Source: Planctomycetota bacterium (GTDB taxonomy: Bacteria; Planctomycetota; UBA11346). Taken from it: a stretch of DNA of 64,000 nt. Both the position numbers and the translations under genes were made by a program. Location of the stretch: contig JBBQSO010000007.1 in the NCBI GenBank assembly GCA_038213805.1, forward strand, positions 9,127-73,126, read 5' to 3'. Below, piece by piece: positions 1 through 64,000 of the stretch (within the stretch, counting starts at the first letter, position 1; the number at the start of each line of letters is the position of its first letter). The notes beneath the pieces are model-generated. The model made no database searches, was not told the origin of the DNA, and was given only the letters and a program-made list of their open reading frames with translations.

Positions 1-963
1 GGTGGTGTCGACGCGATCGAAGAGCAGCACGTAGCGCTGCTCTTCGGCGATGTTGCCACCTTCGCCGTTGAGCAGGCCGCAGCGCACGAAGCCGGTGGCC
101 AGGCGCTGGTCGCGAGTCGCGTCGGGCAGCAGATCGCCGGCGAGCTGCTCGACCGCGAAGCGGTCGAAGGGCAGGTCATCGTTGAAGGACTTCACCACCC
201 AGTCGCGCCACACCCATTGAAAAGTGTCGCCGTCCTGCTGGAAGCCATTGGAGTCGGCGTAGCGCGCCGCGTCCAGCCACGGCAGCGCCATGCGCTCGCC
301 GTAATGCGGCGAGGCGAGCAGGCGGTCGACCACGCGCTCGTAGGCGCCCGGTGCGGTGTCGGCGAGAAACGCATCGACCTCGGCGGGCTCCGGCGGCAGT
401 CCGGTGAGGTCGAGGGTGAGGCGGCGGACCAGCGTCTCCTTGTCGGCCTCCGGCGCGGGCGCCAGGGCGGAGGATTCGAGGCGGGCGAGTACGAAGCGGT
501 CAAGCGGATTGCGCGCCCACGCCGCGGAGCGCACCGCCGGTTCGGCAGGGCGCTGCGGCGCGCTGAACGCCCAGTGGCCGTCGAAGGGCGCGCCCTCGGC
601 GATCCAGCGCCGCAGCAGCTGCTTCTGGTCATCGGTCAGGGTGCGATGCGACTCCGGCGGCGGCATCTGCTCGTCAGGATCGGCGCTGCGAATGCGCTTG
701 ACGAGTTCGCTGTCGTCGGGCCGACCGGGAATGATCACATCCTTGACGCGCTGCCCAGCGAAGGTGTCGAGGCGCAGCTTGCCCTTGCGGCGGTTGGCAT
801 CCTGTCCGTGGCAGTGGAAGCAGTTCTCGGACAGTAGCGGTCGGATGTCGCGGCCGTAGTCGATCTCCGTCGAGGTCGCGGCCGCCTGCGCACTGCCGGC
901 GAGCCCAGCCAGGGCCAGAACGGCGGCGAGCGGGAAGGCGGGCGGCAGAACGGGCAGGCGCAT
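1..963 (-). CDS. PSCyt1/DUF1549-family protein (Planctomycete-type cytochrome c domain followed by a PSD/DUF1549 region); N-terminal 321 codons only, the gene runs off the window start
   Basis: Reverse-strand ATG at 961-963, preceded by GGAG and a signal peptide (MRLPVLPPAFPLAAVLALAGLAGSAQA). A CFHCH heme-binding motif (CxxCH) is followed by a conserved DUF1549-like block (HYGERMALPWLDAARYADSNGFQQD...DLPFDRF). The frame stays open to position 1. It is not in the ORF track because no stop lies inside the window. Confidence 0.8.
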   Translation of the reverse strand, partial: MRLPVLPPAFPLAAVLALAGLAGSAQAAATSTEIDYGRDIRPLLSENCFHCHGQDANRRKGKLRLDTFAGQRVKDVIIPGRPDDSELVKRIRSADPDEQMPPPESHRTLTDDQKQLLRRWIAEGAPFDGHWAFSAPQRPAEPAVRSAAWARNPLDRFVLARLESSALAPAPEADKETLVRRLTLDLTGLPPEPAEVDAFLADTAPGAYERVVDRLLASPHYGERMALPWLDAARYADSNGFQQDGDTFQWVWRDWVVKSFNDDLPFDRFAVEQLAGDLLPDATRDQRLATGFVRCGLLNGEGGNIAEEQRYVLLFDRVDTT

Positions 964-1038
964 CCCGACAGCGTACCAGGAGCGCCACCTCGACCACTTA
1001 CGCGGGCGCGTAAACAACGGGCGGCCCCGGGGCGGGGG

Positions 1039-1182
1039 CCGCGGTCCGGAAGTCCGGGGGTCCGGAAGTCCGGAAGTCGGACAGCCCCGCACCCAAGGTT
1101 CCGACCGCCCCCCCGTTAATCTTTCAAGCACATCATCCCACGAGACTTCCGGACTTCCGGACCCCGGACTTCCGGACCGGCG
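1039..1182. repeat. Large inverted repeat of about 36-40 bp arms built from GGTCCGGAAGTCC units, separated by about 60 bp
   Basis: The left arm ccgcggtccggaagtccgggggtccggaagtccggaagtcgg (1039-1080) is the reverse complement, with one indel, of cgagacttccggacttccggaccccggacttccggaccggcg (1141-1182). It lies between the stop of the LuxR regulator gene (1185) and the start of the PSCyt gene (963). Confidence 0.7.
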
Positions 1183-1184
1183 CG

Positions 1185-1883
1185 TCAGCGCCTAACAATG
1201 CCATCCTTCACCGCACGACGCACCGCGGCGGCGATGCAGTTGACGTGCAGTTTGCGGTAGATGCAGCGCGTCACGTAGTCGACGGTGTGCTGGTTCAGCT
1301 CCAGGCGGCCGGCGATCTCCTTCTTGCTGAAGCCGTCGACCATCAGTTCGAGCACCTCGCGTTCGCGCGCGACCAGGCCGGGGTCGTCGCGGACGGTGGG
1401 CGCGCCAACGGGCGCCGCCTGCATTCCATCTGAGGCCGCGGACGGCGCCTCGCCCGGGGCGATGCGCGCGAACATCGCCAGCACGCGGCGTGCGACGCGC
1501 GGATTCATCGGGGCGCCGCCGGCCAGCGTCTCGTCGATGGCGGTGAGCACGGTGGCGAGCGGTTCGGATTTGAGCAGGTAGCCGGAGGCGCCGGCGCAGA
1601 CTGCCTGGAAGATCTTGTCGTCATCTTCGAACACCGTCAGCACCACGATGCCGGTGTCGGGCGCGACCTGCTTGATGCGGCGGATGCCTTCGATGCCGTC
1701 GATGCCGGGCAGGCCGATGTCGAGCAGCACCACGTCTGGACGTTCGCCGGCGGCGAGGCGCGCGAGGGCGTCCTCGCAGCGCCCGAATTCGGCCAGTGCG
1801 TCGCCGGCGCGCCGTGCGGTCAAGGCGCGCGCGGTGGCGCGGCGGAACGCGGCGTTGTCCTCGATGATCCACAGCGTGGTCAT
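1185..1883 (-). CDS. Two-component response regulator, NarL/FixJ (LuxR-type HTH) family
   Basis: REC domain (IIEDN...VVLLDIGLPGIDGIE...VVLTVFEDDD) plus a C-terminal LuxR HTH (REREVLELMVDGFSKKEIAGRLELNQHTVDYV). Its start overlaps the stop of the kinase gene (ATGA at 1880-1883). Confidence 0.9.
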   Translation of the reverse strand: MTTLWIIEDNAAFRRATARALTARRAGDALAEFGRCEDALARLAAGERPDVVLLDIGLPGIDGIEGIRRIKQVAPDTGIVVLTVFEDDDKIFQAVCAGASGYLLKSEPLATVLTAIDETLAGGAPMNPRVARRVLAMFARIAPGEAPSAASDGMQAAPVGAPTVRDDPGLVAREREVLELMVDGFSKKEIAGRLELNQHTVDYVTRCIYRKLHVNCIAAAVRRAVKDGIVRR

Positions 1884-3925
1884 GACGCGCCACCCGGCGG
1901 AGCCGGCGCCGGCCCGCGCGGCGTGTGCGCGGTGGTGGCGCGCTGCCGCCCGGACAGGGCGGCGGGGCGCAGCCGCGCCAGCGGCACGATGCAGCGGATC
2001 AGCGTCCCACGCCCCGGCGCCGACTCGATGACCAGCCGGCCGCCGAGACTGCGCGCGCGCTCACGCAGGCTGGCGAGGCCGACGCCACCCTGCACCGCGC
2101 CGGGATCGAAGCCGCGGCCGTGGTCGCGGATCTCCAGGCGGGCTTCGTGGCCGTCCACCGCCAGGCCGAGCTCGACCGCGCCAGCCTGGGCGTGGCGCAC
2201 GATGTTCGCGAGCGCCTCCTTGGCGATCAGGAAGAGCTCGCGTCGCGCCAGCGGCGTCCAGTCGACGGGAATGGCGGCGAGCGGCGCCGTCCAGCGCACC
2301 GCGACGCCGCCGAGCATGCGCTCGGCCAGACGCTGCAGGTGGCTGGCGAGATCGGGGCCGGCCTCCTCGCGCGCGCCGGCCAGCCACAGCACCTCGCGCA
2401 TGCCGTCCATGCTCTCATGGGCGATGCGGCCCACCTCGCGCCAGTCCTCGCCCTGACCGGCGGCGGGCGCGGCGTCGGCACCGAGCTCGCTGAGGCGTGC
2501 GATCGCGGCGAGGTTGCTGCCGATCTCGTCGTGCAGGTCGCGAGCCAGGCGCCGGCGCAGGCCGTCGAGCTCGCGCGCACGGCGGCGGCGCAGGGCGAGC
2601 AGCCAGGCGCCCAGGGCCGCGAGCACGAGCGCGCCAACCGCGCCGCCCAGCCACCACGCGCGCCGGCGCGCCTCCTCCACGAGTTCGCTGCGTGCACCCG
2701 CGAGGCGTGCCAGCTCGCCGTCCAGATGCGCGCGCCGGTCCCACTCGTCGAGCCAATCCGGCAGCTCCATCAGGCGGCCATAACTGGTGTAGCCGTCGAC
2801 CAGCAGCGCGCGCGGCCAGGCATTGCTGTAGGTGCTGGGATCTTGGCTGGAGGTGACGGTGGCGTCGCGCGCGAGATTGCGGTCGCCGCTGTAGACCTCG
2901 ACCTCGGACAGCGAAAAACGCCCATGATCGCCGGGTGGCAGGCTGACGCGTACGTAGCGCGCGGTGACGCCGGCGGCGCGCAGGGTGATGGCGTTGTCGC
3001 CGGGGTTGGGGTAGTCGGCGGCGGTGCTGTCGAGGATCATCGCCGGCGCCACGAAATCCGCGTTGGTCGCGGCCTGGACGCGGAAGCGCGCGGGGAAGCT
3101 GAAACCCGGGATGTCGGCGCCGAGGCGCGCGTGCGTGGCGTAGAGGCGCACCTCCTGAAGCTCGTGCGGGGCGCCCAGATCGAGGGTCATGCTGCTCGAC
3201 TCGCCTTCGCCCGCTGGGCCGGCGAACAGCCCGTCCCAGGCGAGCAGCGCAACGTGGATGGGCGGGCCGAGCGCGGTGCGCCCGTCGACCAGCGCGCCGA
3301 GCGTCCAGCGCGGCGGCAGGTTGAGGCTCGACGAAGCGGTCACCGGACGGCCGATCGCGACGTCGCGTGGGCCCGACAGCACCACCAGTTCGCCGAGGGC
3401 GTAGAAGTACTGGCCGTTCTCCTGCGCCAGCTTGGTGACGGTGACGCGTACGTAGCGCGCGCGCCGGCCGCCGCCCTGCACCACCAGCGGCGCGATGCCC
3501 GGGTCGGGCAGGTCGGCTTCGGTGCAATCAGCGACGCGCACCGGATCGGCGAAGTCCGGGCTCGCCGCGAGATCGATGCGGAAGCGCGGCGGGAAACCAT
3601 AGGTGCGCTTGGCATCGGCCTGCCAGTCGAGCACCGCGGGGATCAGCGCGATGCGCTCGATCGGCAGCTCCTCGCCGAGGTCGACCTGCACCCAGGGCGG
3701 GGTCAGCGGAGGCGTGCCGAGGCGTGGATGCTGATAGCCGAACTGCGGCGCGGTCTGACCAATCACCGGCGTGCCGAGGACGGCCAATTCCTGCTGAGTG
3801 CGCTGGCGGTCCGCGTCGAGCGCGCGCAGCTCGGGGCTCAACCAGCCCAGCCACGCGCCATCGTCGGCCGCGAACGCCAGCGCCGGCAGAAGCGCGAGCA
3901 GGAGCGGAAGCGGACCCAGGGGCAT
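1880..3925 (-). CDS. Sensor histidine kinase (HisKA_3/HATPase_c, NarX-like) with a signal peptide and two periplasmic F5/8-type-C (discoidin)-like domains
   Basis: Signal peptide MPLGPLPLLLALLPALAFA. Two repeats of the RYVRVTV...GELVVLSG / RYVRVSL...SEVEVYSG type. A TM segment (WWLGGAVGALVLAALGAWLLAL), then the dimerisation/H-box LARDLHDEIGSNLAAI and an ATPase domain (GRGFDP...GLASLRERA). Confidence 0.85.
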   Translation of the reverse strand: MPLGPLPLLLALLPALAFAADDGAWLGWLSPELRALDADRQRTQQELAVLGTPVIGQTAPQFGYQHPRLGTPPLTPPWVQVDLGEELPIERIALIPAVLDWQADAKRTYGFPPRFRIDLAASPDFADPVRVADCTEADLPDPGIAPLVVQGGGRRARYVRVTVTKLAQENGQYFYALGELVVLSGPRDVAIGRPVTASSSLNLPPRWTLGALVDGRTALGPPIHVALLAWDGLFAGPAGEGESSSMTLDLGAPHELQEVRLYATHARLGADIPGFSFPARFRVQAATNADFVAPAMILDSTAADYPNPGDNAITLRAAGVTARYVRVSLPPGDHGRFSLSEVEVYSGDRNLARDATVTSSQDPSTYSNAWPRALLVDGYTSYGRLMELPDWLDEWDRRAHLDGELARLAGARSELVEEARRRAWWLGGAVGALVLAALGAWLLALRRRRARELDGLRRRLARDLHDEIGSNLAAIARLSELGADAAPAAGQGEDWREVGRIAHESMDGMREVLWLAGAREEAGPDLASHLQRLAERMLGGVAVRWTAPLAAIPVDWTPLARRELFLIAKEALANIVRHAQAGAVELGLAVDGHEARLEIRDHGRGFDPGAVQGGVGLASLRERARSLGGRLVIESAPGRGTLIRCIVPLARLRPAALSGRQRATTAHTPRGPAPAPPGGAS

Positions 3926-4009
3926 GCGGGGATCGTGGCGGAGGTGACGGGGTTACAATCGCGGGGGAGGTAGGGTTGTGGGGGAGAGTAGGTTGGATTG
4001 CGGGGCATG

Positions 4010-4140
4010 GGGACTCGGGAGTGCGGAGTGCGGAGTGCGGAGTGCGGAGTGCGGAGTGCGGAGTGCGGAGTGCGGAGTGCGGAGTGCGGTGCGCGGTGCG
4101 CGGTGCTGGGTACGGGATGCGGGATGCGGGATGCGGGAAT
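4010..4140. repeat. Heptanucleotide microsatellite: (GGAGTGC) x about 10, then (GGTGCGC) x 2, then (GGGATGC) x 3-4
   Basis: The repeats are directly visible between the divergent starts of the histidine kinase (3925, minus) and the esterase (4287, plus). The 7-bp unit is not a multiple of three. Confidence 0.85.
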
Positions 4141-4286
4141 CTAGGCACGTGTCCGGAGTTGGGGTGGTGAACGATAAGCGCTCGACAGGGAAGTGGCGCC
4201 AGGGACCGGTCGGGCCTGTCCATGGTCAGGCAGGAATGACCATTGGCAGCGCGTGGGCTTGGGGACCATCGATCCAGGAGCCACGC

Positions 4287-5510
4287 ATGTCCCGTCCCCT
4301 TGCACCGATTGCGGCATTCGCTGCGCGAGCGGGCAGCGTCGCGTGGCTGCGGGCGGTGACCGCGCTGGGTCTGGCGGGTAGCGCGGCGGCGGCTGCGCTG
4401 CTGGCGCTGTGCCCGTCGTACACGCTGGGTCTGCTGATCGCGGCGCTGGTGGCGACCGAGTTGTGCGCATGGACGGCGGCGTTCGGCGTCGCGGCGCTCG
4501 CGCTGTGCGCGTGGCCGAGCCCGCTGCGGCGTTGGCGGCCGGTAACCGGCGCGCTGGCGGTACTGGCGATCGCGTTGGCGCTGCCGCGGATGTTGGCGGT
4601 ATCTGAAGCGGCACGCACGGCGGATGCGGCCCTGGCCACGTTCGACCTGGCCGCGCCCGCCACGCAGGCGGCGCCGCACCTGCGCGCGGCGCCGGTGCTG
4701 TGGAGCGAGTGCTTTCTGGGACTCGCCATCCCGCCGTCGCGGCCGGTGCAGGAACTCGCCATCCCAGGTGGCGACGGTGCGCCGTTACCGGGGCTGCTCT
4801 ACCGGCCGCTGACGGCGGCGCCGGCGCCGCTGGTGGTAATGGTGCACGGCGGCGGCTGGCATGGCGGTGGTCCGCAGGAATGCCCGGACAGCGCGCGCTA
4901 TCTCGCCGGCCATGGCATCGCGGTCGCCGCGCTGTCGTACCGCCTCGCTCCGGCTGCGCGCTTCCCCGCCGCGCTGGACGATGTGCGCGCCGCGCTGCGC
5001 TGGCTGCGCGCGCAGGCCGGACCGCTCGGGCTCGATGGCGGGCGCATTGCGCTGCTCGGGCGCTCGGCGGGGGGCCAGCTCGTGCTGCTCGCCTCCACAT
5101 CGCCGGAAGGCGCCGGCCTGCGCGCGGTGGTCGCCTGCTATCCCGCGGTCGACCTGCTCGACGGTTTCCACGATCCGCCGCATCCGGACCCGATCAACGG
5201 CGCCCAGGTGATGATCGACTACCTGGGCGGCACGCCGGAGCAGCTTCCCGCGGTCTACCGCAATGCCTCGCCCATGTTCGCGGCGCGCGCGGCCATGCCG
5301 CCGGTGCTGCTGCTGCACGGCGTGCGCGATCACGTCATCCAGATCGGCTATCTGCGGCGGTACCGCGACGTGCTGCTCGCCCAGGGTGGTGCGGCGGCGC
5401 TGATCGAGGTGCCGTGGGCCGAGCATGGGTTCGACCAGGTCGAGCAAGGACTGGGCGGCCAGTTCGCGCTCGATTGCATCACGCGCTTCCTGGCGGGCAG
5501 ACTGGAATGA
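4287..5510 (+). CDS. Membrane-anchored alpha/beta-hydrolase (esterase/lipase, HSL-like HGGG family)
   Basis: Start chosen at the ATG preceded by AGGAG; the upstream ORF extension 3978-4286 consists of microsatellite sequence. It has N-terminal TM helices, an HGGGW oxyanion motif, a GRSAGG nucleophile elbow (GxSxG), and a downstream LLLHGVRDHV segment carrying the His. Confidence 0.75.
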   Translation: MSRPLAPIAAFAARAGSVAWLRAVTALGLAGSAAAAALLALCPSYTLGLLIAALVATELCAWTAAFGVAALALCAWPSPLRRWRPVTGALAVLAIALALPRMLAVSEAARTADAALATFDLAAPATQAAPHLRAAPVLWSECFLGLAIPPSRPVQELAIPGGDGAPLPGLLYRPLTAAPAPLVVMVHGGGWHGGGPQECPDSARYLAGHGIAVAALSYRLAPAARFPAALDDVRAALRWLRAQAGPLGLDGGRIALLGRSAGGQLVLLASTSPEGAGLRAVVACYPAVDLLDGFHDPPHPDPINGAQVMIDYLGGTPEQLPAVYRNASPMFAARAAMPPVLLLHGVRDHVIQIGYLRRYRDVLLAQGGAAALIEVPWAEHGFDQVEQGLGGQFALDCITRFLAGRLE

Positions 5511-5526
5511 GCGGACCAGCGGCGCC

Positions 5527-6012
5527 TCAACCGGGGTGATTCGCCTCGGCCTGAGCAACCTCTGCATCGTCCTTCTTGCCGCGCCAGCGCTCGTCCGCTT
5601 CCTCGACGGAATGCGCGCTGCCGATGTCCTGCTCCTGGGTGATGATCTCGACCAGGCGCGCGTAGTGGTCGCGCAGAATCTGCAATTCGTGTTCCGGGCG
5701 CTGCTCGACGGCGATGAGGTGATTGCTGGCACCAGCGGTGGCGGCGATCAACTCGTTGAGCTTGAGCTGGATCGCCACCGCGTCCTTGTTCTGCGCGCGC
5801 TGAATGAGGAAGACCATCAGGAAGGTGACGATGGTCGTACTGGTGTTGATCACCAGCTGCCACGTGTCCGAGTAGTGGAAGAGCGGTCCGGTGACCAGCC
5901 AGGCGACGATGACCAGGACGGCGAGAATGAAGGCAGTGGAGCTGCCCGAGGCGGCGGTGGCCTGGCGCGAGAAGGACTCGAGCAGGCGGGAGCAGGTTGC
6001 GGTGAGCGGCAT
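5527..6012 (-). CDS. Low-affinity iron permease (Fet4-like) family small membrane protein
   Basis: 161 aa with two TM helices and the conserved SDTWQLVINTSTTIVTFLMVFLIQRAQNKD...AIQLKLNELI block typical of the bacterial iron_permease family. Confidence 0.65.
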   Translation of the reverse strand: MPLTATCSRLLESFSRQATAASGSSTAFILAVLVIVAWLVTGPLFHYSDTWQLVINTSTTIVTFLMVFLIQRAQNKDAVAIQLKLNELIAATAGASNHLIAVEQRPEHELQILRDHYARLVEIITQEQDIGSAHSVEEADERWRGKKDDAEVAQAEANHPG

Positions 6013-6418
6013 GGGGTGGTCCTCAGAACGGGCGGGCCACCGCGGCGGGAGGTGGCGTGGAATGGATCAGGCTGCTTGAGGTCGCACAGGATATGCGGCC
6101 CGTGATCGGGTGCCAAGAACGCGCCTTCGGCCCTGCATTCTGCATGGCTGCCACGGTGGACCGGCGGACCGCCACCCACCCTGATGAGGTGGCGGAATCT
6201 GCCCGACCGCACTCGGCAACTGGGCGGTCGACGCCTGTATTCGACGCTTTGGTCCGTGAAACGCTTGGCACGTTCCGCGCGTTCAGCCTGTCCATGTTGC
6301 CCATCCATCCACCTTGCGGCGGACGGGCAGACCACGGACATTGATCAGCCGGTTGCCACGGAGGGCGCAACGCGGGATCCACCGGACGGCAACGTCCCCG
6401 ATGCGAATGGAGCAAGCC

Positions 6419-8524
6419 ATGTCCTGTGCCGCCTGCGGAGCCACCCTGCTGGCCGACGCGCGCTTCTGCATCATTTGCGGAGCCACGACCAAGGCGCAGC
6501 CGGCGGCCGCCGCTGCAGTGCGGCCACCGGCATCGTCCCAACCGTCCCGCGCGCTCACCGCGCCAGCGGTTGCCGCCGGCGCGGTAGCGCTGACCGGCAG
6601 CGCCGAGTCGGACCTCCTGCATCTGGTCGACGGCTACCTGATGTGGAACCTGCACCCTGGCCAGGTCGCGCGCCTGATCACGCCGGCGCTGGCCGACAGC
6701 CTTGACGGCGCACGCGGCGTGGCGGTCAACGACGGCACGCGCGCACTGGTGTACATCAACGGCGCCCTGGCCGCCGACCTGCAACACGGCCTGTTCGACG
6801 TCGCGCAGACACCGGCTGCTGAAGCCGGCACCAGTGAGCCGGCAGGGCCCGCCGCCGCACGGCGCGGCGGGCTGTTCGCCTTTGTCGCGGCCGGCACCGC
6901 GCACGCGGCGCGCATGCTGCGCGGAGCGAGCGAAGCCGCCGCGGTGCCCGCCGTTCGTGAGGGCGCGCCGGGGACCGCGGGCGCGGCGCAGCTGGTGAGC
7001 GTGCTGCTGGTGCGCCAGGGACCGATGCCGCTCATCCTCTCGCTGACGCTACCCACCGCCACGGTCACCACCGCGGTGGCCGTGCAGCTGTTTGTCGAGA
7101 TCACTGATGCGGCGGCCTTCAGCCGCGCGCTGATGCAGGTGCGCCGCGAACTCGGCCTCGACGCGCTGGCCGTGGCGCTGACGCCGGTCGTCGAGCCGGC
7201 GCTGCGCGCGGTGCTGCGCACGGTGCCCGCGGAAGGCTCATCCGAACCCGGACTGGAACTGCGCGTGGCCGCGGCGATGGGCGAGGCGCTGCGCCTGGAC
7301 TGGGGCTTCCTGCGCATCGTGCGCGTCGCCACCGTCACCATGCGGCGCGACGAGCTCGAACGCCTGGCGAGATTCCGCGAGGCCACCTATCTGAGCGAGC
7401 AGGCGCTCGAGCAGGTCAGCGCCCGCAATGAATTCGCCAACCGCCTGCACCTCGAACGCAACCGCCAGCGCATCGACCAGGCGGCGAGCACCCAGCGCCT
7501 GCAGGCCGCGCTGACCGACATCAACCGCGACGAGCTGGTCGGGCGCGACGACCTGGCGCGCTTCACCCTGCTGCTCGACCACGGCCGCCGCCTGCGCGAG
7601 GCCGCGACCGAGGGCGACTACCAGGACGCCATCGCTGGATTGCGCCGCAGCGAGCTGCTGCGCGAGGACAGCGTCGCCTATGCCGCACGCGAGGCGCAGG
7701 AGCGCCGCGAGGACCACGCCCACCGCCGCCTGCACGCGCTCGAACTCTTCGACCTCAGCCGCCAGATGGAGAGCGACCAGGCGCGCCTGCAGTGGGAGTA
7801 CGGCATCGGCGACCAGCGCATCGCGCTCGCGCTGCAGCGCCGCCTGGGCGAGCACGCGGCGCGCTTCAAACTCACCGCCCTCGACCTTGAGGAGGAGCGC
7901 CTGCGCGACGATCACCTCGCCGAGCGCGAGCGCACCGCCGACGAGCGCCGGCGCAGCGTCGCAGGGCACGCGCACGAGGAGCGTCTGGCCCAGCTCGAGA
8001 TCGCCCGCCAGGCGCAGGCTCTGGGCGAAGACCGCCGCCGCGAAGAGCACGGGCGCACCCTGGCCGCCGAGGCGCAGCGCGCCCGCGACGCGCGCGAGGC
8101 CATCCTGGTCGAGGCGCAGCGCTGGGCCGGCATGACCGTCGAGCAGATCATCGCCGCCAACGCGACGCTGACCCCGGCCGCGGCCGCCGCGCTTGCGACC
8201 AAGTACCAGGCCGAGGCGCAGGCCAGTGGCGAGCGCTCCAAGGCCGAAGCCGCTGAGAACGCCGGCGACCAGCGCGCGCGCGCCGCTGAGAGCGGCAAGG
8301 ACGAGCTGCGCCGTTTCATGACCGACCAGCTCGCGGCGATGCAGGAACTGATGCGTCAGACCCTGGATTCCAACGCACGCATCGCCGGGGCCGGCCAGCA
8401 GGATGGGCGCCGGCCTGGCTGGGCCGCCGCAGCGCCGACCGCGGCGGCACCGACCTTCTGCAGCCGCTGCGGACGGGCGCTCGGGGCGAGCGGCTGCCCG
8501 GCCTGCGATGCGCGGCCGGCCTGA
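6419..8524 (+). CDS. Zinc-ribbon protein with a long ER/EA-rich coiled-coil region and a second C-terminal zinc ribbon (function unknown)
   Basis: Start taken at MSCAACGATLLADARFCIICGAT (a CxxC...CxxC zinc ribbon) preceded by GGAG. The middle part carries charged heptad-like repeats (ERERTADERRRS...EERLAQLEIARQAQALGEDRRREEH). The C-terminus is FCSRCGRALGASGCPACD. GC3 is high throughout. Confidence 0.6.
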   Translation: MSCAACGATLLADARFCIICGATTKAQPAAAAAVRPPASSQPSRALTAPAVAAGAVALTGSAESDLLHLVDGYLMWNLHPGQVARLITPALADSLDGARGVAVNDGTRALVYINGALAADLQHGLFDVAQTPAAEAGTSEPAGPAAARRGGLFAFVAAGTAHAARMLRGASEAAAVPAVREGAPGTAGAAQLVSVLLVRQGPMPLILSLTLPTATVTTAVAVQLFVEITDAAAFSRALMQVRRELGLDALAVALTPVVEPALRAVLRTVPAEGSSEPGLELRVAAAMGEALRLDWGFLRIVRVATVTMRRDELERLARFREATYLSEQALEQVSARNEFANRLHLERNRQRIDQAASTQRLQAALTDINRDELVGRDDLARFTLLLDHGRRLREAATEGDYQDAIAGLRRSELLREDSVAYAAREAQERREDHAHRRLHALELFDLSRQMESDQARLQWEYGIGDQRIALALQRRLGEHAARFKLTALDLEEERLRDDHLAERERTADERRRSVAGHAHEERLAQLEIARQAQALGEDRRREEHGRTLAAEAQRARDAREAILVEAQRWAGMTVEQIIAANATLTPAAAAALATKYQAEAQASGERSKAEAAENAGDQRARAAESGKDELRRFMTDQLAAMQELMRQTLDSNARIAGAGQQDGRRPGWAAAAPTAAAPTFCSRCGRALGASGCPACDARPA

Positions 8525-8534
8525 GCGATCCGCC

Positions 8535-10097
8535 ATGATGCTCTGCCCCAGCTGCGGCCGCGCCTACGATCCACCGGCGCGCTTCTGTGCGACCTGCGCA
8601 CAGAGCGACGGTGCGCCGGTGGCGCTGCGCGCAGCGGGTGCGGCGCAAGCGGGCGCCGCAGCCCCAACGCGGCCCGCCGTCCAAGCCCCCACGGCCGCGG
8701 GCGGCGCTGCAGCGCGCGCTCCGGCGGCCCCGCCCACGCAGACGGCGGCCCCGCGGGCCGGGCCAGCCGCCACCCCGGGCAAACCGCAGGGCATCGCCAT
8801 CGGCGAGCAGGCGGTGGTCAGCGGCGACGTCATCGGCCACCAGGTGCAGCACATCTACCAGGGCACCGCGAACGTCACCAACATCACCCAGGTCGACGAC
8901 ACCAAGCGCATGCTGAGCTGCGCGATCTGCGGCCTGGGCGGCACGCTGGCGGACGGATTCCACGCTTGCCCGGGCTGCGCGCGCACCACCTGCGCAAAGC
9001 ATTTTGACGAGCAGGCGCGGCTGTGCGCCGACTGCCGCGATTCGGCGTCGACGGTCAAGGAAGACCTCTACCGGCAGCAGGTGCGGCGCTTCCTGGAACC
9101 GGGCTGCGTGATCGACGCGGTCGAACGCCAGCAGCTCGACGAATCGCGCCAGTCCCTGGGTCTGAGCGCGGTGCGCGCCGCCGACCTCGAACGCTCGGTC
9201 AAGGACTGCCACCCGGGTGGCGGCTGGGGCGCGCTGCAGCAGCGCCAGCTCGAGGCCGCACGGCGCATGCTGATCGCCGGCGCAGTCACCCCCGAGGCGC
9301 TCTCCTACCTCGAACCGCTCGCCCAGCGCCACCCCGAACACCACGAGCTGCAGGCGCTGTGGCTGGAGGCCCTCGCCGAGGCCGACCCGGAGCGCGCCCT
9401 GGAGCTGAGCGCACACGCCGCGGTGGACGTGCCCGCGCATCCCCTGGTGCGCGCGCGCCTGCTCGCGGCGCGCGGCCGCTACCAGGAGGCCATCGATCTG
9501 CTCGACGACGCGCGCACCAAGCAGCGGCTTGAGGTCGCGCACGTGCGCTTCACCGCCGCCGCCGCCGAACTCGCCATGCTGCAGGCGCGCGCCACCGGCA
9601 ACCGCCTGTATCTGGCGGACGCCGAGGCACGGCTCGCCGAGATCACCGGCAGCCGCGACCCCTACGTCCAGGCGTTGGTGCGCCTGCTGGCGCTGCTGCG
9701 CGGCGCCACGCCGCCGCCGCCGCCCGCGGTGCCGGCCGCGGACCTGGCGACGCGGCGCGCGCTGCTGCAGGAGGCCGCCGCGCGCGCCACCATCCAGGCG
9801 GCCGCGCCACCACCGACCGGCCGCATCCTGCGCAGCCACGCGCCGCGCTCGGCGACGGTCTGGACCACCGCACCGGGCCAGGCCGGCTACATCCGCGACG
9901 AGGACGCACGCGGCAGCGGCTCCAGCTCTGCGCAGCGTGCGATCGTCCCTGGCGCCAAACAGGTGCCGCTCGACAAACCCCCGCGCGAAGGCGACCCGCC
10001 CACCACGCGCGTCTTCCACCGCCTGACGCCGACCGAGCGCATCGCCGACGAGGGTGACGCGCCGAACGTGGCCCCGCCGGGGGACGGGGCGATCTGA
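8535..10097 (+). CDS. Zinc-ribbon / zinc-finger protein with Pro-Ala-rich linker and TPR-like helical repeats (function unknown)
   Basis: N-terminal MMLCPSCGRAYDPPARFCATCAQ zinc ribbon. A second Cys/His cluster (CAICGLGG...HACPGCARTTCAKHF...CADCRD). Helical repeat region (ALSYLEPLAQRHPEHHELQALWLEALAEADPERALELSAHAAVD...RGRYQEAIDLLDDART). Confidence 0.6.
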   Translation: MMLCPSCGRAYDPPARFCATCAQSDGAPVALRAAGAAQAGAAAPTRPAVQAPTAAGGAAARAPAAPPTQTAAPRAGPAATPGKPQGIAIGEQAVVSGDVIGHQVQHIYQGTANVTNITQVDDTKRMLSCAICGLGGTLADGFHACPGCARTTCAKHFDEQARLCADCRDSASTVKEDLYRQQVRRFLEPGCVIDAVERQQLDESRQSLGLSAVRAADLERSVKDCHPGGGWGALQQRQLEAARRMLIAGAVTPEALSYLEPLAQRHPEHHELQALWLEALAEADPERALELSAHAAVDVPAHPLVRARLLAARGRYQEAIDLLDDARTKQRLEVAHVRFTAAAAELAMLQARATGNRLYLADAEARLAEITGSRDPYVQALVRLLALLRGATPPPPPAVPAADLATRRALLQEAAARATIQAAAPPPTGRILRSHAPRSATVWTTAPGQAGYIRDEDARGSGSSSAQRAIVPGAKQVPLDKPPREGDPPTTRVFHRLTPTERIADEGDAPNVAPPGDGAI

Positions 10098-10243
10098 AGT
10101 CCGGCACTGCGAGCGGCGGCCCGGGTGCCGTGCAGGCGACCTGTGACCTGGCGAACACCAGCTTCCGAATCCGGATCAGAGATCCCGCAGCGTGACGAAG
10201 CGCTCTCCGCAAGCGGCTTGGCCTGGCCGCGCACCAACAGGGT

Positions 10244-10585
10244 TCACTGCGCGCCCGGAGGCCCTTGGGTATCCGCGTGGGGATCGCGCTTGGTAGGCTC
10301 GCCTGCGCCCGGCACGTCTCCGCATTTCCGCAGGTCAGCGCTGAGGCGGGCGATGCGCCGGCTCAGCCACCACAGCCGCAGCGTCCAGACCGCAAACGCG
10401 AGAAAGAACCCGAGGAGGATCAGGTATAGACCCACCGTCACGCAGAAGTGCGTGGTATCGTGCGCGAAGGTGATCGGCTGGCCCCGCCGCCCGATCACCA
10501 CGCCATGGAAGACGTCCTTGAGCGCGATGGCCAGAAGGACGATGAGGACGGGCAGGATGACGGCCAAAAACCAGCGCGCGCGCAT
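10244..10585 (-). CDS. Small hypothetical membrane protein
   Basis: Internal Met start MRARWFLAVILPVLIVLLAIAL followed by two predicted TM helices. There is no homology I can name. Confidence 0.35.
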   Translation of the reverse strand: MRARWFLAVILPVLIVLLAIALKDVFHGVVIGRRGQPITFAHDTTHFCVTVGLYLILLGFFLAFAVWTLRLWWLSRRIARLSADLRKCGDVPGAGEPTKRDPHADTQGPPGAQ

Positions 10586-10666
10586 GGCGGCGATGGTAGC
10601 TGCGCGGCAGACCGCGCCAATCACGCGTGTCCACGACGCCTTGGCGTCGTGGACACGCGCGGCCGG

Positions 10667-11413
10667 TCAGCGCAGTCCGCCGCCGGTGAGCAGCTGCTCA
10701 CCCGTCAACCAGCGCGCCTCATCGGAAGCGAGGAACACCACCACGTCAGCGATGTCGCCGGGCTGACCGAGGCGGCCGAGCGGGGTCTGGGCGACGATCT
10801 GGGCCTGGAATTCCGAGCCGATGAAGCCGGCGCTGTGCACGCCCTCGGTCTCGACCATGCCGGGATTCACGGTGTTGACGCGGATCTTCTTCGCGCCGAG
10901 CTCACGCGCGAGCACGCCGGTGATGGCGTCGACAGCGCCCTTGGTGCCGCTGTAGACGGCGCTGCCGGGGGGCGTGGTGCGCGAGACCACCGAGCCGATG
11001 TTGATGACGCTGGCGCCCTCGCCGAGGTGCGGCAGCGCGGCCTGGGTGGTGAGCAGCAGGCCGAGCACGTTGACGCCAAACTGGCGGTGGAACTGCTCTT
11101 CGGTGATGTCCTGGAGGGCGGTGAACTCGTAGACGCCGGAGTTGTTCACCAGGATGTCGAGGCGGCCGAAGGCCTTGATGCCCGCGGCGATGATGCCCTG
11201 GGCGTCGGCCTTCTTGCTGACATCGCCAGCCACGGCGACGGCCTTGCCACCGGCCTTGACGATGGCGGCGACGACCGCGTCGGCGCCGGCCTTGCTGGAG
11301 GCATAATTGACGACCACCGCCGCGCCCGCGGCGGCGAGGGCCTTGGCGATGGCTGCGCCGATGCCTTTGGATGCGCCGGTGACGACGGCTACTTTGCCGG
11401 TGAGCTTGGACAT
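10667..11413 (-). CDS. Short-chain dehydrogenase/reductase (SDR) family oxidoreductase
   Basis: TGASKGIG cofactor-binding motif, NNSG, and a YSGTKGAV catalytic YxxxK motif. 248 aa. Confidence 0.9.
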   Translation of the reverse strand: MSKLTGKVAVVTGASKGIGAAIAKALAAAGAAVVVNYASSKAGADAVVAAIVKAGGKAVAVAGDVSKKADAQGIIAAGIKAFGRLDILVNNSGVYEFTALQDITEEQFHRQFGVNVLGLLLTTQAALPHLGEGASVINIGSVVSRTTPPGSAVYSGTKGAVDAITGVLARELGAKKIRVNTVNPGMVETEGVHSAGFIGSEFQAQIVAQTPLGRLGQPGDIADVVVFLASDEARWLTGEQLLTGGGLR

Positions 11414-11552
11414 GGGAGACTCCTGGGTTGGGGTTGGCTGGGGAAGGGCGGAAGAGGCGCGAGCGCCCCGCTTGCCGCCGTCTTCCTATGTTCTATAGTT
11501 CGGATCTTACGCACTATGGAACCAGGTCAAGGCCCGTTAGGATGCACCCGTC

Positions 11553-11948
11553 GTGAAGCCCCTCACCCATCCCGCGCTGCAGGACATCACCGTCGAGGGC
11601 ATCCTCCACGCCCTGTCGGATCCAGTGCGGGTGGCGATCTACGTGGGCATCATCAAGGCCGCCTGCGCGCACAGTTGCGCCAGCCTGCTGACGGTGTGCG
11701 ACCGGCCGATCCCCAAGTCGACGCTCTCCCAGCACTTCAAGGCGCTGCGCGAAGCCGGCCTGATCCGCGGCGAGCGGCACGGCGTCGAGATGCGCAACAC
11801 CTCGCGCTGTATCGAAATCGAGCAACGTTTCCCGGGCCTGATCGCCGCCATCCTCCAGGCGCACAGCCTGCAGATCGCGGAACGGGCCCAGGCCATGTCC
11901 CCCAGGCGCAAGCCGGCCGTCCGCGGCGCGGTGCGACCCGCCAGCTGA
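11553..11948 (+). CDS. ArsR/SmtB-family HTH transcriptional regulator
   Basis: ILHALSDPVRVAIYVGI...LSQHFKALREAGLIRGERHG winged-helix signature. Divergent from the SDR gene and immediately upstream of the kinase/receiver pair. Confidence 0.8.
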   Translation: MKPLTHPALQDITVEGILHALSDPVRVAIYVGIIKAACAHSCASLLTVCDRPIPKSTLSQHFKALREAGLIRGERHGVEMRNTSRCIEIEQRFPGLIAAILQAHSLQIAERAQAMSPRRKPAVRGAVRPAS

Positions 11949-11985
11949 CGCCGCCACCCATCCACGGACCGACCTCCAGGCCCCT

Positions 11986-13134
11986 ATGACCGATCCCGCC
12001 CCCGCGTCCCAGGCCGCAGCACCGGAGGGCTGGTGGGACCAGCTGTGGTCGTCGTCCTTCATGCCGCACGGTTGCTGCTACAACTGGCAGCCGGGGATCA
12101 TCTGGTCGCACGTCATCTCGGACGCGATCATCTTTCTCGCGTACTACTCCATCCCGCTCATCCTCTTCGCCTTCGTGCGCAAGCGGAGGGACATCCCCTT
12201 CAACGCGATCTTCATCATCTTCGGCGTCTTCATCCTGGCCTGCGGCACCACCCACCTGCTCGACGTGATCGATGTGTACGTGCCGCTCTACCGGCTGGCG
12301 GCGGCGGTGAAGATCGTCACCGCCATCGTCTCGATCGCCGCGGTGTGGATGCTGGTGCCGGTGCTGCCGCAGGCCCTCGCCCTGCCCTCGCTCAAGACCA
12401 CGAACGCGCGCCTGGAATCGCTGACCGGCGATCTGCGCCGCTCGAACGCCGAACTCGAGCAGTTCGCCTACATCGCCTCGCACGATCTGCAGGAACCGCT
12501 GCGCATGATCAGCGTGCACCTGGACCTGCTCAGCCGCAGCCACGGCGCCCGCCTCGACGACAAGGGCCGCAGCCACATCGACGTCGCGACCGCGGGCGCT
12601 GAGCGCATGCGCCAGCTGATCTCCTCGCTGCTCGCTTTTGCACGCATCGATCAGATCCCGACGGCCACCGAGGCGGTCGACGCCAACCTGGCGGTGGCCG
12701 ACGCCCTGCAGAACCTTGCCGAGCAAATCGCCCAGTCCCGCGCCGAGATCGCGTGCGATCCCCTGCCGCGCGTGCCCATGGAGCGCGGGCAGCTGACCCT
12801 CATCTTCCAGAACCTGATCAGCAACGCCGTCAAGTTCGGCCGCGCGGACTCCGGACCGCCGCAGGTCGCAGTCCGCGCCGCCGCCAGGGACGGCGAGGTG
12901 GTGTTCTCGGTCCAGGACAACGGCATCGGCATCGATCCAGCCCATTTCGCCCGCATATTCCTGATCTTCCAACGCATCCACGACCGCAAGACCTTCGCGG
13001 GCAGCGGCATCGGCTTGGCGAGCGTCAAGAAGGTCGTCGAGCGGCATGGCGGCCGCATCTGGGTCGAGTCCAGGCCCGGCGCGGGCGCGACCTTCCATTT
13101 CTCAATCCCTGACCACCGCGAGGCGGCACCATGA
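11986..13134 (+). CDS. Sensor histidine kinase with an N-terminal ethylene-binding-domain (ETR1-like, 3 TM helices) fused directly to HisKA and HATPase_c
   Basis: TM1 VISDAIIFLAYYSIPLILFAFV, TM2 FGVFILACGTTHLL and TM3 AAAVKIVTAIVSIAAVWMLVPVLP align with Arabidopsis ETR1 (YISDFFIAIAYFSIPLELIYFV / FGAFIVLCGATHLI / AKVLTAVVSCATALMLVHIIP). The Cu-ligand Cys and His keep the same spacing (CGxxH). H-box IASHDLQEPLRM, and a G-box GSGIGLASVKK. Confidence 0.85.
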   Translation: MTDPAPASQAAAPEGWWDQLWSSSFMPHGCCYNWQPGIIWSHVISDAIIFLAYYSIPLILFAFVRKRRDIPFNAIFIIFGVFILACGTTHLLDVIDVYVPLYRLAAAVKIVTAIVSIAAVWMLVPVLPQALALPSLKTTNARLESLTGDLRRSNAELEQFAYIASHDLQEPLRMISVHLDLLSRSHGARLDDKGRSHIDVATAGAERMRQLISSLLAFARIDQIPTATEAVDANLAVADALQNLAEQIAQSRAEIACDPLPRVPMERGQLTLIFQNLISNAVKFGRADSGPPQVAVRAAARDGEVVFSVQDNGIGIDPAHFARIFLIFQRIHDRKTFAGSGIGLASVKKVVERHGGRIWVESRPGAGATFHFSIPDHREAAP

Positions 13135-13658
13135 ATACGAGCACGGCCAAGCGCCTTCTCATCGTCGACGACAACGAGAGCGACATCGAGCTCATCACCC
13201 TGGCCCTCGAAGAGCTGGGCTGCACCCCCGCCGTCAGCACCGCCAGCAATGGCGCGGACGCCGTGGCCCTGCTCGACCAGATGGTCACCGGCAGCAGCGC
13301 CGCCCTGCCCGACGCCATGCTCCTCGACCTGAACATGCCGCGCATGGGCGGTCAGGAAGTCCTGGCGTACATCGCCAGCCAGCCCGCGCTCGCAGCCATG
13401 CCAGTGGCGGTCCTCACCACCTCGGATTCCCCGCGCGACCGCGCCACCTGCCTGCAGCTGGGCGCATGCCTCTACATCGTGAAGGCCTACCGCCTCGCCG
13501 AATTCGTCGCCTCGCTGAAGCCGATCGTCGAGCTCCTCGGCCCCGCCACCGGCACGCCACCGCCGAACCCGCCCCAGGGCGGCAGCGCCACCGCGACACC
13601 GATGCAGGCATCGGCAGCCCGCACCGACCCACCACGAATCGAACGAACGCGCACTTAA
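13131..13658 (+). CDS. Single-domain response regulator (CheY-like receiver)
   Basis: LLIVDDNESDIELI...AMLLDLNMPRMGGQEVL...VAVLTTSDSP. Its start overlaps the kinase stop (ATGA). Confidence 0.85.
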   Translation: MNTSTAKRLLIVDDNESDIELITLALEELGCTPAVSTASNGADAVALLDQMVTGSSAALPDAMLLDLNMPRMGGQEVLAYIASQPALAAMPVAVLTTSDSPRDRATCLQLGACLYIVKAYRLAEFVASLKPIVELLGPATGTPPPNPPQGGSATATPMQASAARTDPPRIERTRT

Positions 13659-13786
13659 GGCAGCGGGGTGTCCGGGGCCCTCCACACGCTCATCCAGCGC
13701 GCTTGCATGACGGGGCGGAGAAGGTCCCCACGGCGGATCTCGGGGCTCGCCGCGCGCAGGTCGCGTCCGGAGCCTAGAATCGTCCC

Positions 13787-15142
13787 CTAAACTTCAGCGA
13801 GCGGCTGGTCCGCATCCCCGAAGCGCGGCACCTTCAGCCCCATCTTGTCCATCAGCGACAGGTGCAGACGGCACATCTGCCGCGCCGGCTTGCCGGTGTA
13901 GTCGAGCACCCGCCCGCCGGCGATGCGCCCGCCGGCGCCGCCAACGAGCACCATCGGCAGCTGATCGTTGTTGTGCTGGCCGGTCATCATGCTTGAACCG
14001 TACACCAGCATGGAATTGTCGAGCAGGGTGCGCGGTCCTTCCTGGATCGCGTCGAGCCGGCGCGCGAGGTAGGCGAGCTGCTCGAGGAAGAAGACGTTGA
14101 CCTTGAGCCAGTCCGCCGAGTCCGAGTGCGAGAGCAGGTGGTGGATCATGTAGTCCACGCCGAGGTCCGGATAGCGCTGCGAGGAGTGGTCGTTGTTGAG
14201 CTTGAGGGTGGCGAGGCGCGTGGTGTCGGTCTGGAAGCCGAGCACCACGATGTCGCACATCAGACGCATGTGCTCGCCGAGGTGCTCGGGCAGGCCGTCG
14301 GCGGGGCGCGCGCGGTCGGGCTTGGCGAGTGTCGGCTGCCAGTCCCGCGCGGTGCGCACGCGCGCCCCGGCGAGACGCTTTTCGACGTCGCGCACCGATT
14401 CCAGGTACTCGTCGAATTTACGCTGATCGCCGCTGCCCAGCTCGCGGCGCAGGCCGCCGGCGTCGTCCAGCACCGCGTCGAGCACGCCCTGGTCGCCGCG
14501 CGCGGCGCCGTCGCTGAACAGCCGGTCGAAGGCCAGCGCCGGGTAGATCTCGAGCGGCGTCGGCGTGGTCGGCGAGCTCCACGAGATGTGCGAGCTGTAG
14601 AGCATCGAGTAGTTCTTGTGCACCGACGGATTCGACTTCTCGCAGCCCAGCACCAGGCTCGGCACGGTCGTCTGGTCGCCGAAGCGCTGCGCCAGCAGCT
14701 GGTCGACGCTGGTGCCGGAACGGATCTCGCCACCGGAGGCGAGCGGCGCGCCAGAGAGCCAGTTGCCGGTCTGTGAGCTGTGGATGTTGCCCTTGGTCGC
14801 CTCGTCGTGGTAGAGGCCACGGATGAACAGCAGTTTTTTGCGGAAATCGGCCAGCGGCGCCAGCACTTTGCCCAACTCCATCTCCGCGCCGGCGCCCTTC
14901 GCCCACCATTCCTTGCTGTGGAAGCCGTTGCCCGAGAACAGCACCGCGAGACGCACCGGCGCTTCCGGTACGCCGCCCTGCGCCGCCGGTTCACCACCCC
15001 AGGCGGGCAGCGATTCGAGCCACGGCAGCGCCATGGCGACGCCCAGACCGCGCAGCAGGGTGCGGCGCGAGAGCCCGCGCGCGCGGTGCGCGCCGGGGAC
15101 GCGGTGGATGCGGTCGTTCATGGGTGCTCCGTTGTGACTCAT
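13787..15142 (-). CDS. DUF1552 domain protein (Tat-signal, partner of DUF1592/PSD proteins)
   Basis: Twin-arginine signal SRRTLLRGLGVAMALPW. Conserved DUF1552 blocks (FHSKEWW, HLLSHSDSADWLKVNVFFLEQLAYLARRLDAIQEG, MVLVGGAGGRIAGGRVLDY). Its start overlaps the stop of the upstream gene. Confidence 0.85.
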   Translation of the reverse strand: MSHNGAPMNDRIHRVPGAHRARGLSRRTLLRGLGVAMALPWLESLPAWGGEPAAQGGVPEAPVRLAVLFSGNGFHSKEWWAKGAGAEMELGKVLAPLADFRKKLLFIRGLYHDEATKGNIHSSQTGNWLSGAPLASGGEIRSGTSVDQLLAQRFGDQTTVPSLVLGCEKSNPSVHKNYSMLYSSHISWSSPTTPTPLEIYPALAFDRLFSDGAARGDQGVLDAVLDDAGGLRRELGSGDQRKFDEYLESVRDVEKRLAGARVRTARDWQPTLAKPDRARPADGLPEHLGEHMRLMCDIVVLGFQTDTTRLATLKLNNDHSSQRYPDLGVDYMIHHLLSHSDSADWLKVNVFFLEQLAYLARRLDAIQEGPRTLLDNSMLVYGSSMMTGQHNNDQLPMVLVGGAGGRIAGGRVLDYTGKPARQMCRLHLSLMDKMGLKVPRFGDADQPLAEV

Positions 15143-18100
15143 GGTTCATCGTCCTCGGACACCGCGCCGCGGCCGCGGATCTCGCGGAACTGGCGGCTGC
15201 GCACGATCAGCTCGACCGCGGTGCCCGCGCGCCAGCCGTTCGCGGCGAGCGCGGACTGCATCTCGTGGAGCAGCGGCTCGTCGGACAGGCGCACGGCGCG
15301 ACCGAGGGCGAAACCGAGCAGCTTGCGGCAGAACTGCCCGGTGAAGGCGGCCGCCCGCGGCCCGGCGAGGTAGGCGCGCAGGCCGTCCAGACCGGCGAGG
15401 CGCGTGCCGTCGGCGGTGGTCGCGGTGATATCGAGCGGTTTGCCGCCCGGGTCGCGGTCCTGGGCGTGGCCGATACCGTCGAAGCCCTCGAGCGCGAAAC
15501 CGAAGGCATCGAAGCGCTGGTGGCAGCCGGCGCAGCGCGCGTCGCTGACGTGGCGTTCGGTCAGTGCGCGCACGCTCAGGGCGGCGTCGGCCTGCTCCGG
15601 GAAGGGCGGCACGTCCTTGGGTGGGCGCGGCAGGCGCTCGCCGAGGAGGGTCTCGGAGACCCACGCGCCGCGCAGGATCGGACTGGTGCGCGAGGCGCCC
15701 GATTGCTTCGCAAGGATCGCGGCCTGGCCGAGGATGCCGCCGCGGCCAAGCGCGCGCAGGCCCTCGACGCGCCGCCACTCCGGACCGTCCGCGCTCCATG
15801 GGATGCCGTAGTGAGCGGCCAGCGCCTTGTCGACGAAGGTGTGGTCGGCGTCGAGCAGGCTGAGCACGGAGCGGTCGCTCTGAAAGAGGTCGGCGAGGAA
15901 GCGGATGGATTCCTCGTACATGCTGCCGCGCAGCGCGAGGAAGGCGGGGAAGGCCTTCTCGCTCTTCTCGTCGAGCTGGTCGAAACCGCGCACGTGCAGC
16001 CAGCTGCAGCCGAACTCGACCGCCAGGCGGCGCGCGCGCGCATCGCCCAGCAGGCGCCGCGCCTGCGCAGCGAGCGCGGCCGGATCGCGCAGCGCGCCGG
16101 AGGCCGCGGCCGCGCGCAGGGCAGCGTCGGGCGGGCCGGACCACAGGAAGTACGAGAGGCGGGTGGCCAGCTCCCAGTCGCCGACCGGGCCCTGTGCGGC
16201 GCCCGGCACCGGACGCTCGGCACGGTAGAGGAAGGCCGGCGCCGCGAGCACGCGCGTCAGTACCAGGCGCAGCGCCTCGTCGTGGTGCAGACCCTCGGTG
16301 CGCCAGGTGCCGTAGCGAGCGCGCAAGGCCTGCTGCTCGTCCGCGGTCAGCGGCCGGCGCCACGCCTGCGCCGCGAAGGCGAGCGTGGCGTCGAGCTGCA
16401 CCGGTTCGGCGTCGAGCAGGCGCTGGCGCAAGGCGGCGGCGCGCGCCGTGATCGGCTGGCGCAGCGGCTCGAGCTTACGCGGGTCGCCGTCCTGGGTGGC
16501 GTACTGCAGGATCTGCTCGAAGGCGTCGACGGTGGTCAGGGCGTCCTGGCTGACGAAGCGCAGGCGGTCCCACAGGCGGTCGAGCTGCACGCGCTGCGCG
16601 TCGTCCAGCATCAGGGTGACCAGCGGGCCGTCCTCGCGGTAGAACAGCGTCAGGGTGATGACCTCGTCCGCGGGCACTATCTTGGTGTAGCACAGCGCGG
16701 CCGGGAAGAGCGCGCGGAAATCGGCGTAGGCAGAGGTCCAACGCGCCTGCGCGGCGGCGCCGGCGATGATCGGCAACGTCGGGTCCGGAAGGAGGCCGGC
16801 GGCGGCCGGGGCGGTGGCGGCGAGCCGCGCCTGAGCGCTGGCCTCCGCCGCCGCGGGACCGGGCGCACAGGCCGCGGTGGCGACCAGCTCGCAGCCGGCG
16901 ACCAGTCCGGCAGGCAGGCGCACGGCGAGGATGGTGCCAATCGCCACGCACAGGTCGTCGGCGTCGCAGGCGGCGCCGTCGGGGCGCTTGCCGAACAGCG
17001 CCGGATCGAGGCCCCACGGCGAGTCCGCGGCCGGGACCGCCGGCGTGGTGGCCGCGGCGAGCGGGCCGGCGAACGAGGCGAGCTGCCGGTAGAGCTTCGC
17101 GTCCGCGCCGTCGCCCGCCGGAGCCGGTGCCAGCAGCAGGCGCTGCAGATCATCAGCGAGGCGCGCCTGCGTGGCCGGATCGGCGGTGGCCTGCCAGCGC
17201 GCCAAAAGCGAGTCTGCGGGCGCGCCGGGGTGCTCGCTCATCACCGCGGTCGGCTCGCTGTAGAAATGCCACACCGCGGGATGCCCAGCGGCGTCGGCGT
17301 GCGGGTTGCCGGCAAGGATATCGCCCGACACCTCGCGCGTCAGCGACCACGTGACCGGGTTCGGGCCGTCACCGGTCAGGGTCAGCTCGACGTCGGTGAG
17401 GTCGCAGGAATGGTCGGCATTGCGCGGTCCGACCAGCAGCGCGATCAGGTCGCCCGGCTGCACGGTGACGCCGTCGAGCGGGCCGAAGGGCACGCTGTCG
17501 GCGTTGATCGCGGTGCCGGCGGCCAGACGCCGGCGCGCGCTGCCGCGGCGCAGCTCAAGCACCCACTCCACGCCGTTGCCGCATTCCGGATGCGCGTGCA
17601 TGACCGCGCCGGCGATGCGCAGCGTCGCGGTCACCGGGCTTTGCCAGCCCACCGCCACGCAGCGCGTCGGCGACGGGTGCACGACCACGCCGTGCGCCTT
17701 CATCTTGCCCGGGATGCGCACCGCCTGGTCGGAGGCGTTGGCCATCACCGACGGCGTTTCTGTCGAACCCCAGCCGGTGACGAACTCGTAGGCGCCGGCG
17801 CGGGGCAGGCGGTTGTCGAAGTGTTCAAGCGCGAGGTCGCCGGCGAAGCCGACGCCGAGATAGCCGAGCCACGCAGCGAGCACACCGGGATCGATATGGT
17901 GGCGCTGCGCCAGCTGCGCGACGTCGCCATGCGCGTCGCCAGCGGCGTCGACCGCGGCGGCGAGCGCCGCCGCGGTGCCGGCGAAGGTGCGCACGCGCCG
18001 CGCGAGCAGGTCGTCGACGTAGGCGCGCGCCACGCGCAGCGGCAGCGGCGGCCGGCCGGGGATGACCAGACGCGGCTGTCGCCATACCACCAGGCCGGCA

Positions 18101-19224
18101 GGCGCGCCGGGCACCGTCGCCAGCGCCGACAGGTACGCAGTCGCCTCGCCGCTGGTGTGGTCGGCGGGGAAGGCCAGCTTCAGCTCCTGCTCGGCGACCA
18201 GGGGCGAGACCGGCTCCATCCAGGCGGTGGCGCCGCCGGTGACGCCGATGTCGCCCACACTGTTGAAGCGAAACAGTGCGCGCTGCCACTGCGCAACTGC
18301 ATCGGCCAAGCCGGCGGCGTCGCCGGCACGCCAGCGCGCGCGCAGACCGTCGAGCAGTTCCGAGGGCGGGCCGCCGGCGAGGGACGCGATCAAATTGGCA
18401 AGGTAGCGCGGATTGAGGCCATGCGCGCGCGCCACCGCGGCCGCGTCACCGCCGGCGCGCAGTTCGTTGGCCGCAGCCAGGTAGCGCTCCAGCGGCAGGC
18501 GGCCGCCCTGGTTCTTGTCCATGGGGATGCCCTGCCGGGTCACCATGTCGCTGCTGCCGGTCGCGCTGAAGCCTGCGTAGAAGGCGCGCAGCTGCGCGAC
18601 CAGTTCATCGGTGGCATCACGACGCGTGGTCGCCGCCGAGAAGCCGATGCCGTCCGGCAGCAGCAGCGCGTGGGCGGCGACGGCCTTGGCCGCATCCAGG
18701 TACTTGCCGAGCAGCGCCGGCGACATCGCCAGGGCCATGCCGGTGTTGCTGAAGCCTTCGCCGGCGGCGCCGTCGGCCGGGAACTCGCGCGCCACGTCCA
18801 GGCTCTCGACGCCGGTCAGGTCGCGCAGCGTGTAGGTGTACTCGGCATTCGACAGGCGGCGCAGCACCACCGGACCGGGATCGCCCGCGGTCTGGCGGGC
18901 GACCACGTCGAGCGCGCCGCGCACGCCGGCGAGCAGGCGCGAACGCTCCTCGGCGGTCGACTGCGGTTTGCCCGCGGGCGGCATGTCGCCATCCGCGACC
19001 TGCTCGAGCACCTTCTGCCAGATGCGCGCGTGGCGGGCGAGGCGGCCATCGGCGACGACGCTTTCGAGGTCGAGGTCGCCCTTGTGCTTGGCCTGCGAGT
19101 GGCAGGTCAGGCAGCGGTCCTTGAGGATCGGCGTAACGGCGGCGAGCGGTGCGGCGCTCTCCGCGGACGAAACGGTGGCGGCGCAGGCGAACAGCGCGGC
19201 GACGAGCAGGCGGCGGGCGCGCAT
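15139..19224 (-). CDS. Large PSD-family protein (cytochrome-c-like N-terminus plus DUF1587/DUF1592/DUF1595/DUF1588/DUF1585-type domains)
   Basis: 1361 aa with a signal peptide and a CLTCHS heme-like motif near the N-terminus. The usual DUF1592-class architecture is found next to a DUF1552 gene. Confidence 0.8.
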   Translation of the reverse strand: MRARRLLVAALFACAATVSSAESAAPLAAVTPILKDRCLTCHSQAKHKGDLDLESVVADGRLARHARIWQKVLEQVADGDMPPAGKPQSTAEERSRLLAGVRGALDVVARQTAGDPGPVVLRRLSNAEYTYTLRDLTGVESLDVAREFPADGAAGEGFSNTGMALAMSPALLGKYLDAAKAVAAHALLLPDGIGFSAATTRRDATDELVAQLRAFYAGFSATGSSDMVTRQGIPMDKNQGGRLPLERYLAAANELRAGGDAAAVARAHGLNPRYLANLIASLAGGPPSELLDGLRARWRAGDAAGLADAVAQWQRALFRFNSVGDIGVTGGATAWMEPVSPLVAEQELKLAFPADHTSGEATAYLSALATVPGAPAGLVVWRQPRLVIPGRPPLPLRVARAYVDDLLARRVRTFAGTAAALAAAVDAAGDAHGDVAQLAQRHHIDPGVLAAWLGYLGVGFAGDLALEHFDNRLPRAGAYEFVTGWGSTETPSVMANASDQAVRIPGKMKAHGVVVHPSPTRCVAVGWQSPVTATLRIAGAVMHAHPECGNGVEWVLELRRGSARRRLAAGTAINADSVPFGPLDGVTVQPGDLIALLVGPRNADHSCDLTDVELTLTGDGPNPVTWSLTREVSGDILAGNPHADAAGHPAVWHFYSEPTAVMSEHPGAPADSLLARWQATADPATQARLADDLQRLLLAPAPAGDGADAKLYRQLASFAGPLAAATTPAVPAADSPWGLDPALFGKRPDGAACDADDLCVAIGTILAVRLPAGLVAGCELVATAACAPGPAAAEASAQARLAATAPAAAGLLPDPTLPIIAGAAAQARWTSAYADFRALFPAALCYTKIVPADEVITLTLFYREDGPLVTLMLDDAQRVQLDRLWDRLRFVSQDALTTVDAFEQILQYATQDGDPRKLEPLRQPITARAAALRQRLLDAEPVQLDATLAFAAQAWRRPLTADEQQALRARYGTWRTEGLHHDEALRLVLTRVLAAPAFLYRAERPVPGAAQGPVGDWELATRLSYFLWSGPPDAALRAAAASGALRDPAALAAQARRLLGDARARRLAVEFGCSWLHVRGFDQLDEKSEKAFPAFLALRGSMYEESIRFLADLFQSDRSVLSLLDADHTFVDKALAAHYGIPWSADGPEWRRVEGLRALGRGGILGQAAILAKQSGASRTSPILRGAWVSETLLGERLPRPPKDVPPFPEQADAALSVRALTERHVSDARCAGCHQRFDAFGFALEGFDGIGHAQDRDPGGKPLDITATTADGTRLAGLDGLRAYLAGPRAAAFTGQFCRKLLGFALGRAVRLSDEPLLHEMQSALAANGWRAGTAVELIVRSRQFREIRGRGAVSEDDEP

Positions 19225-19225
19225 G

Positions 19226-19906
19226 TCAGGCGTCCCCTGCGGCGGCGGCGGCGCGCGGGATCCAGTCCTCCCAGCTCAGCACGTGCGCGCGCAGGTGCTC
19301 CTCGCAGACGGCCGGGGAGCGGCTGGTGAACAGGCGGATGATCTCGGTGTGCGCGCGCACGGTCTCGGCGCGCACCTGGCGGGTGCGGCGCTCGTGCAAG
19401 CGGTGCAGGCGGCCCAGCCACATGCCGAGCTCCCAGCGCAGGGCGCGCCAGGCGCGCAACAGGCGGGCGTTGCCGCTGGCGGCGAGGATGAGCTCGTGGA
19501 ATTCCAGATCGAGGCGGGTGATCTCGGCGATCGAGGTGGCGCGCGCAGTCGCGGCGACGTTGGCCATCAGCGCCGCGGGATCGGCGCGCAGCTGCGGCGC
19601 GGCGAGACGCGCCGCCAACGGTTCGAGCGCCACGCGCATGGTGAAGAGCTCTTCGAAGTCCTGGCGGGTCAGGCCGCGCACGTAGGCGCGGCCGGTGGGA
19701 GAGAAGCGCACCAGGCCTTCGCGCTCGAGCACCACCAGCGCCTCGCGCACCGGCACCCGGCTGACCCCCAGGCGCCGCGCCACCACGGCCTCGGCCAGGC
19801 GGTCGCCGGGGGCGAGGACTTCGGCGATGATGTCGGCGCGCAGCTGCGCGGCGGCGGCGTCGGAGCGGGGCAGGGGTCGCGCAGCGGCGGGGGCGGTGGT
19901 GGTCAT
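19226..19906 (-). CDS. GntR-family (FadR/FCD-type) transcriptional regulator
   Basis: Internal Met start MTTTAPAAARPL. HTH block RLAEAVVARRLGVSRVPVREALVVLEREGLVRF followed by an FCD-like helical C-domain. Its stop overlaps the start of the DUF1592 gene, so it likely forms an operon with the GntR gene first. Confidence 0.8.
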   Translation of the reverse strand: MTTTAPAAARPLPRSDAAAAQLRADIIAEVLAPGDRLAEAVVARRLGVSRVPVREALVVLEREGLVRFSPTGRAYVRGLTRQDFEELFTMRVALEPLAARLAAPQLRADPAALMANVAATARATSIAEITRLDLEFHELILAASGNARLLRAWRALRWELGMWLGRLHRLHERRTRQVRAETVRAHTEIIRLFTSRSPAVCEEHLRAHVLSWEDWIPRAAAAAGDA

Positions 19907-19910
19907 GGTG

Positions 19911-19943
19911 TTCGGTATACCGTTCTGGGAACAGTATACCGAA
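19911..19943. promoter_or_regulatory. Candidate GntR operator: inverted 10-bp arms TTCGGTATAC ... GTATACCGAA, each containing a GGTATACC / AGTATACC palindrome
   Basis: TTCGGTATACCGttctgggaaCAGTATACCGAA lies 5-40 bp upstream of the GntR start, in the divergent region shared with the beta-lactamase-family gene. GGT-AT-ACC matches the generic GntR-family operator pattern (GT-N-AC). A third related site CCGGATACCGG is at about 19961. Confidence 0.4.
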
Positions 19944-20063
19944 TCTTCCAACGGCCGTTGCCGGATACCGGGCGCGGTGGGTCTGCTACCGGACCAGGTC
20001 CATGAGATCGCTCGGCGACGCCACCGCAGTCGCGCCGTAGAGCTTTCCCGGAGCCTGCATCCC

Positions 20064-21302
20064 ATGCCTTTACGCCTACTCAGCGCCGCCCGGCTCAGCG
20101 CCTGCCTGCTCGCGTCCGTCTTGTCCGCCGCCGCCGACGACTACTTCCCCCCGCCCGACAGCGCCGGCGGCTGGCGCGTGCCCGCGGACGCGGCGGCAAC
20201 GCGGACGCTCGGCGGCATGGACCCGGAGCGCCTGGCGCAGGCCGGCGAGCAGGCGCAGCGCTGCGGGGCCAACGTCGGGCTGCTGGTGGTGCGCCACGGC
20301 TATCTGGTCTACGAGCGCTATTGGGGCCGCGCGCACCGCGACGCCAACCCCGACATGGCCTCCACCGGCAAGGCCTTCACCAGCATCGCCTGCGGCATCA
20401 TGCTCGAGAAGTTCCGCGACCAGTTCCCGACCGGGCTCGGTCAGAAGGTGTTCACCCAGACGTACCTGCCCGAGGCCTTCCCGCTCGATGATCCGCGCCG
20501 CACGCAGATCACCCTCGGTCAGCTGCTGTGCATGAGCGGCGGCTACCACGGCGAGGGTGGCAGCCCGGGGGTGGTCGACGGCAAGGTCGTGCCGCTGACG
20601 CCGGTGCCGGGGCAGGATCTCAAGGACCTCGACGGCAGTTCGCTGCGCACCGCGCTGTGGACCGATCCCGGCGCGGGCTATTCCTATTCCTCACCGGAGC
20701 CGCACATCGCCTCGATGGTGCTGCGCCGCGTCGCCGGCATGGAGCTCAAGGACTGCATCGATCAGTGGCTGGCGAAACCGCTGGGCTTCGGCGCGTGGAA
20801 CTACTGCCTATTCCGCGGCTCCATCACCCTGCCGCATGCCAACGGCGCAGGCAGCATCGCGCTGCATGCCACCGACGCGCTGCGCTTCGCCTACCTGCTG
20901 CTGCACCAGGGGCGCTGGGCCGGTCAGCAGCTGGTGCCGGCCGCCTACGTGGCCCAGTGCGGGCGACCGTCGCCGTTCAACCCGCACACGCCTTTCAGCC
21001 TGATGTTCGAGAACAATTCCGATGGCCACGTCGCGGGCGCACCGCGCGACGCCTTCTGGAAATCGGGCGCTGGCGGCTTCTGCATCTACGTCGTGCCCTC
21101 GCTCGACCTGGTGCTGTACAAGATGGGCGGCAGTGCCGGGCAGTATCAAGCGGAACTCACCGGCCTGCCCCAGCCCCCCTCGCCCGAGGCGCGCGACGAC
21201 TGGAAGCCGATCCCGCGCACGCCCTTCCACGACGGCTCGCTGACCGGCGACGACGGCCTGCGCCGCGTGCTGGAGATGGTCGCGGCGGCGGCGCGGGACT
21301 GA
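20064..21302 (+). CDS. Serine hydrolase, beta-lactamase/transpeptidase-like family (secreted)
   Basis: Signal peptide MPLRLLSAARLSACLLASVLSAAA. S-x-x-K motif in MASTGKAF. Class-C-like architecture of 412 aa. Confidence 0.8.
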   Translation: MPLRLLSAARLSACLLASVLSAAADDYFPPPDSAGGWRVPADAAATRTLGGMDPERLAQAGEQAQRCGANVGLLVVRHGYLVYERYWGRAHRDANPDMASTGKAFTSIACGIMLEKFRDQFPTGLGQKVFTQTYLPEAFPLDDPRRTQITLGQLLCMSGGYHGEGGSPGVVDGKVVPLTPVPGQDLKDLDGSSLRTALWTDPGAGYSYSSPEPHIASMVLRRVAGMELKDCIDQWLAKPLGFGAWNYCLFRGSITLPHANGAGSIALHATDALRFAYLLLHQGRWAGQQLVPAAYVAQCGRPSPFNPHTPFSLMFENNSDGHVAGAPRDAFWKSGAGGFCIYVVPSLDLVLYKMGGSAGQYQAELTGLPQPPSPEARDDWKPIPRTPFHDGSLTGDDGLRRVLEMVAAAARD

Positions 21303-21314
21303 GCGTCCGCCCCG

Positions 21315-22589
21315 TCACGGCACCAGGTCGCCGATCAGCATGATCCCGCCCACGTACCAGTTGGTGCCCGCGTACTTGGCCGGGTCCTTCTCCATATCCG
21401 GGCGGTTTGGGTCGAAGAGGATCTTCGCCTTGTCCGGCACCACCTGGTCGATGTGCACCTCGACGCGGTGCACTGCATCGGGCAGTTCCGAGGCGATGCG
21501 CAACGACGCGAGGCGGTGATAGGTGCAGAAGCCGTCGATGCGCGCCATGGCCGTGGGCGCGCCGCCATCGACGCTGATCAGCACCTGGCCGCAGTCTGGG
21601 CCGAGCAGGTCGTAAATCGACACCGCACTGCCCTTGAAGCGGAATGCCAGGGTGGTGCCGGGTTTGTTGGCGCGCCACAGGCTGGGCACGCGATCGCCGA
21701 AGCTCTTCGCGCGCGCATCCGTGGCGGCGTCGAGCTTTATCCAGCCGTCGCCCGGCTTGGCCTGCTCGAGCGGTACAAGCTTGGCCTTTTCATAATTGTC
21801 GGCGACGAGCGGGGCGCGCAGCGCATGCGGCTTGTGCTTGCCAGCGAGGAGCTTGGGCAGGTGGCGCGTCAGGATCTGCGTGTACAGATCGTGGCCCGCA
21901 TCGGTGGGGTGGACGTTGTCCTCGACGAACACCAGCTTGTCGCCGAGCGCCACACGCTCCGCGTCGCTGGGCTTGCTGGTGCGGAAGACCAGCGTCCCGG
22001 CGCGTTCGCGCGCGGAGACCTCGACACCGAAGTGCACTGACGGGATGGCATAATGGTCGGCCAGCGACTCCATCGCGCTGGCAGCGCGCGGAAAATGGCC
22101 GTCCTTGAAGTCGCCAAGCATGCCGCCGGTCAGGGTGTAGACGTAACAGATGTCGGTGGCCGGATCTGCCGCCCAGGTCTGGCGGATGATGCCCTCCATG
22201 CAGCGCTGGATCTGCAACGGATCAGTGCCGCCGTCGTTGACCGCGAATTCGACGAACACCAGGTCGGGCTTGTGCTGCAGCACGTCGTGGCCGCAGCGGT
22301 AGACGCCGAGGTCTGAACCCGTGCCGCCGATGGCGGCGTTGATCTCGTGGATATCCGACTTCGGATACTGCTGTTTGAACCACGCCAGGCTCTTCACCCG
22401 CCAGCCGTTGGCCGCGGTGATGCTGCCGCCGAAGTAGGCGATGGCGATCGGCTTGCCGGCGGCGAGTTTGGCTGCGACGTTGGGCAGCCCGCCGCGCTCC
22501 TGGCACTCGACCGCGGGACGCAGGGGAAAGGCCTCAGCGGCGTGGAGGGCGGCAAGGACGGACAGCAGGAGCAGCAGGATGCGGTGCAT
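21315..22589 (-). CDS. SGNH/GDSL-family hydrolase with C-terminal beta-sandwich domain (secreted)
   Basis: Internal Met start MHRILLLLLSVLAALHA (signal peptide). Block I IAYFGGSITAANG, and DAGHDLYTQIL near the catalytic His. Confidence 0.7.
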   Translation of the reverse strand: MHRILLLLLSVLAALHAAEAFPLRPAVECQERGGLPNVAAKLAAGKPIAIAYFGGSITAANGWRVKSLAWFKQQYPKSDIHEINAAIGGTGSDLGVYRCGHDVLQHKPDLVFVEFAVNDGGTDPLQIQRCMEGIIRQTWAADPATDICYVYTLTGGMLGDFKDGHFPRAASAMESLADHYAIPSVHFGVEVSARERAGTLVFRTSKPSDAERVALGDKLVFVEDNVHPTDAGHDLYTQILTRHLPKLLAGKHKPHALRAPLVADNYEKAKLVPLEQAKPGDGWIKLDAATDARAKSFGDRVPSLWRANKPGTTLAFRFKGSAVSIYDLLGPDCGQVLISVDGGAPTAMARIDGFCTYHRLASLRIASELPDAVHRVEVHIDQVVPDKAKILFDPNRPDMEKDPAKYAGTNWYVGGIMLIGDLVP

Positions 22590-22824
22590 GTGACGGACCC
22601 TTTGAAGATGATGGCGCCAGGATAGTACCCCGCGCCGTAGGCGACGCTGAGTCGCGGGGCGCGGCTGCCCACCATGCATGAGTCGGTCCGACATGCCCGC
22701 CACGGACCCGGATACACCGGCGACCGGCAGCACGGCGCGCCAGCACGACCATGCGCGCCAGCGGCATCCGCCCTGCGTGCCCTGCCCCGCTGCCTTTTTC
22801 GGCTGAAGTCCTAGGATCCCGTCC

Positions 22825-23898
22825 ATGCCCCTGACTCCCAGCGGTCGTCGCCCATCCGGCAAGGCTAGCGAAGTCATGGCCATCCTGGAACAGCGCATCC
22901 GGGGCGGCGACTACCTGGTCGCGCCGCTGCCAAGCGGCCGCGAGCTGGCGGCCGAACTGGGCGTCAGCTACGTGACCGCGCGCAAGGCCATCGGCGCGCT
23001 CCAGGCGCAGGGTCTGCTCTCGCGTGGTGGCAATGGACGCTTGGTGCTGGGTGGGCGGCGCGCCGGCGGTCAGCTCGCCCAGCTGGCCTTCATCGCCCCC
23101 AACTTCCCGTCGCTGGAGGTGATGCGCTGGCGCCTGGCCATCGACCGCCTCGCCGACGAGCACCCGTGCGCGGTGAAGAACCATTTCTTCCGCCACTGGC
23201 ACGATCCTGCGCTGATCGACATCATCGAACGCAGCGATGGCGCCTTCCTCTATCCCAGCGCCGAGAAGGTGCCGGCCGCGTTCGCTGCACGCCTGCGCGC
23301 GCGCCGCATCGTGGTCATCGACCAGGACTGGAGCGCGCTTGGCGTGCCCTCGATCTGCTGCTTCCCCGCAACCTTCGTGCGCGCCCTGCTCGACCACTGC
23401 CGCGCGCGCGGGCACCACCGCATCGCAGTCCTCAACACCCAGCCGCACGATCATGCCATCCAGGCGCGCCTCGCCGCCTACCACGGCTGGGCCGTCGACC
23501 ACGACATGGTCCCGTACCTGATCGACGCCCCGGTGCTCGTCGGCGAGGATCCCGCGGTGCATGCGCAGGCGGTGCTGGCCGCGGCGCTGCGCGGCGGCGT
23601 GCGCGACTGGAGCGCGTTGTTCTGCACCACCGGCACGGTCGCGCTCGCGGCGATGCGCGCGCTGCACCTCGCGGGCATCGCGCCCGGTCGCGACGTCGCC
23701 GTCTGCACGCTGAACGACGACGGCCTGGGCGAACTCGTCATCCCCTCGCTGACCGCGCAGGCGCCCGTCGACCCGACGCCCTACCTGCGCCAGACGCTGA
23801 CGTGGATGCTCGATCCGCAGCGGGCGTGGCAGGGCGCGACGCTGATCCAGCCAGAGGGCTGCGAAGTGGCGGTCAGGGAATCGACGGGCGCGGGGTGA
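22825..23898 (+). CDS. Transcriptional regulator with GntR-type HTH and a LacI/periplasmic-binding-protein-like sugar-binding domain
   Basis: GRELAAELGVSYVTARKAIGALQAQGLL HTH, then a PBP-type fold (RIVVIDQDW...RIAVLNT...ALFCTTGTVALAAMRAL). An alternative start is MAILEQ at 22876. Confidence 0.7.
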   Translation: MPLTPSGRRPSGKASEVMAILEQRIRGGDYLVAPLPSGRELAAELGVSYVTARKAIGALQAQGLLSRGGNGRLVLGGRRAGGQLAQLAFIAPNFPSLEVMRWRLAIDRLADEHPCAVKNHFFRHWHDPALIDIIERSDGAFLYPSAEKVPAAFAARLRARRIVVIDQDWSALGVPSICCFPATFVRALLDHCRARGHHRIAVLNTQPHDHAIQARLAAYHGWAVDHDMVPYLIDAPVLVGEDPAVHAQAVLAAALRGGVRDWSALFCTTGTVALAAMRALHLAGIAPGRDVAVCTLNDDGLGELVIPSLTAQAPVDPTPYLRQTLTWMLDPQRAWQGATLIQPEGCEVAVRESTGAG

Positions 23899-24014
23899 TG
23901 GCGGCGTGCGGGATGCGGGGTGAAGGTGCCATGCGAACCCAGAGCGGGAAAAGCGTGATGGCGGCGTGCGGGCCGCGGGGTGAAGGTGCCATGCGAACCC
24001 AGAGCGGGAAAAGC
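23895..24014. repeat. Tandem duplication of a 60-bp unit (2 copies, 2 mismatches)
   Basis: gtgatggcggcgtgcggga/cc-t/cgcggggtgaaggtgccatgcgaacccagagcgggaaaagc occurs twice back to back, starting at the regulator stop codon. Confidence 0.75.
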
Positions 24015-24139
24015 GTCGAGCCCAGGACTGCAGGCCACCGCATCATCCGCATCTTCTGGTGATTGCGTTGGCGTCAGCCGGGCGCGGAAATCCACGTAGC
24101 GATTTCGAGAGTGCCAACGGCGCGCCCTATCGCAGCCCA

Positions 24140-25020
24140 GGGCAATGCCCTACCCATTACCCACACCTGTTGTCGACAGCGCATAATAATCGGAAATCTG
24201 CCGATTTCTGAGCCTTCCGAGCAAGCGACATCGACTAGCCCAGGGCGTCAACCCTGCTCACTACCCACAAGTCGCAGCACTCGGGCACTGACCCTCATAT
24301 CAACCCAGTCCTGTCCGCAGCCCGCGGAGCGGGCGACACATCGTAGCCCAGGGCGTGAGCCCTGGGAACCTCGGTTAGAGAGGAGGATAGGAGCCCGCGG
24401 AGCGGGCGGCACAGGTCCTGCCACTTCGAAATGAGGTGAATGCCGGGTGAGTCGTGATGATCCACGGACATCCCCAGATCGGGCCCCAATGGTCGTACAT
24501 TACCGCTGAGCCTGCTGTGTCGCCACTCCGTGGGCTGGCCCGCAGACACGCCGCGCGACCCAGGGCTGGGGGCCCTGGGCTACGATGTGTCGCCCGCTCC
24601 GCGGGCTCTGAGTGGCTGCGATTCGACTGACGTGTGGGTAATGGGTAGGGCTGAAGATTGGCGCCGCGCCATTGGCGCTCACGACAGGCGCCCTGCATTT
24701 TTCAATGAATTGGAGGGGTTGGTCGACTTGTGGGGAATGAGCAGGGCGTTGTCCTGGGATGACCGTCTGGTCGCGCCGTTGGCGCTCACAGCAGACGTAC
24801 TTCCGGCAAATGGTCCCGGACGACCCTGACTTGCGGGTAATGAGCAGAGCTCACGCCCTGGACTGCGCTCTTCCCCCCGCTCCGCGGGCGGAATTGCCGA
24901 TGACCGACCATCTCAGCGCTTTGTCACAGGTCACCCAGCCCCACATGGAGTTGCGGGTGATGAGCAGGGCGTTGCCTTGAGCCAGGAGAGGTCGCGCCCT
25001 TGGCGCTCGAGATCGCAATC
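24140..25020. repeat. Non-coding island of REP-like hairpin elements arranged as roughly 100-120-bp degenerate tandem units (forward copies from about 24560 to 25020, inverted copies from about 24140 to 24370)
   Basis: Recurring blocks: TTG[TC]GGGTAATGAGCAGGGCGTTG (four times forward at about 24632, 24730, 24832 and 24951; reverse at about 24150 and 24245); GCGCC-N-TTGGCGCTCAC near-palindrome (three times); CCCGCTCCGCGGG hairpin (four times); CCCAGGGC-N4-GCCCTGGG hairpins. No convincing ORF spans 23899-25445. Confidence 0.6.
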
Positions 25021-25274
25021 GCGATCGTAGAGGCGCTCCTCTACCACAACATGGAAGCAACGAGCAGGGCATCCGACACCGGATTTCATCCATGCGGCCG
25101 AAGAACGCCGCGGATCAGACGCAGCACTGCCCGCGTCGCATGCCGGCATCCCCCGCTCCACGTGCCCCTGTTCACCAACTTCGTATCCCTCCTCCTCCAT
25201 GCCACGCGACACCATCCGTCGTCGTCACACACGGACTGTCGCGTTACTGGCCGCCTTTCGCCACGCAGCGGAAC

Positions 25275-25298
25275 GTTTCCTAAAATCAGGGGATCGTC
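25275..25298 (-). promoter_or_regulatory. Degenerate copy (opposite strand) of the GATC-N3-CCGATTTTYAGACA motif found upstream of two other glycoside hydrolase genes
   Basis: The reverse complement reads cgacGATCcccTGATTTTAGgaaac, compared with GATCgtgCCGATTTTTAGACA (42700) and aATCccGATTTTCAGACA (63526). About 150 bp upstream of the GH-A/PA14 gene. Confidence 0.3.
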
Positions 25299-25445
25299 GA
25301 CCGCGTGTCCGCCAGGGATGGCCGGGACCCGGATATGGCGATCTCCATCCCCGCTCGCGCGCGCACTGCGGTCATTCGCGCTGCGCAGTTCCATTCCGCA
25401 CCATCGCCATCGTCCTCGCCCACGCCTCCCCCTCCTGAGGTGCCC

Positions 25446-28091
25446 ATGCGCATGCCATTCCTCCCCGTCGCACTCGCTCTGGCTGCCTGCGCGCCGCTGG
25501 CCGCCTCCGACGTGTTCGCAGATTTCGCCATCCCCGACCTGCTGCCGCTGGCCAAAAAACACAGCGTGATGAACACCGGCGCGATCAAGCTCAAGAGCCA
25601 CTACGACCGCGACCTAGGCAAGCTCGGCGAACTGAAGGCGGGCTCGCTGCGCCTCGACCTGTCGATCGGCAAGCGCGACGATGCGCCGATGTGGTGGGAC
25701 GTGGTCAATGGCCCGGATCCCGACCACCTTGGCTACAATTTCGCCAACGTTGACTGGCTGGATGGTGAACTGACCAAGCAGGACACCCTGCCCTACTGGG
25801 GCCTCGTCTATATCCCGATACCATTCCAGGATCCACGTCAGCCAGCGGACGACTGGCGCTTCCTCGATCCCGACCGCTTCAACTGGGACCGCTGGCAGGA
25901 GGCTTCACGCACCTTCGCGGGTCACGTGCGCGGCCTGCACCAGCATGGCTACCTCGAGGCGCTGAACGAGCCCGACCTGTACCTGCCGTGGATCACCGGA
26001 ACCGACACCGAAAACCTCAAGAAGGGATATTTCCTGCGCGTGCCCAACATGGACACCCAGCTTGAGCCGACCACCTTCCAGATGTACGTGCGCACGGCCA
26101 AGGGCTTCAAGGAGGGCGATCCGGACGCGGTCGTCGGCGGTCCGGCGCTGGCGGGCGCAGCGATGCAGTGGACGGGCCCGTTCCTCGACTATGTCGCGGG
26201 CAACCAGGCGCCGATCGACTTCTTCTCGTTCCACGTGATCAGCGGCGACGATCCGTTCAGCGTGGTCATCCCGCGCACCCAGGGCGTGCGCAATCAGCTC
26301 GCCGAACGCGGCTGGGCGCACTCGGTCGAGATCCACATGAACGAGTACAACGCCTACGGTCATCCCTGGGACCAGGACACCAACTCCAGCGACCTCGCCG
26401 TGCATGTCATCGAGAACTGCCACGACCTGCTCGGCCAGCACGACCTGACCGTGATCAGCTGGGCACAGGCGATGGACAACAGCCAGGTACAGGGCGCAGT
26501 GAACGGCGACCAGACCGCCGGCCTGATCGACTGGGAGGGCAACCGCCGGCGCGCCTTCAGCGCCTTCGCGATGTACGGCGACATCCCGATGCCGAGCTTT
26601 CGCAGCAGCGAAACTGGCAGCATCCACACCATGGCCGGCGCCGACGCGGGCAAGGCCGGCATCATCGTGTGGAACAGTGATGGCGCGCAGGCCAGCGACG
26701 TGACCGTGACCGCGCACCACATCCCCTTCGCGAACGCGGTGTTCCGCCTGGTGGTGATCGACCCGACCGGCACCGGCAACCCACAGGGCCTGAACCCGTC
26801 GGTGCAGGAGACCCAGGCGATCACCAATCCGATGTTCCGCATCGTGCACCTGCCGCCGCGTTCAGTCGCCTACCTGTCGTGGACCAGCACCACCGCACCA
26901 GCGCTGGCGGCGCCCGCAGGCCAGGTGGTGCGCGTCCACCACGACTACCCGAACCGCGCCACCCACTCGTGGGCGGAATACGACCGCCGCGCCTGGACCG
27001 CGTGCCTGGGCATGGACGACGCGAACGACCTGCAGATCGTCGGCACCACGGTGCGCGAGCTCGCAACCACGGTGCACGTGTCCTGCCGCACGGCCGGCGC
27101 GCCCGCCAGCGGCACGCTGGGCATGCGCATCGACTACCTGACCGGCGGCGGCTATACGAAGAGCGTGCTCTTCCACGGCGGCCTGGCCGCTGGCTTCACT
27201 CTCCCGTGGGGCAGCGGGCGCCCCGTCGACCAGAGCGTGGCGATCGCGCTCGGTGACGCCGACATCATTCCGGGCGATTTCGCACCGGCGGGCTGGCTCG
27301 GGCAGGCGGTGGTGACGTACGTGATGAACCATACTGGGAACGGCACGCGTGCGACCTTCGTGCTGAGCGCCGGTGGGTCGACGGGGACGGGAACAGGAAC
27401 GGGAACGGGAACGGGAACGGGAACGGGAACGGGAACGGGAACGGGAACGGGAACCGGAACCGGTACTGGCACAGGGACCGGGACGGGTCTGCCCACCGGA
27501 GGCAGCGGCGTCGGCCTGACCGGCCAGTACTTCGCCACGAGAGACCTGAGCGGCCCGGCGCTGACGCGCACCGACCCGGTGATCGATTTCACCTGGGACA
27601 CCACGCCACCCATCGCGGGCATCGGTCTGGCCGACTACAGCGTACGCTGGACCGGCACCATCCAGGCGCCGACCAGCGAGCCCTACACCTTCCACGCGTT
27701 CAGCGACGATGGCGTGCGCCTGACGGTCGACGGCCACCAGCTCATCGATCATTGGGTCGACCAGGGGGTGACGGAATCCACCGGCACCATCGCCCTGACC
27801 GCCGGGCACAGCTACGCCATCACCATGGAATACTACCAGCACGCTGGCGGCGCGACCGCGCGGCTGCTGTGGAGCACGCCCTCAAGTCCGACCGCCGCCG
27901 TGGTGCCCCAGTCGCGGCTCATTCCGGCGGCGGGTGGCGCAGCGGGGACGGGAACGGGTGGCGGTACTCCGGCGATCTCAAGCACGAACGGCAGCGGCTG
28001 CGGCTCAGGAATCGCGGCGGTGGTGCTGATGCTGAGCGCACTGTCGATGATACGCCTGCGCGGCGCGGGTGGGCGTCAGCCGCCGGAATGA
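25446..28091 (+). CDS. Secreted clan GH-A glycoside hydrolase (GH39/GH5-like) with (Gly-Thr)n linker, PA14 domain and Cys-Gly/TM/Arg C-terminal sorting-like tail
   Basis: ATG preceded by GAGG. Signal peptide MRMPFLPVALALAACAPLAA. LEALNEPDL motif (NEP acid/base of clan GH-A). A run of about 19 GT dipeptides. PA14 block (GQYFATRDLSGP...YTFHAFSDDGVRLTVDG...YAITMEYYQ). Ends GSGCGSGIAAVVLMLSALSMIRLRGAGGRQPPE. Confidence 0.8.
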   Translation: MRMPFLPVALALAACAPLAASDVFADFAIPDLLPLAKKHSVMNTGAIKLKSHYDRDLGKLGELKAGSLRLDLSIGKRDDAPMWWDVVNGPDPDHLGYNFANVDWLDGELTKQDTLPYWGLVYIPIPFQDPRQPADDWRFLDPDRFNWDRWQEASRTFAGHVRGLHQHGYLEALNEPDLYLPWITGTDTENLKKGYFLRVPNMDTQLEPTTFQMYVRTAKGFKEGDPDAVVGGPALAGAAMQWTGPFLDYVAGNQAPIDFFSFHVISGDDPFSVVIPRTQGVRNQLAERGWAHSVEIHMNEYNAYGHPWDQDTNSSDLAVHVIENCHDLLGQHDLTVISWAQAMDNSQVQGAVNGDQTAGLIDWEGNRRRAFSAFAMYGDIPMPSFRSSETGSIHTMAGADAGKAGIIVWNSDGAQASDVTVTAHHIPFANAVFRLVVIDPTGTGNPQGLNPSVQETQAITNPMFRIVHLPPRSVAYLSWTSTTAPALAAPAGQVVRVHHDYPNRATHSWAEYDRRAWTACLGMDDANDLQIVGTTVRELATTVHVSCRTAGAPASGTLGMRIDYLTGGGYTKSVLFHGGLAAGFTLPWGSGRPVDQSVAIALGDADIIPGDFAPAGWLGQAVVTYVMNHTGNGTRATFVLSAGGSTGTGTGTGTGTGTGTGTGTGTGTGTGTGTGTGTGTGLPTGGSGVGLTGQYFATRDLSGPALTRTDPVIDFTWDTTPPIAGIGLADYSVRWTGTIQAPTSEPYTFHAFSDDGVRLTVDGHQLIDHWVDQGVTESTGTIALTAGHSYAITMEYYQHAGGATARLLWSTPSSPTAAVVPQSRLIPAAGGAAGTGTGGGTPAISSTNGSGCGSGIAAVVLMLSALSMIRLRGAGGRQPPE
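27382..27487 (+). repeat. In-frame hexanucleotide repeat (GGGACG/GGAACG/GGAACC)n encoding a (Gly-Thr)n linker
   Basis: acggggacgggaacaggaacgggaacggga... runs for about 100 bp inside the GH-A/PA14 gene. Confidence 0.85.
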
Positions 28092-28245
28092 ACGGCGCTT
28101 GAAGCGCGACGCCGGGGATGACTGGGGTCGATGCGCGACGCAGCCGGCCGACACCTCCACCAGCCCACGCCTTGCATCCTTCCTGTTCCAGGCATTCTGC
28201 CCCGCATCGAGGGCTCTCCCATGCGGCTGTGGATGATGCTGGTGG

Positions 28246-29181
28246 GTGACCCTGGCCAGCACTTCGGTGCCGAATCCCGCGCTGACCACCGTCACCTACG
28301 ACCTGCGCGTGCTGACCGCGCCGCTCCATGACCGCAAAGGTCCCAACCTCGAACCGCCGGTGCCGCAGGGCTCGCACATCGGCCCACCCACCGAGCCCGA
28401 GAGCAAGCCGGAGATCAACGAGTTCATCGAACTCGTTCAGAAATTCGTCGCCCCCGAGGCGTGCAGAGGCGAAGGCGTCGCCATCAGCGAGTATAATGGC
28501 GCGGTGGTGGTGACCCAGGTTTCAGCAGTGCAGCAGCTGGTCCGAGCCGCCTTCGCGCAGCTGGAGCGGCGCCGCGCCACCCAGCTGGTCTGCCGTTTCT
28601 ACCGCTTGACCAAGCCACCCGCCGCCGCGGGCGCGACCCTGGACGCCGAGCAGTGGGCGGCCGTGGCCCCCACCGCGACGCTGGTCGAGGCCGCGCTCGC
28701 CCACCACGGTATGCGCCAACACATCGCCAGCGGCCACGAGCGGCTCTATGTCCAGGACCTGGACCTCAACCAGTTCGTCCACGTGCCGATCGTCGCCGCG
28801 CTCGGCACCGGCATCGACCTCGACCTGACCGCCACCGCCACCATCGCTGGCGTGCTGGTCGACCTGCGTCTGATGGCCACCGTCGACGCGCAGTGGCCGA
28901 TGCGCGAGGTCAGCGACGACCACGGCCAGGTCGTGGGGGTCATCACCACGCCACGCCTGACCACCGATACGTCGTCCGAAACCCGCCTCATCCCGCCCGG
29001 CGGCGCGGCCATCTCCCGCTGCGGGACACGCGCCTACGCGCTCACCTGCGAGGTGCTGAGCGACGCAGGCGGACACCCGTTCGGACCCTGGCACGCGGAT
29101 GGCACCATCGGCGACAAGCCCGCCCCGCCGGCGGACCCGGCGCCCACGCCGGCGGACGGTCGGTATCGGGGAATCCCGTGA
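28246..29181 (+). CDS. Hypothetical protein (no recognisable domain); GTG start as given by the ORF track
   Basis: GC3 is strongly biased toward G/C over all 311 codons, which is real coding signal. There are no TM helices or known motifs. Adjacent to an orphan receiver protein. Confidence 0.5.
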   Translation: MTLASTSVPNPALTTVTYDLRVLTAPLHDRKGPNLEPPVPQGSHIGPPTEPESKPEINEFIELVQKFVAPEACRGEGVAISEYNGAVVVTQVSAVQQLVRAAFAQLERRRATQLVCRFYRLTKPPAAAGATLDAEQWAAVAPTATLVEAALAHHGMRQHIASGHERLYVQDLDLNQFVHVPIVAALGTGIDLDLTATATIAGVLVDLRLMATVDAQWPMREVSDDHGQVVGVITTPRLTTDTSSETRLIPPGGAAISRCGTRAYALTCEVLSDAGGHPFGPWHADGTIGDKPAPPADPAPTPADGRYRGIP

Positions 29182-29212
29182 ACTTCTGAGGCGCGGCAGC
29201 GCCGCAGGCCCC

Positions 29213-29656
29213 CTACCCGCGGCTGTCCATGCTCTGCTCCGCACTGCGCGCCAACAGGTTGGCGAGTTGGAGGAAGCCGTCCCAGCTGCTCGGCTTGGTG
29301 AGGAAGTTGCGCGCCGGGATGAGGCCCTCGGAGAGCATGTCCTGGTATTCCGCCACCGACGCGAAGATGTAGACCGGGGTCTGGTCGAAGATGGGCTGCG
29401 CGCGCACGAAGCGCAGCAGTTGCGCACCGGTGACCACCGGCAGATGCGCGTCGAGGAGGATGCAGTGCGGTGGCGGGACGTCGCGGGCGCTGACCTTGAT
29501 CTGGAAATAGTGCAGGGCGTTGTCGCCCTTGTCGATCACCTGCAGGCGCAGGGAATGGCCGGTGACGCGCACGGCCTCTTCAAGCAGCGTCGCGTCGCCC
29601 GCGTTGTCTTCGACGTAGACGATGGTGGGCAGGTGGTCCGGCTTGATGGTGGTCAT
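29213..29656 (-). CDS. Single-domain response regulator (receiver only)
   Basis: IVYVEDNAGDATLLEE...CILLDAHLPVVTGAQLL...IFASVAEYQDM...TKP CheY-like layout. Confidence 0.75.
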   Translation of the reverse strand: MTTIKPDHLPTIVYVEDNAGDATLLEEAVRVTGHSLRLQVIDKGDNALHYFQIKVSARDVPPPHCILLDAHLPVVTGAQLLRFVRAQPIFDQTPVYIFASVAEYQDMLSEGLIPARNFLTKPSSWDGFLQLANLLARSAEQSMDSRG

Positions 29657-29941
29657 GGGCGCGAGAATCGCGGGGGGGCGTCAGGCACAGCGGAATAGTC
29701 GCGCACCTTCGGCGCGGTCAGTCACGCAGCGCGCCAGGGATTCCTGACAGAGCGGCGGGCCACTGCGCGTCCACCGGGTCACATCGACTCCCGCTGACCA
29801 AGTTGTCCTGGTCGGAATCGCGGTCGACCTTGACGCGCGCTGCGCCGGCGCCAAATCGCACGGAGGCTCGGAAGACTTTCCCGCAGTCTGCTTGCTAAAG
29901 TTTAGCTAAATATTAGATTCGGCCGCGGAAGACCTGCGCCA

Positions 29942-30781
29942 ATGACCTGCAACCGCCGTCACCCCACCCCCAGCGGACCACGCGCCGCCGCCCGCCTGGT
30001 GGTCTTCGACTTCGATGGCACGCTGTCCTGGTTGCGCCATGGCTGGCCGTGCATCATGACCGCGGTGATGCGCGAGCACCTGCCGGCCATTGCAGGCGAG
30101 GATGCGGTTGCGATCGACGCGCTGCTGACTGGCATCGTCCTGGGCATGAACGGGCACCCGACCATCATGCAGATGACGCGTTTCGCCGCGCTGGTGCAGG
30201 AGCGCGGCGGCCAGGTCCGCGCTCCCGAGGACCTGCGCGCGGAGTATCAGGCCCGCCTCGACACCGAGATCGCCGCGCGCGTGGCACGCATCCGCGGCGG
30301 CAGCGCGGCCACCGACGACTTCGTGGTGTGCGGCGCGCGGGCACTGTTGGAGCGCCTCGCGGCCAGCGGCGCTACCCTGGCGGTGCTGAGCAGCACGGTC
30401 GAGGAGCGCGTACGCGAAGAGGCCGGCATCCTCGGCTTAACCCGCTACTTCGGTGGCCGCATCCACGGCTGCGTCGGTGATCCCTCCACGTTCACCAAAC
30501 GCGCGGTGTTCGAGCGGCTACTGCGCGAGACCGGATGCTCAGGCGGTGAACTGCTGTCCTTCGGCGACGGCCCAGTCGAGATCGCCGAGACCAGGCGGCT
30601 TGGCGGCACCGCCATCGCGGTGTGCAGCGACGAGGACGACAACGGCTCCGGCATCTGCGACCCCTTCAAGCGTGAGCAGCTGCTGCGCGCCGGCGCGCAC
30701 GAAGCGATCGCGGACTTCCGCGACGCCGACGCGGCACTCGCCCGGCTCCAGCTGGTGGTGGCCGCGTCCGCGCGCGCCTGA
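29942..30781 (+). CDS. HAD-superfamily hydrolase (phosphatase-like)
   Basis: Motif I VVFDFDGTL, motif II AVLSST, motif IV SFGDGPVEI...SDEDD. Confidence 0.8.
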   Translation: MTCNRRHPTPSGPRAAARLVVFDFDGTLSWLRHGWPCIMTAVMREHLPAIAGEDAVAIDALLTGIVLGMNGHPTIMQMTRFAALVQERGGQVRAPEDLRAEYQARLDTEIAARVARIRGGSAATDDFVVCGARALLERLAASGATLAVLSSTVEERVREEAGILGLTRYFGGRIHGCVGDPSTFTKRAVFERLLRETGCSGGELLSFGDGPVEIAETRRLGGTAIAVCSDEDDNGSGICDPFKREQLLRAGAHEAIADFRDADAALARLQLVVAASARA

Positions 30782-30883
30782 TCCCCCTCCCATACCGAGC
30801 GACCGGACCCCCATGCCCCTCATCACCATCGCCACCGCGCTCATGGACATGTTGGCGGAGCCGGTACGGGAGCAGACGGTCGC

Positions 30884-31996
30884 ATGCCCATGACCACCCG
30901 ACCCCTCGACCTCAAGCGGTTGAAAGTCCTGCCGCTGGCGCAGCGCGCGAGTCTGACCAAGGCCGACGACATCCTGATCCAACCGGACGCGACTCCCAAG
31001 CCGCTGAACGCCCACCAGGATGCCCTCACCAGCGCCTGCGCGGCGCGCATCCGCGCGGCAGAGGTGCGCGGCGCCAGCATCATGCTGATCTACGGCGCGC
31101 ACCTGCTGCGCAACGGCGCCGCGCTGATCCTTGAGCGCATGATGGCGCAGGGTTGGGTCACCCACCTCGCCACCAACGGCGCCGGCACCATTCACGACTG
31201 GGAATACGCGTGGTTCGGCGCCAGCACCGAGAGCGTCGAGATGAACGTCGCCAGCGGCACCTTCGGCACGTGGCACGAGACCTCGACGTCGATCCACCTC
31301 GCGCTGATGGCGGGCGCGCTCGACGGGCTCGGCTATGGCCAGGCGCTCGGGCGCTTCATCTGCGACGACGGCGCCACCCTGCCCACCACCGCGTCGCTGG
31401 CCGCGGCGATCGCGGCGGAGCCCGGTCACCGTCTCACCCCGGCGCGCGCCGACCTGCTGCGCGCGATGACGGAATTCGGGATTCCCCCCGGCCCGTACCG
31501 CATGGAGCACCGCTGGAAACACGCCTCGATCGTGGCGTCGGCGTGGCGGCACGGCGTGGCCCTGACGGTGCATCCCGGCATCGGCTACGACATCATCGCC
31601 AACCATCCGATGTTCAACGGCGGCGTGATCGGGCGCGCGGCGGAATGGGACTTCGCGCTGTTCGGCGGCGCGCTCGACGGCCTCGACGGCGGCGTGGCGA
31701 TGTCGGTCGGCTCGGCGATCATGGGCCCGCAGGTGTTCGAGAAGTCGGCGAGCTGCGTCAACAACCTGCGCCTGCAGGACGGCCGCGGGCCGGTGCGCGA
31801 TCACGCGATCTTCGTCGTCGACCTGCAGGACGGCGGCGGGTGGGACTGGGAAAAAGGTGAACCGCCCAAGACCAACCCGGCCTATTACCTGCGCTTCTGC
31901 AAGAGCTACTCGCGCATGAACGGTGCCATGCAGTACCTCCAGTGCGACAACGCCGCGTTCATGCACAATCTCTACCGCAAGCTGGCAACGCCGTGA
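30884..31996 (+). CDS. Conserved hypothetical protein, 370 aa (no confident family; faint deoxyhypusine-synthase-like HLLRNGA stretch)
   Basis: High-GC3 ORF. Its stop overlaps the GTG start of the downstream sugar kinase (GTGA), implying translational coupling. Confidence 0.55.
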   Translation: MPMTTRPLDLKRLKVLPLAQRASLTKADDILIQPDATPKPLNAHQDALTSACAARIRAAEVRGASIMLIYGAHLLRNGAALILERMMAQGWVTHLATNGAGTIHDWEYAWFGASTESVEMNVASGTFGTWHETSTSIHLALMAGALDGLGYGQALGRFICDDGATLPTTASLAAAIAAEPGHRLTPARADLLRAMTEFGIPPGPYRMEHRWKHASIVASAWRHGVALTVHPGIGYDIIANHPMFNGGVIGRAAEWDFALFGGALDGLDGGVAMSVGSAIMGPQVFEKSASCVNNLRLQDGRGPVRDHAIFVVDLQDGGGWDWEKGEPPKTNPAYYLRFCKSYSRMNGAMQYLQCDNAAFMHNLYRKLATP

Positions 31997-33018
31997 CGCC
32001 GGACCGCCTGCGCGCGCTGACGGCGCGCTACGCCGATCTCGATCTCGCCATCGTCGGCGACTTCTGCCTCGACCGCTACCTGGAGATCGACCCGGCGCGC
32101 GCCGCGGTGTCGATCGAGACCGGCCTGCCGGTGCACAACGTGGTGGCGGTGCGCGCGCAGCCCGGCGGCGCCGGCACCGTGCTCGGCAACCTGGTCGCGC
32201 TGGGCGTGGGCACGCTACGCCTGGTCGGTTTCTGCGGCGACGACGGCGAGGGCTATGAATTGCGCCGCGCGCTGGGCGCCTTGCGCGGGGTCGCACTCGA
32301 CCACTTCATCACCACTTCGGCGCGGCGCACCTTCACCTACTGCAAGCCGATGGTCTACTCGCCCGGTGCCCCGCCGCGCGAACTCGAACGACTCGACTCG
32401 AAGAACTGGACGCCGACACCCGTCGACCTTGGCGCGATGTTGACGCGCTCGTTGCGCCAGCTCGCCGCCACCGCCGATGGCGTGATCGTCATGGATCAGG
32501 TCGACGCGGCCGGCACCGGCACGGTCAGCGCCGCGCTGCTCGACACGCTCGGCGCCTGCGCCGCCGCGCGCCCGCAGATGCCGGTGATCGCGGACTCGCG
32601 GCGCAGCCTGCGCGACTATCCGCCGGTGATCTTCAAGATGAACGCCGCCGAGCTTGCCGCCATGTCCGGGGGCGCGGGCCACCGCGGCCTGGACGACGTG
32701 AAAACCGCCGCGCGCGCCCTGGCGGACGCCAACGGCCAGCCGGTGTTCATCACCCTGGCCGAGCAGGGCATCGTCGGCGCCGCGCCCGGCGGCGCGCTGG
32801 AACATGTCCCCGCCCTGCCCCTGCGCGGACCCATCGACATCGTCGGCGCCGGCGACTCGGTCACCGCCAACCTGATCGCCGCGACGGCCGCCGGCGCCAC
32901 CCTGCGCGAGGCCATCGAACTCGCCATCCTCGCCTCGTCGCTGGTCATCCACCAGCTCGGCACCACCGGCACGGCCAGTGTGGACCAGATCGCGGAGCTG
33001 CTGCCGGCGCTGGGGTGA
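31993..33018 (+). CDS. PfkB-family carbohydrate kinase resembling the heptose-7-phosphate kinase domain of RfaE/HldE
   Basis: LAIVGDFCLDRYLEIDPARAAVSIETGLPVHNVVAVRAQPGGAGTVLGNLVALG matches the RfaE domain-I signature (GD-MLDRY...ISPEAPVPV...GGAANVA). C-terminal GAGD anion hole (DIVGAGDSVTANLIA). Confidence 0.8.
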   Translation: MTPDRLRALTARYADLDLAIVGDFCLDRYLEIDPARAAVSIETGLPVHNVVAVRAQPGGAGTVLGNLVALGVGTLRLVGFCGDDGEGYELRRALGALRGVALDHFITTSARRTFTYCKPMVYSPGAPPRELERLDSKNWTPTPVDLGAMLTRSLRQLAATADGVIVMDQVDAAGTGTVSAALLDTLGACAAARPQMPVIADSRRSLRDYPPVIFKMNAAELAAMSGGAGHRGLDDVKTAARALADANGQPVFITLAEQGIVGAAPGGALEHVPALPLRGPIDIVGAGDSVTANLIAATAAGATLREAIELAILASSLVIHQLGTTGTASVDQIAELLPALG

Positions 33019-33069
33019 GGCGCCACGCCGGACCTTGCCATCGCCGCGAAGGCCGATGCACTCGCAGCG

Positions 33070-33912
33070 ATGCCGGATGTCCCCACGCGCTTCGTGCTGT
33101 TCGCCTTCGGCGAGGAGCTGGCCGCCTACACCCAGGCGCACCTCGCCCTGCTGACCACGATGGCCAACGCGCCCGCGGGCTGTGAATTCGTGGTCGTCAC
33201 CACCCACCCACGGCATTTCCACTGGTTCGACGGGCGGCTGCGCTTGGTCGTGATCGACAACGCGCAGCTCACGGCCTGGAAGGGCCCCAGCGGGTTCTTC
33301 TGGCGCACCAAGATCGAGGCCATCCGCCACGCGGCCGCGCTCGGCCCGGCGCACATCGTCTACCTCGACTCCGACGTGCTCGCCACCGCCCCGCTTGCCG
33401 ACCTGTGCGCGGGCCTGGCGCAGGGCCGGGTCTACATGCACCAGCGCGAGTTCACCCTCGGCGGCACCCGCCGCCGGGGCCACCGCCCCCTGCGCCAGCT
33501 CATCCCGCGGACCCACGTCGGCACCACCGTGTCGCTGGACACTGAAATGTGGAACGCCGGCGTCGTCGCCGTCGGCGCTGCGCAGCACGGCCTGCTTGAC
33601 CGCGCCCTGGCGCTGTGCGACTCCTTCATCGCCGATGGCCAGCACACCTTGCACGAGCAGTTCGCCTTCAGCGTCGCCCTCGCCGGCACCGGCGCGCTAC
33701 ACGCCGCCGAGCCCTGGATCCTGCACTACTGGGGCAACAAACCCGGCTTCCAGGAGGCGATCAATGCCCAACTCGCCGCCATCTGGATCCGCCAGCTGAA
33801 CGTCGACCAGGCCATCGCCTTCGTCCAGGCCAACCCCATCCGCCGCCCGGTCTCAGTGCGCCGGCGCTGGTGGAACCGCTGGTTCAAGGGTCTGGCGGGC
33901 GTGGCGAGCTGA
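33070..33912 (+). CDS. Putative GT-A fold glycosyltransferase-like protein (DxD motif, GT8/nucleotide-diphospho-sugar transferase-like)
   Basis: IVYLDSDVLATAPLADL DxD block typical of GT8/GT-A enzymes. 280 aa with no signal peptide. Confidence 0.5.
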   Translation: MPDVPTRFVLFAFGEELAAYTQAHLALLTTMANAPAGCEFVVVTTHPRHFHWFDGRLRLVVIDNAQLTAWKGPSGFFWRTKIEAIRHAAALGPAHIVYLDSDVLATAPLADLCAGLAQGRVYMHQREFTLGGTRRRGHRPLRQLIPRTHVGTTVSLDTEMWNAGVVAVGAAQHGLLDRALALCDSFIADGQHTLHEQFAFSVALAGTGALHAAEPWILHYWGNKPGFQEAINAQLAAIWIRQLNVDQAIAFVQANPIRRPVSVRRRWWNRWFKGLAGVAS

Positions 33913-33970
33913 AGGATTTGAGGGAGTTCATTTACCTTTTCACGTCACCGGGTAGTTTCGCCGCAGCGCC

Positions 33971-34384
33971 ATGATCCACCGCCTTCCACTCCTGATCTGC
34001 GCGGTGCTGGTCGCCTTGGCCGCAGCACTGCCGAGTGGCCGTTGGTACCAGTGCCACATGGACGGAACCCTGCACGCGGCATGCTGTTGCCAGACCGCGC
34101 TGCCCGCCCTTCCTGATGCTGATCAATCCTGCACCGCCCATGACGGCGGCTGCTGCACCGTGATCATCCTTCCCGACCACCCGGATCAGCAGGTCGCCGC
34201 CACGCCGTGCGTTCCGGATGATGGGCTTGCCGTCATCGCTGCGCTCGACCTGCTCGGGGACGGCCCCGTCGTGCTCGACCTGTGCGACCGGAACCGCCGT
34301 TCCCTGGTCACACGTCGACCGTCGGCACCTCGCGAACCGTCGTCGCCGCAGCTTTTCCAGCGGTACTGCTCCTACGTGATTTGA
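33971..34384 (+). CDS. Small secreted Cys/His-rich protein (possible periplasmic metal-binding protein) upstream of the RND metal-efflux operon
   Basis: Signal peptide MIHRLPLLICAVLVALAAALP. The mature part contains QCHMDGTLHAACCCQTALP...SCTAHDGGCCTVIIL...TPCVPDD, which is 11 Cys plus several His in about 80 residues. Confidence 0.45.
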   Translation: MIHRLPLLICAVLVALAAALPSGRWYQCHMDGTLHAACCCQTALPALPDADQSCTAHDGGCCTVIILPDHPDQQVAATPCVPDDGLAVIAALDLLGDGPVVLDLCDRNRRSLVTRRPSAPREPSSPQLFQRYCSYVI

Positions 34385-34613
34385 CGGTCAATGGATGTGC
34401 CGGAGCGCCCAGTGGGCGCTTGGCCGCACCGTCTCTCCACACGGATCGCCCGGCTTCTTCCCGTAAGAGTCGTCGGCGCATCCCCCATCCGCAAACGGTT
34501 CGCCACCCGCCAAGCATCGGGCCTCGCGATCACATCACTGCCTGCGTGCAGGATGTGCGCTGCAGGTGTGCTCCGCATTGCGGCCAGATGGATCTCCCAG
34601 AAGGATTGCTCAC

Positions 34614-36020
34614 ATGCACCAGCGACCGCTTCGCCTGATCCTTGCGCCGTCTGGGCTCGCCCTGCTGGCGATGCTCAGCGGCTGCTCCTCCTCCGATGAT
34701 GGGACTGGCTCCAGGCAGCAGCGTGCCGATCTCGGACCGAGCGCGTCTCCTTCCGCCATGCCCGACATGGCGGACGGATCCGCAGCACATGCGCCGCCAA
34801 CGGATGAACTGCCAGCGTTGATCGCCAGTGCGACCCTCGAACGGGCAGCGCTCGTCCGGGCTGTCCTTCAGCGCAATCCCGGCATCGCAGCCGCGCGCGC
34901 AGGATGGCTCGCCGCGCTCTCCCGGTATCCCCAGCAGTCGGCCTGGGATGACCCGATGCTCTCCTACCGCACCTACCCCAGGAGCATTGGCGCCGGCGTC
35001 CACTACGGGCAAGAGATCGAGATCAGCCAGCGCATCCCAATCGGCGGCAAGCTCGACCTGCAGGGCGAGATCACCCTGGCTGAGGCCGATGCCGCGCGTG
35101 CGGATTACCAGTCCGTGCGGCTGCGGCTGGGGATGATGGCGTCGCAGCTCTGCGACGACTATGGCCTCGCGGTCCGTTCCCTGGCGATCCTCTCCCGCCA
35201 GGCGCAGGTACTGGCCGACCTGAAGGCCAGTGCCCAGGCCCACGTCGCGAATGGCACCGCGTCGATCCAGGATGCGCTGATGGCCGACGCCGAGGCGGCC
35301 GAACTGCAGCAGGAAGTGATCCTGGCGACTGCCGATCGCGATGTCGCCATCACCCAGCTCAATGGACTCCTGCACCGTCTTCCCATCGATGCTCCGCTTC
35401 CGGTCCCGGGTGATGAGGCCGTGGCCACGCCTGGAACAGCGAGCGCGGCCCTGCAGGAGATCGCGGTGCGGGAACGGCCAGAGCTCAGCGCGGTCGAGGC
35501 GCGGGCGCGCCGCGCGGATTCGTCGCTGGTGCTGGCCGAGCGCCAGTACCGGCCCGATGTCATGGTCTCCGGCACCTACAGCTCGCTCTGGGACCAGCGC
35601 GAATACCGCTATGGCCTGGGCGTGTCAGTGGCGCTGCCGGTGCATGGCGACCGCCTGCAGGGCGGCATCGATGAAGCCCATGCCCAGATCACCCAGGCGC
35701 ACCTCGAACGCGAGCACATGGAACGCGACATCCGCGTGGAGGTGGCGGAAGCCATCCGTCGCCTGACCGCAGCCGAGTCCATCGCGACGGTCATCCATGA
35801 TCAGCTGCTGCCGGCACTCACCAACCGCAGCGACGCCGCACGCACCGCGTTTTCTGCCAACCGCGCATCGTTCGAAGCGATCATCGCCGCGACGCGCGCG
35901 CAACTCAGCGCCGAGCTCAGGTACCAACAGGCCCTGACCGACGTTTCCCGTCGTCGCGCCATGCTCATCCGTGCCATCGGACGCCTCCCCATACCCGCCC
36001 AGGCTGGAGCCACCCCATGA
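34614..36020 (+). CDS. Outer-membrane efflux protein (TolC/CusC/CzcC family) lipoprotein
   Basis: Start MHQRPLRLILAPSGLALLAMLSGC (lipobox LSGC) preceded by AAGGA. Two TolC-type repeats. Its stop overlaps the adaptor gene start (ATGA). Confidence 0.85.
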   Translation: MHQRPLRLILAPSGLALLAMLSGCSSSDDGTGSRQQRADLGPSASPSAMPDMADGSAAHAPPTDELPALIASATLERAALVRAVLQRNPGIAAARAGWLAALSRYPQQSAWDDPMLSYRTYPRSIGAGVHYGQEIEISQRIPIGGKLDLQGEITLAEADAARADYQSVRLRLGMMASQLCDDYGLAVRSLAILSRQAQVLADLKASAQAHVANGTASIQDALMADAEAAELQQEVILATADRDVAITQLNGLLHRLPIDAPLPVPGDEAVATPGTASAALQEIAVRERPELSAVEARARRADSSLVLAERQYRPDVMVSGTYSSLWDQREYRYGLGVSVALPVHGDRLQGGIDEAHAQITQAHLEREHMERDIRVEVAEAIRRLTAAESIATVIHDQLLPALTNRSDAARTAFSANRASFEAIIAATRAQLSAELRYQQALTDVSRRRAMLIRAIGRLPIPAQAGATP

Positions 36021-37765
36021 ACACCACCGCGAAGCTCACCGCCATCGTCGCCACGCTCGCCGCGGCGGGTTCGCTCCTGCTCGGCTGGAGCGTGCGCACC
36101 GGCAGCAGTCGTCCGATCCCAGGGGCGGTCAGCGCCAGTGAGCAGGTCGCAGTGGCCCTCAGCAAGCCGATGCCCGTGCCGGATGCCGCGCTCATGCCCC
36201 TCGAGCAGGTCTATGCGGCCTACGAACATCTCCGCGATCACCTGGCGCTGGACCAGCTGCCGGGAGTGGCGACCGATGCACAGGCGCTGACCGCGGCTTT
36301 GACCGCCGCCAAGCTGGCCCTGCCGGCCGATCATCCCGCAGCGGAGCTGGTCATCACCGCCTTGGCACACGGCGGGCATCTCGCCGCCGCCGCCTCGCTT
36401 GAGGATGCGCGGGAACATTTCGCCACCATCAGCCACGCCCTGGTCGCGATCGCCGAGGGCGAGCCCCGCCTTCAGAAAGGGCATGTCGTCTTCAGCTGCC
36501 CGATGACCAAGGGCTACAAGAAATGGATTCAGGGAACCTCGGCCAAGAGCAATCCCTACATGGGCACGATGATGTCCACCTGCGGGACGACCACCACCTG
36601 GATGGCCGACGAGCACGCCACCCCGCACGCGGCGATGAGCCCCGGGGGCGCCAAGGACATCGCCTTCTTCACCTGCTCCATGCACCCAGCGGTGAAGATG
36701 CAGACACCCGGGAGCTGCCCCATCTGCAGCATGGATCTGATTTCGGTGACCAAGGAACAGGTCGCCTCAGGTGAGATCATGGTGGACGAATCCCGCCGCC
36801 AGCTGATCGGCATCCGCACCGCCGCGATCATCAAGCAGCCGATGCACATCCTGATCAATGCGGTCGGCCATGTCGCCTATGACGAGTCCGGGTATTCCGA
36901 CGTCAGCCTCAAGGTCGGTGGCTGGGTCACCAAGCTCATCGCCGACACCACCGGGGCATTCGTCGAGCAGGGTCGGCCGCTCTTCACCCTGTACAGCCCT
37001 GAGCTTTACGCGGCAGAGCAGGAATACCTGCTGATGCTCCATGCCCAGCCCACCACCGCCACAGCGGTCGGTGGTGGCATCCTTGAAGCCGCCCGCGAAC
37101 GCCTGCGGCTCTGGGACCTCGATGACGCCCAGATCAGCGAGATCCGCGAGCACGGCGCGCAAAAGGACCAGGTCATCGTCGCCCCGGCCTCAGGGTACCT
37201 CATCGCCAAGGACATCGTGCAGGGCGCTGCGGTGGTGCCGGGACAGCGGCTCTTCCGCATCGCCCCCATCGACCGCATCTGGATCCTGGCCGAGATCTTC
37301 GAGACGGACATCGCGGTGGTCGCGGTCGGCCAGTCGGCGACGGTGACGCTGCCCTACGCGCCTGGCGAGACCTTCACCGGAACCATCGACTACCTCTATC
37401 CCTACCTCAATGCCGATACGCGCAGCGTGCGCGCCCGCATCCGGCTCGAGAACGTCGACCACCACCTGCGACCCGAAATGTATGCGACGGTGGCCATCGC
37501 GGTCGAGGTCGGCGAGCGCCTGCTGGTACCGAAGTCGGCGGTGGTCTACACCGGTCCACGGCGACTGGTGTTCGTCGACCTGGGTGAAGGGCGGCTGCGT
37601 CCACACCAGGTGAAGCTCGGCCTCGCCAACGCCGAGTCCTACGAAGTGCTCAGCGGCTTGGCACCGGGCGACAAGGTCGTGACCTCCGGCAACTTCCTGG
37701 TCGCGGCCGAGAGCCGCATCCGTTCGGCCGAGCAGTACTGGGGAGATGACCATGACGCCAAATGA
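36017..37765 (+). CDS. RND efflux periplasmic adaptor (CusB/CzcB family) with N-terminal heavy-metal-binding domains
   Basis: FSCPMTKGY and FFTCSMHPAVKMQTPGSCPICSMDL motifs (the CPMHP...CP-C-M-L heavy-metal-binding type), then membrane-fusion-protein beta-barrel/lipoyl blocks. Confidence 0.85.
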   Translation: MNTTAKLTAIVATLAAAGSLLLGWSVRTGSSRPIPGAVSASEQVAVALSKPMPVPDAALMPLEQVYAAYEHLRDHLALDQLPGVATDAQALTAALTAAKLALPADHPAAELVITALAHGGHLAAAASLEDAREHFATISHALVAIAEGEPRLQKGHVVFSCPMTKGYKKWIQGTSAKSNPYMGTMMSTCGTTTTWMADEHATPHAAMSPGGAKDIAFFTCSMHPAVKMQTPGSCPICSMDLISVTKEQVASGEIMVDESRRQLIGIRTAAIIKQPMHILINAVGHVAYDESGYSDVSLKVGGWVTKLIADTTGAFVEQGRPLFTLYSPELYAAEQEYLLMLHAQPTTATAVGGGILEAARERLRLWDLDDAQISEIREHGAQKDQVIVAPASGYLIAKDIVQGAAVVPGQRLFRIAPIDRIWILAEIFETDIAVVAVGQSATVTLPYAPGETFTGTIDYLYPYLNADTRSVRARIRLENVDHHLRPEMYATVAIAVEVGERLLVPKSAVVYTGPRRLVFVDLGEGRLRPHQVKLGLANAESYEVLSGLAPGDKVVTSGNFLVAAESRIRSAEQYWGDDHDAK

Positions 37766-40700
37766 GCCACCCGTGTCCGCGGCGCCGAAACTCGGGCCCA
37801 TCGCCCGGATCATCGCGGTCTGCGCCCGCCATCCGGCGATGACCATCATCCTGGCCCTGGCCCTGGTGGGCTGGGGCTATTTCTCACTGCGTAAAACGCC
37901 GCTGGACGCCATCCCGGACCTGTCCGACATCCAGGTGATCATCTTCACCGACTGGCAGGGCCGCAGCCCCGACCTGGTCGAAGACCAGGTCACCTATCCG
38001 ATCATGACCACGCTGCTCGCGGCGCCGAAGATCAAAGCGGTGCGTGGCCAGTCCTTCTTCGGTCTGTCCTTCGTCTATGCGATCTTCGAGGACAACACCG
38101 ACATCTACTGGGCGCGCAGCCGGGTCCTGGAATACCTCAACACCGTGCAGGGGAAGCTGCCCGAAACCGCCAAGCCACGCATCGGTCCCGATGCGTCGGG
38201 CGTCGGCTGGGTCTTCGAATATGCCCTGGTGGACCGGTCCGGCGGACACGACCTCCAACAGCTGCGCGCGCTGCAGGACTGGAACCTGCGCTATGCGCTG
38301 GAGAGCGTTCCGGGCGTCGCCGAGGTCGCCTCGGTGGGCGGATTCGTCAAGCAGTACCAGGTCCAGTGCGACCCCGCCAAACTGCTCTCCTACCACGTCG
38401 CCATCCCGGAGATCGTCAAGGCGATCCGCGCCTCGAACGCGGACGTCGGCGGCGAGGTCATCGAGATCAGCGGTCACGAGAACATGGTGCGCGGTCGCGG
38501 GTACGTGAAGTCCATCGCCGACCTGGAGGACATCCCGGTACGCTTCTCCGACAACGGGGTCCCGGTCTTCCTCAAGGATGTCGCGGTGATCAACCTCGGC
38601 CCGGAGACCCGGCGGGGCATTGCCGATCTCAACGGCGAGGGCGAGGTCGTCGGCGGCATCGTCGTCATGCGCTACGGCATGAACGCCCTGTCGGTGATCG
38701 ATGCAGTGAAGGCCCGCCTGAAGGAGATCCAAGCGGGCCTGCCCGCCGGCATCGAGGTGGTCCCCACCTATGACCGTTCCGGTCTGATCCGCGATTCGAT
38801 CCACACCCTGACACGCACCATCATCGAGGAGATGGTGGTGGTCAGCCTGGTGATCTTCCTGTTCTTGCTGCACGTGCGCAGCGCGCTGGTGCCGATTCTG
38901 ACCCTGCCGATCGCGGTCCTGCTCGCATTCATCCCGATGTATTACCAGGGTCTGACCGCCAACATCATGTCGCTTGGCGGCATCGCCGTGGCGATCGGCG
39001 CGATGGTCGACGCCTCGATCATCATGGTCGAGAACATCCACAAGAAGCTGGAAGCCTGGGAGAGCCATGGGCGCCAGACCCCGCGAATCGAGGTGGTGAT
39101 CGGGGCGATGCAGGAGGTCGGCCCGTCGATCTTCTTCGCGCTGCTGGTGATCACGGTGTCGTTCATGCCGATCTTCACCCTGGAAGGCACCGAGGGGAAG
39201 CTGTTCAGCCCCCTGGCTTACACCAAGACCTACTCGATGGGCTTCGCGGCGATCCTGGCCGTCACCCTGGCCCCGGCCCTGGCCGCCATCTTCATCCGCG
39301 GCAAGATCCTCAAAGAGGACCACAACCTCGTCAATCGCTGGCTGATCCGCCTGTACGCGCCGGTCGTGCGCTTCGTGGTGCGCTTCCGCTGGCCGGTGAT
39401 CATCGCGGCGCTGATCACGGTGCTGGCGACCATTCCCGCCTATCTGCATCTCGGCAGCGAGTTCATGCCGCCGCTCAATGAAGGCGCCATCCTCTACATG
39501 CCGACCAGCCCGCCCGGGATGTCGATCACCGAGGCCGGCAACGTCCTCCAGGCGATGGACCGCGAACTCAAGACCTTCCCGGAGGTGGTCTCGGTGTTCG
39601 GCAAGATGGGGCGCAGCGAGTCCCCGACCGATCCGGCGCCGATCAACATGGTCGAGACCGTGGTCGTGCTGAAACCGCGCAGCGAATGGCGTGCGGGGAT
39701 GACCTGGGACAAGCTCATCAAGGAGATGGATACCAAGCTGCTCTATCCGGGCATGCCCAACGTCTGGTGGATGCCGATCCAGACCCGCACCGAGATGCTC
39801 GCCACCGGCATCCGCAGCCCGCTCGGCATCGAGGTCTACGGCAACACGCTGGAAGACATCGAGAAGACCACCCTGGCGATCGAGCGGGTCGTCGGCCAGG
39901 TCATGGGCACGCGCTCAGCCTTTGCCGAGCGCACGGTCGGAGGATTCTATATCGACTTCGCGGTCAAGCGCCGCGAGGCGGCGCGGCTTGGGCTGCGGGT
40001 GGAAGACGTCAACCAGATGGTGGCGACCGCGATCGGTGGGCTGAGCGTTGGCGAAACCGTCGAGGGTCGCGAGCGTTACCCCATCAACGTCCGTTACGCG
40101 CGCGAATTCCGCGATGACCCGAACGCCCTCGGCAAGACCCTGATCGCCCTGCCGAGCGGCGCTCAGGTGCCGATGTCGGAAGTCGCCGACATCCGCTTCG
40201 TCAACGGCCCACCGATGCTGCGCAGCGAAGGCGGCAAGCTGGTGAGCTATGTATTCGTGGACGTGGCCAACCGGCCGTTCGCCGACTACGTCGACGAGGC
40301 CAAGGCGGTGGTCGCCAAGGAAGTCGTGCTGCCAGCTGGCGTGCGCCTGGACTGGGTCGGGCAGTACAAATATTTTGAACGCGCCAAGGCCAAGCTGGCC
40401 CTGGTCGTGCCGATCACGCTGCTGATCGTGATGTTCCTGCTTTTCCTGAACACCAAATCGGTGGTCGAGACCATGATCGTCATGATGGCGGTGCCATTCT
40501 CGCTGGTCGGAGCGATCTGGTTGTTGTGGCTGCTCGACTACAACATGAGCGTAGCGGTGTGGGTCGGCCTCATCGCCCTGGCGGGCCTCGATGCGGAGAC
40601 CGGGGTGATCATGCTCCTCTATCTGACCTTCGCCCATCGCCGCTGGCTTGACGAGGGTCGCCTGAGGACGGCTGATGACCTGCGCGACCTCATCGTCGAA

Positions 40701-40940
40701 GGTGCGGCCCAGCGCATCCGCCCCAAGCTCATGACCGTCCTCGCGGCCATGGTTGGTCTGATCCCGATCCTGTGGAGCGACGGCACCGGCGCCGATGTCA
40801 TGAAACGCATCGCGGCACCGATGATCGGCGGCCTGGTGACCTCCTTCCTGCTGGAGCTGACGGTCTATCCGGCGCTCTTCGCCCTCTGGAAAAGCCGCAG
40901 CCTGCCGGTCACGGCTCCCGCGATCACCTCCCCACTCTGA
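37746..40940 (+). CDS. Heavy-metal efflux RND transporter, CusA/CzcA (HME) family
   Basis: 1064 aa with a 12-TM RND layout and conserved HME blocks (LGGIAVAIGAMVDASIIMVENI, AIGGL...). Confidence 0.9.
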   Translation: MTMTPNEPPVSAAPKLGPIARIIAVCARHPAMTIILALALVGWGYFSLRKTPLDAIPDLSDIQVIIFTDWQGRSPDLVEDQVTYPIMTTLLAAPKIKAVRGQSFFGLSFVYAIFEDNTDIYWARSRVLEYLNTVQGKLPETAKPRIGPDASGVGWVFEYALVDRSGGHDLQQLRALQDWNLRYALESVPGVAEVASVGGFVKQYQVQCDPAKLLSYHVAIPEIVKAIRASNADVGGEVIEISGHENMVRGRGYVKSIADLEDIPVRFSDNGVPVFLKDVAVINLGPETRRGIADLNGEGEVVGGIVVMRYGMNALSVIDAVKARLKEIQAGLPAGIEVVPTYDRSGLIRDSIHTLTRTIIEEMVVVSLVIFLFLLHVRSALVPILTLPIAVLLAFIPMYYQGLTANIMSLGGIAVAIGAMVDASIIMVENIHKKLEAWESHGRQTPRIEVVIGAMQEVGPSIFFALLVITVSFMPIFTLEGTEGKLFSPLAYTKTYSMGFAAILAVTLAPALAAIFIRGKILKEDHNLVNRWLIRLYAPVVRFVVRFRWPVIIAALITVLATIPAYLHLGSEFMPPLNEGAILYMPTSPPGMSITEAGNVLQAMDRELKTFPEVVSVFGKMGRSESPTDPAPINMVETVVVLKPRSEWRAGMTWDKLIKEMDTKLLYPGMPNVWWMPIQTRTEMLATGIRSPLGIEVYGNTLEDIEKTTLAIERVVGQVMGTRSAFAERTVGGFYIDFAVKRREAARLGLRVEDVNQMVATAIGGLSVGETVEGRERYPINVRYAREFRDDPNALGKTLIALPSGAQVPMSEVADIRFVNGPPMLRSEGGKLVSYVFVDVANRPFADYVDEAKAVVAKEVVLPAGVRLDWVGQYKYFERAKAKLALVVPITLLIVMFLLFLNTKSVVETMIVMMAVPFSLVGAIWLLWLLDYNMSVAVWVGLIALAGLDAETGVIMLLYLTFAHRRWLDEGRLRTADDLRDLIVEGAAQRIRPKLMTVLAAMVGLIPILWSDGTGADVMKRIAAPMIGGLVTSFLLELTVYPALFALWKSRSLPVTAPAITSPL

Positions 40941-40972
40941 TTCCACGTCGCGGCCTGCGGGCAAAACGGCCC

Positions 40973-41440
40973 TCACCCGCTTACGTTTCCGATGCGAACC
41001 AAAAGCGCGTCGGGACCTGACTCGCAGTGTGTTCCCGCACGCGCGGTTCCCGGCAGCACAGGATGGCCACGGGTTGCCCCCCCGTGCAAGCCGGCAGTGC
41101 TCCCGCCGGCGCCGGCTACCAGAACCCTGCACTCACTTGCTGGCGGCAACCTCATCACGTGGTCCACATGGACCATCAGGGTCGGCAGGGTCTGGGCAGC
41201 GAAGACGCGTAATCTGGTGTCCTTTTCGTCCTGACTCTCAGCGGTGAACAGGTAGACCGCTTGTTTGAGGGTCTTCTCGTGGCATTCGAAGTAGTCCTTC
41301 GCGAAGTCCTTGTCCGCGGCGCTGCCGAGCTTGTCGAGTTTCACCTGAAGTTTCTTGTCGAGGTCGTTCGCCAGCGTGACGCCCTGCTTCGCCGCGAGGG
41401 CGAAAAATCCGCTGTTGGCCTTGGTATGATCGTCGATCAT
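40973..41440 (-). CDS. DUF4142-domain protein fragment (second repeat only, with an aberrant C-terminal extension); possibly a truncated gene
   Basis: MIDDHTKANSGFFALAAKQGVTLANDLDKKLQVKLDKLGSAADKDFAKDYFECHEK matches the internal MVDDHTKAN...GADFD-AY half of DUF4142. The usual signal peptide and first repeat are absent. The last approximately 60 residues are low-complexity read-through. Confidence 0.45.
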   Translation of the reverse strand: MIDDHTKANSGFFALAAKQGVTLANDLDKKLQVKLDKLGSAADKDFAKDYFECHEKTLKQAVYLFTAESQDEKDTRLRVFAAQTLPTLMVHVDHVMRLPPASECRVLVAGAGGSTAGLHGGATRGHPVLPGTARAGTHCESGPDALLVRIGNVSG

Positions 41441-41492
41441 CTGGCGTCGCCGACTACCTGGTGGCCATGACCGCCCGAGCAGATACGGTCAT

Positions 41493-42560
41493 ATGCAGAC
41501 CATGCCATTCGCCCCCGTGCCCAGCCTGCGCGAGATCTCAGAACGTTGCGGCATGGCCAGGTCGACGGTCGGCCACATCCTGGGCGGTCGCTCGCACCTG
41601 TTCCGGCCCGAAACGCGCGAGCTGGTGCTGCGCACGGCGGAGCAGCTGGGCTGGAAGCGGCCCGCGGACTGGCGGTCCGTGCGGCGTGCGCGCTTCGGCT
41701 GCGCTGTGCTGCTGAAGAGCGTCATGCAGGAATGCAGCTGGATCGGGATGAATTTCCTCGTCGCCCTCGAAGACCGCCTGCTGGATCGGAACATGCACCT
41801 GGCGATGGCGCGCCTGCCCGACGCCACCCTCGCCTCGGAGACCGCCCTGCGCCGGCTGCTGAAGCAGTGGTCGGCCGATGGGATGTTCATCAGCTACACG
41901 CAGCGGCCCCCACCGCGCCTGCACGCGCTGATCGCCGGCCTGGACCTGCCCGCGGTGTGGCTGAACAGCTGCGCCGCGATGGATGCGGTGCACCCCGACG
42001 ACCTGGGGGCTGGACGCAGCGCAGCGGAGCTGCTGCTCGCAGCGGGTCACCGCCGCATCGCCTACGTCGGATATGCTTTTCCGCTCAACACGCCAGCCGA
42101 CAAACTGCACTACAGCGACGCGGATCGTCCAGCCGGCGCCCGGACTGCGGTGCTCGCCTGCGGAGCGGACTGGCGGCATGTCGGTGGCGTCGACAGCACC
42201 TTGGTCGCCACGTGGCGCGAGCGCCTGGCGCGCAGCGACCGCGAGACCGCCGTGATCGCCTACAGTCCGCACCAGATCCTGCCCGTGCTCCATGCCGCGG
42301 CGCTGCTGGGCCTGCGCGTGCCCCATGACCTGTCGCTGATCACTTTCCACGACGAGAACGTGCGGCTGCTCGACCAGGAGATCGCTTGTCTCGAGCTGCC
42401 CGACGCAAACCTCGCCGAGATCGCTGTCGCGCATCTCTGCGCCCGCATCGGTGGCGCGCCGTCCCGTGCGCTTGATCCGGTGCCGTTCACGGTGCGTTCG
42501 ACGCTGACGGTCGGGCCGCCTCCAGCGCGCGGACCGTCGCGGTCGGGCACGCGGCACTGA
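41493..42560 (+). CDS. LacI-family transcriptional regulator
   Basis: N-terminal HTH SLREISERCGMARSTVGHILGG, then a PBP-type sugar-binding fold. Confidence 0.85.
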   Translation: MQTMPFAPVPSLREISERCGMARSTVGHILGGRSHLFRPETRELVLRTAEQLGWKRPADWRSVRRARFGCAVLLKSVMQECSWIGMNFLVALEDRLLDRNMHLAMARLPDATLASETALRRLLKQWSADGMFISYTQRPPPRLHALIAGLDLPAVWLNSCAAMDAVHPDDLGAGRSAAELLLAAGHRRIAYVGYAFPLNTPADKLHYSDADRPAGARTAVLACGADWRHVGGVDSTLVATWRERLARSDRETAVIAYSPHQILPVLHAAALLGLRVPHDLSLITFHDENVRLLDQEIACLELPDANLAEIAVAHLCARIGGAPSRALDPVPFTVRSTLTVGPPPARGPSRSGTRH

Positions 42561-42693
42561 CGCGGACGGGCGCTGCCCGACCAGACGCGGCGCGGCGCGC
42601 ATCAGCAGCGCTGCAGCGTGGAAGAAAAATCAGCACTACATGAGGCAGGCGCGTTCGCGCCGACCCGCAAGCGTCCACGTTTCCGGACGTGTC

Positions 42694-42746
42694 ATACTCC
42701 ACCGATCGTGCCGATTTTTAGACAGCTGCTTAGACATGGGTGGGCT
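42694..42746 (+). promoter_or_regulatory. Conserved upstream element (copy 1): TCATACTCC-N10-CCGATTTTTAGACAGCTGCTTAGACATGGGTGGGCT
   Basis: Near-identical in layout to 63513-63565 upstream of another glycoside hydrolase gene. It contains the direct repeat TAGACA-N6-TTAGACA. Lies between the LacI gene and the GH31 gene. Confidence 0.45.
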
Positions 42747-42939
42747 ACGCTGCCGGGCCATGCCCCAGCCCGCCCGACCCGGCCATCCACGCGCACGCGC
42801 GCCCTCGGGGCATTGCTTGCCGTTACTTTGCTGGTCGGCGCGACCGCCTGCATCCGGGCCGCGGATCTGCAGGTGATGACCGTCGGCGACGCGATCACCG
42901 CCGGCTTCCAGTATCAGCCTCACTCAAAAGGAAAAGCAC

Positions 42940-45900
42940 ATGAGCCTCGCTCCCCGCCGCGACACCACGCTGTCGATCCGCTCCTCGCGCCTGCTGTCGA
43001 CCGCCCTTGGCGGGCTTGGCTGCCTGGCCCTGTCCACCGCGGTGGCGGCGGCCGAGCCTGGGAACGTCACGCTCCAGGCGCAAACCGCGGAATCGGTCAC
43101 CCTGGCCAACGCCGGGGGTGATCGCGTCTTCGTGCGCGTGCTGAAACCGAATCTGCTGGAGGTCGATTACCGCCCCGGCAACCAGACCTCGCCAATGACG
43201 CTGATCATGGATCCCGGCTTCGCCGCGAAGACCTGGTCGCCGGGCACCGTCTCGATCGCCGATGGCGCGTCCGAGGTGGTGCTGACCACGTCGGCCATGG
43301 TCGTGCGCATCGCCAAGTCCCCCTGCCGCGTGAACGTCTACGAGACCGACGGCACGACGCGCATTTTCGGCGAGGCGGCCGCCGCGGGCATGACCGACGC
43401 GCGGGTGAAGTTCGAGTTCGACGCGAACCTCAACTGGTACGGCATCCAGTCCGCGCCCAGCACGCGCGGACGGGAGATGGGCTCCACGACCTTGGGCGAT
43501 TATGTGACCAAGACCTTCGTCACGCAGCTCACCCGGCAGAACGTCACGCCGGCCGTCGACCTGAACGCGCGCTGGCACGGCAGCGAGACCGGACCCTTCG
43601 CGTGGACGACCGGCGCCGCCAGCAAGCGCGGCTTCGGTGTGCTCTGGGACAACGATGGCGGCAGCGTCGCCTTCTCAAGCACCACGCTGGAGATGAACAA
43701 GACCAACGAGCGCTGCGTCAGCGCCGTCTCGTCGACCAAGCTGGACACCCTGTGGTTCGCCATGGTGGGCACGCCCACCGAAATCACCCAGGCGATGATC
43801 GAGCTCAGCGGCCGCCCCCAGATGTTCCCCAAGTACGCCCAGGGCTTCGGCAACACCGAGTGGGGCATCAACGAGGAGGAGCTGCGCTCGCACATCAACG
43901 CCTACCGCTCGCGCCACATCCCGCTCGACCACTTCATCCTCGATTTCGACTGGAAGGCGTGGGATCTGAACGACTACGGCAACTTCGAGTGGAACCTGCG
44001 CGCAACGAACGTCGCGGCCAGCGACTTCCGCGGCTTCCCCGCGGCCAGCGACACCACGCTCAAGACCTACACCGACGCCATGGGTGTGAAGCTGATGGGC
44101 ATCACCAAACCCCGCCTGCACGTCGACACCGTGCAGGGCGCGGTGATCACCGCGGGGGCGGCGACCGGGGCCACCTGGCGCAACGCCGGCAGCGTCGGCT
44201 GGTGGCTGCCGTCCGGTAGTCCGAGCACCTTCAAGACCGACTACTGGGGTTCGCAGCGCGGCCGCAGCGACAAGGTCGGCAACCTGAACTTCTTCATCCC
44301 CGCAGCGCGCGCCTGGTATGCGCAGAACAGCATCGACCGCGCCTTCGATAAGGGCATCGTCGGTTACTGGCACGATGAAGGCGACGAAGGCCCGGATTCG
44401 GGCGACATCCCGTCCGCGAGCAACTTCTACAATCCGCTCTACCAAGAAGGCATCTACACCTACCAGCGCGCCAACAAGCCGGGGACCCGCGTCTGGTCGA
44501 TGAACCGGCACTCGTACCTGGGTTCCCAGCGCTACGGCTATGGCGTCTGGAGCGGCGACATCAGCACCGACTGGCGCACGCTCAAGACCGAGGCGCCGCG
44601 CATGCTGCAGACCATCAACGCCGGCATGGCGCGCACGGGCACTGACGCGGGCGGGACCGCGGGAAGCGCGGATTCCATCGGCACGATCGCGACCGACGGC
44701 GTGAGCAAGAACGTCCCGACCGACGAGTTGTACGCGCGCTGGCTGCAATTCGCGGCCATGCAGCCGACTTTCCGCATCCACGGCGTCTACCTGATCAACC
44801 GCCAGCCGTGGTTCCACGGCAGCGAGGCCGAGATCGCGGCGACCGAGGTCATCCGCCTACGCTCGCGGCTGATGCCGTACATCTACGCGCACGACCGCAT
44901 TTACAGCGAGACGGGTGTGCCCTTCGTGCAGCCGCTGGTGTGGGACTATCCCAAGGATGCCAACGTCGCGGAGCGCACCGACGCGTGGATGTTCGGCCGC
45001 GCACTGCTGGCCGCTCCGATCCTCGAACCCCGCGCCACCGTCACCAGCCCCGACGGCAGCCTGTCGATGGCCGGGACCACCAGCAAGTCCATCTACCTGC
45101 CGGCGGGAACCTGGTACGACTACTTCCGCGGGACGGTGCACGCGGGCGGCGCCACTTTCATCTACCCGGTGTCCACGTCGACGCTGCGCGAACTCCCGCT
45201 CTTCATCAAGAAAGGCGCGATCATCCCCAGCCTGCCCACGGCGCTCGACCACGTCGCTGCCGCGCCCATCACCACGGTGCGCCTGGACATGTTCCCGGAC
45301 ACCGCGCTGACCAGCTTCACCTATTACGACGATGACGGCGTCAGCTACCAGTACGAGAGCGGAACCTTCTTCAAGCAGGCCGTGTCGGTGCAGCAGAGCG
45401 GGTCAACCGTCACCGTCGCCTTCGCCGACAAGCAGGGCGGATTCGCACCCGCGCTGCAGCACTATCTGATCGCGATCAACAAGTTCTCGGCAACCACGGT
45501 GGCCGGCTTCACCAGCTTCGCTTCGCAGGCCGCGCTGGAGGCTGCCTCCGGTGAAGGCTATGCCATCGGGTCGGGCGTGCACGGCAGCATCACGTACATC
45601 AAGGTCGCTGCAGGCTCTGCGCGCACCATCACCGCGACCGGGACGAATCCGGGTCTGGGCATTGCGACCACCACGCTGCCCGCGGCGACGCGGAATGCCC
45701 CCTATGACGCGCAGCTCGGCGCAGATGGTCTCGGCGCCAGCTCCACCTGGAGCGTCACGCCCGCCCTTCCCGCCGGCCTGGTCTTGGATGCGCGCACCGG
45801 GCGCATCACTGGTGCAGCGACTGTCGCGGGCAGCACCTCGTACACCTTCCAGGTGTCTTCGGGCGCGACCGCCAGCAAAGCGCTGACGCTGACCGTGACC

Positions 45901-47484
45901 GCCGCGCCGCTGCTCGCCCATGAAGCGTTCCCGTACACCAGCGGCGCCATCGACTGGAATGGCCAGGGCGGCGAGAACGGCTTCGCCGAACCTTGGAACC
46001 GGCTGGTCGGCGGAAATGGCCAGGGCCAGGTTCCGGTGTATCCCGCAAGCTACGTGGCTGGGCTTTCCGCTTTCGGAGTCACCGCCACGGGCGGCGCCGT
46101 GCAGCTGACGAGCGTGCAGCAAATCCCCGGAAATACCAACAGCCAGAAGAACCCCGAGTATGCGCGGCGCCTGCTGACCGGGTTCAGCGATGGCGGCTCT
46201 GCTGGCGCCAACGCCTGGATCAGCTTCATCGGCAAGGGTACGACTCCCGGCACAGGCTATCTCGGCGTCGGCCTCTTCAACGGCAACACCGAGAAGATGT
46301 TCATCGGACAGCGCTTCGGGATGAGCAACTGGGGTGTCGAGGTCGCCGGTGGTGGTGGATCCGCCGACAGCACCTCCAGCCTGTCGAGCACCGCCTTCGT
46401 GGTGGTGAACATCCGCGTGCTCAGCGGCAGCTCGCGGGAGGTGCGGCTGTGGGTGAACCCGACCCCTGGAACGTCGGCGCCGAGCGATGCGGGCGCCGCC
46501 CTGGTCACCACGGGCACGGAGCTGTCATTCGACACGCTGCGCCTGCGCGGCGACAGCATGGTATCCAAGCTGACCGTCGACGAGTTGCGCGTGGGCGCAT
46601 CCTTCGCCGATATCAGCGGCGTCACCGTGGCGCATCCGACGCTGCAGGTGTCGCGGGCCGGCAACGCGATCGGCGATGGCGGCAGCGATGTGGTCGTCGG
46701 AAGCGCTGCGGGCACCGCCCAGGCGCTGACCTTCGTACTGACGAATTCAGGCTCCGCCCCGCTTTCGGTCACCACACCGGTCACGGTGTCGGGCATGACG
46801 AACTGCTCTGCGTCGGTCACGACCCAACCGGGCAGCGCGATCGGCACTGGAGCCACGTCCGACCTGGTGGTGACCGTGACGCCGACCGCCGTCGGCGCGT
46901 GGTCGCTCGCGCTGGCGGTGGTGAACACCGACAGCAATGCCACCCCGTACGACTGGACGGTGACGGGCACGGCGGGCGCCGTCGCGGTTCCCGGACTCGC
47001 CATCACCCGCAGCGGGACGACCATCGCCGATGGCGGGACGGATGGGGTCGCCGGTGCAGTCGCCGGCTCGCCCCAGGCGCTGACCTACGTGCTCGCCAAC
47101 AGCGGCGGCGCTGTGCTCGGAGTGACCGTTCCCGTGACCCTGTCGGGCGTGACCAACTGCACCGCGACCGTGACGACGCAGCCTGCTGCATCGATCCCCG
47201 CCGGTGGAAACGGCACGTTCGTGCTGACGGTCACCCCGACAGTCGCCGGGCCGTGGTCGTGCTTGGTCTCGATCACGAACACCGACGTCAGCCACGCGCC
47301 CTACGACTGGACCGTCTCCGGCACCGCGCAGGCGGCCGTCAGCGGGCCGACGGGCGGCTCGAGTGGTGGCTCGAGTGGTGGCGGCAGCCATGGCTGCGGC
47401 CTGGGGCAGGGCATTGCGTTGGTACTCATGCTCGGGTTCAGCCTGATGTGGCGATTCAGGAGCGGGCGTCGGCCCACGGGCTGA
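42940..47484 (+). CDS. Secreted GH31-family glycoside hydrolase (alpha-glucosidase/alpha-xylosidase-like) with multiple C-terminal Ig-like/beta-sandwich domains and a Cys-Gly/TM/Arg sorting-like tail
   Basis: RBS AAAGGAAAAG. Signal peptide. GH31 nucleophile region GIVGYWHDEGDEG (compare GIDGFWNDMNEP) and acid/base region RHSYLGSQRYGYGVWSGDISTDW. Ends GGSHGCGLGQGIALVLMLGFSLMWRFRSGRRPTG. Confidence 0.85.
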   Translation: MSLAPRRDTTLSIRSSRLLSTALGGLGCLALSTAVAAAEPGNVTLQAQTAESVTLANAGGDRVFVRVLKPNLLEVDYRPGNQTSPMTLIMDPGFAAKTWSPGTVSIADGASEVVLTTSAMVVRIAKSPCRVNVYETDGTTRIFGEAAAAGMTDARVKFEFDANLNWYGIQSAPSTRGREMGSTTLGDYVTKTFVTQLTRQNVTPAVDLNARWHGSETGPFAWTTGAASKRGFGVLWDNDGGSVAFSSTTLEMNKTNERCVSAVSSTKLDTLWFAMVGTPTEITQAMIELSGRPQMFPKYAQGFGNTEWGINEEELRSHINAYRSRHIPLDHFILDFDWKAWDLNDYGNFEWNLRATNVAASDFRGFPAASDTTLKTYTDAMGVKLMGITKPRLHVDTVQGAVITAGAATGATWRNAGSVGWWLPSGSPSTFKTDYWGSQRGRSDKVGNLNFFIPAARAWYAQNSIDRAFDKGIVGYWHDEGDEGPDSGDIPSASNFYNPLYQEGIYTYQRANKPGTRVWSMNRHSYLGSQRYGYGVWSGDISTDWRTLKTEAPRMLQTINAGMARTGTDAGGTAGSADSIGTIATDGVSKNVPTDELYARWLQFAAMQPTFRIHGVYLINRQPWFHGSEAEIAATEVIRLRSRLMPYIYAHDRIYSETGVPFVQPLVWDYPKDANVAERTDAWMFGRALLAAPILEPRATVTSPDGSLSMAGTTSKSIYLPAGTWYDYFRGTVHAGGATFIYPVSTSTLRELPLFIKKGAIIPSLPTALDHVAAAPITTVRLDMFPDTALTSFTYYDDDGVSYQYESGTFFKQAVSVQQSGSTVTVAFADKQGGFAPALQHYLIAINKFSATTVAGFTSFASQAALEAASGEGYAIGSGVHGSITYIKVAAGSARTITATGTNPGLGIATTTLPAATRNAPYDAQLGADGLGASSTWSVTPALPAGLVLDARTGRITGAATVAGSTSYTFQVSSGATASKALTLTVTAAPLLAHEAFPYTSGAIDWNGQGGENGFAEPWNRLVGGNGQGQVPVYPASYVAGLSAFGVTATGGAVQLTSVQQIPGNTNSQKNPEYARRLLTGFSDGGSAGANAWISFIGKGTTPGTGYLGVGLFNGNTEKMFIGQRFGMSNWGVEVAGGGGSADSTSSLSSTAFVVVNIRVLSGSSREVRLWVNPTPGTSAPSDAGAALVTTGTELSFDTLRLRGDSMVSKLTVDELRVGASFADISGVTVAHPTLQVSRAGNAIGDGGSDVVVGSAAGTAQALTFVLTNSGSAPLSVTTPVTVSGMTNCSASVTTQPGSAIGTGATSDLVVTVTPTAVGAWSLALAVVNTDSNATPYDWTVTGTAGAVAVPGLAITRSGTTIADGGTDGVAGAVAGSPQALTYVLANSGGAVLGVTVPVTLSGVTNCTATVTTQPAASIPAGGNGTFVLTVTPTVAGPWSCLVSITNTDVSHAPYDWTVSGTAQAAVSGPTGGSSGGSSGGGSHGCGLGQGIALVLMLGFSLMWRFRSGRRPTG

Positions 47485-47603
47485 GGGCATCGTCCGCCAG
47501 GTGCCCGTGGAAGCGATCCCCGTGATCGATCCCGCATGGATGGGCGAGGGCTCTCAACCGACGAAATCCATGCGGACACGCCCCTACCATCGAGCCAACG
47601 CCA

Positions 47604-47888
47604 ATGAGCCAGGTCACCACCCGCACCTATCGTCAGAAATCAGACCACGCTGCCAGGGCAGACGAAGTAACCTGCCTGGGCTGCAAGAAAAGTGCACCGT
47701 GTGCATGCGGAGACGCCGCCAAGGACCCGGTGCGCATCTTCCAACAGCTGTTCGCGACCGCGATCCGCGCGTCCCGCCAACCAAAATTGTATCTGAGCGC
47801 GTGGGTCGAGGCACATCAGAGACGCGTACGGTGGGGCAGTCGGCGCCTCAGCCGGTGGAGCAAGGGCCCTGAAGGCCACATGGAGTGA
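47604..47888 (+). CDS. Possible small basic Cys-containing protein (94 aa), hypothetical
   Basis: An ORF in an otherwise ORF-poor 0.9-kb gap. CLGCKKSAPCACGD cluster. Local GC is lower than the surroundings, and there is no RBS or homology support. Confidence 0.2.
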   Translation: MSQVTTRTYRQKSDHAARADEVTCLGCKKSAPCACGDAAKDPVRIFQQLFATAIRASRQPKLYLSAWVEAHQRRVRWGSRRLSRWSKGPEGHME

Positions 47889-48398
47889 GGAATCGCGATC
47901 ACTCATCGGTGCGGGACCCGCCTTCGATGACTGTGCTGGCGAAACGCCTGAAGGTCAGGCGCGAACACCTGGGCCGGCTTGCGCACGGTGCCTGAGGACA
48001 GCCCCGGAGGTGTGGTTGCGCAGGTACCGGCTGGGACAGACCGTCGACCTGCCCGAATCGGGCATGGCCATCCCGCCGCGGTCACCTGCGGCTGCAGTTC
48101 CACGGCGCACCGCATCCATGCCTGCGGCCGGCTCCGCGGCACCACACCCAGACGCGGCTGACCGATCGCCACCCATGAATGGTCCGCCATCACCTACTGT
48201 GCAGCTGCTGCCGCTCCACTACCCTGGCTGCGTCAGCCCCGATCAGCCGTCGTGCAGGATGGGTGGATTTGTGGTTTCATAAATACTGGTCCCATCGTAC
48301 CTTTACCACGATGACGCATGGCATTGCCCCGCATAGCAGCATGGCCGCGCACCGGCACCACGCCGACTGCGAGCGCCCGTCGCGAGGCATGGTGAACG

Positions 48399-50372
48399 AT
48401 GGCTGATGCGGCTGCACCTTTGCCTCCTCGCGGACCGTTTCGCCTCCGCGGCCAGTGGGGCGAATTGGAGGTGGCACGCGCAGCCGATGTACCCCGCGCC
48501 CTCGCCAGCGCCTTCGCTGGAGAATCGGGGATTGAGATCACCGATGCGCGGAGTGGCGAGCACATCTCCAGGGATTCGCTTCGCGAATGGTTCGGGGACG
48601 ATGCTGACCGCTTCCTCACCTTGTCGCCATCCATCATCATCCCGCCGATGAAACAACGTGCCTCATCGGAAGAGGTTTCTGAGAGATTGCGGCAGCTTCG
48701 CAGCACAGCGCCTTCAGCAAGCGACTCCAGTGGGAATCGCAAGCCCGTAGCGCGCTCGAGGATGATCGCCGGCGGGGCGGTTGGCATCTCCGCGCTGGCG
48801 GTCGTGGGCTACTTTCTTGTCACCATCGCTAGCGCCCATGACCCCGTTTCGGCCAACCTCCCACAGGCCGAAATCCAGATTCCCCGGGGGTCAGCCCAGG
48901 CGGACGCTCGCGCGCCTCGCTCTGACCAGGGCGGCCATCCCGCGGTGCCGGCAGCCCTCCACGAAATCCATTTCAGCAGCAGCACCCCGATCGCGTGTGA
49001 CCCCGGGCGCTCCGTCACTCTCGGAAGGGCATCGCTTGCGCTGGCCCAGTCCGGGGCGACGCCTGACGAGCTCATCTATAAACTAACGGTAGCGCCAGCG
49101 CACGGCTGGCTGCGCAGGGATTGCCTGCCCCTGGTTGCGGGCGCGACTTTCAGCCAAGCGGACGTGGACGACGACCGCATCAGTTATGAGGCGGGCGACC
49201 TGGCGATGGCCGGAGACGCGTTCCAGGTCTCAGCCATGGGTCTTCAGCATGGGACCGTGCAGCCCACAGGGTGTCCGATCGTCGTCAGGAGCGCGGGCGC
49301 GGACCAGGGCCTGATCGCGTGGTACTCATTCGAGGAGGGAGTGGGCGATACCGTCGCTGATCGTAGCGGCCACGGCAACACCGGTACGCTTCGCCATGCC
49401 ACATGGACCGCCGGTCCCCTCGGCACCGCCGTGACGTTCGATGGCCACGGCGGCATGGACGGTGGGAACGCGGCACTGACTCGGCCATCACAAGCCACAA
49501 CGCTGAGCGGCTGGGTGCGGACCACGCAGCGGACCTCTGATGCTTCGGTTTTCCGGCACGACGGGTACTTCACCCCCCTGCAGGTTCTATTCGGGAAGTC
49601 GTGGGTATCGCTTTGGAGCAATAACTCGTGGAGTAAGCTTGAGTTCGCCTGGAACGGCGTCCTCGCTACCGGCACCTGGCACCATTTCGCAGCGAGTTAT
49701 GGCGCTTCCAGTGGATTGAAAGTCTATGTGGATGGACACACGTACGCCAGCAACGACCAACTGCGTGGCCCACTGGCGAGCGGCACCACGAGCTCGTTCC
49801 TCATTGGAAATAGCGAAAATGGCAAGGAGCCCTACTTCGGGGACATCGATGAGGTGCGCATCTATGACCGAGTGCTGGAGCCAGGTGAAATCCGGTTACT
49901 CGCCCAACAAGCAGCGCCTGTGATATCGCATCTCGATGGCGGGACCGCTGCATATGTGACGGGCGGACCTGCAGTCACACTTGATGGGGCCAAGGTCGCG
50001 GCGGTCAGCGACCAGGACGACCTCTGCTTCGCGGGAGGCGGACTCCTAGTCGAACTGGCCAATCCGCTCGACGGCGACCTGCTCGGAATAAACGCCGCTG
50101 GGGCCATCAGCGCCACCGGCCAGGAAGTAAGCTTCCAGGGCAAGCATCTCGGCCTCATCTCAACGACGCATGACGGTGCGCACGGGCATTCGCTCGAGAT
50201 CACTTTCGACACCCAGATCGCCAGCCCAGAAGCCGTGTCCAACCTCATTCACGCGCTGGCGTATAGCAGTAGCGCGCCAACGGTGGAGGGCTCACGGACT
50301 GTCCGCATCCGGCTGAGTGATGGGGTGCTGACGAGTCTGGCTGCGACGGTGGTGGTGACGATCACGCCCTGA
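48399..50372 (+). CDS. Membrane-anchored protein with concanavalin-A-like/LamG domain (Laminin_G_3-type)
   Basis: A cytoplasmic N-region, a TM helix IAGGAVGISALAVVGYFLVTIA, then a LamG block (LIAWYSFEEGVGDTVADRSGHGNTGTL...GDIDEVRIYDRVLEPGEI). Confidence 0.7.
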   Translation: MADAAAPLPPRGPFRLRGQWGELEVARAADVPRALASAFAGESGIEITDARSGEHISRDSLREWFGDDADRFLTLSPSIIIPPMKQRASSEEVSERLRQLRSTAPSASDSSGNRKPVARSRMIAGGAVGISALAVVGYFLVTIASAHDPVSANLPQAEIQIPRGSAQADARAPRSDQGGHPAVPAALHEIHFSSSTPIACDPGRSVTLGRASLALAQSGATPDELIYKLTVAPAHGWLRRDCLPLVAGATFSQADVDDDRISYEAGDLAMAGDAFQVSAMGLQHGTVQPTGCPIVVRSAGADQGLIAWYSFEEGVGDTVADRSGHGNTGTLRHATWTAGPLGTAVTFDGHGGMDGGNAALTRPSQATTLSGWVRTTQRTSDASVFRHDGYFTPLQVLFGKSWVSLWSNNSWSKLEFAWNGVLATGTWHHFAASYGASSGLKVYVDGHTYASNDQLRGPLASGTTSSFLIGNSENGKEPYFGDIDEVRIYDRVLEPGEIRLLAQQAAPVISHLDGGTAAYVTGGPAVTLDGAKVAAVSDQDDLCFAGGGLLVELANPLDGDLLGINAAGAISATGQEVSFQGKHLGLISTTHDGAHGHSLEITFDTQIASPEAVSNLIHALAYSSSAPTVEGSRTVRIRLSDGVLTSLAATVVVTITP

Positions 50373-50438
50373 ACCGGTGCCGGCGCTCGTCCGCACGTGC
50401 TGCCCAACGCCGTCTGGCTGGGCCGCTTTCCCGGCTGA

Positions 50439-50675
50439 TCAACACGCCACCATCGGCGGTCGGAAACATGGGATCCGCGTGGTACGCGAAACCTCGACCA
50501 AGGCGGCGCTGCGTGCGGCGAGGAACTCCTCGAGGGACTCCTGCCGCCGCCATTCCGGGCGGTGGGCGGCCAGCGCCTGGGCCTTGGCGTCATCGCTGGC
50601 CAGCTCGCGTTGACCGCAGCCAGCGAGCACGAGGGCGAGCGCGAGCGTTGGACCCACCAGCGAGCCGCTCACCAT
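50439..50675 (-). CDS. Possible small lipoprotein (78 aa)
   Basis: MVSGSLVGPTLALALVLAGC lipobox-type signal. Good GC3. Sits downstream of the sugar-binding-protein gene. No homology support. Confidence 0.3.
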   Translation of the reverse strand: MVSGSLVGPTLALALVLAGCGQRELASDDAKAQALAAHRPEWRRQESLEEFLAARSAALVEVSRTTRIPCFRPPMVAC

Positions 50676-50858
50676 CGCAGATCCAGGTCGAGCCAGGGAA
50701 TTCGTGCAGCGTCGCCGGCCCCGATTCCGCTCTGGCCACCACCGTCCACTCGCCCTCCCCTCCACGGGGCATGGTCGCCACGCAGCGCGTTCGGCAGGCG
50801 CAGCTGCAGGACGGCAAGATCCGCTCACCTGCGCGGGAAACCCGCGCGACCTCCCCCA

Positions 50859-51857
50859 TCACTTGCCGCGCAGCTTGTGCAGCTTTGCGCGGAACGCCGC
50901 CACATCCGGCGCGCGGATCGTCTGGGTGGGGACGTAGATGTGCTTGTCCGCGGGAATGAAGGATGCATCGCCGGCGAGCTGGCGAGCCAGCAATTTCAAC
51001 GACTGGTAGCCGAACTCGTACGGTTGCTGCACGATGGTGCCCACCACGGTGCCGGATTCGATGCCGACCAGGGTCGCGTCTTCTTCATCGAACCCCACAA
51101 CCTTGACCTTGCCGAGCTTGCCCGCGTCCGCGAGCGCGCTGAGGATGGCGGGAACGTTGTAGCCCGAAAGCCCGACCATGCCGGCGAGCGCCGCATGGCT
51201 GACCAGGCTGTCGGCGGCGTTGGCCTTGGAGCGCGCGCGGTCGCCATCGTCGGCACGCAGGTCGAGGATGGTGACATTGCTGCCGGCCAACCCCTCTTTC
51301 AGGCCCTGGAAGCGCTCGATGGAGTTCTGCTGGTCCTTCTTGCTGATAAAGACCATGATCTCGCCCCCGGCAGGCAGGGCCTCCTTGACCAGCACAGCGG
51401 CAGCGCGCCCGGCGGCGACGTTGTCGGTGCCCAGGTAGTACGCGCGTTTCGAGGCGGGCGCGTCGCTGTCCTGACAGATCAGCAGCGCCTGCTGCGCCGC
51501 GTGGTCGAGCATCGCGCCCTGGTTGCCGGCGTCGACCGGGCTGATGGCGATCCCGACCGCGCCCTTCACCAGCAGATCTTCGACAATCTCCTTCTGCTTG
51601 GCGGCCGTGCCGTCGCCGATGCGGAACTCGAGGACGTAGCCCGGCAGTTCCCGTTGTGCCGCTTCGGCACCTGCGCGCGCGATGTTCCAGAAATCGGCAG
51701 GAAGGTTCGTGACGAAACCGAGCGTGCGTACCTGCGCAGCGCCAGCGGCCGGACCGGTCGGCACGGTGGAGTGCGGATCCTCGCCGCAGCTGACGAGCAG
51801 CAGGAGCGCGAGCGAGGTCAGTCCGAGAGCGGAAGCTGGGTGGGAGGCGATACGCAT
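50859..51857 (-). CDS. Periplasmic sugar-binding protein (RbsB/ABC substrate-binding-protein family), apparently orphan
   Basis: Internal Met start MRIASHPASALGLTSLALLLLVSCG (lipoprotein-type signal). A type-I PBP fold. No permease or ATPase genes are adjacent. Confidence 0.7.
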   Translation of the reverse strand: MRIASHPASALGLTSLALLLLVSCGEDPHSTVPTGPAAGAAQVRTLGFVTNLPADFWNIARAGAEAAQRELPGYVLEFRIGDGTAAKQKEIVEDLLVKGAVGIAISPVDAGNQGAMLDHAAQQALLICQDSDAPASKRAYYLGTDNVAAGRAAAVLVKEALPAGGEIMVFISKKDQQNSIERFQGLKEGLAGSNVTILDLRADDGDRARSKANAADSLVSHAALAGMVGLSGYNVPAILSALADAGKLGKVKVVGFDEEDATLVGIESGTVVGTIVQQPYEFGYQSLKLLARQLAGDASFIPADKHIYVPTQTIRAPDVAAFRAKLHKLRGK

Positions 51858-51952
51858 GGGGAAGTTCCAGGGGATGGTGCCGGCGTGCAAATCACGTGCA
51901 GGTCGCGCTTGCAGAAGTGATGGATCACGCGCGGGAGCGCGCGGCCTGACGT

Positions 51953-52825
51953 TCAGCAAGCCGCCCGCGCGACATCCCGGAAGATCCCTTCCAGGGCTTG
52001 GCGCATGACCATCGCGTCGGGCTGGATCCCGGTCCAATAGTGGACGCCGATGACGCCCTGGCCGACCAGCATGGCGAGTCCATCGATGACGCGGCAGCCG
52101 CGCTGCCGCGCCGCCCGAACCAAGTGCGTGGCGGGTGGATTGGGTATCACGTCCGCGACCACCATGTGCGGTCGCAGCGTCGCCACATCAAGCGCGAGTC
52201 GCGCATCCCCGTGCGGATGAAGGCCGATGCTGGTCGCGTTGATCACGATGTCGACGTCGTCGGGGACGGCGTATTCCGTGGCCCAAGCCACGCCTTCGGC
52301 AGCGACGCGCAGGCTGGTGCGCAGCAGGTCGACAAGGTCGGCCCGTCGCTGTCCGCCCCGATTGACGATGACGAAGGAGGCCGCGCCGGCCAAGGCCAGT
52401 TCGACGGCGATCGCGCGCGCCGCGCCGCCGGCGCCGAGGATCACCACCCGTCTGCCGGCGGGGTTGGCGACCCCCTGCAGCGCCTGCACGAAGCCCTTGC
52501 CGTCCGTATTCTCGCCGATCAGGCGGTCACCGCGTCGCACCACGCAGTTCACCGCGCCCATGAGCGCCGCCGACTCGCCGAGACCGTCGAGATACGGTAT
52601 GATCGCCAGCTTGTGCGGCTGGGTGCAGTTGAAGCCGCGAAAACCCATGGCCCGCGCTCCGCGCACCGCGGCCGCCAGATCCGTGGGCGCGACTTCGATG
52701 GTGAGGTAGCGCCATGGCAGCCCGAGGTGGCGGTAGGCCGCCTCCACCATCGGTTGGGAGGGGTTTTCGGCGACGGGCTGGCCGAACACGCCGGTCAGCT
52801 CCTGCTTGAAATCAAGGTCGGTCAT
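51953..52825 (-). CDS. Shikimate/quinate dehydrogenase (AroE family)
   Basis: N-terminal substrate domain (VFGQPVAENPSQPMVEAAYRHLGLPWRY...FRGFNCTQPHK...NTDG) and a Rossmann GAGGAARAI motif. Confidence 0.85.
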   Translation of the reverse strand: MTDLDFKQELTGVFGQPVAENPSQPMVEAAYRHLGLPWRYLTIEVAPTDLAAAVRGARAMGFRGFNCTQPHKLAIIPYLDGLGESAALMGAVNCVVRRGDRLIGENTDGKGFVQALQGVANPAGRRVVILGAGGAARAIAVELALAGAASFVIVNRGGQRRADLVDLLRTSLRVAAEGVAWATEYAVPDDVDIVINATSIGLHPHGDARLALDVATLRPHMVVADVIPNPPATHLVRAARQRGCRVIDGLAMLVGQGVIGVHYWTGIQPDAMVMRQALEGIFRDVARAAC

Positions 52826-52879
52826 GGCCTGTGCTCCAACGGGGTGCGGCGGATGATCGGCGCGGCAGAGACGACTGGA

Positions 52880-55687
52880 TCAGGGCCCATCGGTCGTGCC
52901 CAGCTTGTTGATCGTACCGTAGAAGTCCCGCTGGATGGACGTGCCATCCGCGCCGGTGAGTTCGTACTTGAGCTTGATCTGCATCACCGGCTGGATCTTC
53001 GGAATCGCCAGGAACACCGTCCTGCCGTCGGCCGAGAGCGTCGCGGCCGTGATGTCGATGGCATCGTGGCCGTTCTTTCGGGGATCGTCGACATGCACTT
53101 CGGGCGAGCCGTAGCTGCTGGTCCAGAGGTAGTTCCACTGCTCGCCGCCGTAGTTGTCCTTGTCGGTGGCGGAAGCGCGGTCGAGGGGACTGGAGAAGGT
53201 CAAGCTCAACCCGTTCTTCTTCACGACCATGCCTACCACCAAGTGCGAGGTCTTGCCGGTGTAACGTACGCGCTGGAATCCGCCGTCCTTGGCGCCAGTG
53301 GTCTGCCAGCCCTTGAGACCGGTGAGGTAAAGCTGACCGTCGCGGTCATTGAAGCGGGCGCGCATGACCCCCGTATTGAACTCCAGGGGGACGCGCGTCA
53401 CGCCGCCTTGGGGAACGCCGCCTTCCTTGCTCCACGCGACCACGAACAGCGAGCAGGTCCCGTACGACAGGTGCAGCAACTGGCCCTTGGGCATGCCCCA
53501 CTTATCGCTCGGCACCCACGCCTGACCGCCGCAGGAGTTGTCGACGCCACCATGGGGCAGCCAGACGATCGGGCGGTCGTAGTCGGTCGGTGCCTCTTTG
53601 CGATGGGCCAGGTCGGGAACACCGTAGAAGCCGCCGCGCTGGACCAGGTTGATGCGCGATGTCGGAGTCCACGTGCCTTCATTGTCGCCGCAGGTGATCT
53701 GGCCATCCGGACTGACGCTCATGCCATTGGGCGCGCGGAATCCTGTAGCGACGATCTCCATTGACGAGCCGTCCTTGGCAATCTCGAACATGCAGCCGTG
53801 GTGCTCGCTGATGCGCTCCCAGCCACGCCCGCCGTCGCGCACCGGACCCGCCTTGGCGAAGTAGAAGTTCCCCTTGGGGTCGGTCCACAGGTCGAAGGCG
53901 AACTCATGGAAGGCCGGGGTGGTGTGGATGTCGTTGTTAAAGTTCTCATAGAAGTCCGCTTCGCCGTCCTTGTTGAGATCGTTGAGGCGCACCAGGCCCT
54001 CGCGGCAGAGCACATAGACCAGGTTGTCGACGATTTTCAGGCCGAGCGGCTGGTGAAGACCGGTCGCGAACCGCTTCCAGCTGAGCCTGGTGAGCTTGTC
54101 ATCGACGCCCGAGACCACCCACACATCGCCATTCCAGGTGCAGACCGCAGCGCGGCCGTCGCTGAAGAAATCATGGCCGGCAAGGCGCATCTTGGACTTG
54201 AACGGATTGTCATAGGGGACGGTGATGGTATCGACGACGTACGCACCCTGGCCCTTGCCGAGCTCGCCCACTGTTTCCACGGACTGAGGATAGCGCGCCG
54301 CGCCCCCTTTGATTAGGGTGGCGGGGTCGATGACGTCGAGGGCGGCCTTGACCAGGGCGGCGCACTCGGCCGCAGCTGCCTTGGCGATCACCACTTTGAA
54401 GTTCGCGGCCTTGAGCGCCGGGATCTTGAGCACGATGCGGTTTTCGACCACCGCCAGGGTCACACCGGCGGGGGCGCCGACCAGGCCCGCGCTGACGTGG
54501 TCGCCGCCGGCGCTGAGCGTGGCGAGACCGTCGCCCACGGTGCCCGTCGCCCCCGTGAGCTCCGCGACCAGCATGGTCGACGCCGAGAAGCCGCTTACCG
54601 ATAAGGTGCGCGACACGGCCTGGCCGTTGGCCTCGAAACTTGGCAGCTCGAGAACCTTGCCAGTGCCGACCGTGTACGAGAAGACGACCTTGTCGCCGTT
54701 GATGTAGTGGCCGATATAGTGGGCCCAGTTTCGAGGCAACGGACCGAACGGTTCACTGCGTGGATCTGCGAAGCTGTCGCCCTTGGCCCAGCCGGGCACC
54801 GCGGCCGTTCCGAAAATCTGGGTGCCCACGGTCTTGGGACCGGTCGAGCTGTCCCCGAGGTACGCGATACCCCTGAGTTCCAGGTACCCACCTGTCCAGC
54901 CCGCGCTCATGCGCATCAGGTCGGAATCGAAGCACATTCCACCGATGACCGGTGCGCCAGCCGCCCCGGTCCCCTTGGCCGACAGCTTCACCGCGTGGCC
55001 CTTGATGGCCACGTTGTCCTTCGGCGCCGGCGAGAGGATGGTGTCGTCGATCAGCGGGCCGTAGTCCATCAGGTTGACCCAGGCGTTGGGGTCAGCCCTG
55101 GGCCTGTCCCAAGCGGCCTTGTCCCAGGCGATCTTCTGCTCGGCGCCCTGCGTGTGGACCAGGGCGCTGCCAGGAATCAGCGCCTCGGCGCCACCGGGGA
55201 CGATCCAGGAGACCTTGCAGCCGGCTCCGGCGGTGCCCTGGAAATACTCGATGCGGATGGTGTGGTCACCCGCGCTCAATATGGCCTTGCCGGATTCCTT
55301 CTTCATTCCGTGGATGCCGCTGTTGTCGACCACGCGCTGGTCGTCGATGAACAGCCGCGAACCATCGTCGGATTCGGTCGTGAAGGTGTAATCGCCGGGC
55401 TTATCGATGCGGACCCGGCCGGTCCAGCGCGCGATGAAGTTGTTCCTGAGCTTGGTACCGTAGAAGTCGCCCCCGGTGCTGTCGAAGGCGACCTCCTGGT
55501 CGATGCGCACCAGTGCGGGCTGGCGCGGGGCGCTGAGCGCGGTGAAATCACCGACGTCGCTGTCGAAGGCGAAGTACTCGCCGATCAGACCGGGTGCATC
55601 CTCCGCAGCGCAGGTGCTGGCGAGGCTGGCGACCAGTGCGACAAGGATCGTCCACCGGGCGGGCGTGGGAAGGAAGGCGGAGACCAT
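52880..55687 (-). CDS. Secreted PA14-domain protein fused to a PVC-type putative membrane-bound dehydrogenase / beta-propeller domain (TIGR02604-like)
   Basis: Signal peptide. PA14 block (GLIGEYFAFDSD...YTFTTESDDGSRLFIDDQRV...IRIEYFQGTAG). Then a beta-propeller-like region (GFRAPNGMSVSPDGQITCGDNEGTW...LHLSYG) typical of Pirellula/Verrucomicrobium-type dehydrogenase-domain proteins. Confidence 0.7.
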   Translation of the reverse strand: MVSAFLPTPARWTILVALVASLASTCAAEDAPGLIGEYFAFDSDVGDFTALSAPRQPALVRIDQEVAFDSTGGDFYGTKLRNNFIARWTGRVRIDKPGDYTFTTESDDGSRLFIDDQRVVDNSGIHGMKKESGKAILSAGDHTIRIEYFQGTAGAGCKVSWIVPGGAEALIPGSALVHTQGAEQKIAWDKAAWDRPRADPNAWVNLMDYGPLIDDTILSPAPKDNVAIKGHAVKLSAKGTGAAGAPVIGGMCFDSDLMRMSAGWTGGYLELRGIAYLGDSSTGPKTVGTQIFGTAAVPGWAKGDSFADPRSEPFGPLPRNWAHYIGHYINGDKVVFSYTVGTGKVLELPSFEANGQAVSRTLSVSGFSASTMLVAELTGATGTVGDGLATLSAGGDHVSAGLVGAPAGVTLAVVENRIVLKIPALKAANFKVVIAKAAAAECAALVKAALDVIDPATLIKGGAARYPQSVETVGELGKGQGAYVVDTITVPYDNPFKSKMRLAGHDFFSDGRAAVCTWNGDVWVVSGVDDKLTRLSWKRFATGLHQPLGLKIVDNLVYVLCREGLVRLNDLNKDGEADFYENFNNDIHTTPAFHEFAFDLWTDPKGNFYFAKAGPVRDGGRGWERISEHHGCMFEIAKDGSSMEIVATGFRAPNGMSVSPDGQITCGDNEGTWTPTSRINLVQRGGFYGVPDLAHRKEAPTDYDRPIVWLPHGGVDNSCGGQAWVPSDKWGMPKGQLLHLSYGTCSLFVVAWSKEGGVPQGGVTRVPLEFNTGVMRARFNDRDGQLYLTGLKGWQTTGAKDGGFQRVRYTGKTSHLVVGMVVKKNGLSLTFSSPLDRASATDKDNYGGEQWNYLWTSSYGSPEVHVDDPRKNGHDAIDITAATLSADGRTVFLAIPKIQPVMQIKLKYELTGADGTSIQRDFYGTINKLGTTDGP

Positions 55688-55752
55688 AGTGCAAGATCCT
55701 GTCAGTGATTGAAGATCGAGCCGTCGATGGCGGCCCTACCAGGCCGCAGGGA

Positions 55753-56817
55753 TCACCAGTTGGTGGGCTCGGTACGCAGGCGCTGGATCCACAGGATGGT
55801 GCCGCCCATGTTGCGAGCATGGTTCTGGGTGCGGTACTCGCAGACGTCCTCGGTGTGCGAGGCGTTGAGGGGCCAGATCACATAGTGGTCGAATTCGCGG
55901 CCGCGCGAGTGCAGCAGATAATGGTAGTCCATGGCCATGCAGGCGCCGTTCCATTCGACGCGATAGAACAGGCGGCACTCGCTGGAGTTCAGGCTGGTAA
56001 ACAAGTTGGGGTCGTCGCCGAAGGCCGAGGTCTGGCCGGCGGCCTGGACCTCGCTCCAGCTGCGGAAGCCCAGGGTGCCGCCGCCGCCGCAGGTCACCAC
56101 GAAGGTCGCGCCGCCATCGCGGAACAGGCGGAACCACGACATGCCGGTGGAGTTGCCGCGCGGCCGCGCGTCCCCGGCCAGGTAGGCGGCCCAGTTGTTG
56201 TGCAACGTGCCATCGGCCTCGGTGATGGTCAGCGCCGCGCCCACGTTGGCGCCCAGGTCGCTGGCGAGCCAGCCGTTGCGCACCACCGGCTGAGGGTCCG
56301 GATTGCACAGGTAGGGCATGCCGAAACGCGCGTCGCCTTCGCCGACCGGCTGTGGCGAGACGGTGGTGCGGATCGGGTTGTAGGCGGCGGTCAGCTGCAC
56401 GGCGCAGGGCGCACGCTGCCGCACGTACATCGGGAAGCGACGGGAGCTGCCGAGCGGGAAGCGCGAGTCGTCGTCGACGTTGTCGCCGTAGTACTTGGGT
56501 CCGAGCTTGCCATCGCGCACGTCGATCCAGCCGAAGGTCTCGAGGTGATCGACCGGAGCGCCGCCGACGGCGGCGGGTTCCCAGCCGATGCGCGAGGCCT
56601 CCTGCAGATAGTTGCAGGCGGCGAGCAACATGATGCGCGCCTGCGATTCGCGCATGACGCTGGCCATCTCCTCGGCATCGCTGCGCATGCGCGCGAGGAA
56701 GGCAGCGGCAAGGGAGACCAGCAGCGCCGAGATGCCGGCGACCAGGATCAGAATGGTGGCCTGGCGCAACGGGCGGCGGGACGTGGACGTGGACGTGGAC
56801 GTGGACGTGGCGGGCAT
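55753..56817 (-). CDS. Hypothetical membrane-anchored protein in prepilin-like operon
   Basis: (ST)n tract, then an N-terminal TM helix ILILVAGISALLVSLAAAFLA. 354 aa. Tightly spaced (7 nt) behind the upstream prepilin-like gene. Confidence 0.5.
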   Translation of the reverse strand: MPATSTSTSTSTSRRPLRQATILILVAGISALLVSLAAAFLARMRSDAEEMASVMRESQARIMLLAACNYLQEASRIGWEPAAVGGAPVDHLETFGWIDVRDGKLGPKYYGDNVDDDSRFPLGSSRRFPMYVRQRAPCAVQLTAAYNPIRTTVSPQPVGEGDARFGMPYLCNPDPQPVVRNGWLASDLGANVGAALTITEADGTLHNNWAAYLAGDARPRGNSTGMSWFRLFRDGGATFVVTCGGGGTLGFRSWSEVQAAGQTSAFGDDPNLFTSLNSSECRLFYRVEWNGACMAMDYHYLLHSRGREFDHYVIWPLNASHTEDVCEYRTQNHARNMGGTILWIQRLRTEPTNW

Positions 56818-56824
56818 GGCGGTT

Positions 56825-58099
56825 TCAGTAGGAATCGAGGTTTGCCGGAGGCGCGGAGAAGGCGCCCTTGGTGGTGTTGTTGTCCCACGCCGCCCAGCCG
56901 GTGCCGGGTGCGCGCTGCTGGCGCGCGCCGCGCAGCGAGGTGCCGAAGCCGGCGAAGGACAGCTCGATGGCCTCGCCGGTCAGCGGGCTGACCCAGCGCA
57001 CCTTGCACAGCGCGACATGGCGGGTGTTCTTGATGAAGCGCGCGACCGCCACGCTGACCTCCGGCCAGCCGGCCGGCTTGGCGGCCAGCAGGCGATAGGG
57101 GATGGTGGTCATGCGGTTGAAATTCTGCATCGCGTTGGCGTCGTTCTGGTACCCGACACTGTACTTGCGGCGATTGTCGGTGAGCGGCGCGCCGTTCACA
57201 GACCAGTCGGGGTTGGCGATGGCGTAGGCGGTCATGTAGGTGTTACGGTACTTCCCGCGCGCGGTAGTCTGGCCACCGTCGTCATTGTTGAACATGTAGG
57301 GGTTGCCCGTGGGTCGGTTGCACCACGAGGGGATGCCGCCGGCATTGGTCTGCACCCAATCCGACATGCCGCCGGTGTTCGCCGGCTTGTACAGTTCGTA
57401 GATCGCGTTGGCGGGCATGTATTCGCACAATCCGTAGAAGCCAAGGGCGTTGACCAGTCCCTCGACCTGGTTGCCGTACCAGCTGCGGGGCACCGTGCCG
57501 TCGCCGCTGAGGGGCCCGAAACCCACTGCTACCGAGGTAGCCATCCCCTCACTGGTCGGGGGACCCGCCTTCATCAGCTGCGCGAAATCGCCGATGCCGG
57601 GAATGCGCTTGGTGTTGGTGAACATCGCGTAGCGGCCGAAACGCAGATCGAGCGCGTTGCCGTCGGACTTCTCGGCCATGTTGCCGGCGTACCAGCTGCG
57701 CGGGTTGTCGACCGACCAGCTGATGTCGCGCGGGTCCCAGCCGGTGGCGGACTCGTCGTCGGCCAGGGTGCCGCCGCCGCCACTGCGCGGATAGACCGCC
57801 GGGAAGGGGGTGAACGGCAGGCCCTGCGGGCCGCCTGCGGTGCCGGTCCCGCCGCTTGCGCGCAGCGCCTGGCGGGTGATGTCGTTGGGGTCGTCCAGGC
57901 TGGTCCAGAAATCGAGCTCTTCGTGGGCGGCGAGGACGGCGGCGCGCAGCATGCCGTTCTCAAGCGACATGCGGTTGGCCAGGGTCACCGACTGTGAGGC
58001 GACGCGGAACCCGGCGGCGGCGGTGTAGATCAACACCAGGCCCAGGCCGATGGCGATCATCATCTCGATCAGGGTGAAGGCGGAGCGGTGCGTGGACAT
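56825..58099 (-). CDS. Prepilin-type N-terminal cleavage/methylation domain protein (large pseudopilin-like)
   Basis: Internal Met start MSTHRSAFTLIEMMIAIGLGLVLIY (class III signal: A/G-F-T-L-I-E). Confidence 0.7.
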   Translation of the reverse strand: MSTHRSAFTLIEMMIAIGLGLVLIYTAAAGFRVASQSVTLANRMSLENGMLRAAVLAAHEELDFWTSLDDPNDITRQALRASGGTGTAGGPQGLPFTPFPAVYPRSGGGGTLADDESATGWDPRDISWSVDNPRSWYAGNMAEKSDGNALDLRFGRYAMFTNTKRIPGIGDFAQLMKAGPPTSEGMATSVAVGFGPLSGDGTVPRSWYGNQVEGLVNALGFYGLCEYMPANAIYELYKPANTGGMSDWVQTNAGGIPSWCNRPTGNPYMFNNDDGGQTTARGKYRNTYMTAYAIANPDWSVNGAPLTDNRRKYSVGYQNDANAMQNFNRMTTIPYRLLAAKPAGWPEVSVAVARFIKNTRHVALCKVRWVSPLTGEAIELSFAGFGTSLRGARQQRAPGTGWAAWDNNTTKGAFSAPPANLDSY

Positions 58100-58109
58100 G
58101 GTCGCCCTT

Positions 58110-60002
58110 TCAGCGCACGATGCAGGGCAGGCGCGGATCGTAGTAGTTGAAGCGCCCGACCGAGGTGGCGCGCATGCGCACCGAGCGCGGCACGGTGCCG
58201 CGATCGAAGCGCTTGTTGAAGTTGCGATCGGCGCCAAACGTCCCACTGAACACCTTGCGCGCCTGCAGGCTCGAGCCCTTGTCGCGGTAGCCGTTGCTGT
58301 TGAACGTGTTGTTCAGCAGCATCTTCCCCGAGACGTCGGCCCCGACCGTGTCCTGGGCGGAGGCCTCGGCGAAGAGCAGCACCTTCTCGGGGTTGCGGTA
58401 GGCATAGAGCTGCTCATCGCGGAAGTCGACCTTGTCCATGCGCGCGTTCGCGTCCTCGGTGCCGACCGGCGAGCGGAAAGGGTACTTGCTGGCGTCGACC
58501 GGCGCGCTGGGCGCGGATTCGAAGTCCTCGTAGGACTGCCAATCCACCGCCCAGAACACTAGCTGCCGGCAGCGCTCGTCGGCGTCAAAGCGGCGCGTGA
58601 GCGTGAAGTGGTCGAGTTCGCCCCAGAATGGCGATCCGCTGGCGACGCCCACGGGCGGCGATGAGTCGGGAAACTGATAGCTGCAGCCGGGGTTCTTGAC
58701 CAGTTGCGCGGCGATCGGCTTCCACTGCGCCGCGTCGACCGAACCCATGCCCTGGCCGCCGGCGAAGATCTTGCCGCTGGCCGGTGGGGTGAAGAGGTCC
58801 CACTCCAGCAGCGGGTAGTCCATCATGATGCTGCGCTGCAGCGGACGGGGGCAGGCCCAGTCGTAGGGACAGCTGGCGGCGTAGGTCATGATCGTGCGCA
58901 GACAGCGCTCGTGGTAGTACGCGATCAGGTCCTGGGTCAGGGTCAGGCCCGGAAAGCCTCCGCTGGCGGGGATGGGCAGGCCGCCCGTGCCCGAGGCGCC
59001 GAGCTCGGCGCTGGTCTTCCAGCGCGTCACGCAGGTGGCCGCGTGCGAGACGAAGCGCAGCGACTGGACCTGCTTCCACAGCACCGAGGTGTCGGCCAGC
59101 GGCCCCGGCGTATAATGGAGGAACACCGTGCTTGGCGTGGCGAATTCCGCAGTCAGCGTCGAGGTCGGCTTGAACAGCGCATCGAAATCGGAAGAGCCCA
59201 GCTTCTGCACCGCATAGACCAGCGCGGCCTGCAGGTAGAGGATCGCGTGGGCCTCGTCCGTCGCACCCGGCGCCTGGGTGTAGGCGAGGTAGGCGTCGAA
59301 CACCGGCTTGACCTGGGGATCGCCGCCCGGCAGCGAAGCTTCCGGACAGATGATGGGGAATGAGGGCGCTTCGTTGAAGGTGGCCATCACCGCCCCGCCC
59401 TTCGACCACTCATCCTTGTGCGGCCCGTGCAGCGGCGGCGACGGATACGGGTTCTCGTAGGGCCAGTTCTTCTGCGCCAGGATGTGCACGGCGTTGGCCT
59501 GGGCGTAGCCGGTGACGGCGAAGACCAGCTTCTGCGCCTCATTGGGTGGGGCGGTGGCCAGAGCCTGCTCTTCCAGATTCGACGTCGCCATCGGCTGCGA
59601 GTAGTAGAGGTAGCCGCCCTCCGCGAGGATCTTCTGCATCTCATCGCCGTCGCTGTCGAGTCGGCGCGCGATGTCGAGAGGCAGCGGCAGCACGCCGAAG
59701 CGGTGCGAAGCGACGCGCGATTCGAGGTCCCACTCCTGGCTGCGGTAGCTGACCGGGACGTCCCAGGCGTTGGGCGCCTCGGTGTCGATCGCCGGGTTCG
59801 CGTTGTGGGTGGCGTTAAAGCACTCCACGAGCTCCTCGGCCTTGGCCCCGGCGTAGAGCTGGAAGCGCGCCAGCTGCTGCGACCTGATGCCCATGGGAAA
59901 GAGCATGATCACGCTGACCACGCCGAAGGCGAGCAGGCCGAGCGACAGCGCCACTTCGAACAGCGTGAAGCCGCAGGCCAGGGGGGAGCGAGTAGCGATC
60001 AT
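58110..60002 (-). CDS. Prepilin-type N-terminal cleavage/methylation domain protein, 630 aa (large minor-pseudopilin-like)
   Basis: MIATRSPLACGFTLFEVALSLGLLAFGVV carries the G-F-T-L-x-E signature. An AT-rich promoter-like stretch lies upstream (60090-60140). Confidence 0.7.
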   Translation of the reverse strand: MIATRSPLACGFTLFEVALSLGLLAFGVVSVIMLFPMGIRSQQLARFQLYAGAKAEELVECFNATHNANPAIDTEAPNAWDVPVSYRSQEWDLESRVASHRFGVLPLPLDIARRLDSDGDEMQKILAEGGYLYYSQPMATSNLEEQALATAPPNEAQKLVFAVTGYAQANAVHILAQKNWPYENPYPSPPLHGPHKDEWSKGGAVMATFNEAPSFPIICPEASLPGGDPQVKPVFDAYLAYTQAPGATDEAHAILYLQAALVYAVQKLGSSDFDALFKPTSTLTAEFATPSTVFLHYTPGPLADTSVLWKQVQSLRFVSHAATCVTRWKTSAELGASGTGGLPIPASGGFPGLTLTQDLIAYYHERCLRTIMTYAASCPYDWACPRPLQRSIMMDYPLLEWDLFTPPASGKIFAGGQGMGSVDAAQWKPIAAQLVKNPGCSYQFPDSSPPVGVASGSPFWGELDHFTLTRRFDADERCRQLVFWAVDWQSYEDFESAPSAPVDASKYPFRSPVGTEDANARMDKVDFRDEQLYAYRNPEKVLLFAEASAQDTVGADVSGKMLLNNTFNSNGYRDKGSSLQARKVFSGTFGADRNFNKRFDRGTVPRSVRMRATSVGRFNYYDPRLPCIVR

Positions 60003-60213
60003 GGCGTGCCCTTGAGGGATCTGCAGTACAGCAACCGAACCTTCGTCAGGAAGGCGGCTCCGGTGGTGGCGCGTCTCGCCTGGATCATGGTAAAATCGTG
60101 CATTTCTATTGTGCTATCTCGGTGCAGCATTTGTTCCTTTCCGAGGGTGTCAAGGCGCGCAGGCGGCAAGGGTGAGCGCTTGCGAGCCCGACGAAGACGA
60201 CACCTCCCCGTGC

Positions 60214-63183
60214 TCACGTGCGCGTCCGGCATGATGGCGCTCCCAGCGCTGCGGCGCGACCGGGCGCGCACCTGGGGTCTTTAGCGAGCGCGAGACGCCG
60301 TCGCCGGATGATCCCGCCCGGGGTGAGCAGAGCGGCGAGGATCATCGCGGCGCCGAGCAGGGACCCGCTCCCACAGGGGTGCTTCGCGCCACCAGCGCCG
60401 GTCCCGGACGCGGCAATGGGAGGCAGCGGATCCGGAGCCGAAACCGTCTGCAGGTTGGCGCTGCCGATGATCGCCGGCGCGGGGTCGTCAGCGTTCGTAG
60501 ACCACGCGACCGAGGCGTGGTCCTCGGCGTCGTTGGCGTCGCTCTTCTGCAGCAGTTCAAGCGCATACGCGATCCCAGCGACCAGGACGATCGGCCCTGA
60601 TCTCTGCGTGGTCTGGGTGGTCCAGGCGCGGTACGCCGTGCCACTGCCCATCACCTCGGCGATCTTGACCCGGCCCGCGGGATCGGCGGTCGGAGAGAGC
60701 CACAGTTCGCTGCGTCCCCGGGAAGCCACCCAGAAGGTGTAGGTGCCCGAACTGGTCGGCACGACGTTCGCGCGCACCCGGTTCCCCGCCTCCTTTGACC
60801 AGTTGCGACCGATGTCGAGGCTTTCGAGTTCCTGCCGGACCGCCCAATGGTTGGGGAATTCTGGACGGATGTGGCTGCTATCGCCAGTCAGCTGCCAGAT
60901 CTCGGTGCCGAAGCTCAGCACCCACCCCTCGCGGCGGGCGGTCCCGGTGCCGAGCGCGCCGTCAGGCCTGGCAACGATCACCTGCCGCGGGAGCACTTCG
61001 CGGCCATGGTGGTGCACGCCATCGGCAGGCGGGACCCAGGCGAGCGCGAATTGCTGGTTCTTGGGACTCGCACTGCCCGTCGTGCCGTCGGTGCTGTCGG
61101 TGGTCTGAACCAGCTCGAACCAGTAGCGCCGGCCGGCGCTCAGGGTCCGCGGGGCGACCGCCTGGCCAGCGTCCTTGTCCCATTCCCGCGCCAGCGAACC
61201 ACGGCCAGCGGTGCTCGCGACCAGGGTGGCGTCGGCCTCCTGATCCGTGGTCGATAGCCGCAGGCGGACCTGCTCGCCACCGGCGATCCAGAACCGGTAG
61301 CTGCCACTCGCCGGCGGCACGATCCAGCCGCGCGCCACCCGCGCTGAACTGCCGACGACATTTGGTTGGCCTTCGCACACCGGTGGCAGCGCGCGGAAGA
61401 GCGGGGCCTTGCGCACGTAGCGCGCGTCCTTGGCGAGGTTGAGCGCCGCCGCGGTGGCGGGATCGCGGCCGCCAGCGCCCTCGTACCACTCGATGTCGAG
61501 CAGGCCATCGCTCGCCACGGGGACGCGGTCGGGTTCGCTGCAGGTCGAGCCGGCCTCGAGCGTGACGCCACCACGGCCCACCTGATTCTTCCAGGTCGCG
61601 AAATCGGCACCCGCGAACCCCTTGCGGAACAGCGGGCTGTCCTGGTGATAGGTGTTGCCGCTGCACACCAGGGTCGCGATCAGCGGCGGCGCATGGCTGG
61701 CGTCATCTTCGTGGGCGATCAGCGACTGGAGGTAGCTTTGCGCTACCAGGGTGTTGCCGGTGATGGTCACGTCCTGGGTGCTGGCGACGGTCGCGGACAG
61801 GCCGGTGTCGCGGTCGGTGGTGCTGCCCGTGCGGCTGCCGACGCTGAGGTTGATCGCGCCATCGATGTTGTTGGCGATGGCATTGCCGGTGATGGTGACC
61901 TGGCGGGTGGTGTTGAGGTGGATGCCCCACGAGCCGTTGTCGCGGATGACGCAGTCGCGCACCACGTCGCCTGGCAGGTTGATCTCGAAATACGCGCCGC
62001 CGCCCCAGTTCGCAGCAATCGAGCAACCCTCGACCGTCACATCCTTGCAATAGACGTCGAACCACAGGCCGCGGGCGAGGTTGCCTTCCACGGTGAGGTT
62101 CTTGAACAATGCATGGTAGAGACCGCCATTCTTGCTGCCCGCATCGATGTCTCCGGATTGGCGTCCCCACAGGCCGCGCCACCAGTTGCGGGCGATGGTG
62201 CTGTTCTCGAAGCGTACGTAGGAAGACCCGCCGAACGAGACCCCGGTGCCGCCGTTGTCCGCCATCGAGCACGCGCGGACCGTCATCCGCTGAACTGCGT
62301 TGGTCGTCAGGCCACTGCCGCCGTTCCAGTCGAAGTGGCAGTTCTCGATCAGGACGTTCTCCACCCAGGGGTGCGATGAGTCGCCGTTGGTGATGTCCAC
62401 CGCGGACCCATAGTTGCCGTCCCACAGGTAACCGGCCGCGCCCTCGAAGCTGATGTTGCGGATCACCAGATTGGAATGACGCCGCAGGCCGAGCAGCTTC
62501 TGATGGGCACCGAACTCGATGACCGCAGCGTTCGGGTCGGTTGCGGTGCGCAGAACGATGGTGTGGGCACCCTCATCGACCGTGAAGCATTCCGGTCCAA
62601 GACCAGCCACGGCGGTGCGCTGTTCGAGCAGGCGGTTCCCGATCATGACGATCTCGCGCCGCGCAGCGATCTGATTGTCCGTGGGCAGCGGGTTGAATGT
62701 GGATGGCCAGCCGACGGTTCCGTAGTGCAACGTCCACGGGTGGGTCCAGGTGCCGTCGCCATTGTCGGTCCAGGCTCCGCCCAGGACCTCGAGTCCGCTG
62801 AACAGGGTGGTGGGGCGTCCGCTGGAATCGGCCTCTCCGGTGATGACCAGCGTTTTCACGGAATCCTGGTTGGTGTTCGATTCGATGTCGCCTTCGCGGT
62901 ACGTCCCAGCCTTGATGAGCACCTTGACCCGCTTGGCATCCGGATTGGGGACCTCGGTACCACCTACGAAGATGCGCGGCACGCCCAACGTCCGCGCCAC
63001 GGCCAGCCCCTTGGCGATTGTGCGGTACGGACTGGCGGCCGTGCCGGCGCCGGTGGCATCGTCGCCAGTCAGCGCGACGACCACGGTGACGTCGACCGTC
63101 TCGTCGCTGAGCGTGGTTCCCGGCACGTCGGCTGCCGGCAGGCGGGACACCATCAGCAGCGTCACGATGAGGAGAGGTCGCAT
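60214..63183 (-). CDS. Secreted right-handed beta-helix (pectate-lyase-fold) protein with two PA14-like domains and a Cys-Gly/TM/Arg sorting-like tail
   Basis: Internal Met start MRPLLIVTLLMVSRLPAA preceded by GGAG. Parallel beta-helix repeats (NVLIENCHF, VRACSMADNGGTGVSF, VEGCSIAANWGGGAYF, VTITGNAIANNIDGAINL). PA14-like blocks (GSYRFWIAGGEQVRLRLS, GTYTFWVASRGRSELWLS). The tail is HPCGSGSLLGAAMILAALLTPGGIIRRRR. Confidence 0.75.
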   Translation of the reverse strand: MRPLLIVTLLMVSRLPAADVPGTTLSDETVDVTVVVALTGDDATGAGTAASPYRTIAKGLAVARTLGVPRIFVGGTEVPNPDAKRVKVLIKAGTYREGDIESNTNQDSVKTLVITGEADSSGRPTTLFSGLEVLGGAWTDNGDGTWTHPWTLHYGTVGWPSTFNPLPTDNQIAARREIVMIGNRLLEQRTAVAGLGPECFTVDEGAHTIVLRTATDPNAAVIEFGAHQKLLGLRRHSNLVIRNISFEGAAGYLWDGNYGSAVDITNGDSSHPWVENVLIENCHFDWNGGSGLTTNAVQRMTVRACSMADNGGTGVSFGGSSYVRFENSTIARNWWRGLWGRQSGDIDAGSKNGGLYHALFKNLTVEGNLARGLWFDVYCKDVTVEGCSIAANWGGGAYFEINLPGDVVRDCVIRDNGSWGIHLNTTRQVTITGNAIANNIDGAINLSVGSRTGSTTDRDTGLSATVASTQDVTITGNTLVAQSYLQSLIAHEDDASHAPPLIATLVCSGNTYHQDSPLFRKGFAGADFATWKNQVGRGGVTLEAGSTCSEPDRVPVASDGLLDIEWYEGAGGRDPATAAALNLAKDARYVRKAPLFRALPPVCEGQPNVVGSSARVARGWIVPPASGSYRFWIAGGEQVRLRLSTTDQEADATLVASTAGRGSLAREWDKDAGQAVAPRTLSAGRRYWFELVQTTDSTDGTTGSASPKNQQFALAWVPPADGVHHHGREVLPRQVIVARPDGALGTGTARREGWVLSFGTEIWQLTGDSSHIRPEFPNHWAVRQELESLDIGRNWSKEAGNRVRANVVPTSSGTYTFWVASRGRSELWLSPTADPAGRVKIAEVMGSGTAYRAWTTQTTQRSGPIVLVAGIAYALELLQKSDANDAEDHASVAWSTNADDPAPAIIGSANLQTVSAPDPLPPIAASGTGAGGAKHPCGSGSLLGAAMILAALLTPGGIIRRRRLALAKDPRCAPGRAAALGAPSCRTRT

Positions 63184-63512
63184 GGGAACTCCGTGAATGG
63201 GGAGCATCGGTCGGCTGGTGGACAGGTGGCCGAGACCACCGCTTCGCGGTCCGCGTTCCCCCCGGATGGCATCCAGCGGGACGATCCAGGCGCAGGCGTA
63301 GCACCTTGGGAAAACCATGTCATTTCTGTGCAGGTCCTGGCCAGAATTCGCGGCTGGTGTTTTTCCAGGTCGGCCACTGCAGGCCAAGTCTCGTTTCCTT
63401 GATCGGCGTTCATCCTCGTGCTACACCGGTATAGTTGATCATCAGCGGCGGCGATCGGCGACCCACCACGCCTATCGCCGCCAAGCTCTGCCTGCACATT
63501 TCATGAGCGTAT

Positions 63513-63565
63513 CATACTCGGTGGAGAATCCCGATTTTCAGACAATCCATTAGACGATGGGCGCT
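63513..63565 (+). promoter_or_regulatory. Conserved upstream element (copy 2): ATCATACTCGG-N8-CCGATTTTCAGACAATCCATTAGACGATGGGCGCT, including the inverted repeat GATTTTCAG-N22-CTGAAAATC
   Basis: Same block order as 42694-42746. Ends 12 bp before the ATG of the partial glycoside hydrolase gene at 63577. Confidence 0.45.
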
Positions 63566-63576
63566 GAAAATCCCAC

Positions 63577-64000
63577 ATGCTCCAAATTCTCGAGGCCTTC
63601 GTGCGCCAGCTCGCGCCCGTCGCCCTCCTCGTCGTCGGACTGGCGCGGCTGTGCGCTGCCGTTGATCCATACCTGGTGACCTGGGACGCCCCCGGCATCG
63701 GCCATCGCGATTCCATGCCGATCGGCAACGGCGACCTGGGCATGAACCTGTGGACCGAGGCGAGCGGCGATGTCGTGCTGCTGATCGGCAAGACCGACGC
63801 ATGGAGCGAGAACGGCCAGCTGCTCAAGCTCGGACGGGTGCGCGTGGCCTTCACTCCCAGCCCCTTCCGCGCGGGCGCGTCATTTCGGCAGGTGCTGCGC
63901 ACCCGCGACGGCGTGATCGAAATCCACGGCGACGGGCAGGCCGTGCTGCAGGCGTGGGTCGACGCCGATGCCCCGGTCATCCACGTGCAGCTGGTCGACG
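63577..64000 (+). CDS. Glycoside hydrolase N-terminal domain protein (GH95/GH65-N-like beta-sandwich), 5' part only
   Basis: ATG at 63577 with an open frame to the window end. SMPIGNGDLGMNLWTE...LLIGKTDAWSENGQLLKLGRVRVAF resembles the N-terminal domain of GH95-type enzymes (PLGNG-LG). Confidence 0.5.
   Translation, partial: MLQILEAFVRQLAPVALLVVGLARLCAAVDPYLVTWDAPGIGHRDSMPIGNGDLGMNLWTEASGDVVLLIGKTDAWSENGQLLKLGRVRVAFTPSPFRAGASFRQVLRTRDGVIEIHGDGQAVLQAWVDADAPVIHVQLVD

Follow-up and report, generated by a model that had tools for sequence, protein, structure and literature searches.

The gene pair at positions 11986 to 13658 of the window (the whole analyzed stretch of 64,000 nucleotides from a Planctomycetota bacterium) raises the question whether this bacterium senses ethylene with a domain like that of the plant receptors, how the signal would be passed on, and whether an ArsR-like gene directly upstream has any part in it. 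The first gene of the pair (11986..13134, forward strand) is an open reading frame for a sensor histidine kinase of 382 amino acids, for which Pfam matches to ETR1_N, HisKA, and HATPase_c and an AF2 model were obtained. The domain order is an N-terminal ethylene-binding domain, one long signaling helix, the DHp (HisKA) domain, and HATPase_c. An identical protein (P0001) is present at NCBI, encoded on a contig of 105,931 nt. The ethylene-binding domain covers residues 38–133 (12097..12384, forward strand) and comprises three transmembrane helices. The initial annotation had called it bona fide and had proposed a profile search as a check. In this search the Pfam profile ETR1_N (PF25487) was matched over positions 2–97 of 97, with an E-value of 3e-34 and a score of 117.6 bits, compared with a gathering score of 27 bits. 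As judged from the sequence, such a full-profile match is far beyond chance, and thus the assignment was upheld.

Seven residues of ETR1 are needed for ethylene binding, i.e., D25, Y32, I35, P36, I62, C65, and H69 (PMC11819568, citing Wang 2006). All seven have counterparts in the kinase, namely D46, Y53, I56, P57, I83, C86, and H90. In addition, K109 corresponds to the ETR1 signaling lysine K91, and thus the D25-K91 pair is present as D46/K109. The predicted Cu(I) ligands are contained in the sequence C86-G-T-T-H90 of helix 2 (12241..12255, forward strand), which is part of the string ACGTTH at residues 85–90; they were assigned using the alignment, the conservation, and the structural model. 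The equivalence of C86 and H90 with ETR1 Cys65 and His69 follows from a gapless alignment with the first exon of a plant ETR1-type gene (P0128; BLASTP: 35% identity over 136 amino acids, E-value 5e-19), the product of which is 97% identical to the N-terminus of Arabidopsis ETR1. A residue-for-residue alignment with all three helices of ETR1 had been claimed; it was found for helices 1 and 2, which align without gaps, but the loop that leads to helix 3 contains a gap of three residues. The seven binding residues and K109 are invariant in 30 homologs of the same architecture (alignment A1) as well as in a joint alignment of bacterial and plant sequences (alignment A3). Among 147 diverse representatives of the domain each of them is present in 144–147, and C86 and H90 are present in all 147. 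Position 46 is occupied by Asp and not by the Asn variant, which at the D25-equivalent position is associated with low affinity (PMC10266040).

The AF2 model of the full-length kinase had a mean pLDDT of 84. Helices were predicted at residues 36–66, 73–96, and 102–131 (pLDDT about 85–95), both in the full-length model and in a model of the domain alone, which all represent monomers, while the functional unit is a dimer. In both models Cys86 and His90 are situated inside the helix 73–96, at a distance of one helical turn, in agreement with the earlier placement of this pair within helix 2. A single long helix (residues 136–189) links helix 3 to the phospho-accepting His166, with a break of four residues after helix 3. 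His166 belongs to the HisKA/DHp domain (Pfam HisKA, residues 157–223; 12454..12654, forward strand), and its motif SHDLQEP is followed by the catalytic domain HATPase_c (Pfam, residues 269–376, E-value 4e-27; 12790..13113, forward strand). The histidine is invariant in alignment A1, and so are N280, D311/G313/G315, F328, and G339/G341/G343 of the catalytic domain; the H, N, G1, F, and G2 boxes are thus all intact. The best solved relatives of the core (residues 140–376) are bacteriophytochrome kinases (8uph, 8avv; E-value 2.5e-32). A Pfam search of the kinase yielded neither a GAF nor a PAS domain, verifying that the ethylene-binding domain is fused straight to HisKA/HATPase. The initial annotation had regarded the missing GAF domain as noteworthy, but GAF was found in only 2 of 74 sampled bacterial proteins with this domain, and its absence is therefore normal.

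The second gene of the pair (13131..13658, forward strand) is an open reading frame for a stand-alone receiver, i.e., a response regulator, of 175 amino acids with Response_reg as the only Pfam match. It overlaps the kinase gene by 4 nt (ATGA), the ATG being located at 13131–13133 and the TGA at 13132–13134, and a GAGG motif precedes the start codon by 8–11 nt. The receiver fold comprises residues 10–129 and contains D13/D14, D66, and K118; the lysine is followed by Ala at the position where Pro is usual. Its best solved relatives are the phytochrome-associated receiver 6xvu, RcpA (1k68), and Rcp1 (1i3c), with E-values from 9e-21 to 7e-14. No output domain was detected with Pfam and no obvious target is encoded nearby. 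The C-terminal tail is rich in Pro, Ala, and Gly and is not conserved, and a search among the homologs revealed no conserved motif in it. A receiver gene adjoins the kinase gene in 8 of 8 contigs with homologs and in 9 of 10 distinct loci analyzed by tblastn. The stand-alone receiver is thus translationally coupled, as the initial annotation had stated, and it is also a conserved partner of the kinase.

Taken together, the two genes form a two-component system with a copper-dependent ethylene-binding domain as the probable input, that is, a minimal Cu(I)/ethylene sensor on a kinase and receiver of the Cph1/Rcp1 type, which is probably inhibited by ethylene; we would assign this reading a probability of roughly 0.78. 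The kinase would reside in the inner membrane with its three helices, with a periplasmic N-terminus and with the Arg/Lys-rich loop that connects helices 1 and 2 on the cytoplasmic side. Homology suggests that each monomer coordinates one Cu(I) through Cys86 and His90 in helix 2, with Asp46 in helix 1 positioning the metal. Ethylene is expected to bind to this Cu(I), whereupon the Asp46-Lys109 bridge would change and helix 3 would move. The movement could be transmitted from helix 3 via the four-residue break and the long helix 136–189 to His166; because helix 3 continues into the helix with His166, the signal would be passed to the kinase core directly, with neither a PAS nor a GAF domain in between. 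In analogy to characterized receptors, the kinase would probably be active without ethylene and inhibited in its presence, i.e., ethylene would act as an inverse agonist. Such a behavior has been proposed for ETR1, SynEtr1, and AzoEtr1 (discussion of PMC11819568). In the pair of the window, ethylene would then reduce the transfer of phosphate to Asp66 of the receiver, a single-domain protein that is co-translated with the kinase. A receiver that is devoid of an output domain must act by binding to another protein, and the control of motility or of biofilm formation might serve as precedents for such an output.

The closest experimentally studied counterpart is AzoEtr1 of Azospirillum brasilense Sp7, for which binding of 14C-ethylene has been shown and which controls both the formation of biofilms and the colonization of roots (PLoS Genet 2025; PMC11819568). 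The view that kinases with this domain are essentially uncharacterized outside of cyanobacteria and plants has thus been overtaken by the literature, since ethylene binding of AzoEtr1 was shown in 2025 (PMC11819568). AzoEtr1 shares the three-helix domain with all seven binding residues and the lysine (40% identity over the domain, E-value 1e-31). The gene organization is also alike, because a single-domain receiver gene, AzoRR(etr1), is located directly downstream of the histidine kinase gene and overlaps its stop codon (PMC11819568). In contrast, AzoEtr1 has 525 amino acids and contains a PAS domain between the sensor and the kinase, which is missing from the window kinase; residues of about 140–260 have no counterpart in the latter. 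The identity of the two kinase cores amounts to only 29%, the H-box reads AHEMSQPLN in AzoEtr1 and SHDLQEPLR in the window kinase, and it is the window kinase and receiver that are Cph1/Rcp1-like. In addition, AzoEtr1 has been validated experimentally, whereas the properties of the window kinase are predicted.

Cph1/Rcp1 and the bacteriophytochrome pairs, in turn, are found as the best solved relatives of both the kinase core and the receiver, and close homologs of the kinase carry the label "sensor kinase Cph1" at JGI. However, the PAS-GAF-PHY bilin photosensor is not present in the window kinase according to Pfam, and the input is a membrane-embedded ethylene-binding domain instead. SynEtr1 (Slr1212/UirS) of Synechocystis PCC 6803 has a phytochrome-like GAF photosensor between the sensor and the kinase, and it is paired with a DNA-binding transcription factor instead of a free-standing receiver. 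The Arabidopsis receptors ETR1 and ERS1, which represent subfamily 1 of the plant receptors, share the domain family PF25487, the equivalents of Cys65, His69, Asp25, and Lys91, and a histidine kinase that follows the domain. The plant receptors differ in having a GAF domain between the sensor and the kinase, and ETR1 also has a fused receiver, while in the window a GAF domain is lacking and the receiver is a separate protein. Ethylene signaling in plants proceeds mainly via CTR1 and is independent of the histidine kinase activity (PMC11819568), whereas the output of the window kinase would presumably be classical phosphotransfer. A kinase encoded on plasmid p2 of Novosphingobium sp. ES2-1 (WP_230487955.1) has the same architecture of about 380 amino acids together with an overlapping downstream receiver gene, and is 35% identical from end to end. 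The short kinases with the order ethylene-binding domain, HisKA, and HATPase_c, which are annotated as "ATP-binding protein" or "sensor histidine kinase", show no difference in kind and are paralogs or orthologs from other lineages.

The pair is real, but it is ordinary, and thousands of such genes are known. The ETR1_N family comprises 8578 representatives of 50%-identity clusters at an E-value of at most 0.001, and it spans many phyla that are not associated with plants, including Nitrospinae, Obscuribacterales, Acidobacteria, and Bacteroidota. The architecture of about 380 amino acids recurred in dozens of the 120 best full-length matches, and 35 of the 147 best domain representatives have a length of 340–440 amino acids. 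The closest non-identical relatives of the kinase are metagenome proteins with 58–64% identity. A scan of genome contigs with the full-length alignment was dominated by the kinase-core pattern, and the ethylene-binding domain was present in only about 5 of 80 loci, among which the genome of the window itself did not appear. Because bacterial kinases with this domain are already cataloged in Pfam and experimental precedents exist in Synechocystis and Azospirillum, the locus changes little for the field. Nevertheless, the kinase, with neither a PAS nor a GAF linker and with a single-domain receiver as partner, represents the simplest natural wiring of an ethylene sensor to classical phosphotransfer. 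No structure of any such ethylene-binding domain has been solved in the PDB, and the short architecture is thus an attractive candidate for structural work and also for the control of a kinase by ethylene in vitro.

A further conserved element precedes helix 1 and lies outside of the Pfam match. It is a near-invariant PHGxC motif, which in the window kinase is P27-H28-G29-C30-C31 (12064..12078, forward strand), was identified by its conservation in the representatives, and is predicted to be periplasmic. H28 is present in 145, G29 in 146, and C31 in 147 of the 147 domain representatives. AzoEtr1 also carries a motif of this type (LPHGVC). In a MAFFT alignment C31 is paired with the second Cys of the N-terminal CxC of plant receptors, which corresponds to ETR1 Cys6, although the two cysteines are not equally far from helix 1, and the models are those of monomers. 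No function is assigned to PHGxC in the publications consulted. Candidate roles are a disulfide of the dimer, like that formed by ETR1 Cys4/Cys6, or a metal site. It is tempting to speculate that PHGxC is a second functional site of the bacterial domains, either for capturing copper and loading it onto the buried Cys/His site or as a redox-sensitive disulfide between the subunits that gates signaling, although we regard this as rather unlikely. The kinase of about 380 amino acids would then be a minimal complete ethylene sensor, and it would be the simplest system for solving the structure of the domain and for the construction of ethylene biosensors.

The same motif bears on the foremost alternative, namely that the domain is a genuine three-helix Cu(I) module that reports something other than ethylene in this bacterium. 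Candidates would be the status of the envelope with regard to copper or redox conditions, or else small molecules with an affinity to Cu(I), e.g., alkenes other than ethylene, CO, and isocyanides, and PHGxC could serve as a second metal site or as a thiol-redox site. It is in line with this alternative that PHGxC is conserved as well as the copper ligands are while lacking an assigned function in the publications consulted, that the family is very large and extends over many phyla without plant association, and that ETR1 itself binds other olefins and 1-MCP. In a setting without plants, a small unsaturated molecule with affinity to Cu(I) could be the physiological ligand. However, soils and waters commonly contain ethylene from microbial and abiotic sources, and the conservation is not confined to the copper ligands, but includes all residues that ETR1 specifically requires to bind ethylene. 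In addition, high-affinity binding of ethylene is reported for the two bacterial members tested so far (PMC11819568; PMC6682694). A ligand other than ethylene is therefore considered improbable, and ethylene remains the favored input.

A different source of a copper link would be the gene upstream of the kinase gene. The initial annotation had described it as an ArsR/SmtB metalloregulator and had drawn attention to it because ethylene binding requires a copper cofactor. The gene (11553..11948, forward strand) encodes a protein of 131 amino acids, which was verified to be a winged-helix regulator of the ArsR family (HTH_20: 35.4 bits, cutoff 27; HTH_5: 24.9 bits, cutoff 22). In contrast, its classification as a metalloregulator could not be sustained, since it reached only 36.4 bits with the NCBIfam model NF033788, below the cutoff of 55. 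The metal sites of ArsR/SmtB proteins are a CXC motif in alpha-3 and a DxHx10HxxE motif in alpha-5, and an inspection of the sequence revealed neither of the two; C42 is the only conserved Cys among seven ArsR homologs.

Several observations would fit to a copper or metal sensor that forms a functional unit of three genes with the kinase and the receiver, for instance by adjusting the expression of these two genes to the supply of the cofactor. The ArsR-like gene is on the same strand and separated from the kinase gene by only 37 nt. The only promoter-like site was found upstream of it (11472–11499) and no terminator-like site was found between the genes, so that read-through transcription is possible in this genome. 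The arrangement is retained on a single contig of 6443 nt from a relative, whose kinase and ArsR-like protein share their 90%-identity clusters with those of the window. However, an ArsR homolog was present in none of 13 loci that encode kinases with the domain. Eight homologs of the kinase had no adjoining ArsR-family gene, with little upstream sequence available for two of them, and the upstream neighbors were other genes, i.e., AraC (twice), AAA/TPR, a protein of 698 amino acids without known function, a receiver, and an acyltransferase. Instead, the ArsR homologs (56–61% identity), which are encoded on plasmids of Rhizobium and Methylobacterium, are divergent from the gene of an orthologous dehydrogenase in three of the four regions with annotation, and no kinase gene follows downstream in these plasmid regions. 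The plasmid dehydrogenases, annotated as "glucose 1-dehydrogenase", are 68–73% identical to the short-chain dehydrogenase of 248 amino acids that is encoded divergently from the ArsR-like gene in the window (10667..11413, reverse strand; Pfam adh_short_C2, E-value 3e-59). Thus, the ArsR-like gene belongs with the divergent dehydrogenase gene and is part of a different module, both genes being outside of the two-component system. A functional unit of all three genes is very improbable, and the copper link via the ArsR-like gene was rejected, because metal-site motifs are missing and the gene is not linked to kinases with the domain. A tempting connection between the receptor and a "metalloregulator" is thereby removed.

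Lastly, the domain could be a degenerate relic that serves only as membrane anchor and dimerization module of a kinase that is regulated otherwise, as might be imagined for a kinase without an additional sensory domain and in view of the many membrane kinases in which transmembrane helices are mere anchors, but this has hardly any probability, because the polar residues D46, C86, T89, H90, K109, and S116 within the membrane are near-totally conserved in hundreds of divergent sequences, which points to selection for the ligand site rather than for hydrophobic helices alone.

Elsewhere in the window, a CusCBA-like operon, for which a link to the pair was considered, is located at 34566–40940, at a distance of 21 kb and with unrelated genes in between. 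The named relatives of its CusA-like protein, with 70–73% identity, are distributed over Acidobacteria, Thermoanaerobaculia, and Myxococcota. The window has a GC content of about 69%, and its gene content, which would fit several phyla, includes DUF1552/PSD proteins and many glycoside hydrolases.

Three open reading frames lie in a row on the forward strand, and they encode an ArsR-like protein (11553-11948, 131 aa, GTG start), a histidine kinase (11986-13134, 382 aa) and a receiver protein (13131-13658, 175 aa). The ArsR-like gene is divergent from a short-chain dehydrogenase gene (10667-11413, reverse strand), and the receiver gene is convergent with a DUF1552 gene (13787-15142, reverse strand). 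Pfam analysis assigned ArsR-type HTH_20 and HTH_5 domains to the first protein and a receiver domain alone to the third. The kinase contains the ethylene-binding domain ETR1_N (residues 38-133, profile positions 2-97 of 97, E 3e-34, 117.6 bits versus a gathering score of 27), HisKA (residues 157-223) and HATPase_c (residues 269-376), and the scan of the 382-aa protein revealed neither GAF nor PAS. The open reading frames and their domains therefore verified the kinase, receiver and ArsR-type genes of the initial annotation.

The kinase was compared with first exons of plant ethylene receptors, which had been retrieved from the database with an Arabidopsis ETR1 N-terminus (at most 97% identity). 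It was 35% identical to the ETR1-type exon P0128 over 136 residues (BLASTP, E 5e-19), and the alignment was gapless over helices 1 and 2. Ethylene binding by ETR1 needs the seven residues D25, Y32, I35, P36, I62, C65 and H69, and a K91-D25 bridge relays the signal to helix 3 (PMC11819568, PMC10266040). The counterparts of these eight residues in the kinase are D46, Y53, I56, P57, I83, C86, H90 and K109. All of them were invariant among 30 homologues of the same architecture as well as in a joint bacterial and plant alignment, and each was kept in 144-147 of 147 diverse cluster representatives. A natural Asn variant at the D25 position lowers the affinity about 100-fold (PMC10266040, PMC11971883); the kinase carries Asp, not the low-affinity Asn. 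AlphaFold2 models of the full-length kinase and of residues 20-140 alone (mean pLDDT 84.1 and 84.5) both contained helices at 36-66, 73-96 and 102-131 with pLDDT values of about 85-95, and in both Cys86 and His90 were located within helix 2. No solved structure of an ethylene-binding domain was found for comparison. The strong profile match and the position of the Cys/His pair were the two points at which the proposed domain could have failed, and it therefore withstood both: the domain assignment of the kinase N-terminus is right, and the finding is real.

An additional motif, P27-H28-G29-x-C31 (12064-12078), precedes helix 1 in a predicted periplasmic segment outside the ETR1_N match. Its conservation in the 147 representatives equalled that of C86 and H90, the copper ligands (H28 145/147, G29 146/147, C31 147/147), it is present in AzoEtr1, the ethylene receptor kinase of Azospirillum brasilense Sp7, as LPHGVC, and C31 was aligned with plant Cys6 (MAFFT). 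The PHGCC found here is an uncommon variant, because His or Tyr normally occupies position 30. The role of the motif is not addressed in the literature cited on ethylene-binding domains; it may link the subunits of a dimer by a disulfide or serve as an entry site for copper.

In the transmitter part, a four-residue break (ALPS) after helix 3 is followed in the AlphaFold2 model by a single helix (136-189) that extends into the phospho-accepting His166. The kinase retains the complete set of H, N, G1, F and G2 boxes, which are invariant in the homologue alignment, and the receiver has D13/D14, D66 and K118. The closest solved relatives of the kinase core were bacteriophytochrome kinases (E about 1e-32), those of the receiver were the phytochrome-associated single-domain receivers 6xvu, RcpA and Rcp1, and in agreement with this JGI labels close kinase homologues "Cph1". 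Thus, judged by their relatives, both proteins together are a Cph1/Rcp1-type module, in which the photosensor is replaced by a membrane ethylene-binding domain. In this clade, Lys118 of the receiver is followed by Ala or Ser, while Pro is usual. The receiver ends with a Pro/Ala/Gly-rich tail of about 40 residues, the sequence of which is not conserved among relatives.

The nearest characterized system is AzoEtr1 with its receiver (PMC11819568). AzoEtr1 has 525 aa and a domain-PAS-kinase architecture, and its single-domain receiver (135 aa) overlaps the kinase stop codon. Residues 1-130 showed saturable 14C-ethylene binding, the exchanges D35A or C75A abolished the function, and biofilm formation and root colonization are under ethylene regulation (PMC11819568). 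Using the AzoEtr1 sequence from plasmid ABSP7_p1, the sensor domains were found to be 40% identical without gaps (E 1e-31). In contrast, the kinase cores were only 29% identical, the H-box is of a different type, and the kinase described here lacks the PAS domain and has a Cph1/Rcp1-type transmitter. From this comparison the system is therefore predicted to act like AzoEtr1, as a PAS-less variant with a transmitter of the latter type. The kinase belongs to the same ETR1_N family as the plant receptors, but does not share their domain-GAF-kinase architecture.

From the RKRR sequence in the loop that joins helices 1 and 2, a periplasmic N-terminus and a cytoplasmic kinase are predicted. By homology, Cu(I) would be held by Cys86 and His90 with Asp46, and ethylene would bind to the copper at this site. 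Helix 3 would then be shifted via the Asp46-Lys109 bridge, and the change would travel along helix 136-189 to His166. Ethylene would probably inhibit autophosphorylation; inverse-agonist behavior has been inferred for ETR1, SynEtr1 and AzoEtr1 (PMC11819568). Asp66 of the receiver would consequently be less phosphorylated, and the receiver would act on a partner.

A search with kinase residues 20-140 alone against 1.84 billion cluster representatives yielded 8578 proteins at E <= 0.001, of which 6270 reached E <= 1e-10. Among the 147 best representatives, 35 had a length of 340-440 aa, and 74 were scanned with Pfam: ETR1_N was present in all 74, HATPase_c in 52, PAS in 35 and GAF in only 2. The exact domain-HisKA-HATPase_c architecture occurred dozens of times among the 120 best full-length matches, with sources including Nitrospinae, Nostoc and Obscuribacterales. 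Among cultured bacteria, this form is represented on a Novosphingobium plasmid by a 384-aa protein, which has an overlapping receiver and bears no annotation beyond "ATP-binding protein". Therefore, bacterial members normally lack GAF, and the short form is among the commonest architectures, so that the missing GAF domain, correctly noticed before, is not noteworthy. That such proteins are found in many proteobacteria and cyanobacteria, with outputs ranging "from simple to complex", had already been reported (PMC7700396). The system thus adds one member to an already recognized, well-populated family, of which proteobacterial members have been studied experimentally.

The proposed coupling of kinase and receiver was supported by the ATGA overlap of the two genes (ATG 13131-13133, TGA 13132-13134), and a GAGG is present 8-11 nt 5' of the receiver ATG. 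In contigs of eight kinase homologues (47-64% identity), a stand-alone receiver gene always adjoined the kinase gene, in seven cases immediately downstream and usually overlapping, and in one immediately upstream; with tblastn, 10 distinct loci for domain-carrying kinases were examined, and 9 of them contained the receiver. In one case, that of P0084 (47% identity), CheA and CheB genes lie just ahead of the pair (L087/L088 519-6631), which points to a possible chemotaxis-type output in some lineages. AzoEtr1 is localized at the flagellated pole.

The upstream gene had been taken for a metalloregulator linked to the copper cofactor. It is indeed of the ArsR type, but the metalloregulator assignment did not hold: the protein reached 36.4 bits versus a cutoff of 55 with the NCBIfam model, and inspection by eye for the motifs described in the literature revealed neither the alpha-3 CXC nor the alpha-5 DxHx10HxxE site. 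C42 is the only Cys conserved among its homologues. No ArsR-family gene was found beside any of the eight kinase homologues, two of which had little upstream sequence; the visible upstream neighbors were AraC (twice), AAA/TPR, a 698-aa unknown protein, a receiver and an acyltransferase. An ArsR homologue was detectable at 0 of 13 loci encoding a domain-carrying kinase, and the gene was kept only in a relative of the same 90%-identity cluster. Homologues with 56-61% identity occur on Rhizobium and Methylobacterium plasmids, and in 3 of 4 annotated plasmid regions they are divergent from a 747-nt "glucose 1-dehydrogenase" gene, the product of which is 68-73% identical to the dehydrogenase encoded here; no kinase gene was present downstream of these plasmid pairs. 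Therefore, the conserved unit consists of the ArsR-like regulator and the dehydrogenase (10667-11948), which probably responds to small molecules or redox state and has no connection to the kinase, and the position beside the kinase is a local accident. The proposed copper link is not supported. The gap to the kinase is 37 nt, the sole promoter-like site lies upstream of the ArsR-like gene, and no terminator-like site was found between the two genes. Transcription may read through into the kinase gene, which gives no support to a copper link.

Elsewhere in the window, a CusC/CusB/CusA-like heavy-metal efflux operon (34566-40940, forward strand) encodes an outer-membrane factor, a CusB-like adaptor that carries a heavy-metal-binding domain, and an RND pump of the CusA/CzcA family (TIGR00914, 1117 bits); no evidence connected this operon, 21 kb away, with the kinase. 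Two long overlapping open reading frames (8316-10097; 564 aa forward, 567 aa reverse) had no Pfam match; the forward product contains CxxC...CxxC zinc-ribbon-like motifs, and spurious long frames are expected at about 75% GC. The DUF1552 (HXXSHH) gene is followed by a gene whose 1361-aa product contains PSCyt1, PSD2-5 and PSCyt3 domains (together 13787-19224, reverse strand), a "planctomycete cytochrome" pair typical of Planctomycetota, Verrucomicrobiota and Acidobacteriota. Many large secreted-type carbohydrate-active proteins (25305-28091, 42940-47484, 48399-50372, 52880-55687 and 60214-63387), with GH39+PA14, GH31, Laminin_G_3, PA14+DUF6797 and beta-helix+PA14 among their domains, suggest a polysaccharide-degrading lifestyle.

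Follow-up and report, generated by a model that had tools for sequence, protein, structure and literature searches.

The gene-free island between the regulator and GH39 genes

Within the 64-kb stretch of DNA analysed (hereafter the window), a regulator gene is separated from the gene of a GH39 and PA14 protein by a gene-free island of 1.3-1.5 kb. The island is a pile-up of small hairpin REP elements and leftover ends of Tn5-like insertion sequences (IS), that is, ordinary mobile-DNA debris and neither a new gene nor a new system. The initial annotation had placed it between a regulator and a glycosidase, in agreement with the Pfam matches on both sides, and in an otherwise tightly packed genome; the latter is roughly correct, the island being one of the two longest runs without coding signal in the window. 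Its extent, given there as 23899-25445, has to be shortened: the extra DNA proper spans 23899 to about 25216, whereas 25217-25445 is conserved in relatives and constitutes the upstream region of the GH39 gene.

That the island contains no credible open reading frame (ORF), as had been noted, is confirmed by three measures. The codon-position GC contrast, about 0.4 in the genes on either side, drops to 0.05-0.19 across 23800-25300; all ORFs of the island lack the GC3 of about 0.87 typical of real genes; and tblastn searches of the island for transposase remnants, with six Y1 proteins and a Tn5-like protein at E ≤ 50, yielded only noise. The promoter scan detected a single promoter-like site at 25258-25286, in the GH39 upstream region, and none inside the repeat array. 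An exact-sequence look-up of the GH39 protein matched no record. If they have any host role, the hairpins might at most serve as a terminator or an insulator separating the regulator from the GH39 gene.

Two kinds of repeats make up the array. First, the REP unit consists of a hairpin H2, a linker of about 8 nt, the tetranucleotide GTAG, and a hairpin H1, CCCAGGGC-N4-GCCCTGGG (8-bp stem and 4-nt loop), with a second small hairpin often found about 24 nt beyond H1. Second, six and possibly seven Tn5-like ends of about 20 bp each, CTGCTCATTACCCRCAAGTC (tip inward), are present; their conserved core TTGYGGGTAATGAGCAG does not belong to the REP but represents the terminal repeat, approximately 20 bp long, of a Tn5-like IS4-family element. 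The features are, from left to right (L122 and L249 being related loci):

22825-23898, + strand: regulator gene, Pfam matches to GntR and Peripla_BP_3; the island begins at its stop codon
23895-24014: 60-bp tandem duplication starting on the regulator stop codon; two copies, 58/60 identical (96-97%), TRF score 230
24107-24149, + strand: decayed REP unit 1, GTAG-first; H2 GTGCCAACGGCGC, GCAG in place of GTAG, H1 remnant (5' arm and loop) CCCAGGGC AATG CC
24150-24166, + strand: Tn5-like end L3, CTACCCATTACCCACAC (read from the outer side inward), fused to the REP unit 1 apex
24211-24253, + strand: decayed REP unit 2; degenerate H2, CTAG in place of GTAG, CCCAGGGC GTCA ACC
24254-24273, + strand: Tn5-like end L2, CTGCTCACTACCCACAAGTC, fused to the REP unit 2 apex
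24319-24607 (289 bp), both orientations: intact REPIN-like inverted doublet; left arm with H2 (24320-24334), GTAG (24343-24346), H1 (24347-24366) and inner hairpin (24393-24407); about 100 nt between the arms; right arm with degenerate inner hairpin (about 24517-24541), H1 (24559-24579), CTAC (24580-24583) and H2 (24592-24606)
24629-24648, - strand: Tn5-like end R1, + strand GACGTGTGGGTAATGGGTAG, outer tip to the right
24649-24690, - strand: REP remnant on R1; loop kept, 3' arm truncated, H2 variant GCGCCATTGGCGC
24725-24744, - strand: Tn5-like end R2, GACTTGTGGGGAATGAGCAG
24745-24789, - strand: REP remnant on R2, GGC GTTG TCC TGGG ATGA ... GTC GCGCCGTTGGCGC
24828-24847, - strand: Tn5-like end R3, GACTTGCGGGTAATGAGCAG
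24848-24897, - strand: REP remnant on R3, AGC TCAC GCCCTGG ACTG ... CCCGCTCCGCGGG
24948-24967, - strand: Tn5-like end R4, GAGTTGCGGGTGATGAGCAG
24968-25015, - strand: REP remnant on R4, GGC GTTG CCT TGAG ... GTC GCGCCCTTGGCGC
25016-25216: right-hand margin of the island; L122 lacks it, and the alignment of L249 to the window sets in at 25201
25059-25070: possible fifth, badly decayed right-side end, AACGAGCAG joined to GGC
25149-25165: H2-like remnant, in the outer right part of the island
25217-25445, + strand: GH39 upstream region, outside the island; 87% identity to L122 and L249
25446-28091: gene of the GH39 and PA14 protein (Pfam matches)

The repeats described in the initial annotation were all recovered: the 60-bp tandem duplication at 23895-24014; at least four forward units with inverted copies, four copies of the core being located on the + strand and two on the - strand; and small perfect hairpins, namely CCCAGGGC-N4/5-GCCCTGGG at 24347-24366 and 24559-24579, together with GCCCGCGGAGCGGGC (four copies in the island) and GCGCCNTTGGCGC (three to four copies). 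With up to 3 mismatches, the core 20-mer TTGYGGGTAATGAGCAGGGC occurs at 24632, 24728, 24831 and 24951 (+ strand) and at 24147 and 24251 (- strand), while no copy is expected from shuffles and none was found elsewhere in the 64 kb. The units are spaced by 96, 103, 120 and 104-108 nt, a period of about 100 nt, in a mirror-like layout. The spacers between them (21-57 nt) are mutually non-homologous, and the units are still 75-95% alike. Neither the spacers nor the 60-bp unit recurred elsewhere in the window or in relatives, and the 60-bp duplication remained unmatched in a similarity search of L122, L249 and a third related locus, L250. Two short-read contigs (L001 and L002) both break within this duplication.

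The exclusion of a CRISPR array in the initial annotation fits these data: the units are 61-81% identical, have a period of 96-120 nt and occur in both orientations, whereas such an array would call for near-identical direct repeats of 24-48 nt and unique spacers of similar length. TALE-like repeats, iterons and integron attC sites were also considered and dropped, as their unit sequence, spacing and motifs differ.

REP elements and their relatives in other genomes

The hairpin units are supported as GTAG-tagged REP elements. The best preserved of them form the doublet, in which GTAG is followed by CCCAGGGC GTGA GCCCTGGG at 24343-24366 and mirrored at 24559-24583, and the arms make a perfect 36-nt inverted repeat (24319-24354 and 24572-24607). 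Folded as single-stranded DNA, the doublet has z = -7.98. It is surrounded by at least six decayed single units with GCAG, CTAG or CAGT at the GTAG position, and their GTAG/H2 side faces outward on both flanks: the three left REP units are GTAG-first on the + strand, and the five right units are reversed.

The covariance model built for the unit (model R1) scores 58.5 bits (+ strand) and 43.8 bits (- strand) on the doublet and 18.5 bits (E = 0.018, - strand) on the remnant next to end R3, which is also 82% complementary to 24320-24364; within the 64 kb, matches of this strength are confined to the island. Weaker matches cover REP unit 1 (24102-24144, + strand, 9.5 bits) and, on the - strand, the remnants on R2 (24759-24794) and R4 (24986-25015). 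Of 46 such weak matches in the 64 kb, 13 lie within the 1 kb of the island, in the orientations predicted. REP unit 2 is 74% identical to the intact unit 24319-24364, and REP unit 1 has a homologue at 4727-4760 of L250. Outside the island the window contained no further REP, and none was found in 23 kb of L122, a sister locus.

A scan of the genome collection for GTAG followed by H1 revealed at least 119 stretches, mainly in Acidobacteriota, Planctomycetota and Verrucomicrobiota; the matches listed are often inverted pairs 115-130 nt apart, several per genome, and one Opitutia MAG has seven contigs with REP loci. Doublets in L054, L062, L011 and L059 have the same architecture as that of the window. 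From the scanned loci 134 distinct REP units were gathered, and the architecture is conserved among them. In the 123 units that were aligned, H2 covaries, with 103 cells changed on both sides vs. 27 in shuffles, and 92.9% of cells are paired vs. 24-55% when the partner is slid.

In other genomes the REP is linked to a transposase of the Y1 family. A 148-aa gene inside an inverted REP pair matches Pfam Y1_Tnp (6.5e-21), and among eight loci with Y1 genes seven are bracketed by inverted matches of covariance model R1. Within the 64-kb window no Y1 gene was found. Assignment of these proteins to the REP-associated (RAYT, TnpA_REP) clade was rejected on the NCBIfam REP_Tyr_transpos score of 24.8 bits (cutoff 80); they score 55.1 bits with IS200 (cutoff 55), their nearest solved structures are ISDra2 and IS200-like TnpA, and they did not match the solved TnpA_REP sequence at E ≤ 1. 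The earlier description of the island as a BIME/REP cluster thus stands in its REP part, given the GTAG tag with its palindrome, the intact doublet, the flanking of Y1 genes elsewhere and the variable presence among relatives. A strict BIME was rejected, since all units on the left have one orientation and all those on the right the other, with no alternation.

The doublet also matches the Rfam family Acido-Lenti-1 (RF01687), at 24366-24319 on the - strand with 44.9 bits (gathering score 37) and, below the gathering score, at 24559-24607 on the + strand with 32.9 bits; all decayed units fall under the gathering score. The Acido-Lenti-1 motif was rated as probably RNA, and its original alignment contained tandem copies about 200 nt apart, with copies from Koribacter and Lentisphaera (Weinberg et al., 2010; PMC2864571). 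The motif has in common with the REP of the window its two hairpins and the conserved GCUAC linker; the model follows the strand opposite to GTAG. The units could accordingly be small structured RNA genes in two arrays whose transcription would run outward from the island centre in both directions: the two Rfam matches point away from the centre, H2 covaries, and the published rating is of an RNA. However, covariation cannot separate RNA from hairpins of single-stranded DNA, the motif takes the form of inverted pairs bracketing Y1 transposase genes, with Rfam just 2 of about 9 units have E ≤ 1, the array contains no promoter-like sites, and the locus is missing in two close relatives. The wobble pairs (3 G:T vs. 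0 A:C) fall on the GTAG strand, opposite to the Rfam model, although they are too few for a choice of strand. We therefore consider small RNA genes very improbable here.

The decayed tandem-repeat RNA locus proposed in the initial annotation has the Acido-Lenti-1 match as its sole support, and this match is better read as the other strand of a DNA element. Scanning with Rfam models and folding were suggested there as checks. The doublet has a match above the gathering score and the low z value given above; the z values of the IS-fused units, between +0.2 and -1.8, show no gain over shuffled sequence. Whereas Rfam describes a small RNA gene on the CTAC strand, the evidence gathered here points to a DNA-level element, because the motif forms inverted pairs around Y1 genes and is targeted by insertion sequences. 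Acido-Lenti-1 behaves as a GTAG-tagged REP or as the terminal structure of IS200-like Y1 transposase genes, a link unstated in the literature searched, and its matches without expression data should not be taken as regulatory RNA genes.

Tn5-like IS ends joined to REP hairpins

All six ends are joined to the apex of the REP H1 hairpin at one identical position. End L3 and 24632-24651 are perfect inverted repeats of each other over 20 nt, L2 is 91% complementary to the end at 24724-24746, and 16 nt of R1 (CATTACCCACACGTCA) are identical to an element end in the sister locus L122. The identity of the ends follows from other loci. In L176, the end sequence of the window recurs as 21-nt inverted repeats around a gene for a 470-aa protein with the domains DDE_Tnp_1, Tnp_DNA_bind and Dimer_Tnp_Tn5, which matches the Tn5 transposase at 2e-32; in L244/L245, a close variant of the end bounds a Tn5-like transposase gene. 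The Tn5-like IS4 family is large, exceeding 3,500 relatives at a threshold of E ≤ 1e-30. The ends in the window are alike at 13 of 19 positions to what we take to be the outside end of Tn5.

Neither the window nor the island gave a tblastn match to a Tn5-like gene or its remnant. No such end occurs elsewhere in the window, and 23 kb of L122 contain one element only. The exact core was absent from the 123 loci searched, and a metagenome scan with the core pattern TGYGGGTRATGAGCAGRGC was uninformative on dispersal, nearly all of its 120 matches being chance or codon-driven matches in coding sequences (peptide ALLITR/H); L176 was its one useful product. The statement that the island is not an IS element is half wrong: a transposase gene is lacking here, but the best-conserved 20-mer, taken there as the core of the REP-like units, belongs to the termini of a Tn5-like element of the IS4 family and is fused to REP hairpins.

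Plain insertion of related IS into the hairpin is seen elsewhere, with duplications of the REP hairpin apex of 10 bp in L109 and 9 bp in L246. Family members in L247 and L248 have 9-bp target duplications, but the hairpins are not targeted; in L244/L245 a clean target duplication was not seen. Some members of the family insert into REP hairpin apices, which explains why such loci break short-read assemblies. For the island, simple insertion predicts two halves of one REP and a direct duplication at the element ends; no clean duplication is seen, the best left/right pair (L2/R2) sharing 7 of 10 positions. Target-site insertion into one REP for every end does not fit, as left and right ends alike carry the GTAG/H2 half of the REP facing outward, both here and in L244/L245. 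Two insertions into the two REPs of a doublet, followed by recombination, would fit, but several rounds would be needed, which is not parsimonious. Nested "Russian-doll" self-insertion was rejected on the dissimilarity of the spacers while the units are still alike, and plain tandem duplication on the non-homologous spacers despite the period of about 100 nt.

A different origin of the junctions is conceivable: the composite H2-GTAG-H1-Tn5-like end could itself be the amplifying unit, born from a single IS insertion into a REP. The IS tip (CTG) would rebuild the 3' arm of the hairpin, and single units might be copied to new sites by the Y1 enzyme or by both enzymes. The six junctions at one position with the GTAG/H2 half outward throughout speak for such a chimera, as do the recurrence of this pattern on both sides of the intact IS in L244/L245 and on one side in L176 and L145, the non-homologous spacers, expected of independent insertions, and the 5' arm TTAGGGC of L250, which pairs with GCCCTAA including a variant end tip and could reflect a compensatory change. 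However, the fused units do not fold better than shuffles, the insertions in L109 and L246 are of the plain target-site type, with duplications, and no copy of the chimera was seen beyond one genomic site in the lineage of the window, the exact-pattern metagenome scan having been swamped by coding matches. Spread of an approximately 85-nt REP and Tn5-like-end chimera as single copies, building mirror arrays with a period of about 100 nt around a resident doublet, is thus unlikely in our estimate. If true, the chimera would be movable by two unrelated transposases (HUH tyrosine and DDE) sharing one substrate, and Acido-Lenti-1 would be reassigned to the termini, at the DNA level, of a family of IS200-like transposons found in several phyla.

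Probable accretion of the island and comparison with known systems

The comparison with related genomes proposed in the initial annotation showed that the island is missing from L122 and L249 and present in another version in L250. L122 and L249, with 87-88% nucleotide identity to the window, have an empty site; at the same site L250 carries a differently built island. All three are 87-91% identical to the window at the nucleotide level up to the regulator stop codon, and homology resumes at 25217 in L122 and at 25201 in L249. An element with the same ends lies in a neighbouring spacer of L122 and is not there in the window. For the source genome the island is of small importance, and close relatives live without it.

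We favour, with a probability of roughly 0.7, an accretion of non-autonomous mobile DNA, GTAG-tagged REPs and Tn5-like IS ends, in the spacer between the regulator and GH39 genes. The REP hairpins would form in single-stranded DNA and be recognised by a tyrosine transposase supplied in trans, the element being cut and rejoined; this is the usual mechanism of the REP/Y1 family, which we infer because an inverted pair brackets an IS200-like Y1 (HUH) gene elsewhere. A DDE transposase preferring the palindromic H1 apex may then have repeatedly hit the REPs here, with the ends alone probably surviving. What the data show is the composition of the island, the links of its parts to the two families, the positions of the junctions and the pattern of presence and absence among relatives; the action of enzymes in trans and the succession of events are deduced. 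Against accretion stand the lack of both Y1 and Tn5-like genes in the 64 kb, the single cluster in the window, and the scoring of the Y1 proteins as IS200 and not as REP-associated tyrosine transposases. The same REP half at both kinds of end without a clean duplication, the non-homologous spacers and the shuffle-like folding of the IS-fused units also count against it.

Alternatively, the island could be a local satellite or decayed DNA, unrelated to mobile elements, that arose by tandem and inverted duplication of one ancestral unit, or a degraded protein-coding gene. The regular spacing and mirror-like layout agree with a satellite, as do the true tandem duplication at the left edge and the restriction of the repeats to this place within the 64 kb. 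Yet both types of units have relatives next to transposase genes in other genomes, the spacers are dissimilar, and the relatives have an empty site and a differently built filled one; cross-genome E-values of 1e-8 to 1e-11 together with the flanking transposase genes make chance very unlikely. A degraded gene, named in the initial annotation as an outcome that would count against its reading, has left neither coding periodicity nor a tblastn remnant. We give these origins hardly any credence and retain the accretion of mobile DNA as the preferred explanation.

Among known systems, the units are most readily compared with GTAG REPs, REPINs, REPtrons and TIRtrons (Nunvar, 2010; Bertels and Rainey, 2011; Di Nocera, 2013; PMC3733652). 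They share with these the GTAG at the foot of a GC-rich palindrome, the extragenic position, the inverted copies around a gene for a Y1 (HUH) tyrosine transposase (in other genomes), and the occurrence in Planctomycetes, Verrucomicrobia and Acidobacteria. Earlier work has described clusters in which single REPs are reiterated together with flanking DNA, and has reported GTAG REPs from the Planctomycetes-Verrucomicrobia group (PMC3733652). In contrast to GTAG REPs, the window units have additional small hairpins beside the main palindrome, H2 and in many cases an inner hairpin, the transposase is IS200-like and not a canonical RAYT, and the window has one cluster in its 64 kb; unlike in E. coli BIMEs, the units have one orientation per side and do not alternate.

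The ends, in turn, come closest to REP-targeting insertion sequences, ISRm22 in particular, and to Tn5/IS50. REPs are known targets of insertion sequences, including the IS4-family ISRm22 of Sinorhizobium meliloti, and Tn5 prefers palindromic 9-bp targets (Tobes and Pareja, 2006; PMC1525189). The likeness covers the transposase domains (DDE_Tnp_1, Tn5 DNA-binding and dimerisation), the ends of 19-20 bp with the tip C-T-G, the duplications of 9-10 bp seen in other loci, and the insertion at a palindromic apex, preferentially within REP clusters. The differences are that the window has ends only, without a transposase gene and without clean duplications, that its left and right ends carry the same GTAG-side half of the REP, and that the family members in L247 and L248 do not target hairpins. 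The precise insertion of Tn5-like IS4 members at the hairpin apex extends the known targeting of REPs to new phyla.

Setting of the island

The tract 23899-25445 was described as gene-free in the initial annotation, and coding periodicity indeed collapses there: the codon-position GC contrast drops from about 0.4 in the adjoining genes to 0.05-0.19 over the island, no ORF listed there reaches the GC3 of about 0.87 typical of real genes, and the tract is among the two longest stretches of the window without coding signal. Positions 25217-25445 are conserved and hold the sole promoter-like site in the promoter scan; they belong to the GH39 gene, as its upstream region, and lie outside the island. 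H1 and H2 below denote the main hairpin after GTAG and the small hairpin before it; L2, L3 and R1-R4 are left and right Tn5-like ends.

Features of the island and its neighbours
22825-23898, + strand, GntR + Peripla_BP_3 regulator gene, left neighbour of 23899-25445
23895-24014, 60-bp duplication, leftmost part of the island
24107-24166, REP unit 1 with end L3
24211-24273, REP unit 2 with end L2
24319-24607, intact doublet
24629, end R1, then CTAC/H2 side of a reversed REP
24725, end R2, then CTAC/H2 side of a reversed REP
24828, end R3, then CTAC/H2 side of a reversed REP
24948, end R4, then CTAC/H2 side of a reversed REP
near 25059, possible fifth copy, decayed
25446-28091, + strand, GH39 + PA14 gene, right neighbour of 23899-25445

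Every feature in the initial annotation was recovered; the tandem duplication has copies 96-97% identical, and the small hairpins are present. Contig ends of two independent short-read assemblies (L001, 3598; L002, 1441), both with an identical regulator gene, stop 46 nt beyond the regulator stop codon, within the duplication, which is thus real in other samples and breaks assemblies. Coding periodicity is also weak over another long stretch, 47251-51000, which contains about 900 nt (47485-48400) without a large ORF, followed by a 657-aa ORF (48399-50372) of lower GC (59-67%); no copies of REPs or insertion sequence (IS) ends were found in 47251-51000.

GTAG-tagged REPs and the Acido-Lenti-1 family

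A perfect 36-nt inverted repeat (24319-24354 and 24572-24607) delimits the doublet, to which Rfam Acido-Lenti-1 (RF01687; gathering score 37) matches twice, scoring 44.9 bits on the - strand (24366-24319) and 32.9 bits on the + strand (24559-24607). The complement of this motif consists of a small hairpin (GCCCGC GGA GCGGGC), 8 nt, GTAG, and CCCAGGGC GTGA GCCCTGGG. As GTAG followed by a palindrome is the hallmark of REPs (PMC3733652), the island hairpin unit is a GTAG-tagged REP. Scanning one genome per species with the pattern GTAGCCCAGSGCNNNNGCSCTGGG yielded at least 119 stretches; the matches listed were mostly from Acidobacteriota, Planctomycetota and Verrucomicrobiota, some metagenome-assembled genomes (MAGs) having several stretches each, with many inverted pairs spaced 115-130 nt. 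The flanks of 134 distinct units from these loci share a single architecture (H2, about 8 nt, GTAG, H1, about 20-25 nt, a second small hairpin), of which 24319-24607 is one complete doublet (z = -7.98 when folded as single-stranded DNA). In an alignment of 123 of these units, H2 covaries well above the controls: 103 cells are changed on both sides, versus 27 in shuffles, while pairing holds for 92.9% of cells, versus 24-55% with the partner slid.

Weinberg's Acido-Lenti-1 alignment includes tandem copies, as well as copies from Koribacter and Lentisphaera (PMC2864571). We conclude that the Acido-Lenti-1 "sRNA" family and the REP are one element viewed from opposite strands, and that, as the finding of wider use, the Rfam "sRNA" is most likely a DNA-level REP; the wobble-pair test of the folding strand gave 3 against 0, on thin numbers. 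The earlier alternative of a decayed tandem-repeat RNA locus found no support.

In L018 (809-1064), two units that share one orientation and are spaced 232 nt lie within a nearly identical direct repeat, resembling the approximately 200-nt-spaced tandem copies in Weinberg's Lentisphaera alignment. Bacteroidota (Chitinophaga, Hymenobacter, Cytophagales; L006, L008, L046, L061, L101, L102) share the H1 hairpin GTAGCCCAGGGCTTCAGCCCTGGG, in most cases with CTAC/CTCC before it and with H2 missing. Between two doublets of an Opitutia MAG (L062, 5530-5760), a second GTAG-tagged repeat type (GCCGTAGCCACTTGGCGAAGGCTGG...) adjoins the same small hairpin, which suggests that the H2 module is common to several REP subfamilies.

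Tn5-like ends joined to REP hairpins

The conserved 20-mer TTGYGGGTAATGAGCAGGGC, noted previously as forward and inverted copies, has four forward copies (24632, 24728, 24831, 24951) and two reversed ones (24147, 24251), with no copy elsewhere in the 64 kb and none in shuffled sequence. Matches to this core in a metagenome scan were mostly in coding sequences; the one informative match, L176, has a 470-aa gene between 21-nt inverted repeats equal to the core (AAGCCCTGCTCATTACCCACA / TGTGGGTAATGAGCAGGGTTT). The encoded protein combines a DDE_Tnp_1 domain with the DNA-binding and dimerisation domains of Tn5; it resembles Tn5 transposase (2e-32), and over 3,500 relatives of it were counted at E <= 1e-30. 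An 80%-identical copy (L244/L245) has the same ends. The window end consensus, from the tip inward, is CTGCTCATTACCCRCAAGTC, which agrees with the Tn5 outside end at 13/19 positions, the CTG tip and inner CAAGT among them. The REP-cluster reading was largely right, but the "core" is a terminus of a Tn5-like insertion sequence, not a REP.

In all six window ends the tip joins H1 at one position (...GTAG-like, CCCAGGGC, loop, GCC, then CTG...). Within a REP unit of an Acidobacteriota MAG (L109), a 46%-identical relative, with ends that nearly match the Tn5 mosaic end, is flanked by a 10-bp apex duplication, CCCGGCGCTAAAGCA-IS-CGCTAAAGCACCGGG CTAA ... GCCCCTTTGGGGC. In another relative (L246) the duplication is 9 bp long, GGTCACGCC, and corresponds to the apex of CCCCG-GGTCACGCC-CGGGG. 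REP hairpins are targets for transposases of this family, but not for every member: a third relative, seen in two copies (L247, L248), is flanked by ordinary 9-bp duplications of DNA that forms no hairpin. Insertion sequences targeting REPs, including the IS4-family ISRm22, are documented, and Tn5 favours palindromic 9-bp sites (PMC1525189).

In all island units the GTAG/H2 side points outward, the period being about 100 nt, and units farther from the centre are more decayed. Island matches to a covariance model (R1) derived from the 123 units are oriented as predicted, and this 1 kb accounts for 13 of the window's 46 weak matches; IS-fused units fold no better than shuffles (z +0.2 to -1.8). 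Had a single REP simply been the insertion target, its two halves would be expected on either side, together with a direct duplication. Instead, left and right island ends alike are joined to the GTAG-side half, a pattern also found at both ends of the intact L244/L245 element, and the best candidate target duplication in the window agrees at 7/10 positions. The spacers between units are mutually unrelated, so that tandem duplication of units and nested self-insertion of one element are ruled out. The array may have formed by repeated insertions into both REPs of doublets, followed by recombination. That the REP-end chimera itself spreads as a unit is improbable, with a hint in its favour from the relative L250, where the hairpin 5' arm pairs with a variant tip of the IS end.

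Mobility of the island and comparison with known systems

The source lineage is Planctomycetota, as a member of the regulator protein cluster is so named and the genes nearby encode PSCyt, PSD and DUF1501 domains. At the syntenic site of L122 and L249 (87-88% nucleotide identity) the 1.3-kb island is missing, about 25 nt separating the regulator stop from the homologue of window 25201/25217. In the closer L250 (91%) the site is filled, with a left part different from that of the window (an H2-GAGC-TTAGGGC GTGA GCCCTAA-CCACTACCCACAC unit, then a homologue of REP unit 1), and the contig breaks there. Upstream of the L122 regulator gene, the spacer holds a MITE-like element of about 205 bp (8451-8655) with the same Tn5-like ends (CTGCTCATTACCCACACGTC ... 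GACTCGCGGGTAATAGGGAG), an internal 32-nt palindrome (8521-8587) and no obvious target duplication; the same spacer of the window has no counterpart. These comparisons mark the island as mobile DNA that is recent and changeable.

Other differences surround this site. A block of about 1.1 kb directly 3' of the GH39 gene (28084-29211), with a 311-aa ORF (28246-29181) without Pfam match, is missing from L122, which has 109 nt there and a GH39 ORF extended to 1097 aa, and from L249, which has 34 nt. Between the beta-lactamase-like and GDSL lipase genes, L122 (6149-6946) and L249 (1510-2352) have a Methyltransf_21 gene absent from the window (21302/21303). Between the GDSL lipase and regulator genes, L250 has a 484-aa HXXSHH-domain gene (1761-3215), and the window a 218-nt spacer (22591-22808).

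In L034 and L066 a gene of about 148 aa lies inside the inverted REP pair (Pfam Y1_Tnp, 6.5e-21; NCBIfam IS200 model, 55.1 bits), a gene whose match to the RAYT model is weak (24.8 bits, cutoff 80) and whose nearest solved structures are ISDra2 and IS200-like TnpA. The Y1 gene was detected by tblastn in eight fetched loci, in seven of which inverted matches to model R1 bracket it; in L102 a Y1 transposase gene (6582-6992) is flanked by H1-only copies. The inverted REP pair around the Y1 gene in these other genomes is the REPtron/TIRtron arrangement, already known for GTAG repeats, in Acidobacteria in particular (PMC3733652). The island belongs to two kinds already known: GTAG REPs/REPINs of the type associated with a Y1 transposase, and IS4-family elements that target REPs.

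Follow-up and report, generated by a model that had tools for sequence, protein, structure and literature searches.

The window (the whole 64-kb stretch of DNA that was analysed) encodes three exported proteins, P1, P2 and P3, which have in common a C-terminal tail consisting of C-G-[SL]-G, a hydrophobic helix of 14-19 residues and an Arg cluster. The genes, the parts of their tails and a set of neighbouring genes are located as follows.

25446..28091, + strand: P1, exported GH39-like and PA14 protein with tail; ORF open from 25305, translation probably starting with M48 at 25446
27384..27485, + strand: P1, Gly-Thr linker, (GT)17, from the catalytic region to the PA14 domain
27999..28010, + strand: P1, signature motif C-G-S-G (Cys899)
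28011..28052, + strand: P1, hydrophobic span IAAVVLMLSALSMI, 14 aa
28053..28076, + strand: P1, basic cluster RLRGAGGR, then QPPE and the stop codon (28089-28091)
42940..47484, + strand: P2, exported GH31 protein with tail; He_PIG and two choice-of-anchor-D/DUF1573-like Ig domains
47395..47472, + strand: P2 tail; C-G-L-G at 47395-47406, span QGIALVLMLGFSLMW at 47407-47451, RFRSGRR at 47452-47472
55753..60002, − strand: three co-directional genes directly downstream of P3, two with prepilin/pseudopilin-type N-termini, GFTLFE and AFTLIE (N_methyl)
60214..63207, − strand: P3, exported right-handed beta-helix and PA14 protein with tail; ORF open from 63387, translation probably starting with the Met at either 63207 or 63183
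60295..60375, − strand: P3 tail; C-G-S-G at 60375-60364, span SLLGAAMILAALLTPGGII at 60363-60307, RRRR at 60306-60295

N-terminal signal peptides were read directly from the sequence in P1, P2 and P3 alike; that of P1 is MRMPFLPVALALAACAPLAAS, following M48, the residue from which the N-termini of orthologues align. Domain searches upheld the earlier assignments, namely PA14 with a weak match to GH39 in P1, GH31 in P2 and Beta_helix with PA14 in P3. The domain preceding the P2 tail is Haft's choice-of-anchor D, a VesB-like Ig domain. The protein families of the window include PSCyt1/2/3, PSD2-5 and DUF1552. A scan of reference genomes returned a single relative, an 'uncultured Planctomycetota' MAG, and exact look-ups of the P1 and P2 products matched no indexed contig.

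All three tails are present as the sequence-only reading had quoted them. P1 ends in GSGCGSGIAAVVLMLSALSMIRLRGAGGRQPPE, then stop (27990-28091, + strand), and P2 in HGCGLGQGIALVLMLGFSLMWRFRSGRRPTG, then stop; in P3 the tail reads KHPCGSGSLLGAAMILAALLTPGGIIRRRR, and 26 more residues, LALAKDPRCAPGRAAALGAPSCRTRT, come before the stop. This extension past the Arg cluster (60294-60217, − strand) is unusual. The tripartite layout of signature motif, TM helix and Arg cluster was found at the C-terminus of each protein, in P3 with the 26-residue extension, and the hydrophobic span of P3 is 19 residues long and contains Pro. The motif had initially been written as [HG]-x-C-G-[SL]-G; its C-G part holds, but the [HG]-x-C part does not apply to P1, where Ser occupies position −2. 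A better statement of the invariant core is C-G-[SLA]-G, abutting the hydrophobic span without a spacer. The signatures of P1, P2 and P3 have one Cys only, that of C-G-x-G, and no second one that would make up GCGC.

Coincidental resemblance of GC-rich, low-complexity C-termini had to be considered, as the source genome has a GC content of ~68%, its proteins are rich in Gly, Ala and Arg, the tails are short and the HMM evidence for some of them is weak. However, in a six-frame scan of the window the tail architecture was recovered in the ORFs of P1, P2 and P3 only, and the pattern was absent from hundreds of GC-rich shadow ORFs. CG.G occurs six times in ~20,500 predicted residues of the window, Cys making up 1.2% of residues, and three of the six occurrences directly precede C-terminal tails of the TM-plus-basic kind, of which there are just three; the chance of all three being in register was estimated at ~3e-11 to 1e-9. 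Together with the conservation of the tail in orthologues, these figures leave the coincidence reading effectively refuted.

Orthologues at 55% and 93% identity retain the tail, and the linker preceding it diverges. P0002 and P0003 (55% identity) end in GHRCGLG, a TM segment and RVRVAKRQR; their linkers differ, but the C, G, G and Arg positions of the tail are invariant. The 93% relative (L002/L003, also P0044) retains GSGCGAG.... The tail recurs on unrelated exported proteins from other, metagenomic contigs, where it terminates an esterase (P0040, GGGCGLGSG...RQLRGRR), an esterase with PKD domain (P0042, GTGCGAG...FRRRN), a GH5 protein (P0045, GHGCGSGS...WRLSIRWR) and an Ig-repeat protein (L009, PTCGAGG...LRRRG). 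The tail is thus not specific for CAZymes, since esterases and Ig-repeat proteins carry it too. The signature Cys was found in 11 of 11 C-G-x-G tails, distributed over seven unrelated carrier families across contigs, and the spacing is the same throughout: C-G-x-G, 14-15 hydrophobic residues (19 in P3) and Arg. Three unrelated carriers lie within 64 kb, and the count of seven families refers to contigs and not to one genome. Distant homologues of the P1 catalytic domain have a Por_Secre_tail (PF18962, T9SS) or a VPEP...-type PEP-CTERM-like tail instead, the latter being exemplified by the end of P0009.

A metagenome harvest keyed solely on the Ig domain upstream of the P2 tail (choice-of-anchor D) yielded nine loci. 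A tripartite tail ends eight of these nine, with Cys in seven of the eight. Other planctomycete-marked contigs (L016/L017, with PSCyt2/PSD1) contain several spacer-type Cys tails, and the signature G-C-[ST] plus spacer was found in the MAG GCA_964268005.1.

The tails of P1, P2 and P3 might also be plain C-terminal anchors that undergo no processing, the helix keeping the enzymes on the cytoplasmic membrane, exposed to the enlarged planctomycete periplasm, and Cys-Gly-x-Gly serving as a helix cap or for packing. A TM segment with an Arg cluster suffices for stop-transfer, and membrane-tethered glycosidases would suit the uptake of polysaccharides into the periplasm that was proposed for planctomycetes (PMC12078418). 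We consider this explanation unlikely, because a rare Cys is invariant at a fixed register in 11 tails of seven unrelated families, homologues replace the tail by T9SS or PEP-CTERM tails, the hydrophobic spans of 14-15 residues are short and the design is like that of the experimentally cleaved MYXO-CTERM tails (PMC11980579).

None of the P1, P2 and P3 tails matches a curated NCBIfam CTERM model (June 2026), and the possibility raised beforehand, that they belong to an already defined CTERM model, did not materialise. The two MYXO-CTERM models, TIGR03901.2 (cut-off 20 bits) and TIGR03382 (cut-off 15.85 bits), gave no match at E<=10 for the window tails, either alone or in full proteins. Among related spacer-type control tails, scored as tails alone, L011 obtained 16.7 with TIGR03382 and L015 obtained 20.0 with TIGR03901.2, equal to its cut-off; the CGAG-type tail of L009, also alone, scored 18.2 in the MYXO-CTERM comparison. 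P3 was tried as GVDTG-CTERM and rejected (15.6 against a cut-off of 29, motif absent); no literature on GVDTG-CTERM was found.

A PEP-CTERM-like signal cleaved by an exosortase would have the tripartite layout in common with the window tails, and a VPEP-type tail does occur on the distant P1 homologue. Nonetheless, the Pro-Glu-Pro motif is absent, TIGR02595 and related PEP-CTERM models did not match the tails and no exosortase gene turned up in any locus, which makes this option very improbable.

Another candidate is a Cys-bearing variant of GlyGly-CTERM, which rhombosortase (a serine protease of the rhomboid family) would cleave and which would become linked to phospholipid. VesB is the model rhombosortase substrate, and a VesB-type Ig domain precedes the P2 tail. 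GlyGly-CTERM tails (TIGR03501; rhombosortase) have the same three-part build, and small Gly residues open their helix, where G-x-G is found here; one GlyGly-CTERM family model gives, at its C-terminus, a weak alignment (15.7 bits) to the tail of P0045. They belong to T2SS-dependent surface hydrolases with a preceding VesB-type Ig domain, and GlyGly-CTERM/rhombosortase was reported in one planctomycete, Rhodopirellula baltica, and in the verrucomicrobium Opitutus terrae (PMC3237569). In contrast to the tails described here, which always possess Cys, the GlyGly-CTERM signature never does, and the curators' criterion bars it (PMC3237569). TIGR03501 was silent on every tail, even at a permissive E-value, the curated model that responds to related tails is MYXO-CTERM, and neither the window nor any of the fetched loci yielded a rhomboid gene. 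The GlyGly-CTERM variant appears to us quite doubtful.

According to the literature, Cys is always present in the signature motif of the Myxo-type and never in that of the GlyGly-type (PMC3237569). By this published criterion, the Cys in the signature places the window tails nearest to the Cys-type MYXO-CTERM/myxosortase group rather than to PEP-CTERM or GlyGly-CTERM. MYXO-CTERM (TIGR03901/TIGR03382; MrtX/MrtC/MrtP) likewise closes the very C-terminus of Sec-exported proteins of many unrelated families, often hydrolytic or adhesive ones, and is tripartite: a Gly/Ser-rich linker leads to an invariant Cys, which is followed by a single TM helix and then by an Arg cluster; its display needs T2SS, genes of which lie near tail genes here, and its cut-offs are reached or approached by our related spacer-type tails. 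It differs in the frequent GCGC, as opposed to the single Cys in C-G-x-G, in a TM helix without charged or Pro residues (the P3 span has Pro), in that its models leave the window tails unscored and in the host, which here belongs to Planctomycetota.

CGP-CTERM (TIGR04288; archaeomyxosortase MrtA, Thermococcales) also has an invariant Cys-Gly and a very short signal running straight into the TM helix, but it is archaeal and has an invariant Pro after Cys-Gly, whereas in our bacterial host S, L or A and then Gly follow; TIGR04288 did not match the tails. Synerg-CTERM (TIGR04564; MrtS, Synergistota) resembles them in a Ser/Gly-rich run closed by a single invariant Cys, after which the helix begins without a spacer; however, its Leu-rich helix has an invariant Pro, absent from most tails here, and the phylum is another one. 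TIGR04564 did not match the window tails and scored the related spacer-type tails L011 and P0038 at 7.5 and 10.9 bits (cut-off 22.5). JDVT-CTERM (NF033191), with a near-invariant Asp-Pro before the helix and a single target gene adjoining that of the protease MrtJ, did not match the window tails either, which lack both a DP motif and a neighbouring CPBP gene. In a lipoprotein lipobox (Lgt/LspA), too, the Cys lies at the membrane boundary, among small residues and next to a TM segment that can be cleaved off; the topology is inverted, for the signal considered here is C-terminal, with Cys before the helix, and [LVI][ASTVI][GAS]C is missing.

A word-indexed protein search with the three-tail alignment scored none of 551 candidates, the tail being too short and divergent for a word index. 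When 1.84 billion representatives were searched exhaustively by HMMER, a seven-tail profile gave only four matches at E<=1e-3, three of them self or orthologues and one new (P0045); since a profile of 45 positions is underpowered, so few matches are not evidence of rarity. With leave-one-family-out HMMs, P1 and P2 were recognised from each other, but P3, P0040 and L009 did not rise above noise. This weak recognition across families suits a plain anchor, and indicates that beyond the four-residue motif and its register the likeness is generic (TM plus Arg). Since these HMMs succeeded only in part, we make no claim of a homology that extends across the whole set of tails.

Genes for an exosortase, a rhombosortase or a CPBP protease are lacking in the 64-kb window, and no processing enzyme was found in any fetched locus, a result that speaks for a plain anchor. 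Housekeeping sortases are usually unlinked to their targets, so their absence from the loci argues only weakly against processing. In L001, which also contains a complete 16S rRNA (18283-19838), the polytopic ORFs neighbouring P0002 were considered as proteases and weakly rejected: one is GspF, and the others have neither a Pfam match nor, by eye, CPBP motifs of the EExxxR/HxxxN type.

Of the three genes downstream of P3 at 55753..60002, the one without a prepilin-type start has an N-terminal TM segment only; the set may represent T2SS-like partners of P3. In four loci, genes of T2SS or pseudopilin type lie to the side of tail genes, among them a GspF gene after P0002, a gene with Secretin_N that follows three tail genes of L012 and GspE ~5 kb from P0050. 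T2SS and pilin-like genes are abundant in planctomycetes, and this neighbourhood signal is therefore only suggestive.

The original proposal of a candidate lineage-specific sorting signal, of the type recognised in exosortase, rhombosortase and myxosortase substrates and with its processing enzyme encoded outside the window, gained support at the level of sequence comparison from conservation in orthologues, recurrence on unrelated enzymes, tail swaps in homologues and the lack of a match to curated models. For Cys-type tails, processing by myxosortases of the CPBP family and a requirement for T2SS have been published (10.1101/2023.06.07.544157; PMC11980579), and MrtX and TraA were co-expressed in E. 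coli (PMC11980579). On balance, we lean towards the view that the tails of P1, P2 and P3 constitute a planctomycete Cys-type tripartite sorting signal that is lipidated, cleaved by a CPBP/Rce1-type protease and followed by T2SS-like display; lipidation, cleavage, the identity of the protease and T2SS dependence are probable by analogy with MYXO-CTERM/MrtX. The enzyme would first be exported by Sec via its N-terminal signal peptide. Its C-terminal helix would then retain it in the cytoplasmic membrane; the Arg cluster would stay inside, as the positive-inside rule demands, and the Cys would come to lie at the outer boundary of this membrane. The Cys might next receive a lipid, for which Lgt was proposed as candidate transferase in MYXO-CTERM (PMC11980579), and a cut just after Cys would remove the helix, most likely by a 'myxosortase-like' intramembrane protease of the CPBP/Rce1 family encoded elsewhere. 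The lipid-anchored enzyme would finally reach the outer membrane or the cell surface, probably via a type II secretion-like system.

MYXO-CTERM and the core myxosortase model NF040914 are reported only from Myxococcota and Bradymonadales (10.1101/2023.06.07.544157). As NF040914, according to Haft, finds nothing beyond these groups, any planctomycete enzyme must come from another subfamily or protease class. No Cys-type sorting signal in Planctomycetota is described in the literature searched. A more far-reaching and tentative possibility is that Planctomycetota have their own housekeeping Cys-type system with lineage-varying signatures (C-G-x-G; G-C-[ST] plus spacer) and a protease outside MrtX/C/P/J/S/A, serving T2SS-like, lipid-anchored surface display of polysaccharide- and ester-degrading exoenzymes. 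If true, this would be the first defined route of surface display for degradative enzymes in the phylum.

The positioning of planctomycete polymer-degrading enzymes is at stake here, the candidate sites being the cell surface, the enlarged periplasm and release into the medium. With a sorting tail that can be recognised, the set of surface-anchored enzymes could be predicted from sequence alone; such a tail would also carry the recently established CPBP/myxosortase sorting principle into a new phylum and, via phylogenetic profiling, give a lead to an intramembrane protease and a lipid transferase yet to be discovered. Current NCBI annotation models do not see the tails, and a lineage-specific HMM would improve the annotation of planctomycete MAGs.

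A minor observation concerns the (GT)17 linker of P1: database orthologues of this protein show a frameshift or truncation at or near it.

The three C-termini quoted in the sequence-only reading were found in the sequence as claimed, and the domain content assigned to their carriers was borne out by Pfam and NCBIfam. All three proteins carry an N-terminal signal peptide and are encoded in a window of ~68% GC:

P1, ORF 25305-28091, probable start 25446, plus strand: PA14 and, as a weak match, GH39; C-terminus ...NGSGCGSGIAAVVLMLSALSMIRLRGAGGRQPPE
P2, 42940-47484, plus strand: GH31, He_PIG and choice-of-anchor-D/DUF1573-like Ig domains; C-terminus ...GSHGCGLGQGIALVLMLGFSLMWRFRSGRRPTG
P3, 60214-63387, minus strand: Beta_helix and PA14; C-terminus ...AKHPCGSGSLLGAAMILAALLTPGGIIRRRR plus a 26-residue extension

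Within the proposed motif [HG]-x-C-G-[SL]-G, the core, as C-G-[SLA]-G, is invariant, whereas the '[HG]-x-C' prefix is a mere tendency (P1 has Ser at -2). In a six-frame scan, many GC-rich shadow ORFs included, the tail architecture was confined to these three ORFs. CG.G occurs only six times in the ~20,500 predicted residues, and three of these occurrences directly precede the window's only three C-terminal TM-plus-Arg tails; the estimated chance of such placement is ~3e-11 to 1e-9. Chance, or alternatively sorting by an exosortase, is a highly improbable explanation. Among the window carriers only P3 has such a 26-residue extension, located past its RRRR cluster (60217-60294, minus strand, LALAKDPRCAPGRAAALGAPSCRTRT, with two further Cys), which may reflect read-through or a shifted stop, or a genuine cytoplasmic extension.

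The neighbouring families (PSCyt1/2/3, PSD2-5, DUF1552, DUF1549 and N_methyl prepilin-like proteins) are typical of Planctomycetota. Among reference genomes, the sole relative belongs to 'uncultured Planctomycetota bacterium MFD04580.bin.2.58', on a contig syntenic with the window (93% amino-acid identity). Two orthologues, P0002 and P0003, both 55% identical to P1, end in GSSGHRCGLGFAVALLLLNALCLARVRVAKRQR and GSSGHRCGLGFALALLLLQALGLARVRAARRRY, respectively; the Cys, the two Gly and the Arg positions do not vary, while the linker before the tail diverges. The 93% relative retains the tail (GSGCGAGIATAVLMLSALSLMRLRV) in a different reading frame, and its database entry, P0001 (1097 aa), is therefore a frameshifted call, a fusion. 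P1 itself possesses a perfect (Gly-Thr)17 linker (27384-27485, aa 694-727) between the catalytic part and the PA14 domain. Public orthologue calls break at this (GT)n linker, in P0001 and in P0044, a 193-aa fragment starting just past it, a pattern that points to assembly or indel errors associated with the repeat, or to true length variation.

A common register of C-G-x-G, 14-15 hydrophobic residues and Arg was identified on unrelated exported proteins from other contigs:

P0040, esterase: tail GGGGCGLGSGLGLILTAAALGLRQLRGRR
P0042, esterase with PKD domains: tail GTGCGAGALVGLAAALLCLAGFRRRN
P0045, GH5 with Big_13: tail GGHGCGSGSALGLLMLAVGLFWRLSIRWR
L009, Ig-repeat protein: tail GPTCGAGGAAGVLLAGLGWIGLRRRG

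Its carriers are not limited to CAZymes, as the two esterases and the Ig-repeat protein show. Directly upstream of both esterases lies an ECF sigma factor/FecR anti-sigma pair (locus L004, 8016-9934; JGI contig of P0042, 178-2012), which suggests that substrate sensing regulates these putative surface enzymes. The tail-profile searches are underpowered. With leave-one-family-out HMMs, P1-family and P2 tails were mutually recovered (E ~1e-4 to 1e-6), and the P3, P0040 and L009 tails were not above noise. The common part is therefore a four-residue motif in a fixed register, with a generic helix and an Arg cluster; such sharing is normal for signals of this kind, yet it limits claims of homology.

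The Ig domain preceding the P2 tail is of the 'choice-of-anchor D'/VesB type, defined by its place before alternative sorting signals. More distant homologues of the P1 catalytic domain have other C-termini, namely a T9SS Por_Secre_tail (P0008, P0010, P0011, P0016, P0028) or a VPEP...-type tail (P0009). Together these make up a choice-of-anchor pattern. A metagenome harvest keyed on the upstream Ig-domain peptide pattern PY[DN]WTV[ST]G, and so independent of the tail, returned nine loci, eight of them with a tripartite tail, and seven of these eight with Cys at the signature position. This unbiased harvest supports a link between the Ig domain and Cys-type tails, mostly of a spacer type (G-C-[STAV], 5-8 residues, helix). 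Locus L012 encodes three consecutive large Ig-repeat proteins (7523-18499), all with spacer-type Cys tails (GNACSAQ..., GGGACAS..., GSGCSTE...); the near-identical L013 has the same three tail genes in a row, and at least four such tails occur in MAG GCA_964268005.1 (PSCyt2/PSD1 markers). The near-identical proteins of L008 and L010 differ by a single residue in the poly-Gly run before the helix, GGGGGGGGALTSSG lacking and GGGGGGGGCALTSSG containing Cys; possible causes are a sequencing error within the homopolymeric codons and a natural loss of the key residue.

Full proteins and tails alone were scanned against the CTERM models of NCBIfam release 20.0 (June 2026; E<=10). The P1, P2 and P3 tails gave no hit to the MYXO-, JDVT-, Synerg-, CGP-, GlyGly-, PEP-CTERM or other CTERM models, the sole response being a sub-threshold one of P3 to GVDTG-CTERM (15.6 vs cut-off 29). 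They hence do not match an already defined model, a possibility that the sequence-only reading had left for comparison. The scan can detect such short domains, since control tails responded: the spacer-type tail of L011 exceeded the TIGR03382 cut-off (16.7 vs 15.85), that of L015 was exactly at the TIGR03901.2 cut-off (20.0) and the C-G-A-G tail of L009 scored 18.2. C-G-x-G tails are therefore placed at the margin of MYXO-CTERM model space or outside it.

Haft defined MYXO-, JDVT-, Synerg- and CGP-CTERM as four tripartite signals that contain Cys, attributed them to CPBP/Rce1-family 'myxosortases', and limited both MYXO-CTERM and the core model of myxosortase to Myxococcota and Bradymonadales, Planctomycetota being unmentioned (10.1101/2023.06.07.544157). 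MrtX cleavage, its Cys dependence and a model of T2SS-dependent surface display come from experiments (PMC11980579). In the literature searched, no paper joined myxosortase or CPBP sorting with planctomycetes. It is quite unlikely that the tail is a rhombosortase substrate: GlyGly-CTERM has been noted in Rhodopirellula baltica, but Cys, always present in the window motif, is never found in the GlyGly-CTERM motif and always in the Myxo-type (PMC3237569). Like MYXO-CTERM, the window tails are Cys-type and tripartite; they differ in their occurrence in Planctomycetota and in a distinct C-G-x-G, no-spacer signature. Orthologue conservation, recurrence on unrelated exported proteins, the choice-of-anchor pattern and the tail-independent harvest argue for a conserved functional module. 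The proposed sorting signal is supported, and is refined to a Cys-type, MYXO-CTERM-like one.

No exosortase, rhomboid or CPBP gene was found within the window or in the regions flanking the tail genes of the fetched loci; the window's only polytopic proteins comprise an RND pump, an ETR1-like kinase and a three-TM hydrolase. A housekeeping sortase would be expected to lie elsewhere, since genes for myxosortase and its substrates are never linked (10.1101/2023.06.07.544157). With none found, assignment to a CPBP-type protease, the most likely enzyme, rests on analogy. Tail-bearing enzymes would be exported by Sec and anchored by the C-terminal helix; a lipid would be added to the tail Cys, a candidate CPBP-type intramembrane protease would cleave the tail, and T2SS would assist surface display. 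This complete sequence is the most likely course, and we consider it somewhat probable; that the tail is a plain, periplasm-facing membrane anchor is unlikely.

T2SS-type genes recur beside tail genes:

55753-60002, minus strand: three genes, each for a protein whose one TM segment is N-terminal, directly downstream of P3, same direction
L001: gspF, after the P0002 tail gene
L012, 19693-20232, opposite strand: Secretin_N gene, after the three tail genes
~5 kb from database protein P0050: gspE

Two of the three genes downstream of P3 encode prepilin-type cleavage/methylation N-termini (ACGFTLFEV..., SAFTLIEMM...), the third an N-terminal TM segment only, and together they may form a pseudopilin/T2SS-like module tied to the tail-bearing enzyme. 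Such genes are common in planctomycetes, and these neighbours are thus suggestive at most. A PA14+DUF6797 protein (52880-55687) comes after the three.

In L001, gspF and the P0002 tail gene are immediately followed by a complete rRNA operon (14477-19838, minus strand; 16S at 18283-19838, two tRNAs, 23S, 5S), which accounts for a 6-kb stretch without called genes and provides a 16S marker for placing the source organism of P0002. L017 of MAG GCA_964268005.1 contains a cluster (14675-22481) that is unrelated to the tail but unusual for a planctomycete of roughly 60% GC. It begins ~2 kb past the end of a Cys-tail gene and encodes ApbE, cytochrome c, two FGE-sulfatase proteins and a protein resembling HZS_alpha, of the hydrazine-synthase alpha family. 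In the window itself, a histidine kinase (11842-13131, plus strand) has at its N-terminus a membrane domain of the ethylene-receptor-like ETR1 type (PF25487, E=3.8e-34); a response regulator and an ArsR-type regulator are encoded beside it.
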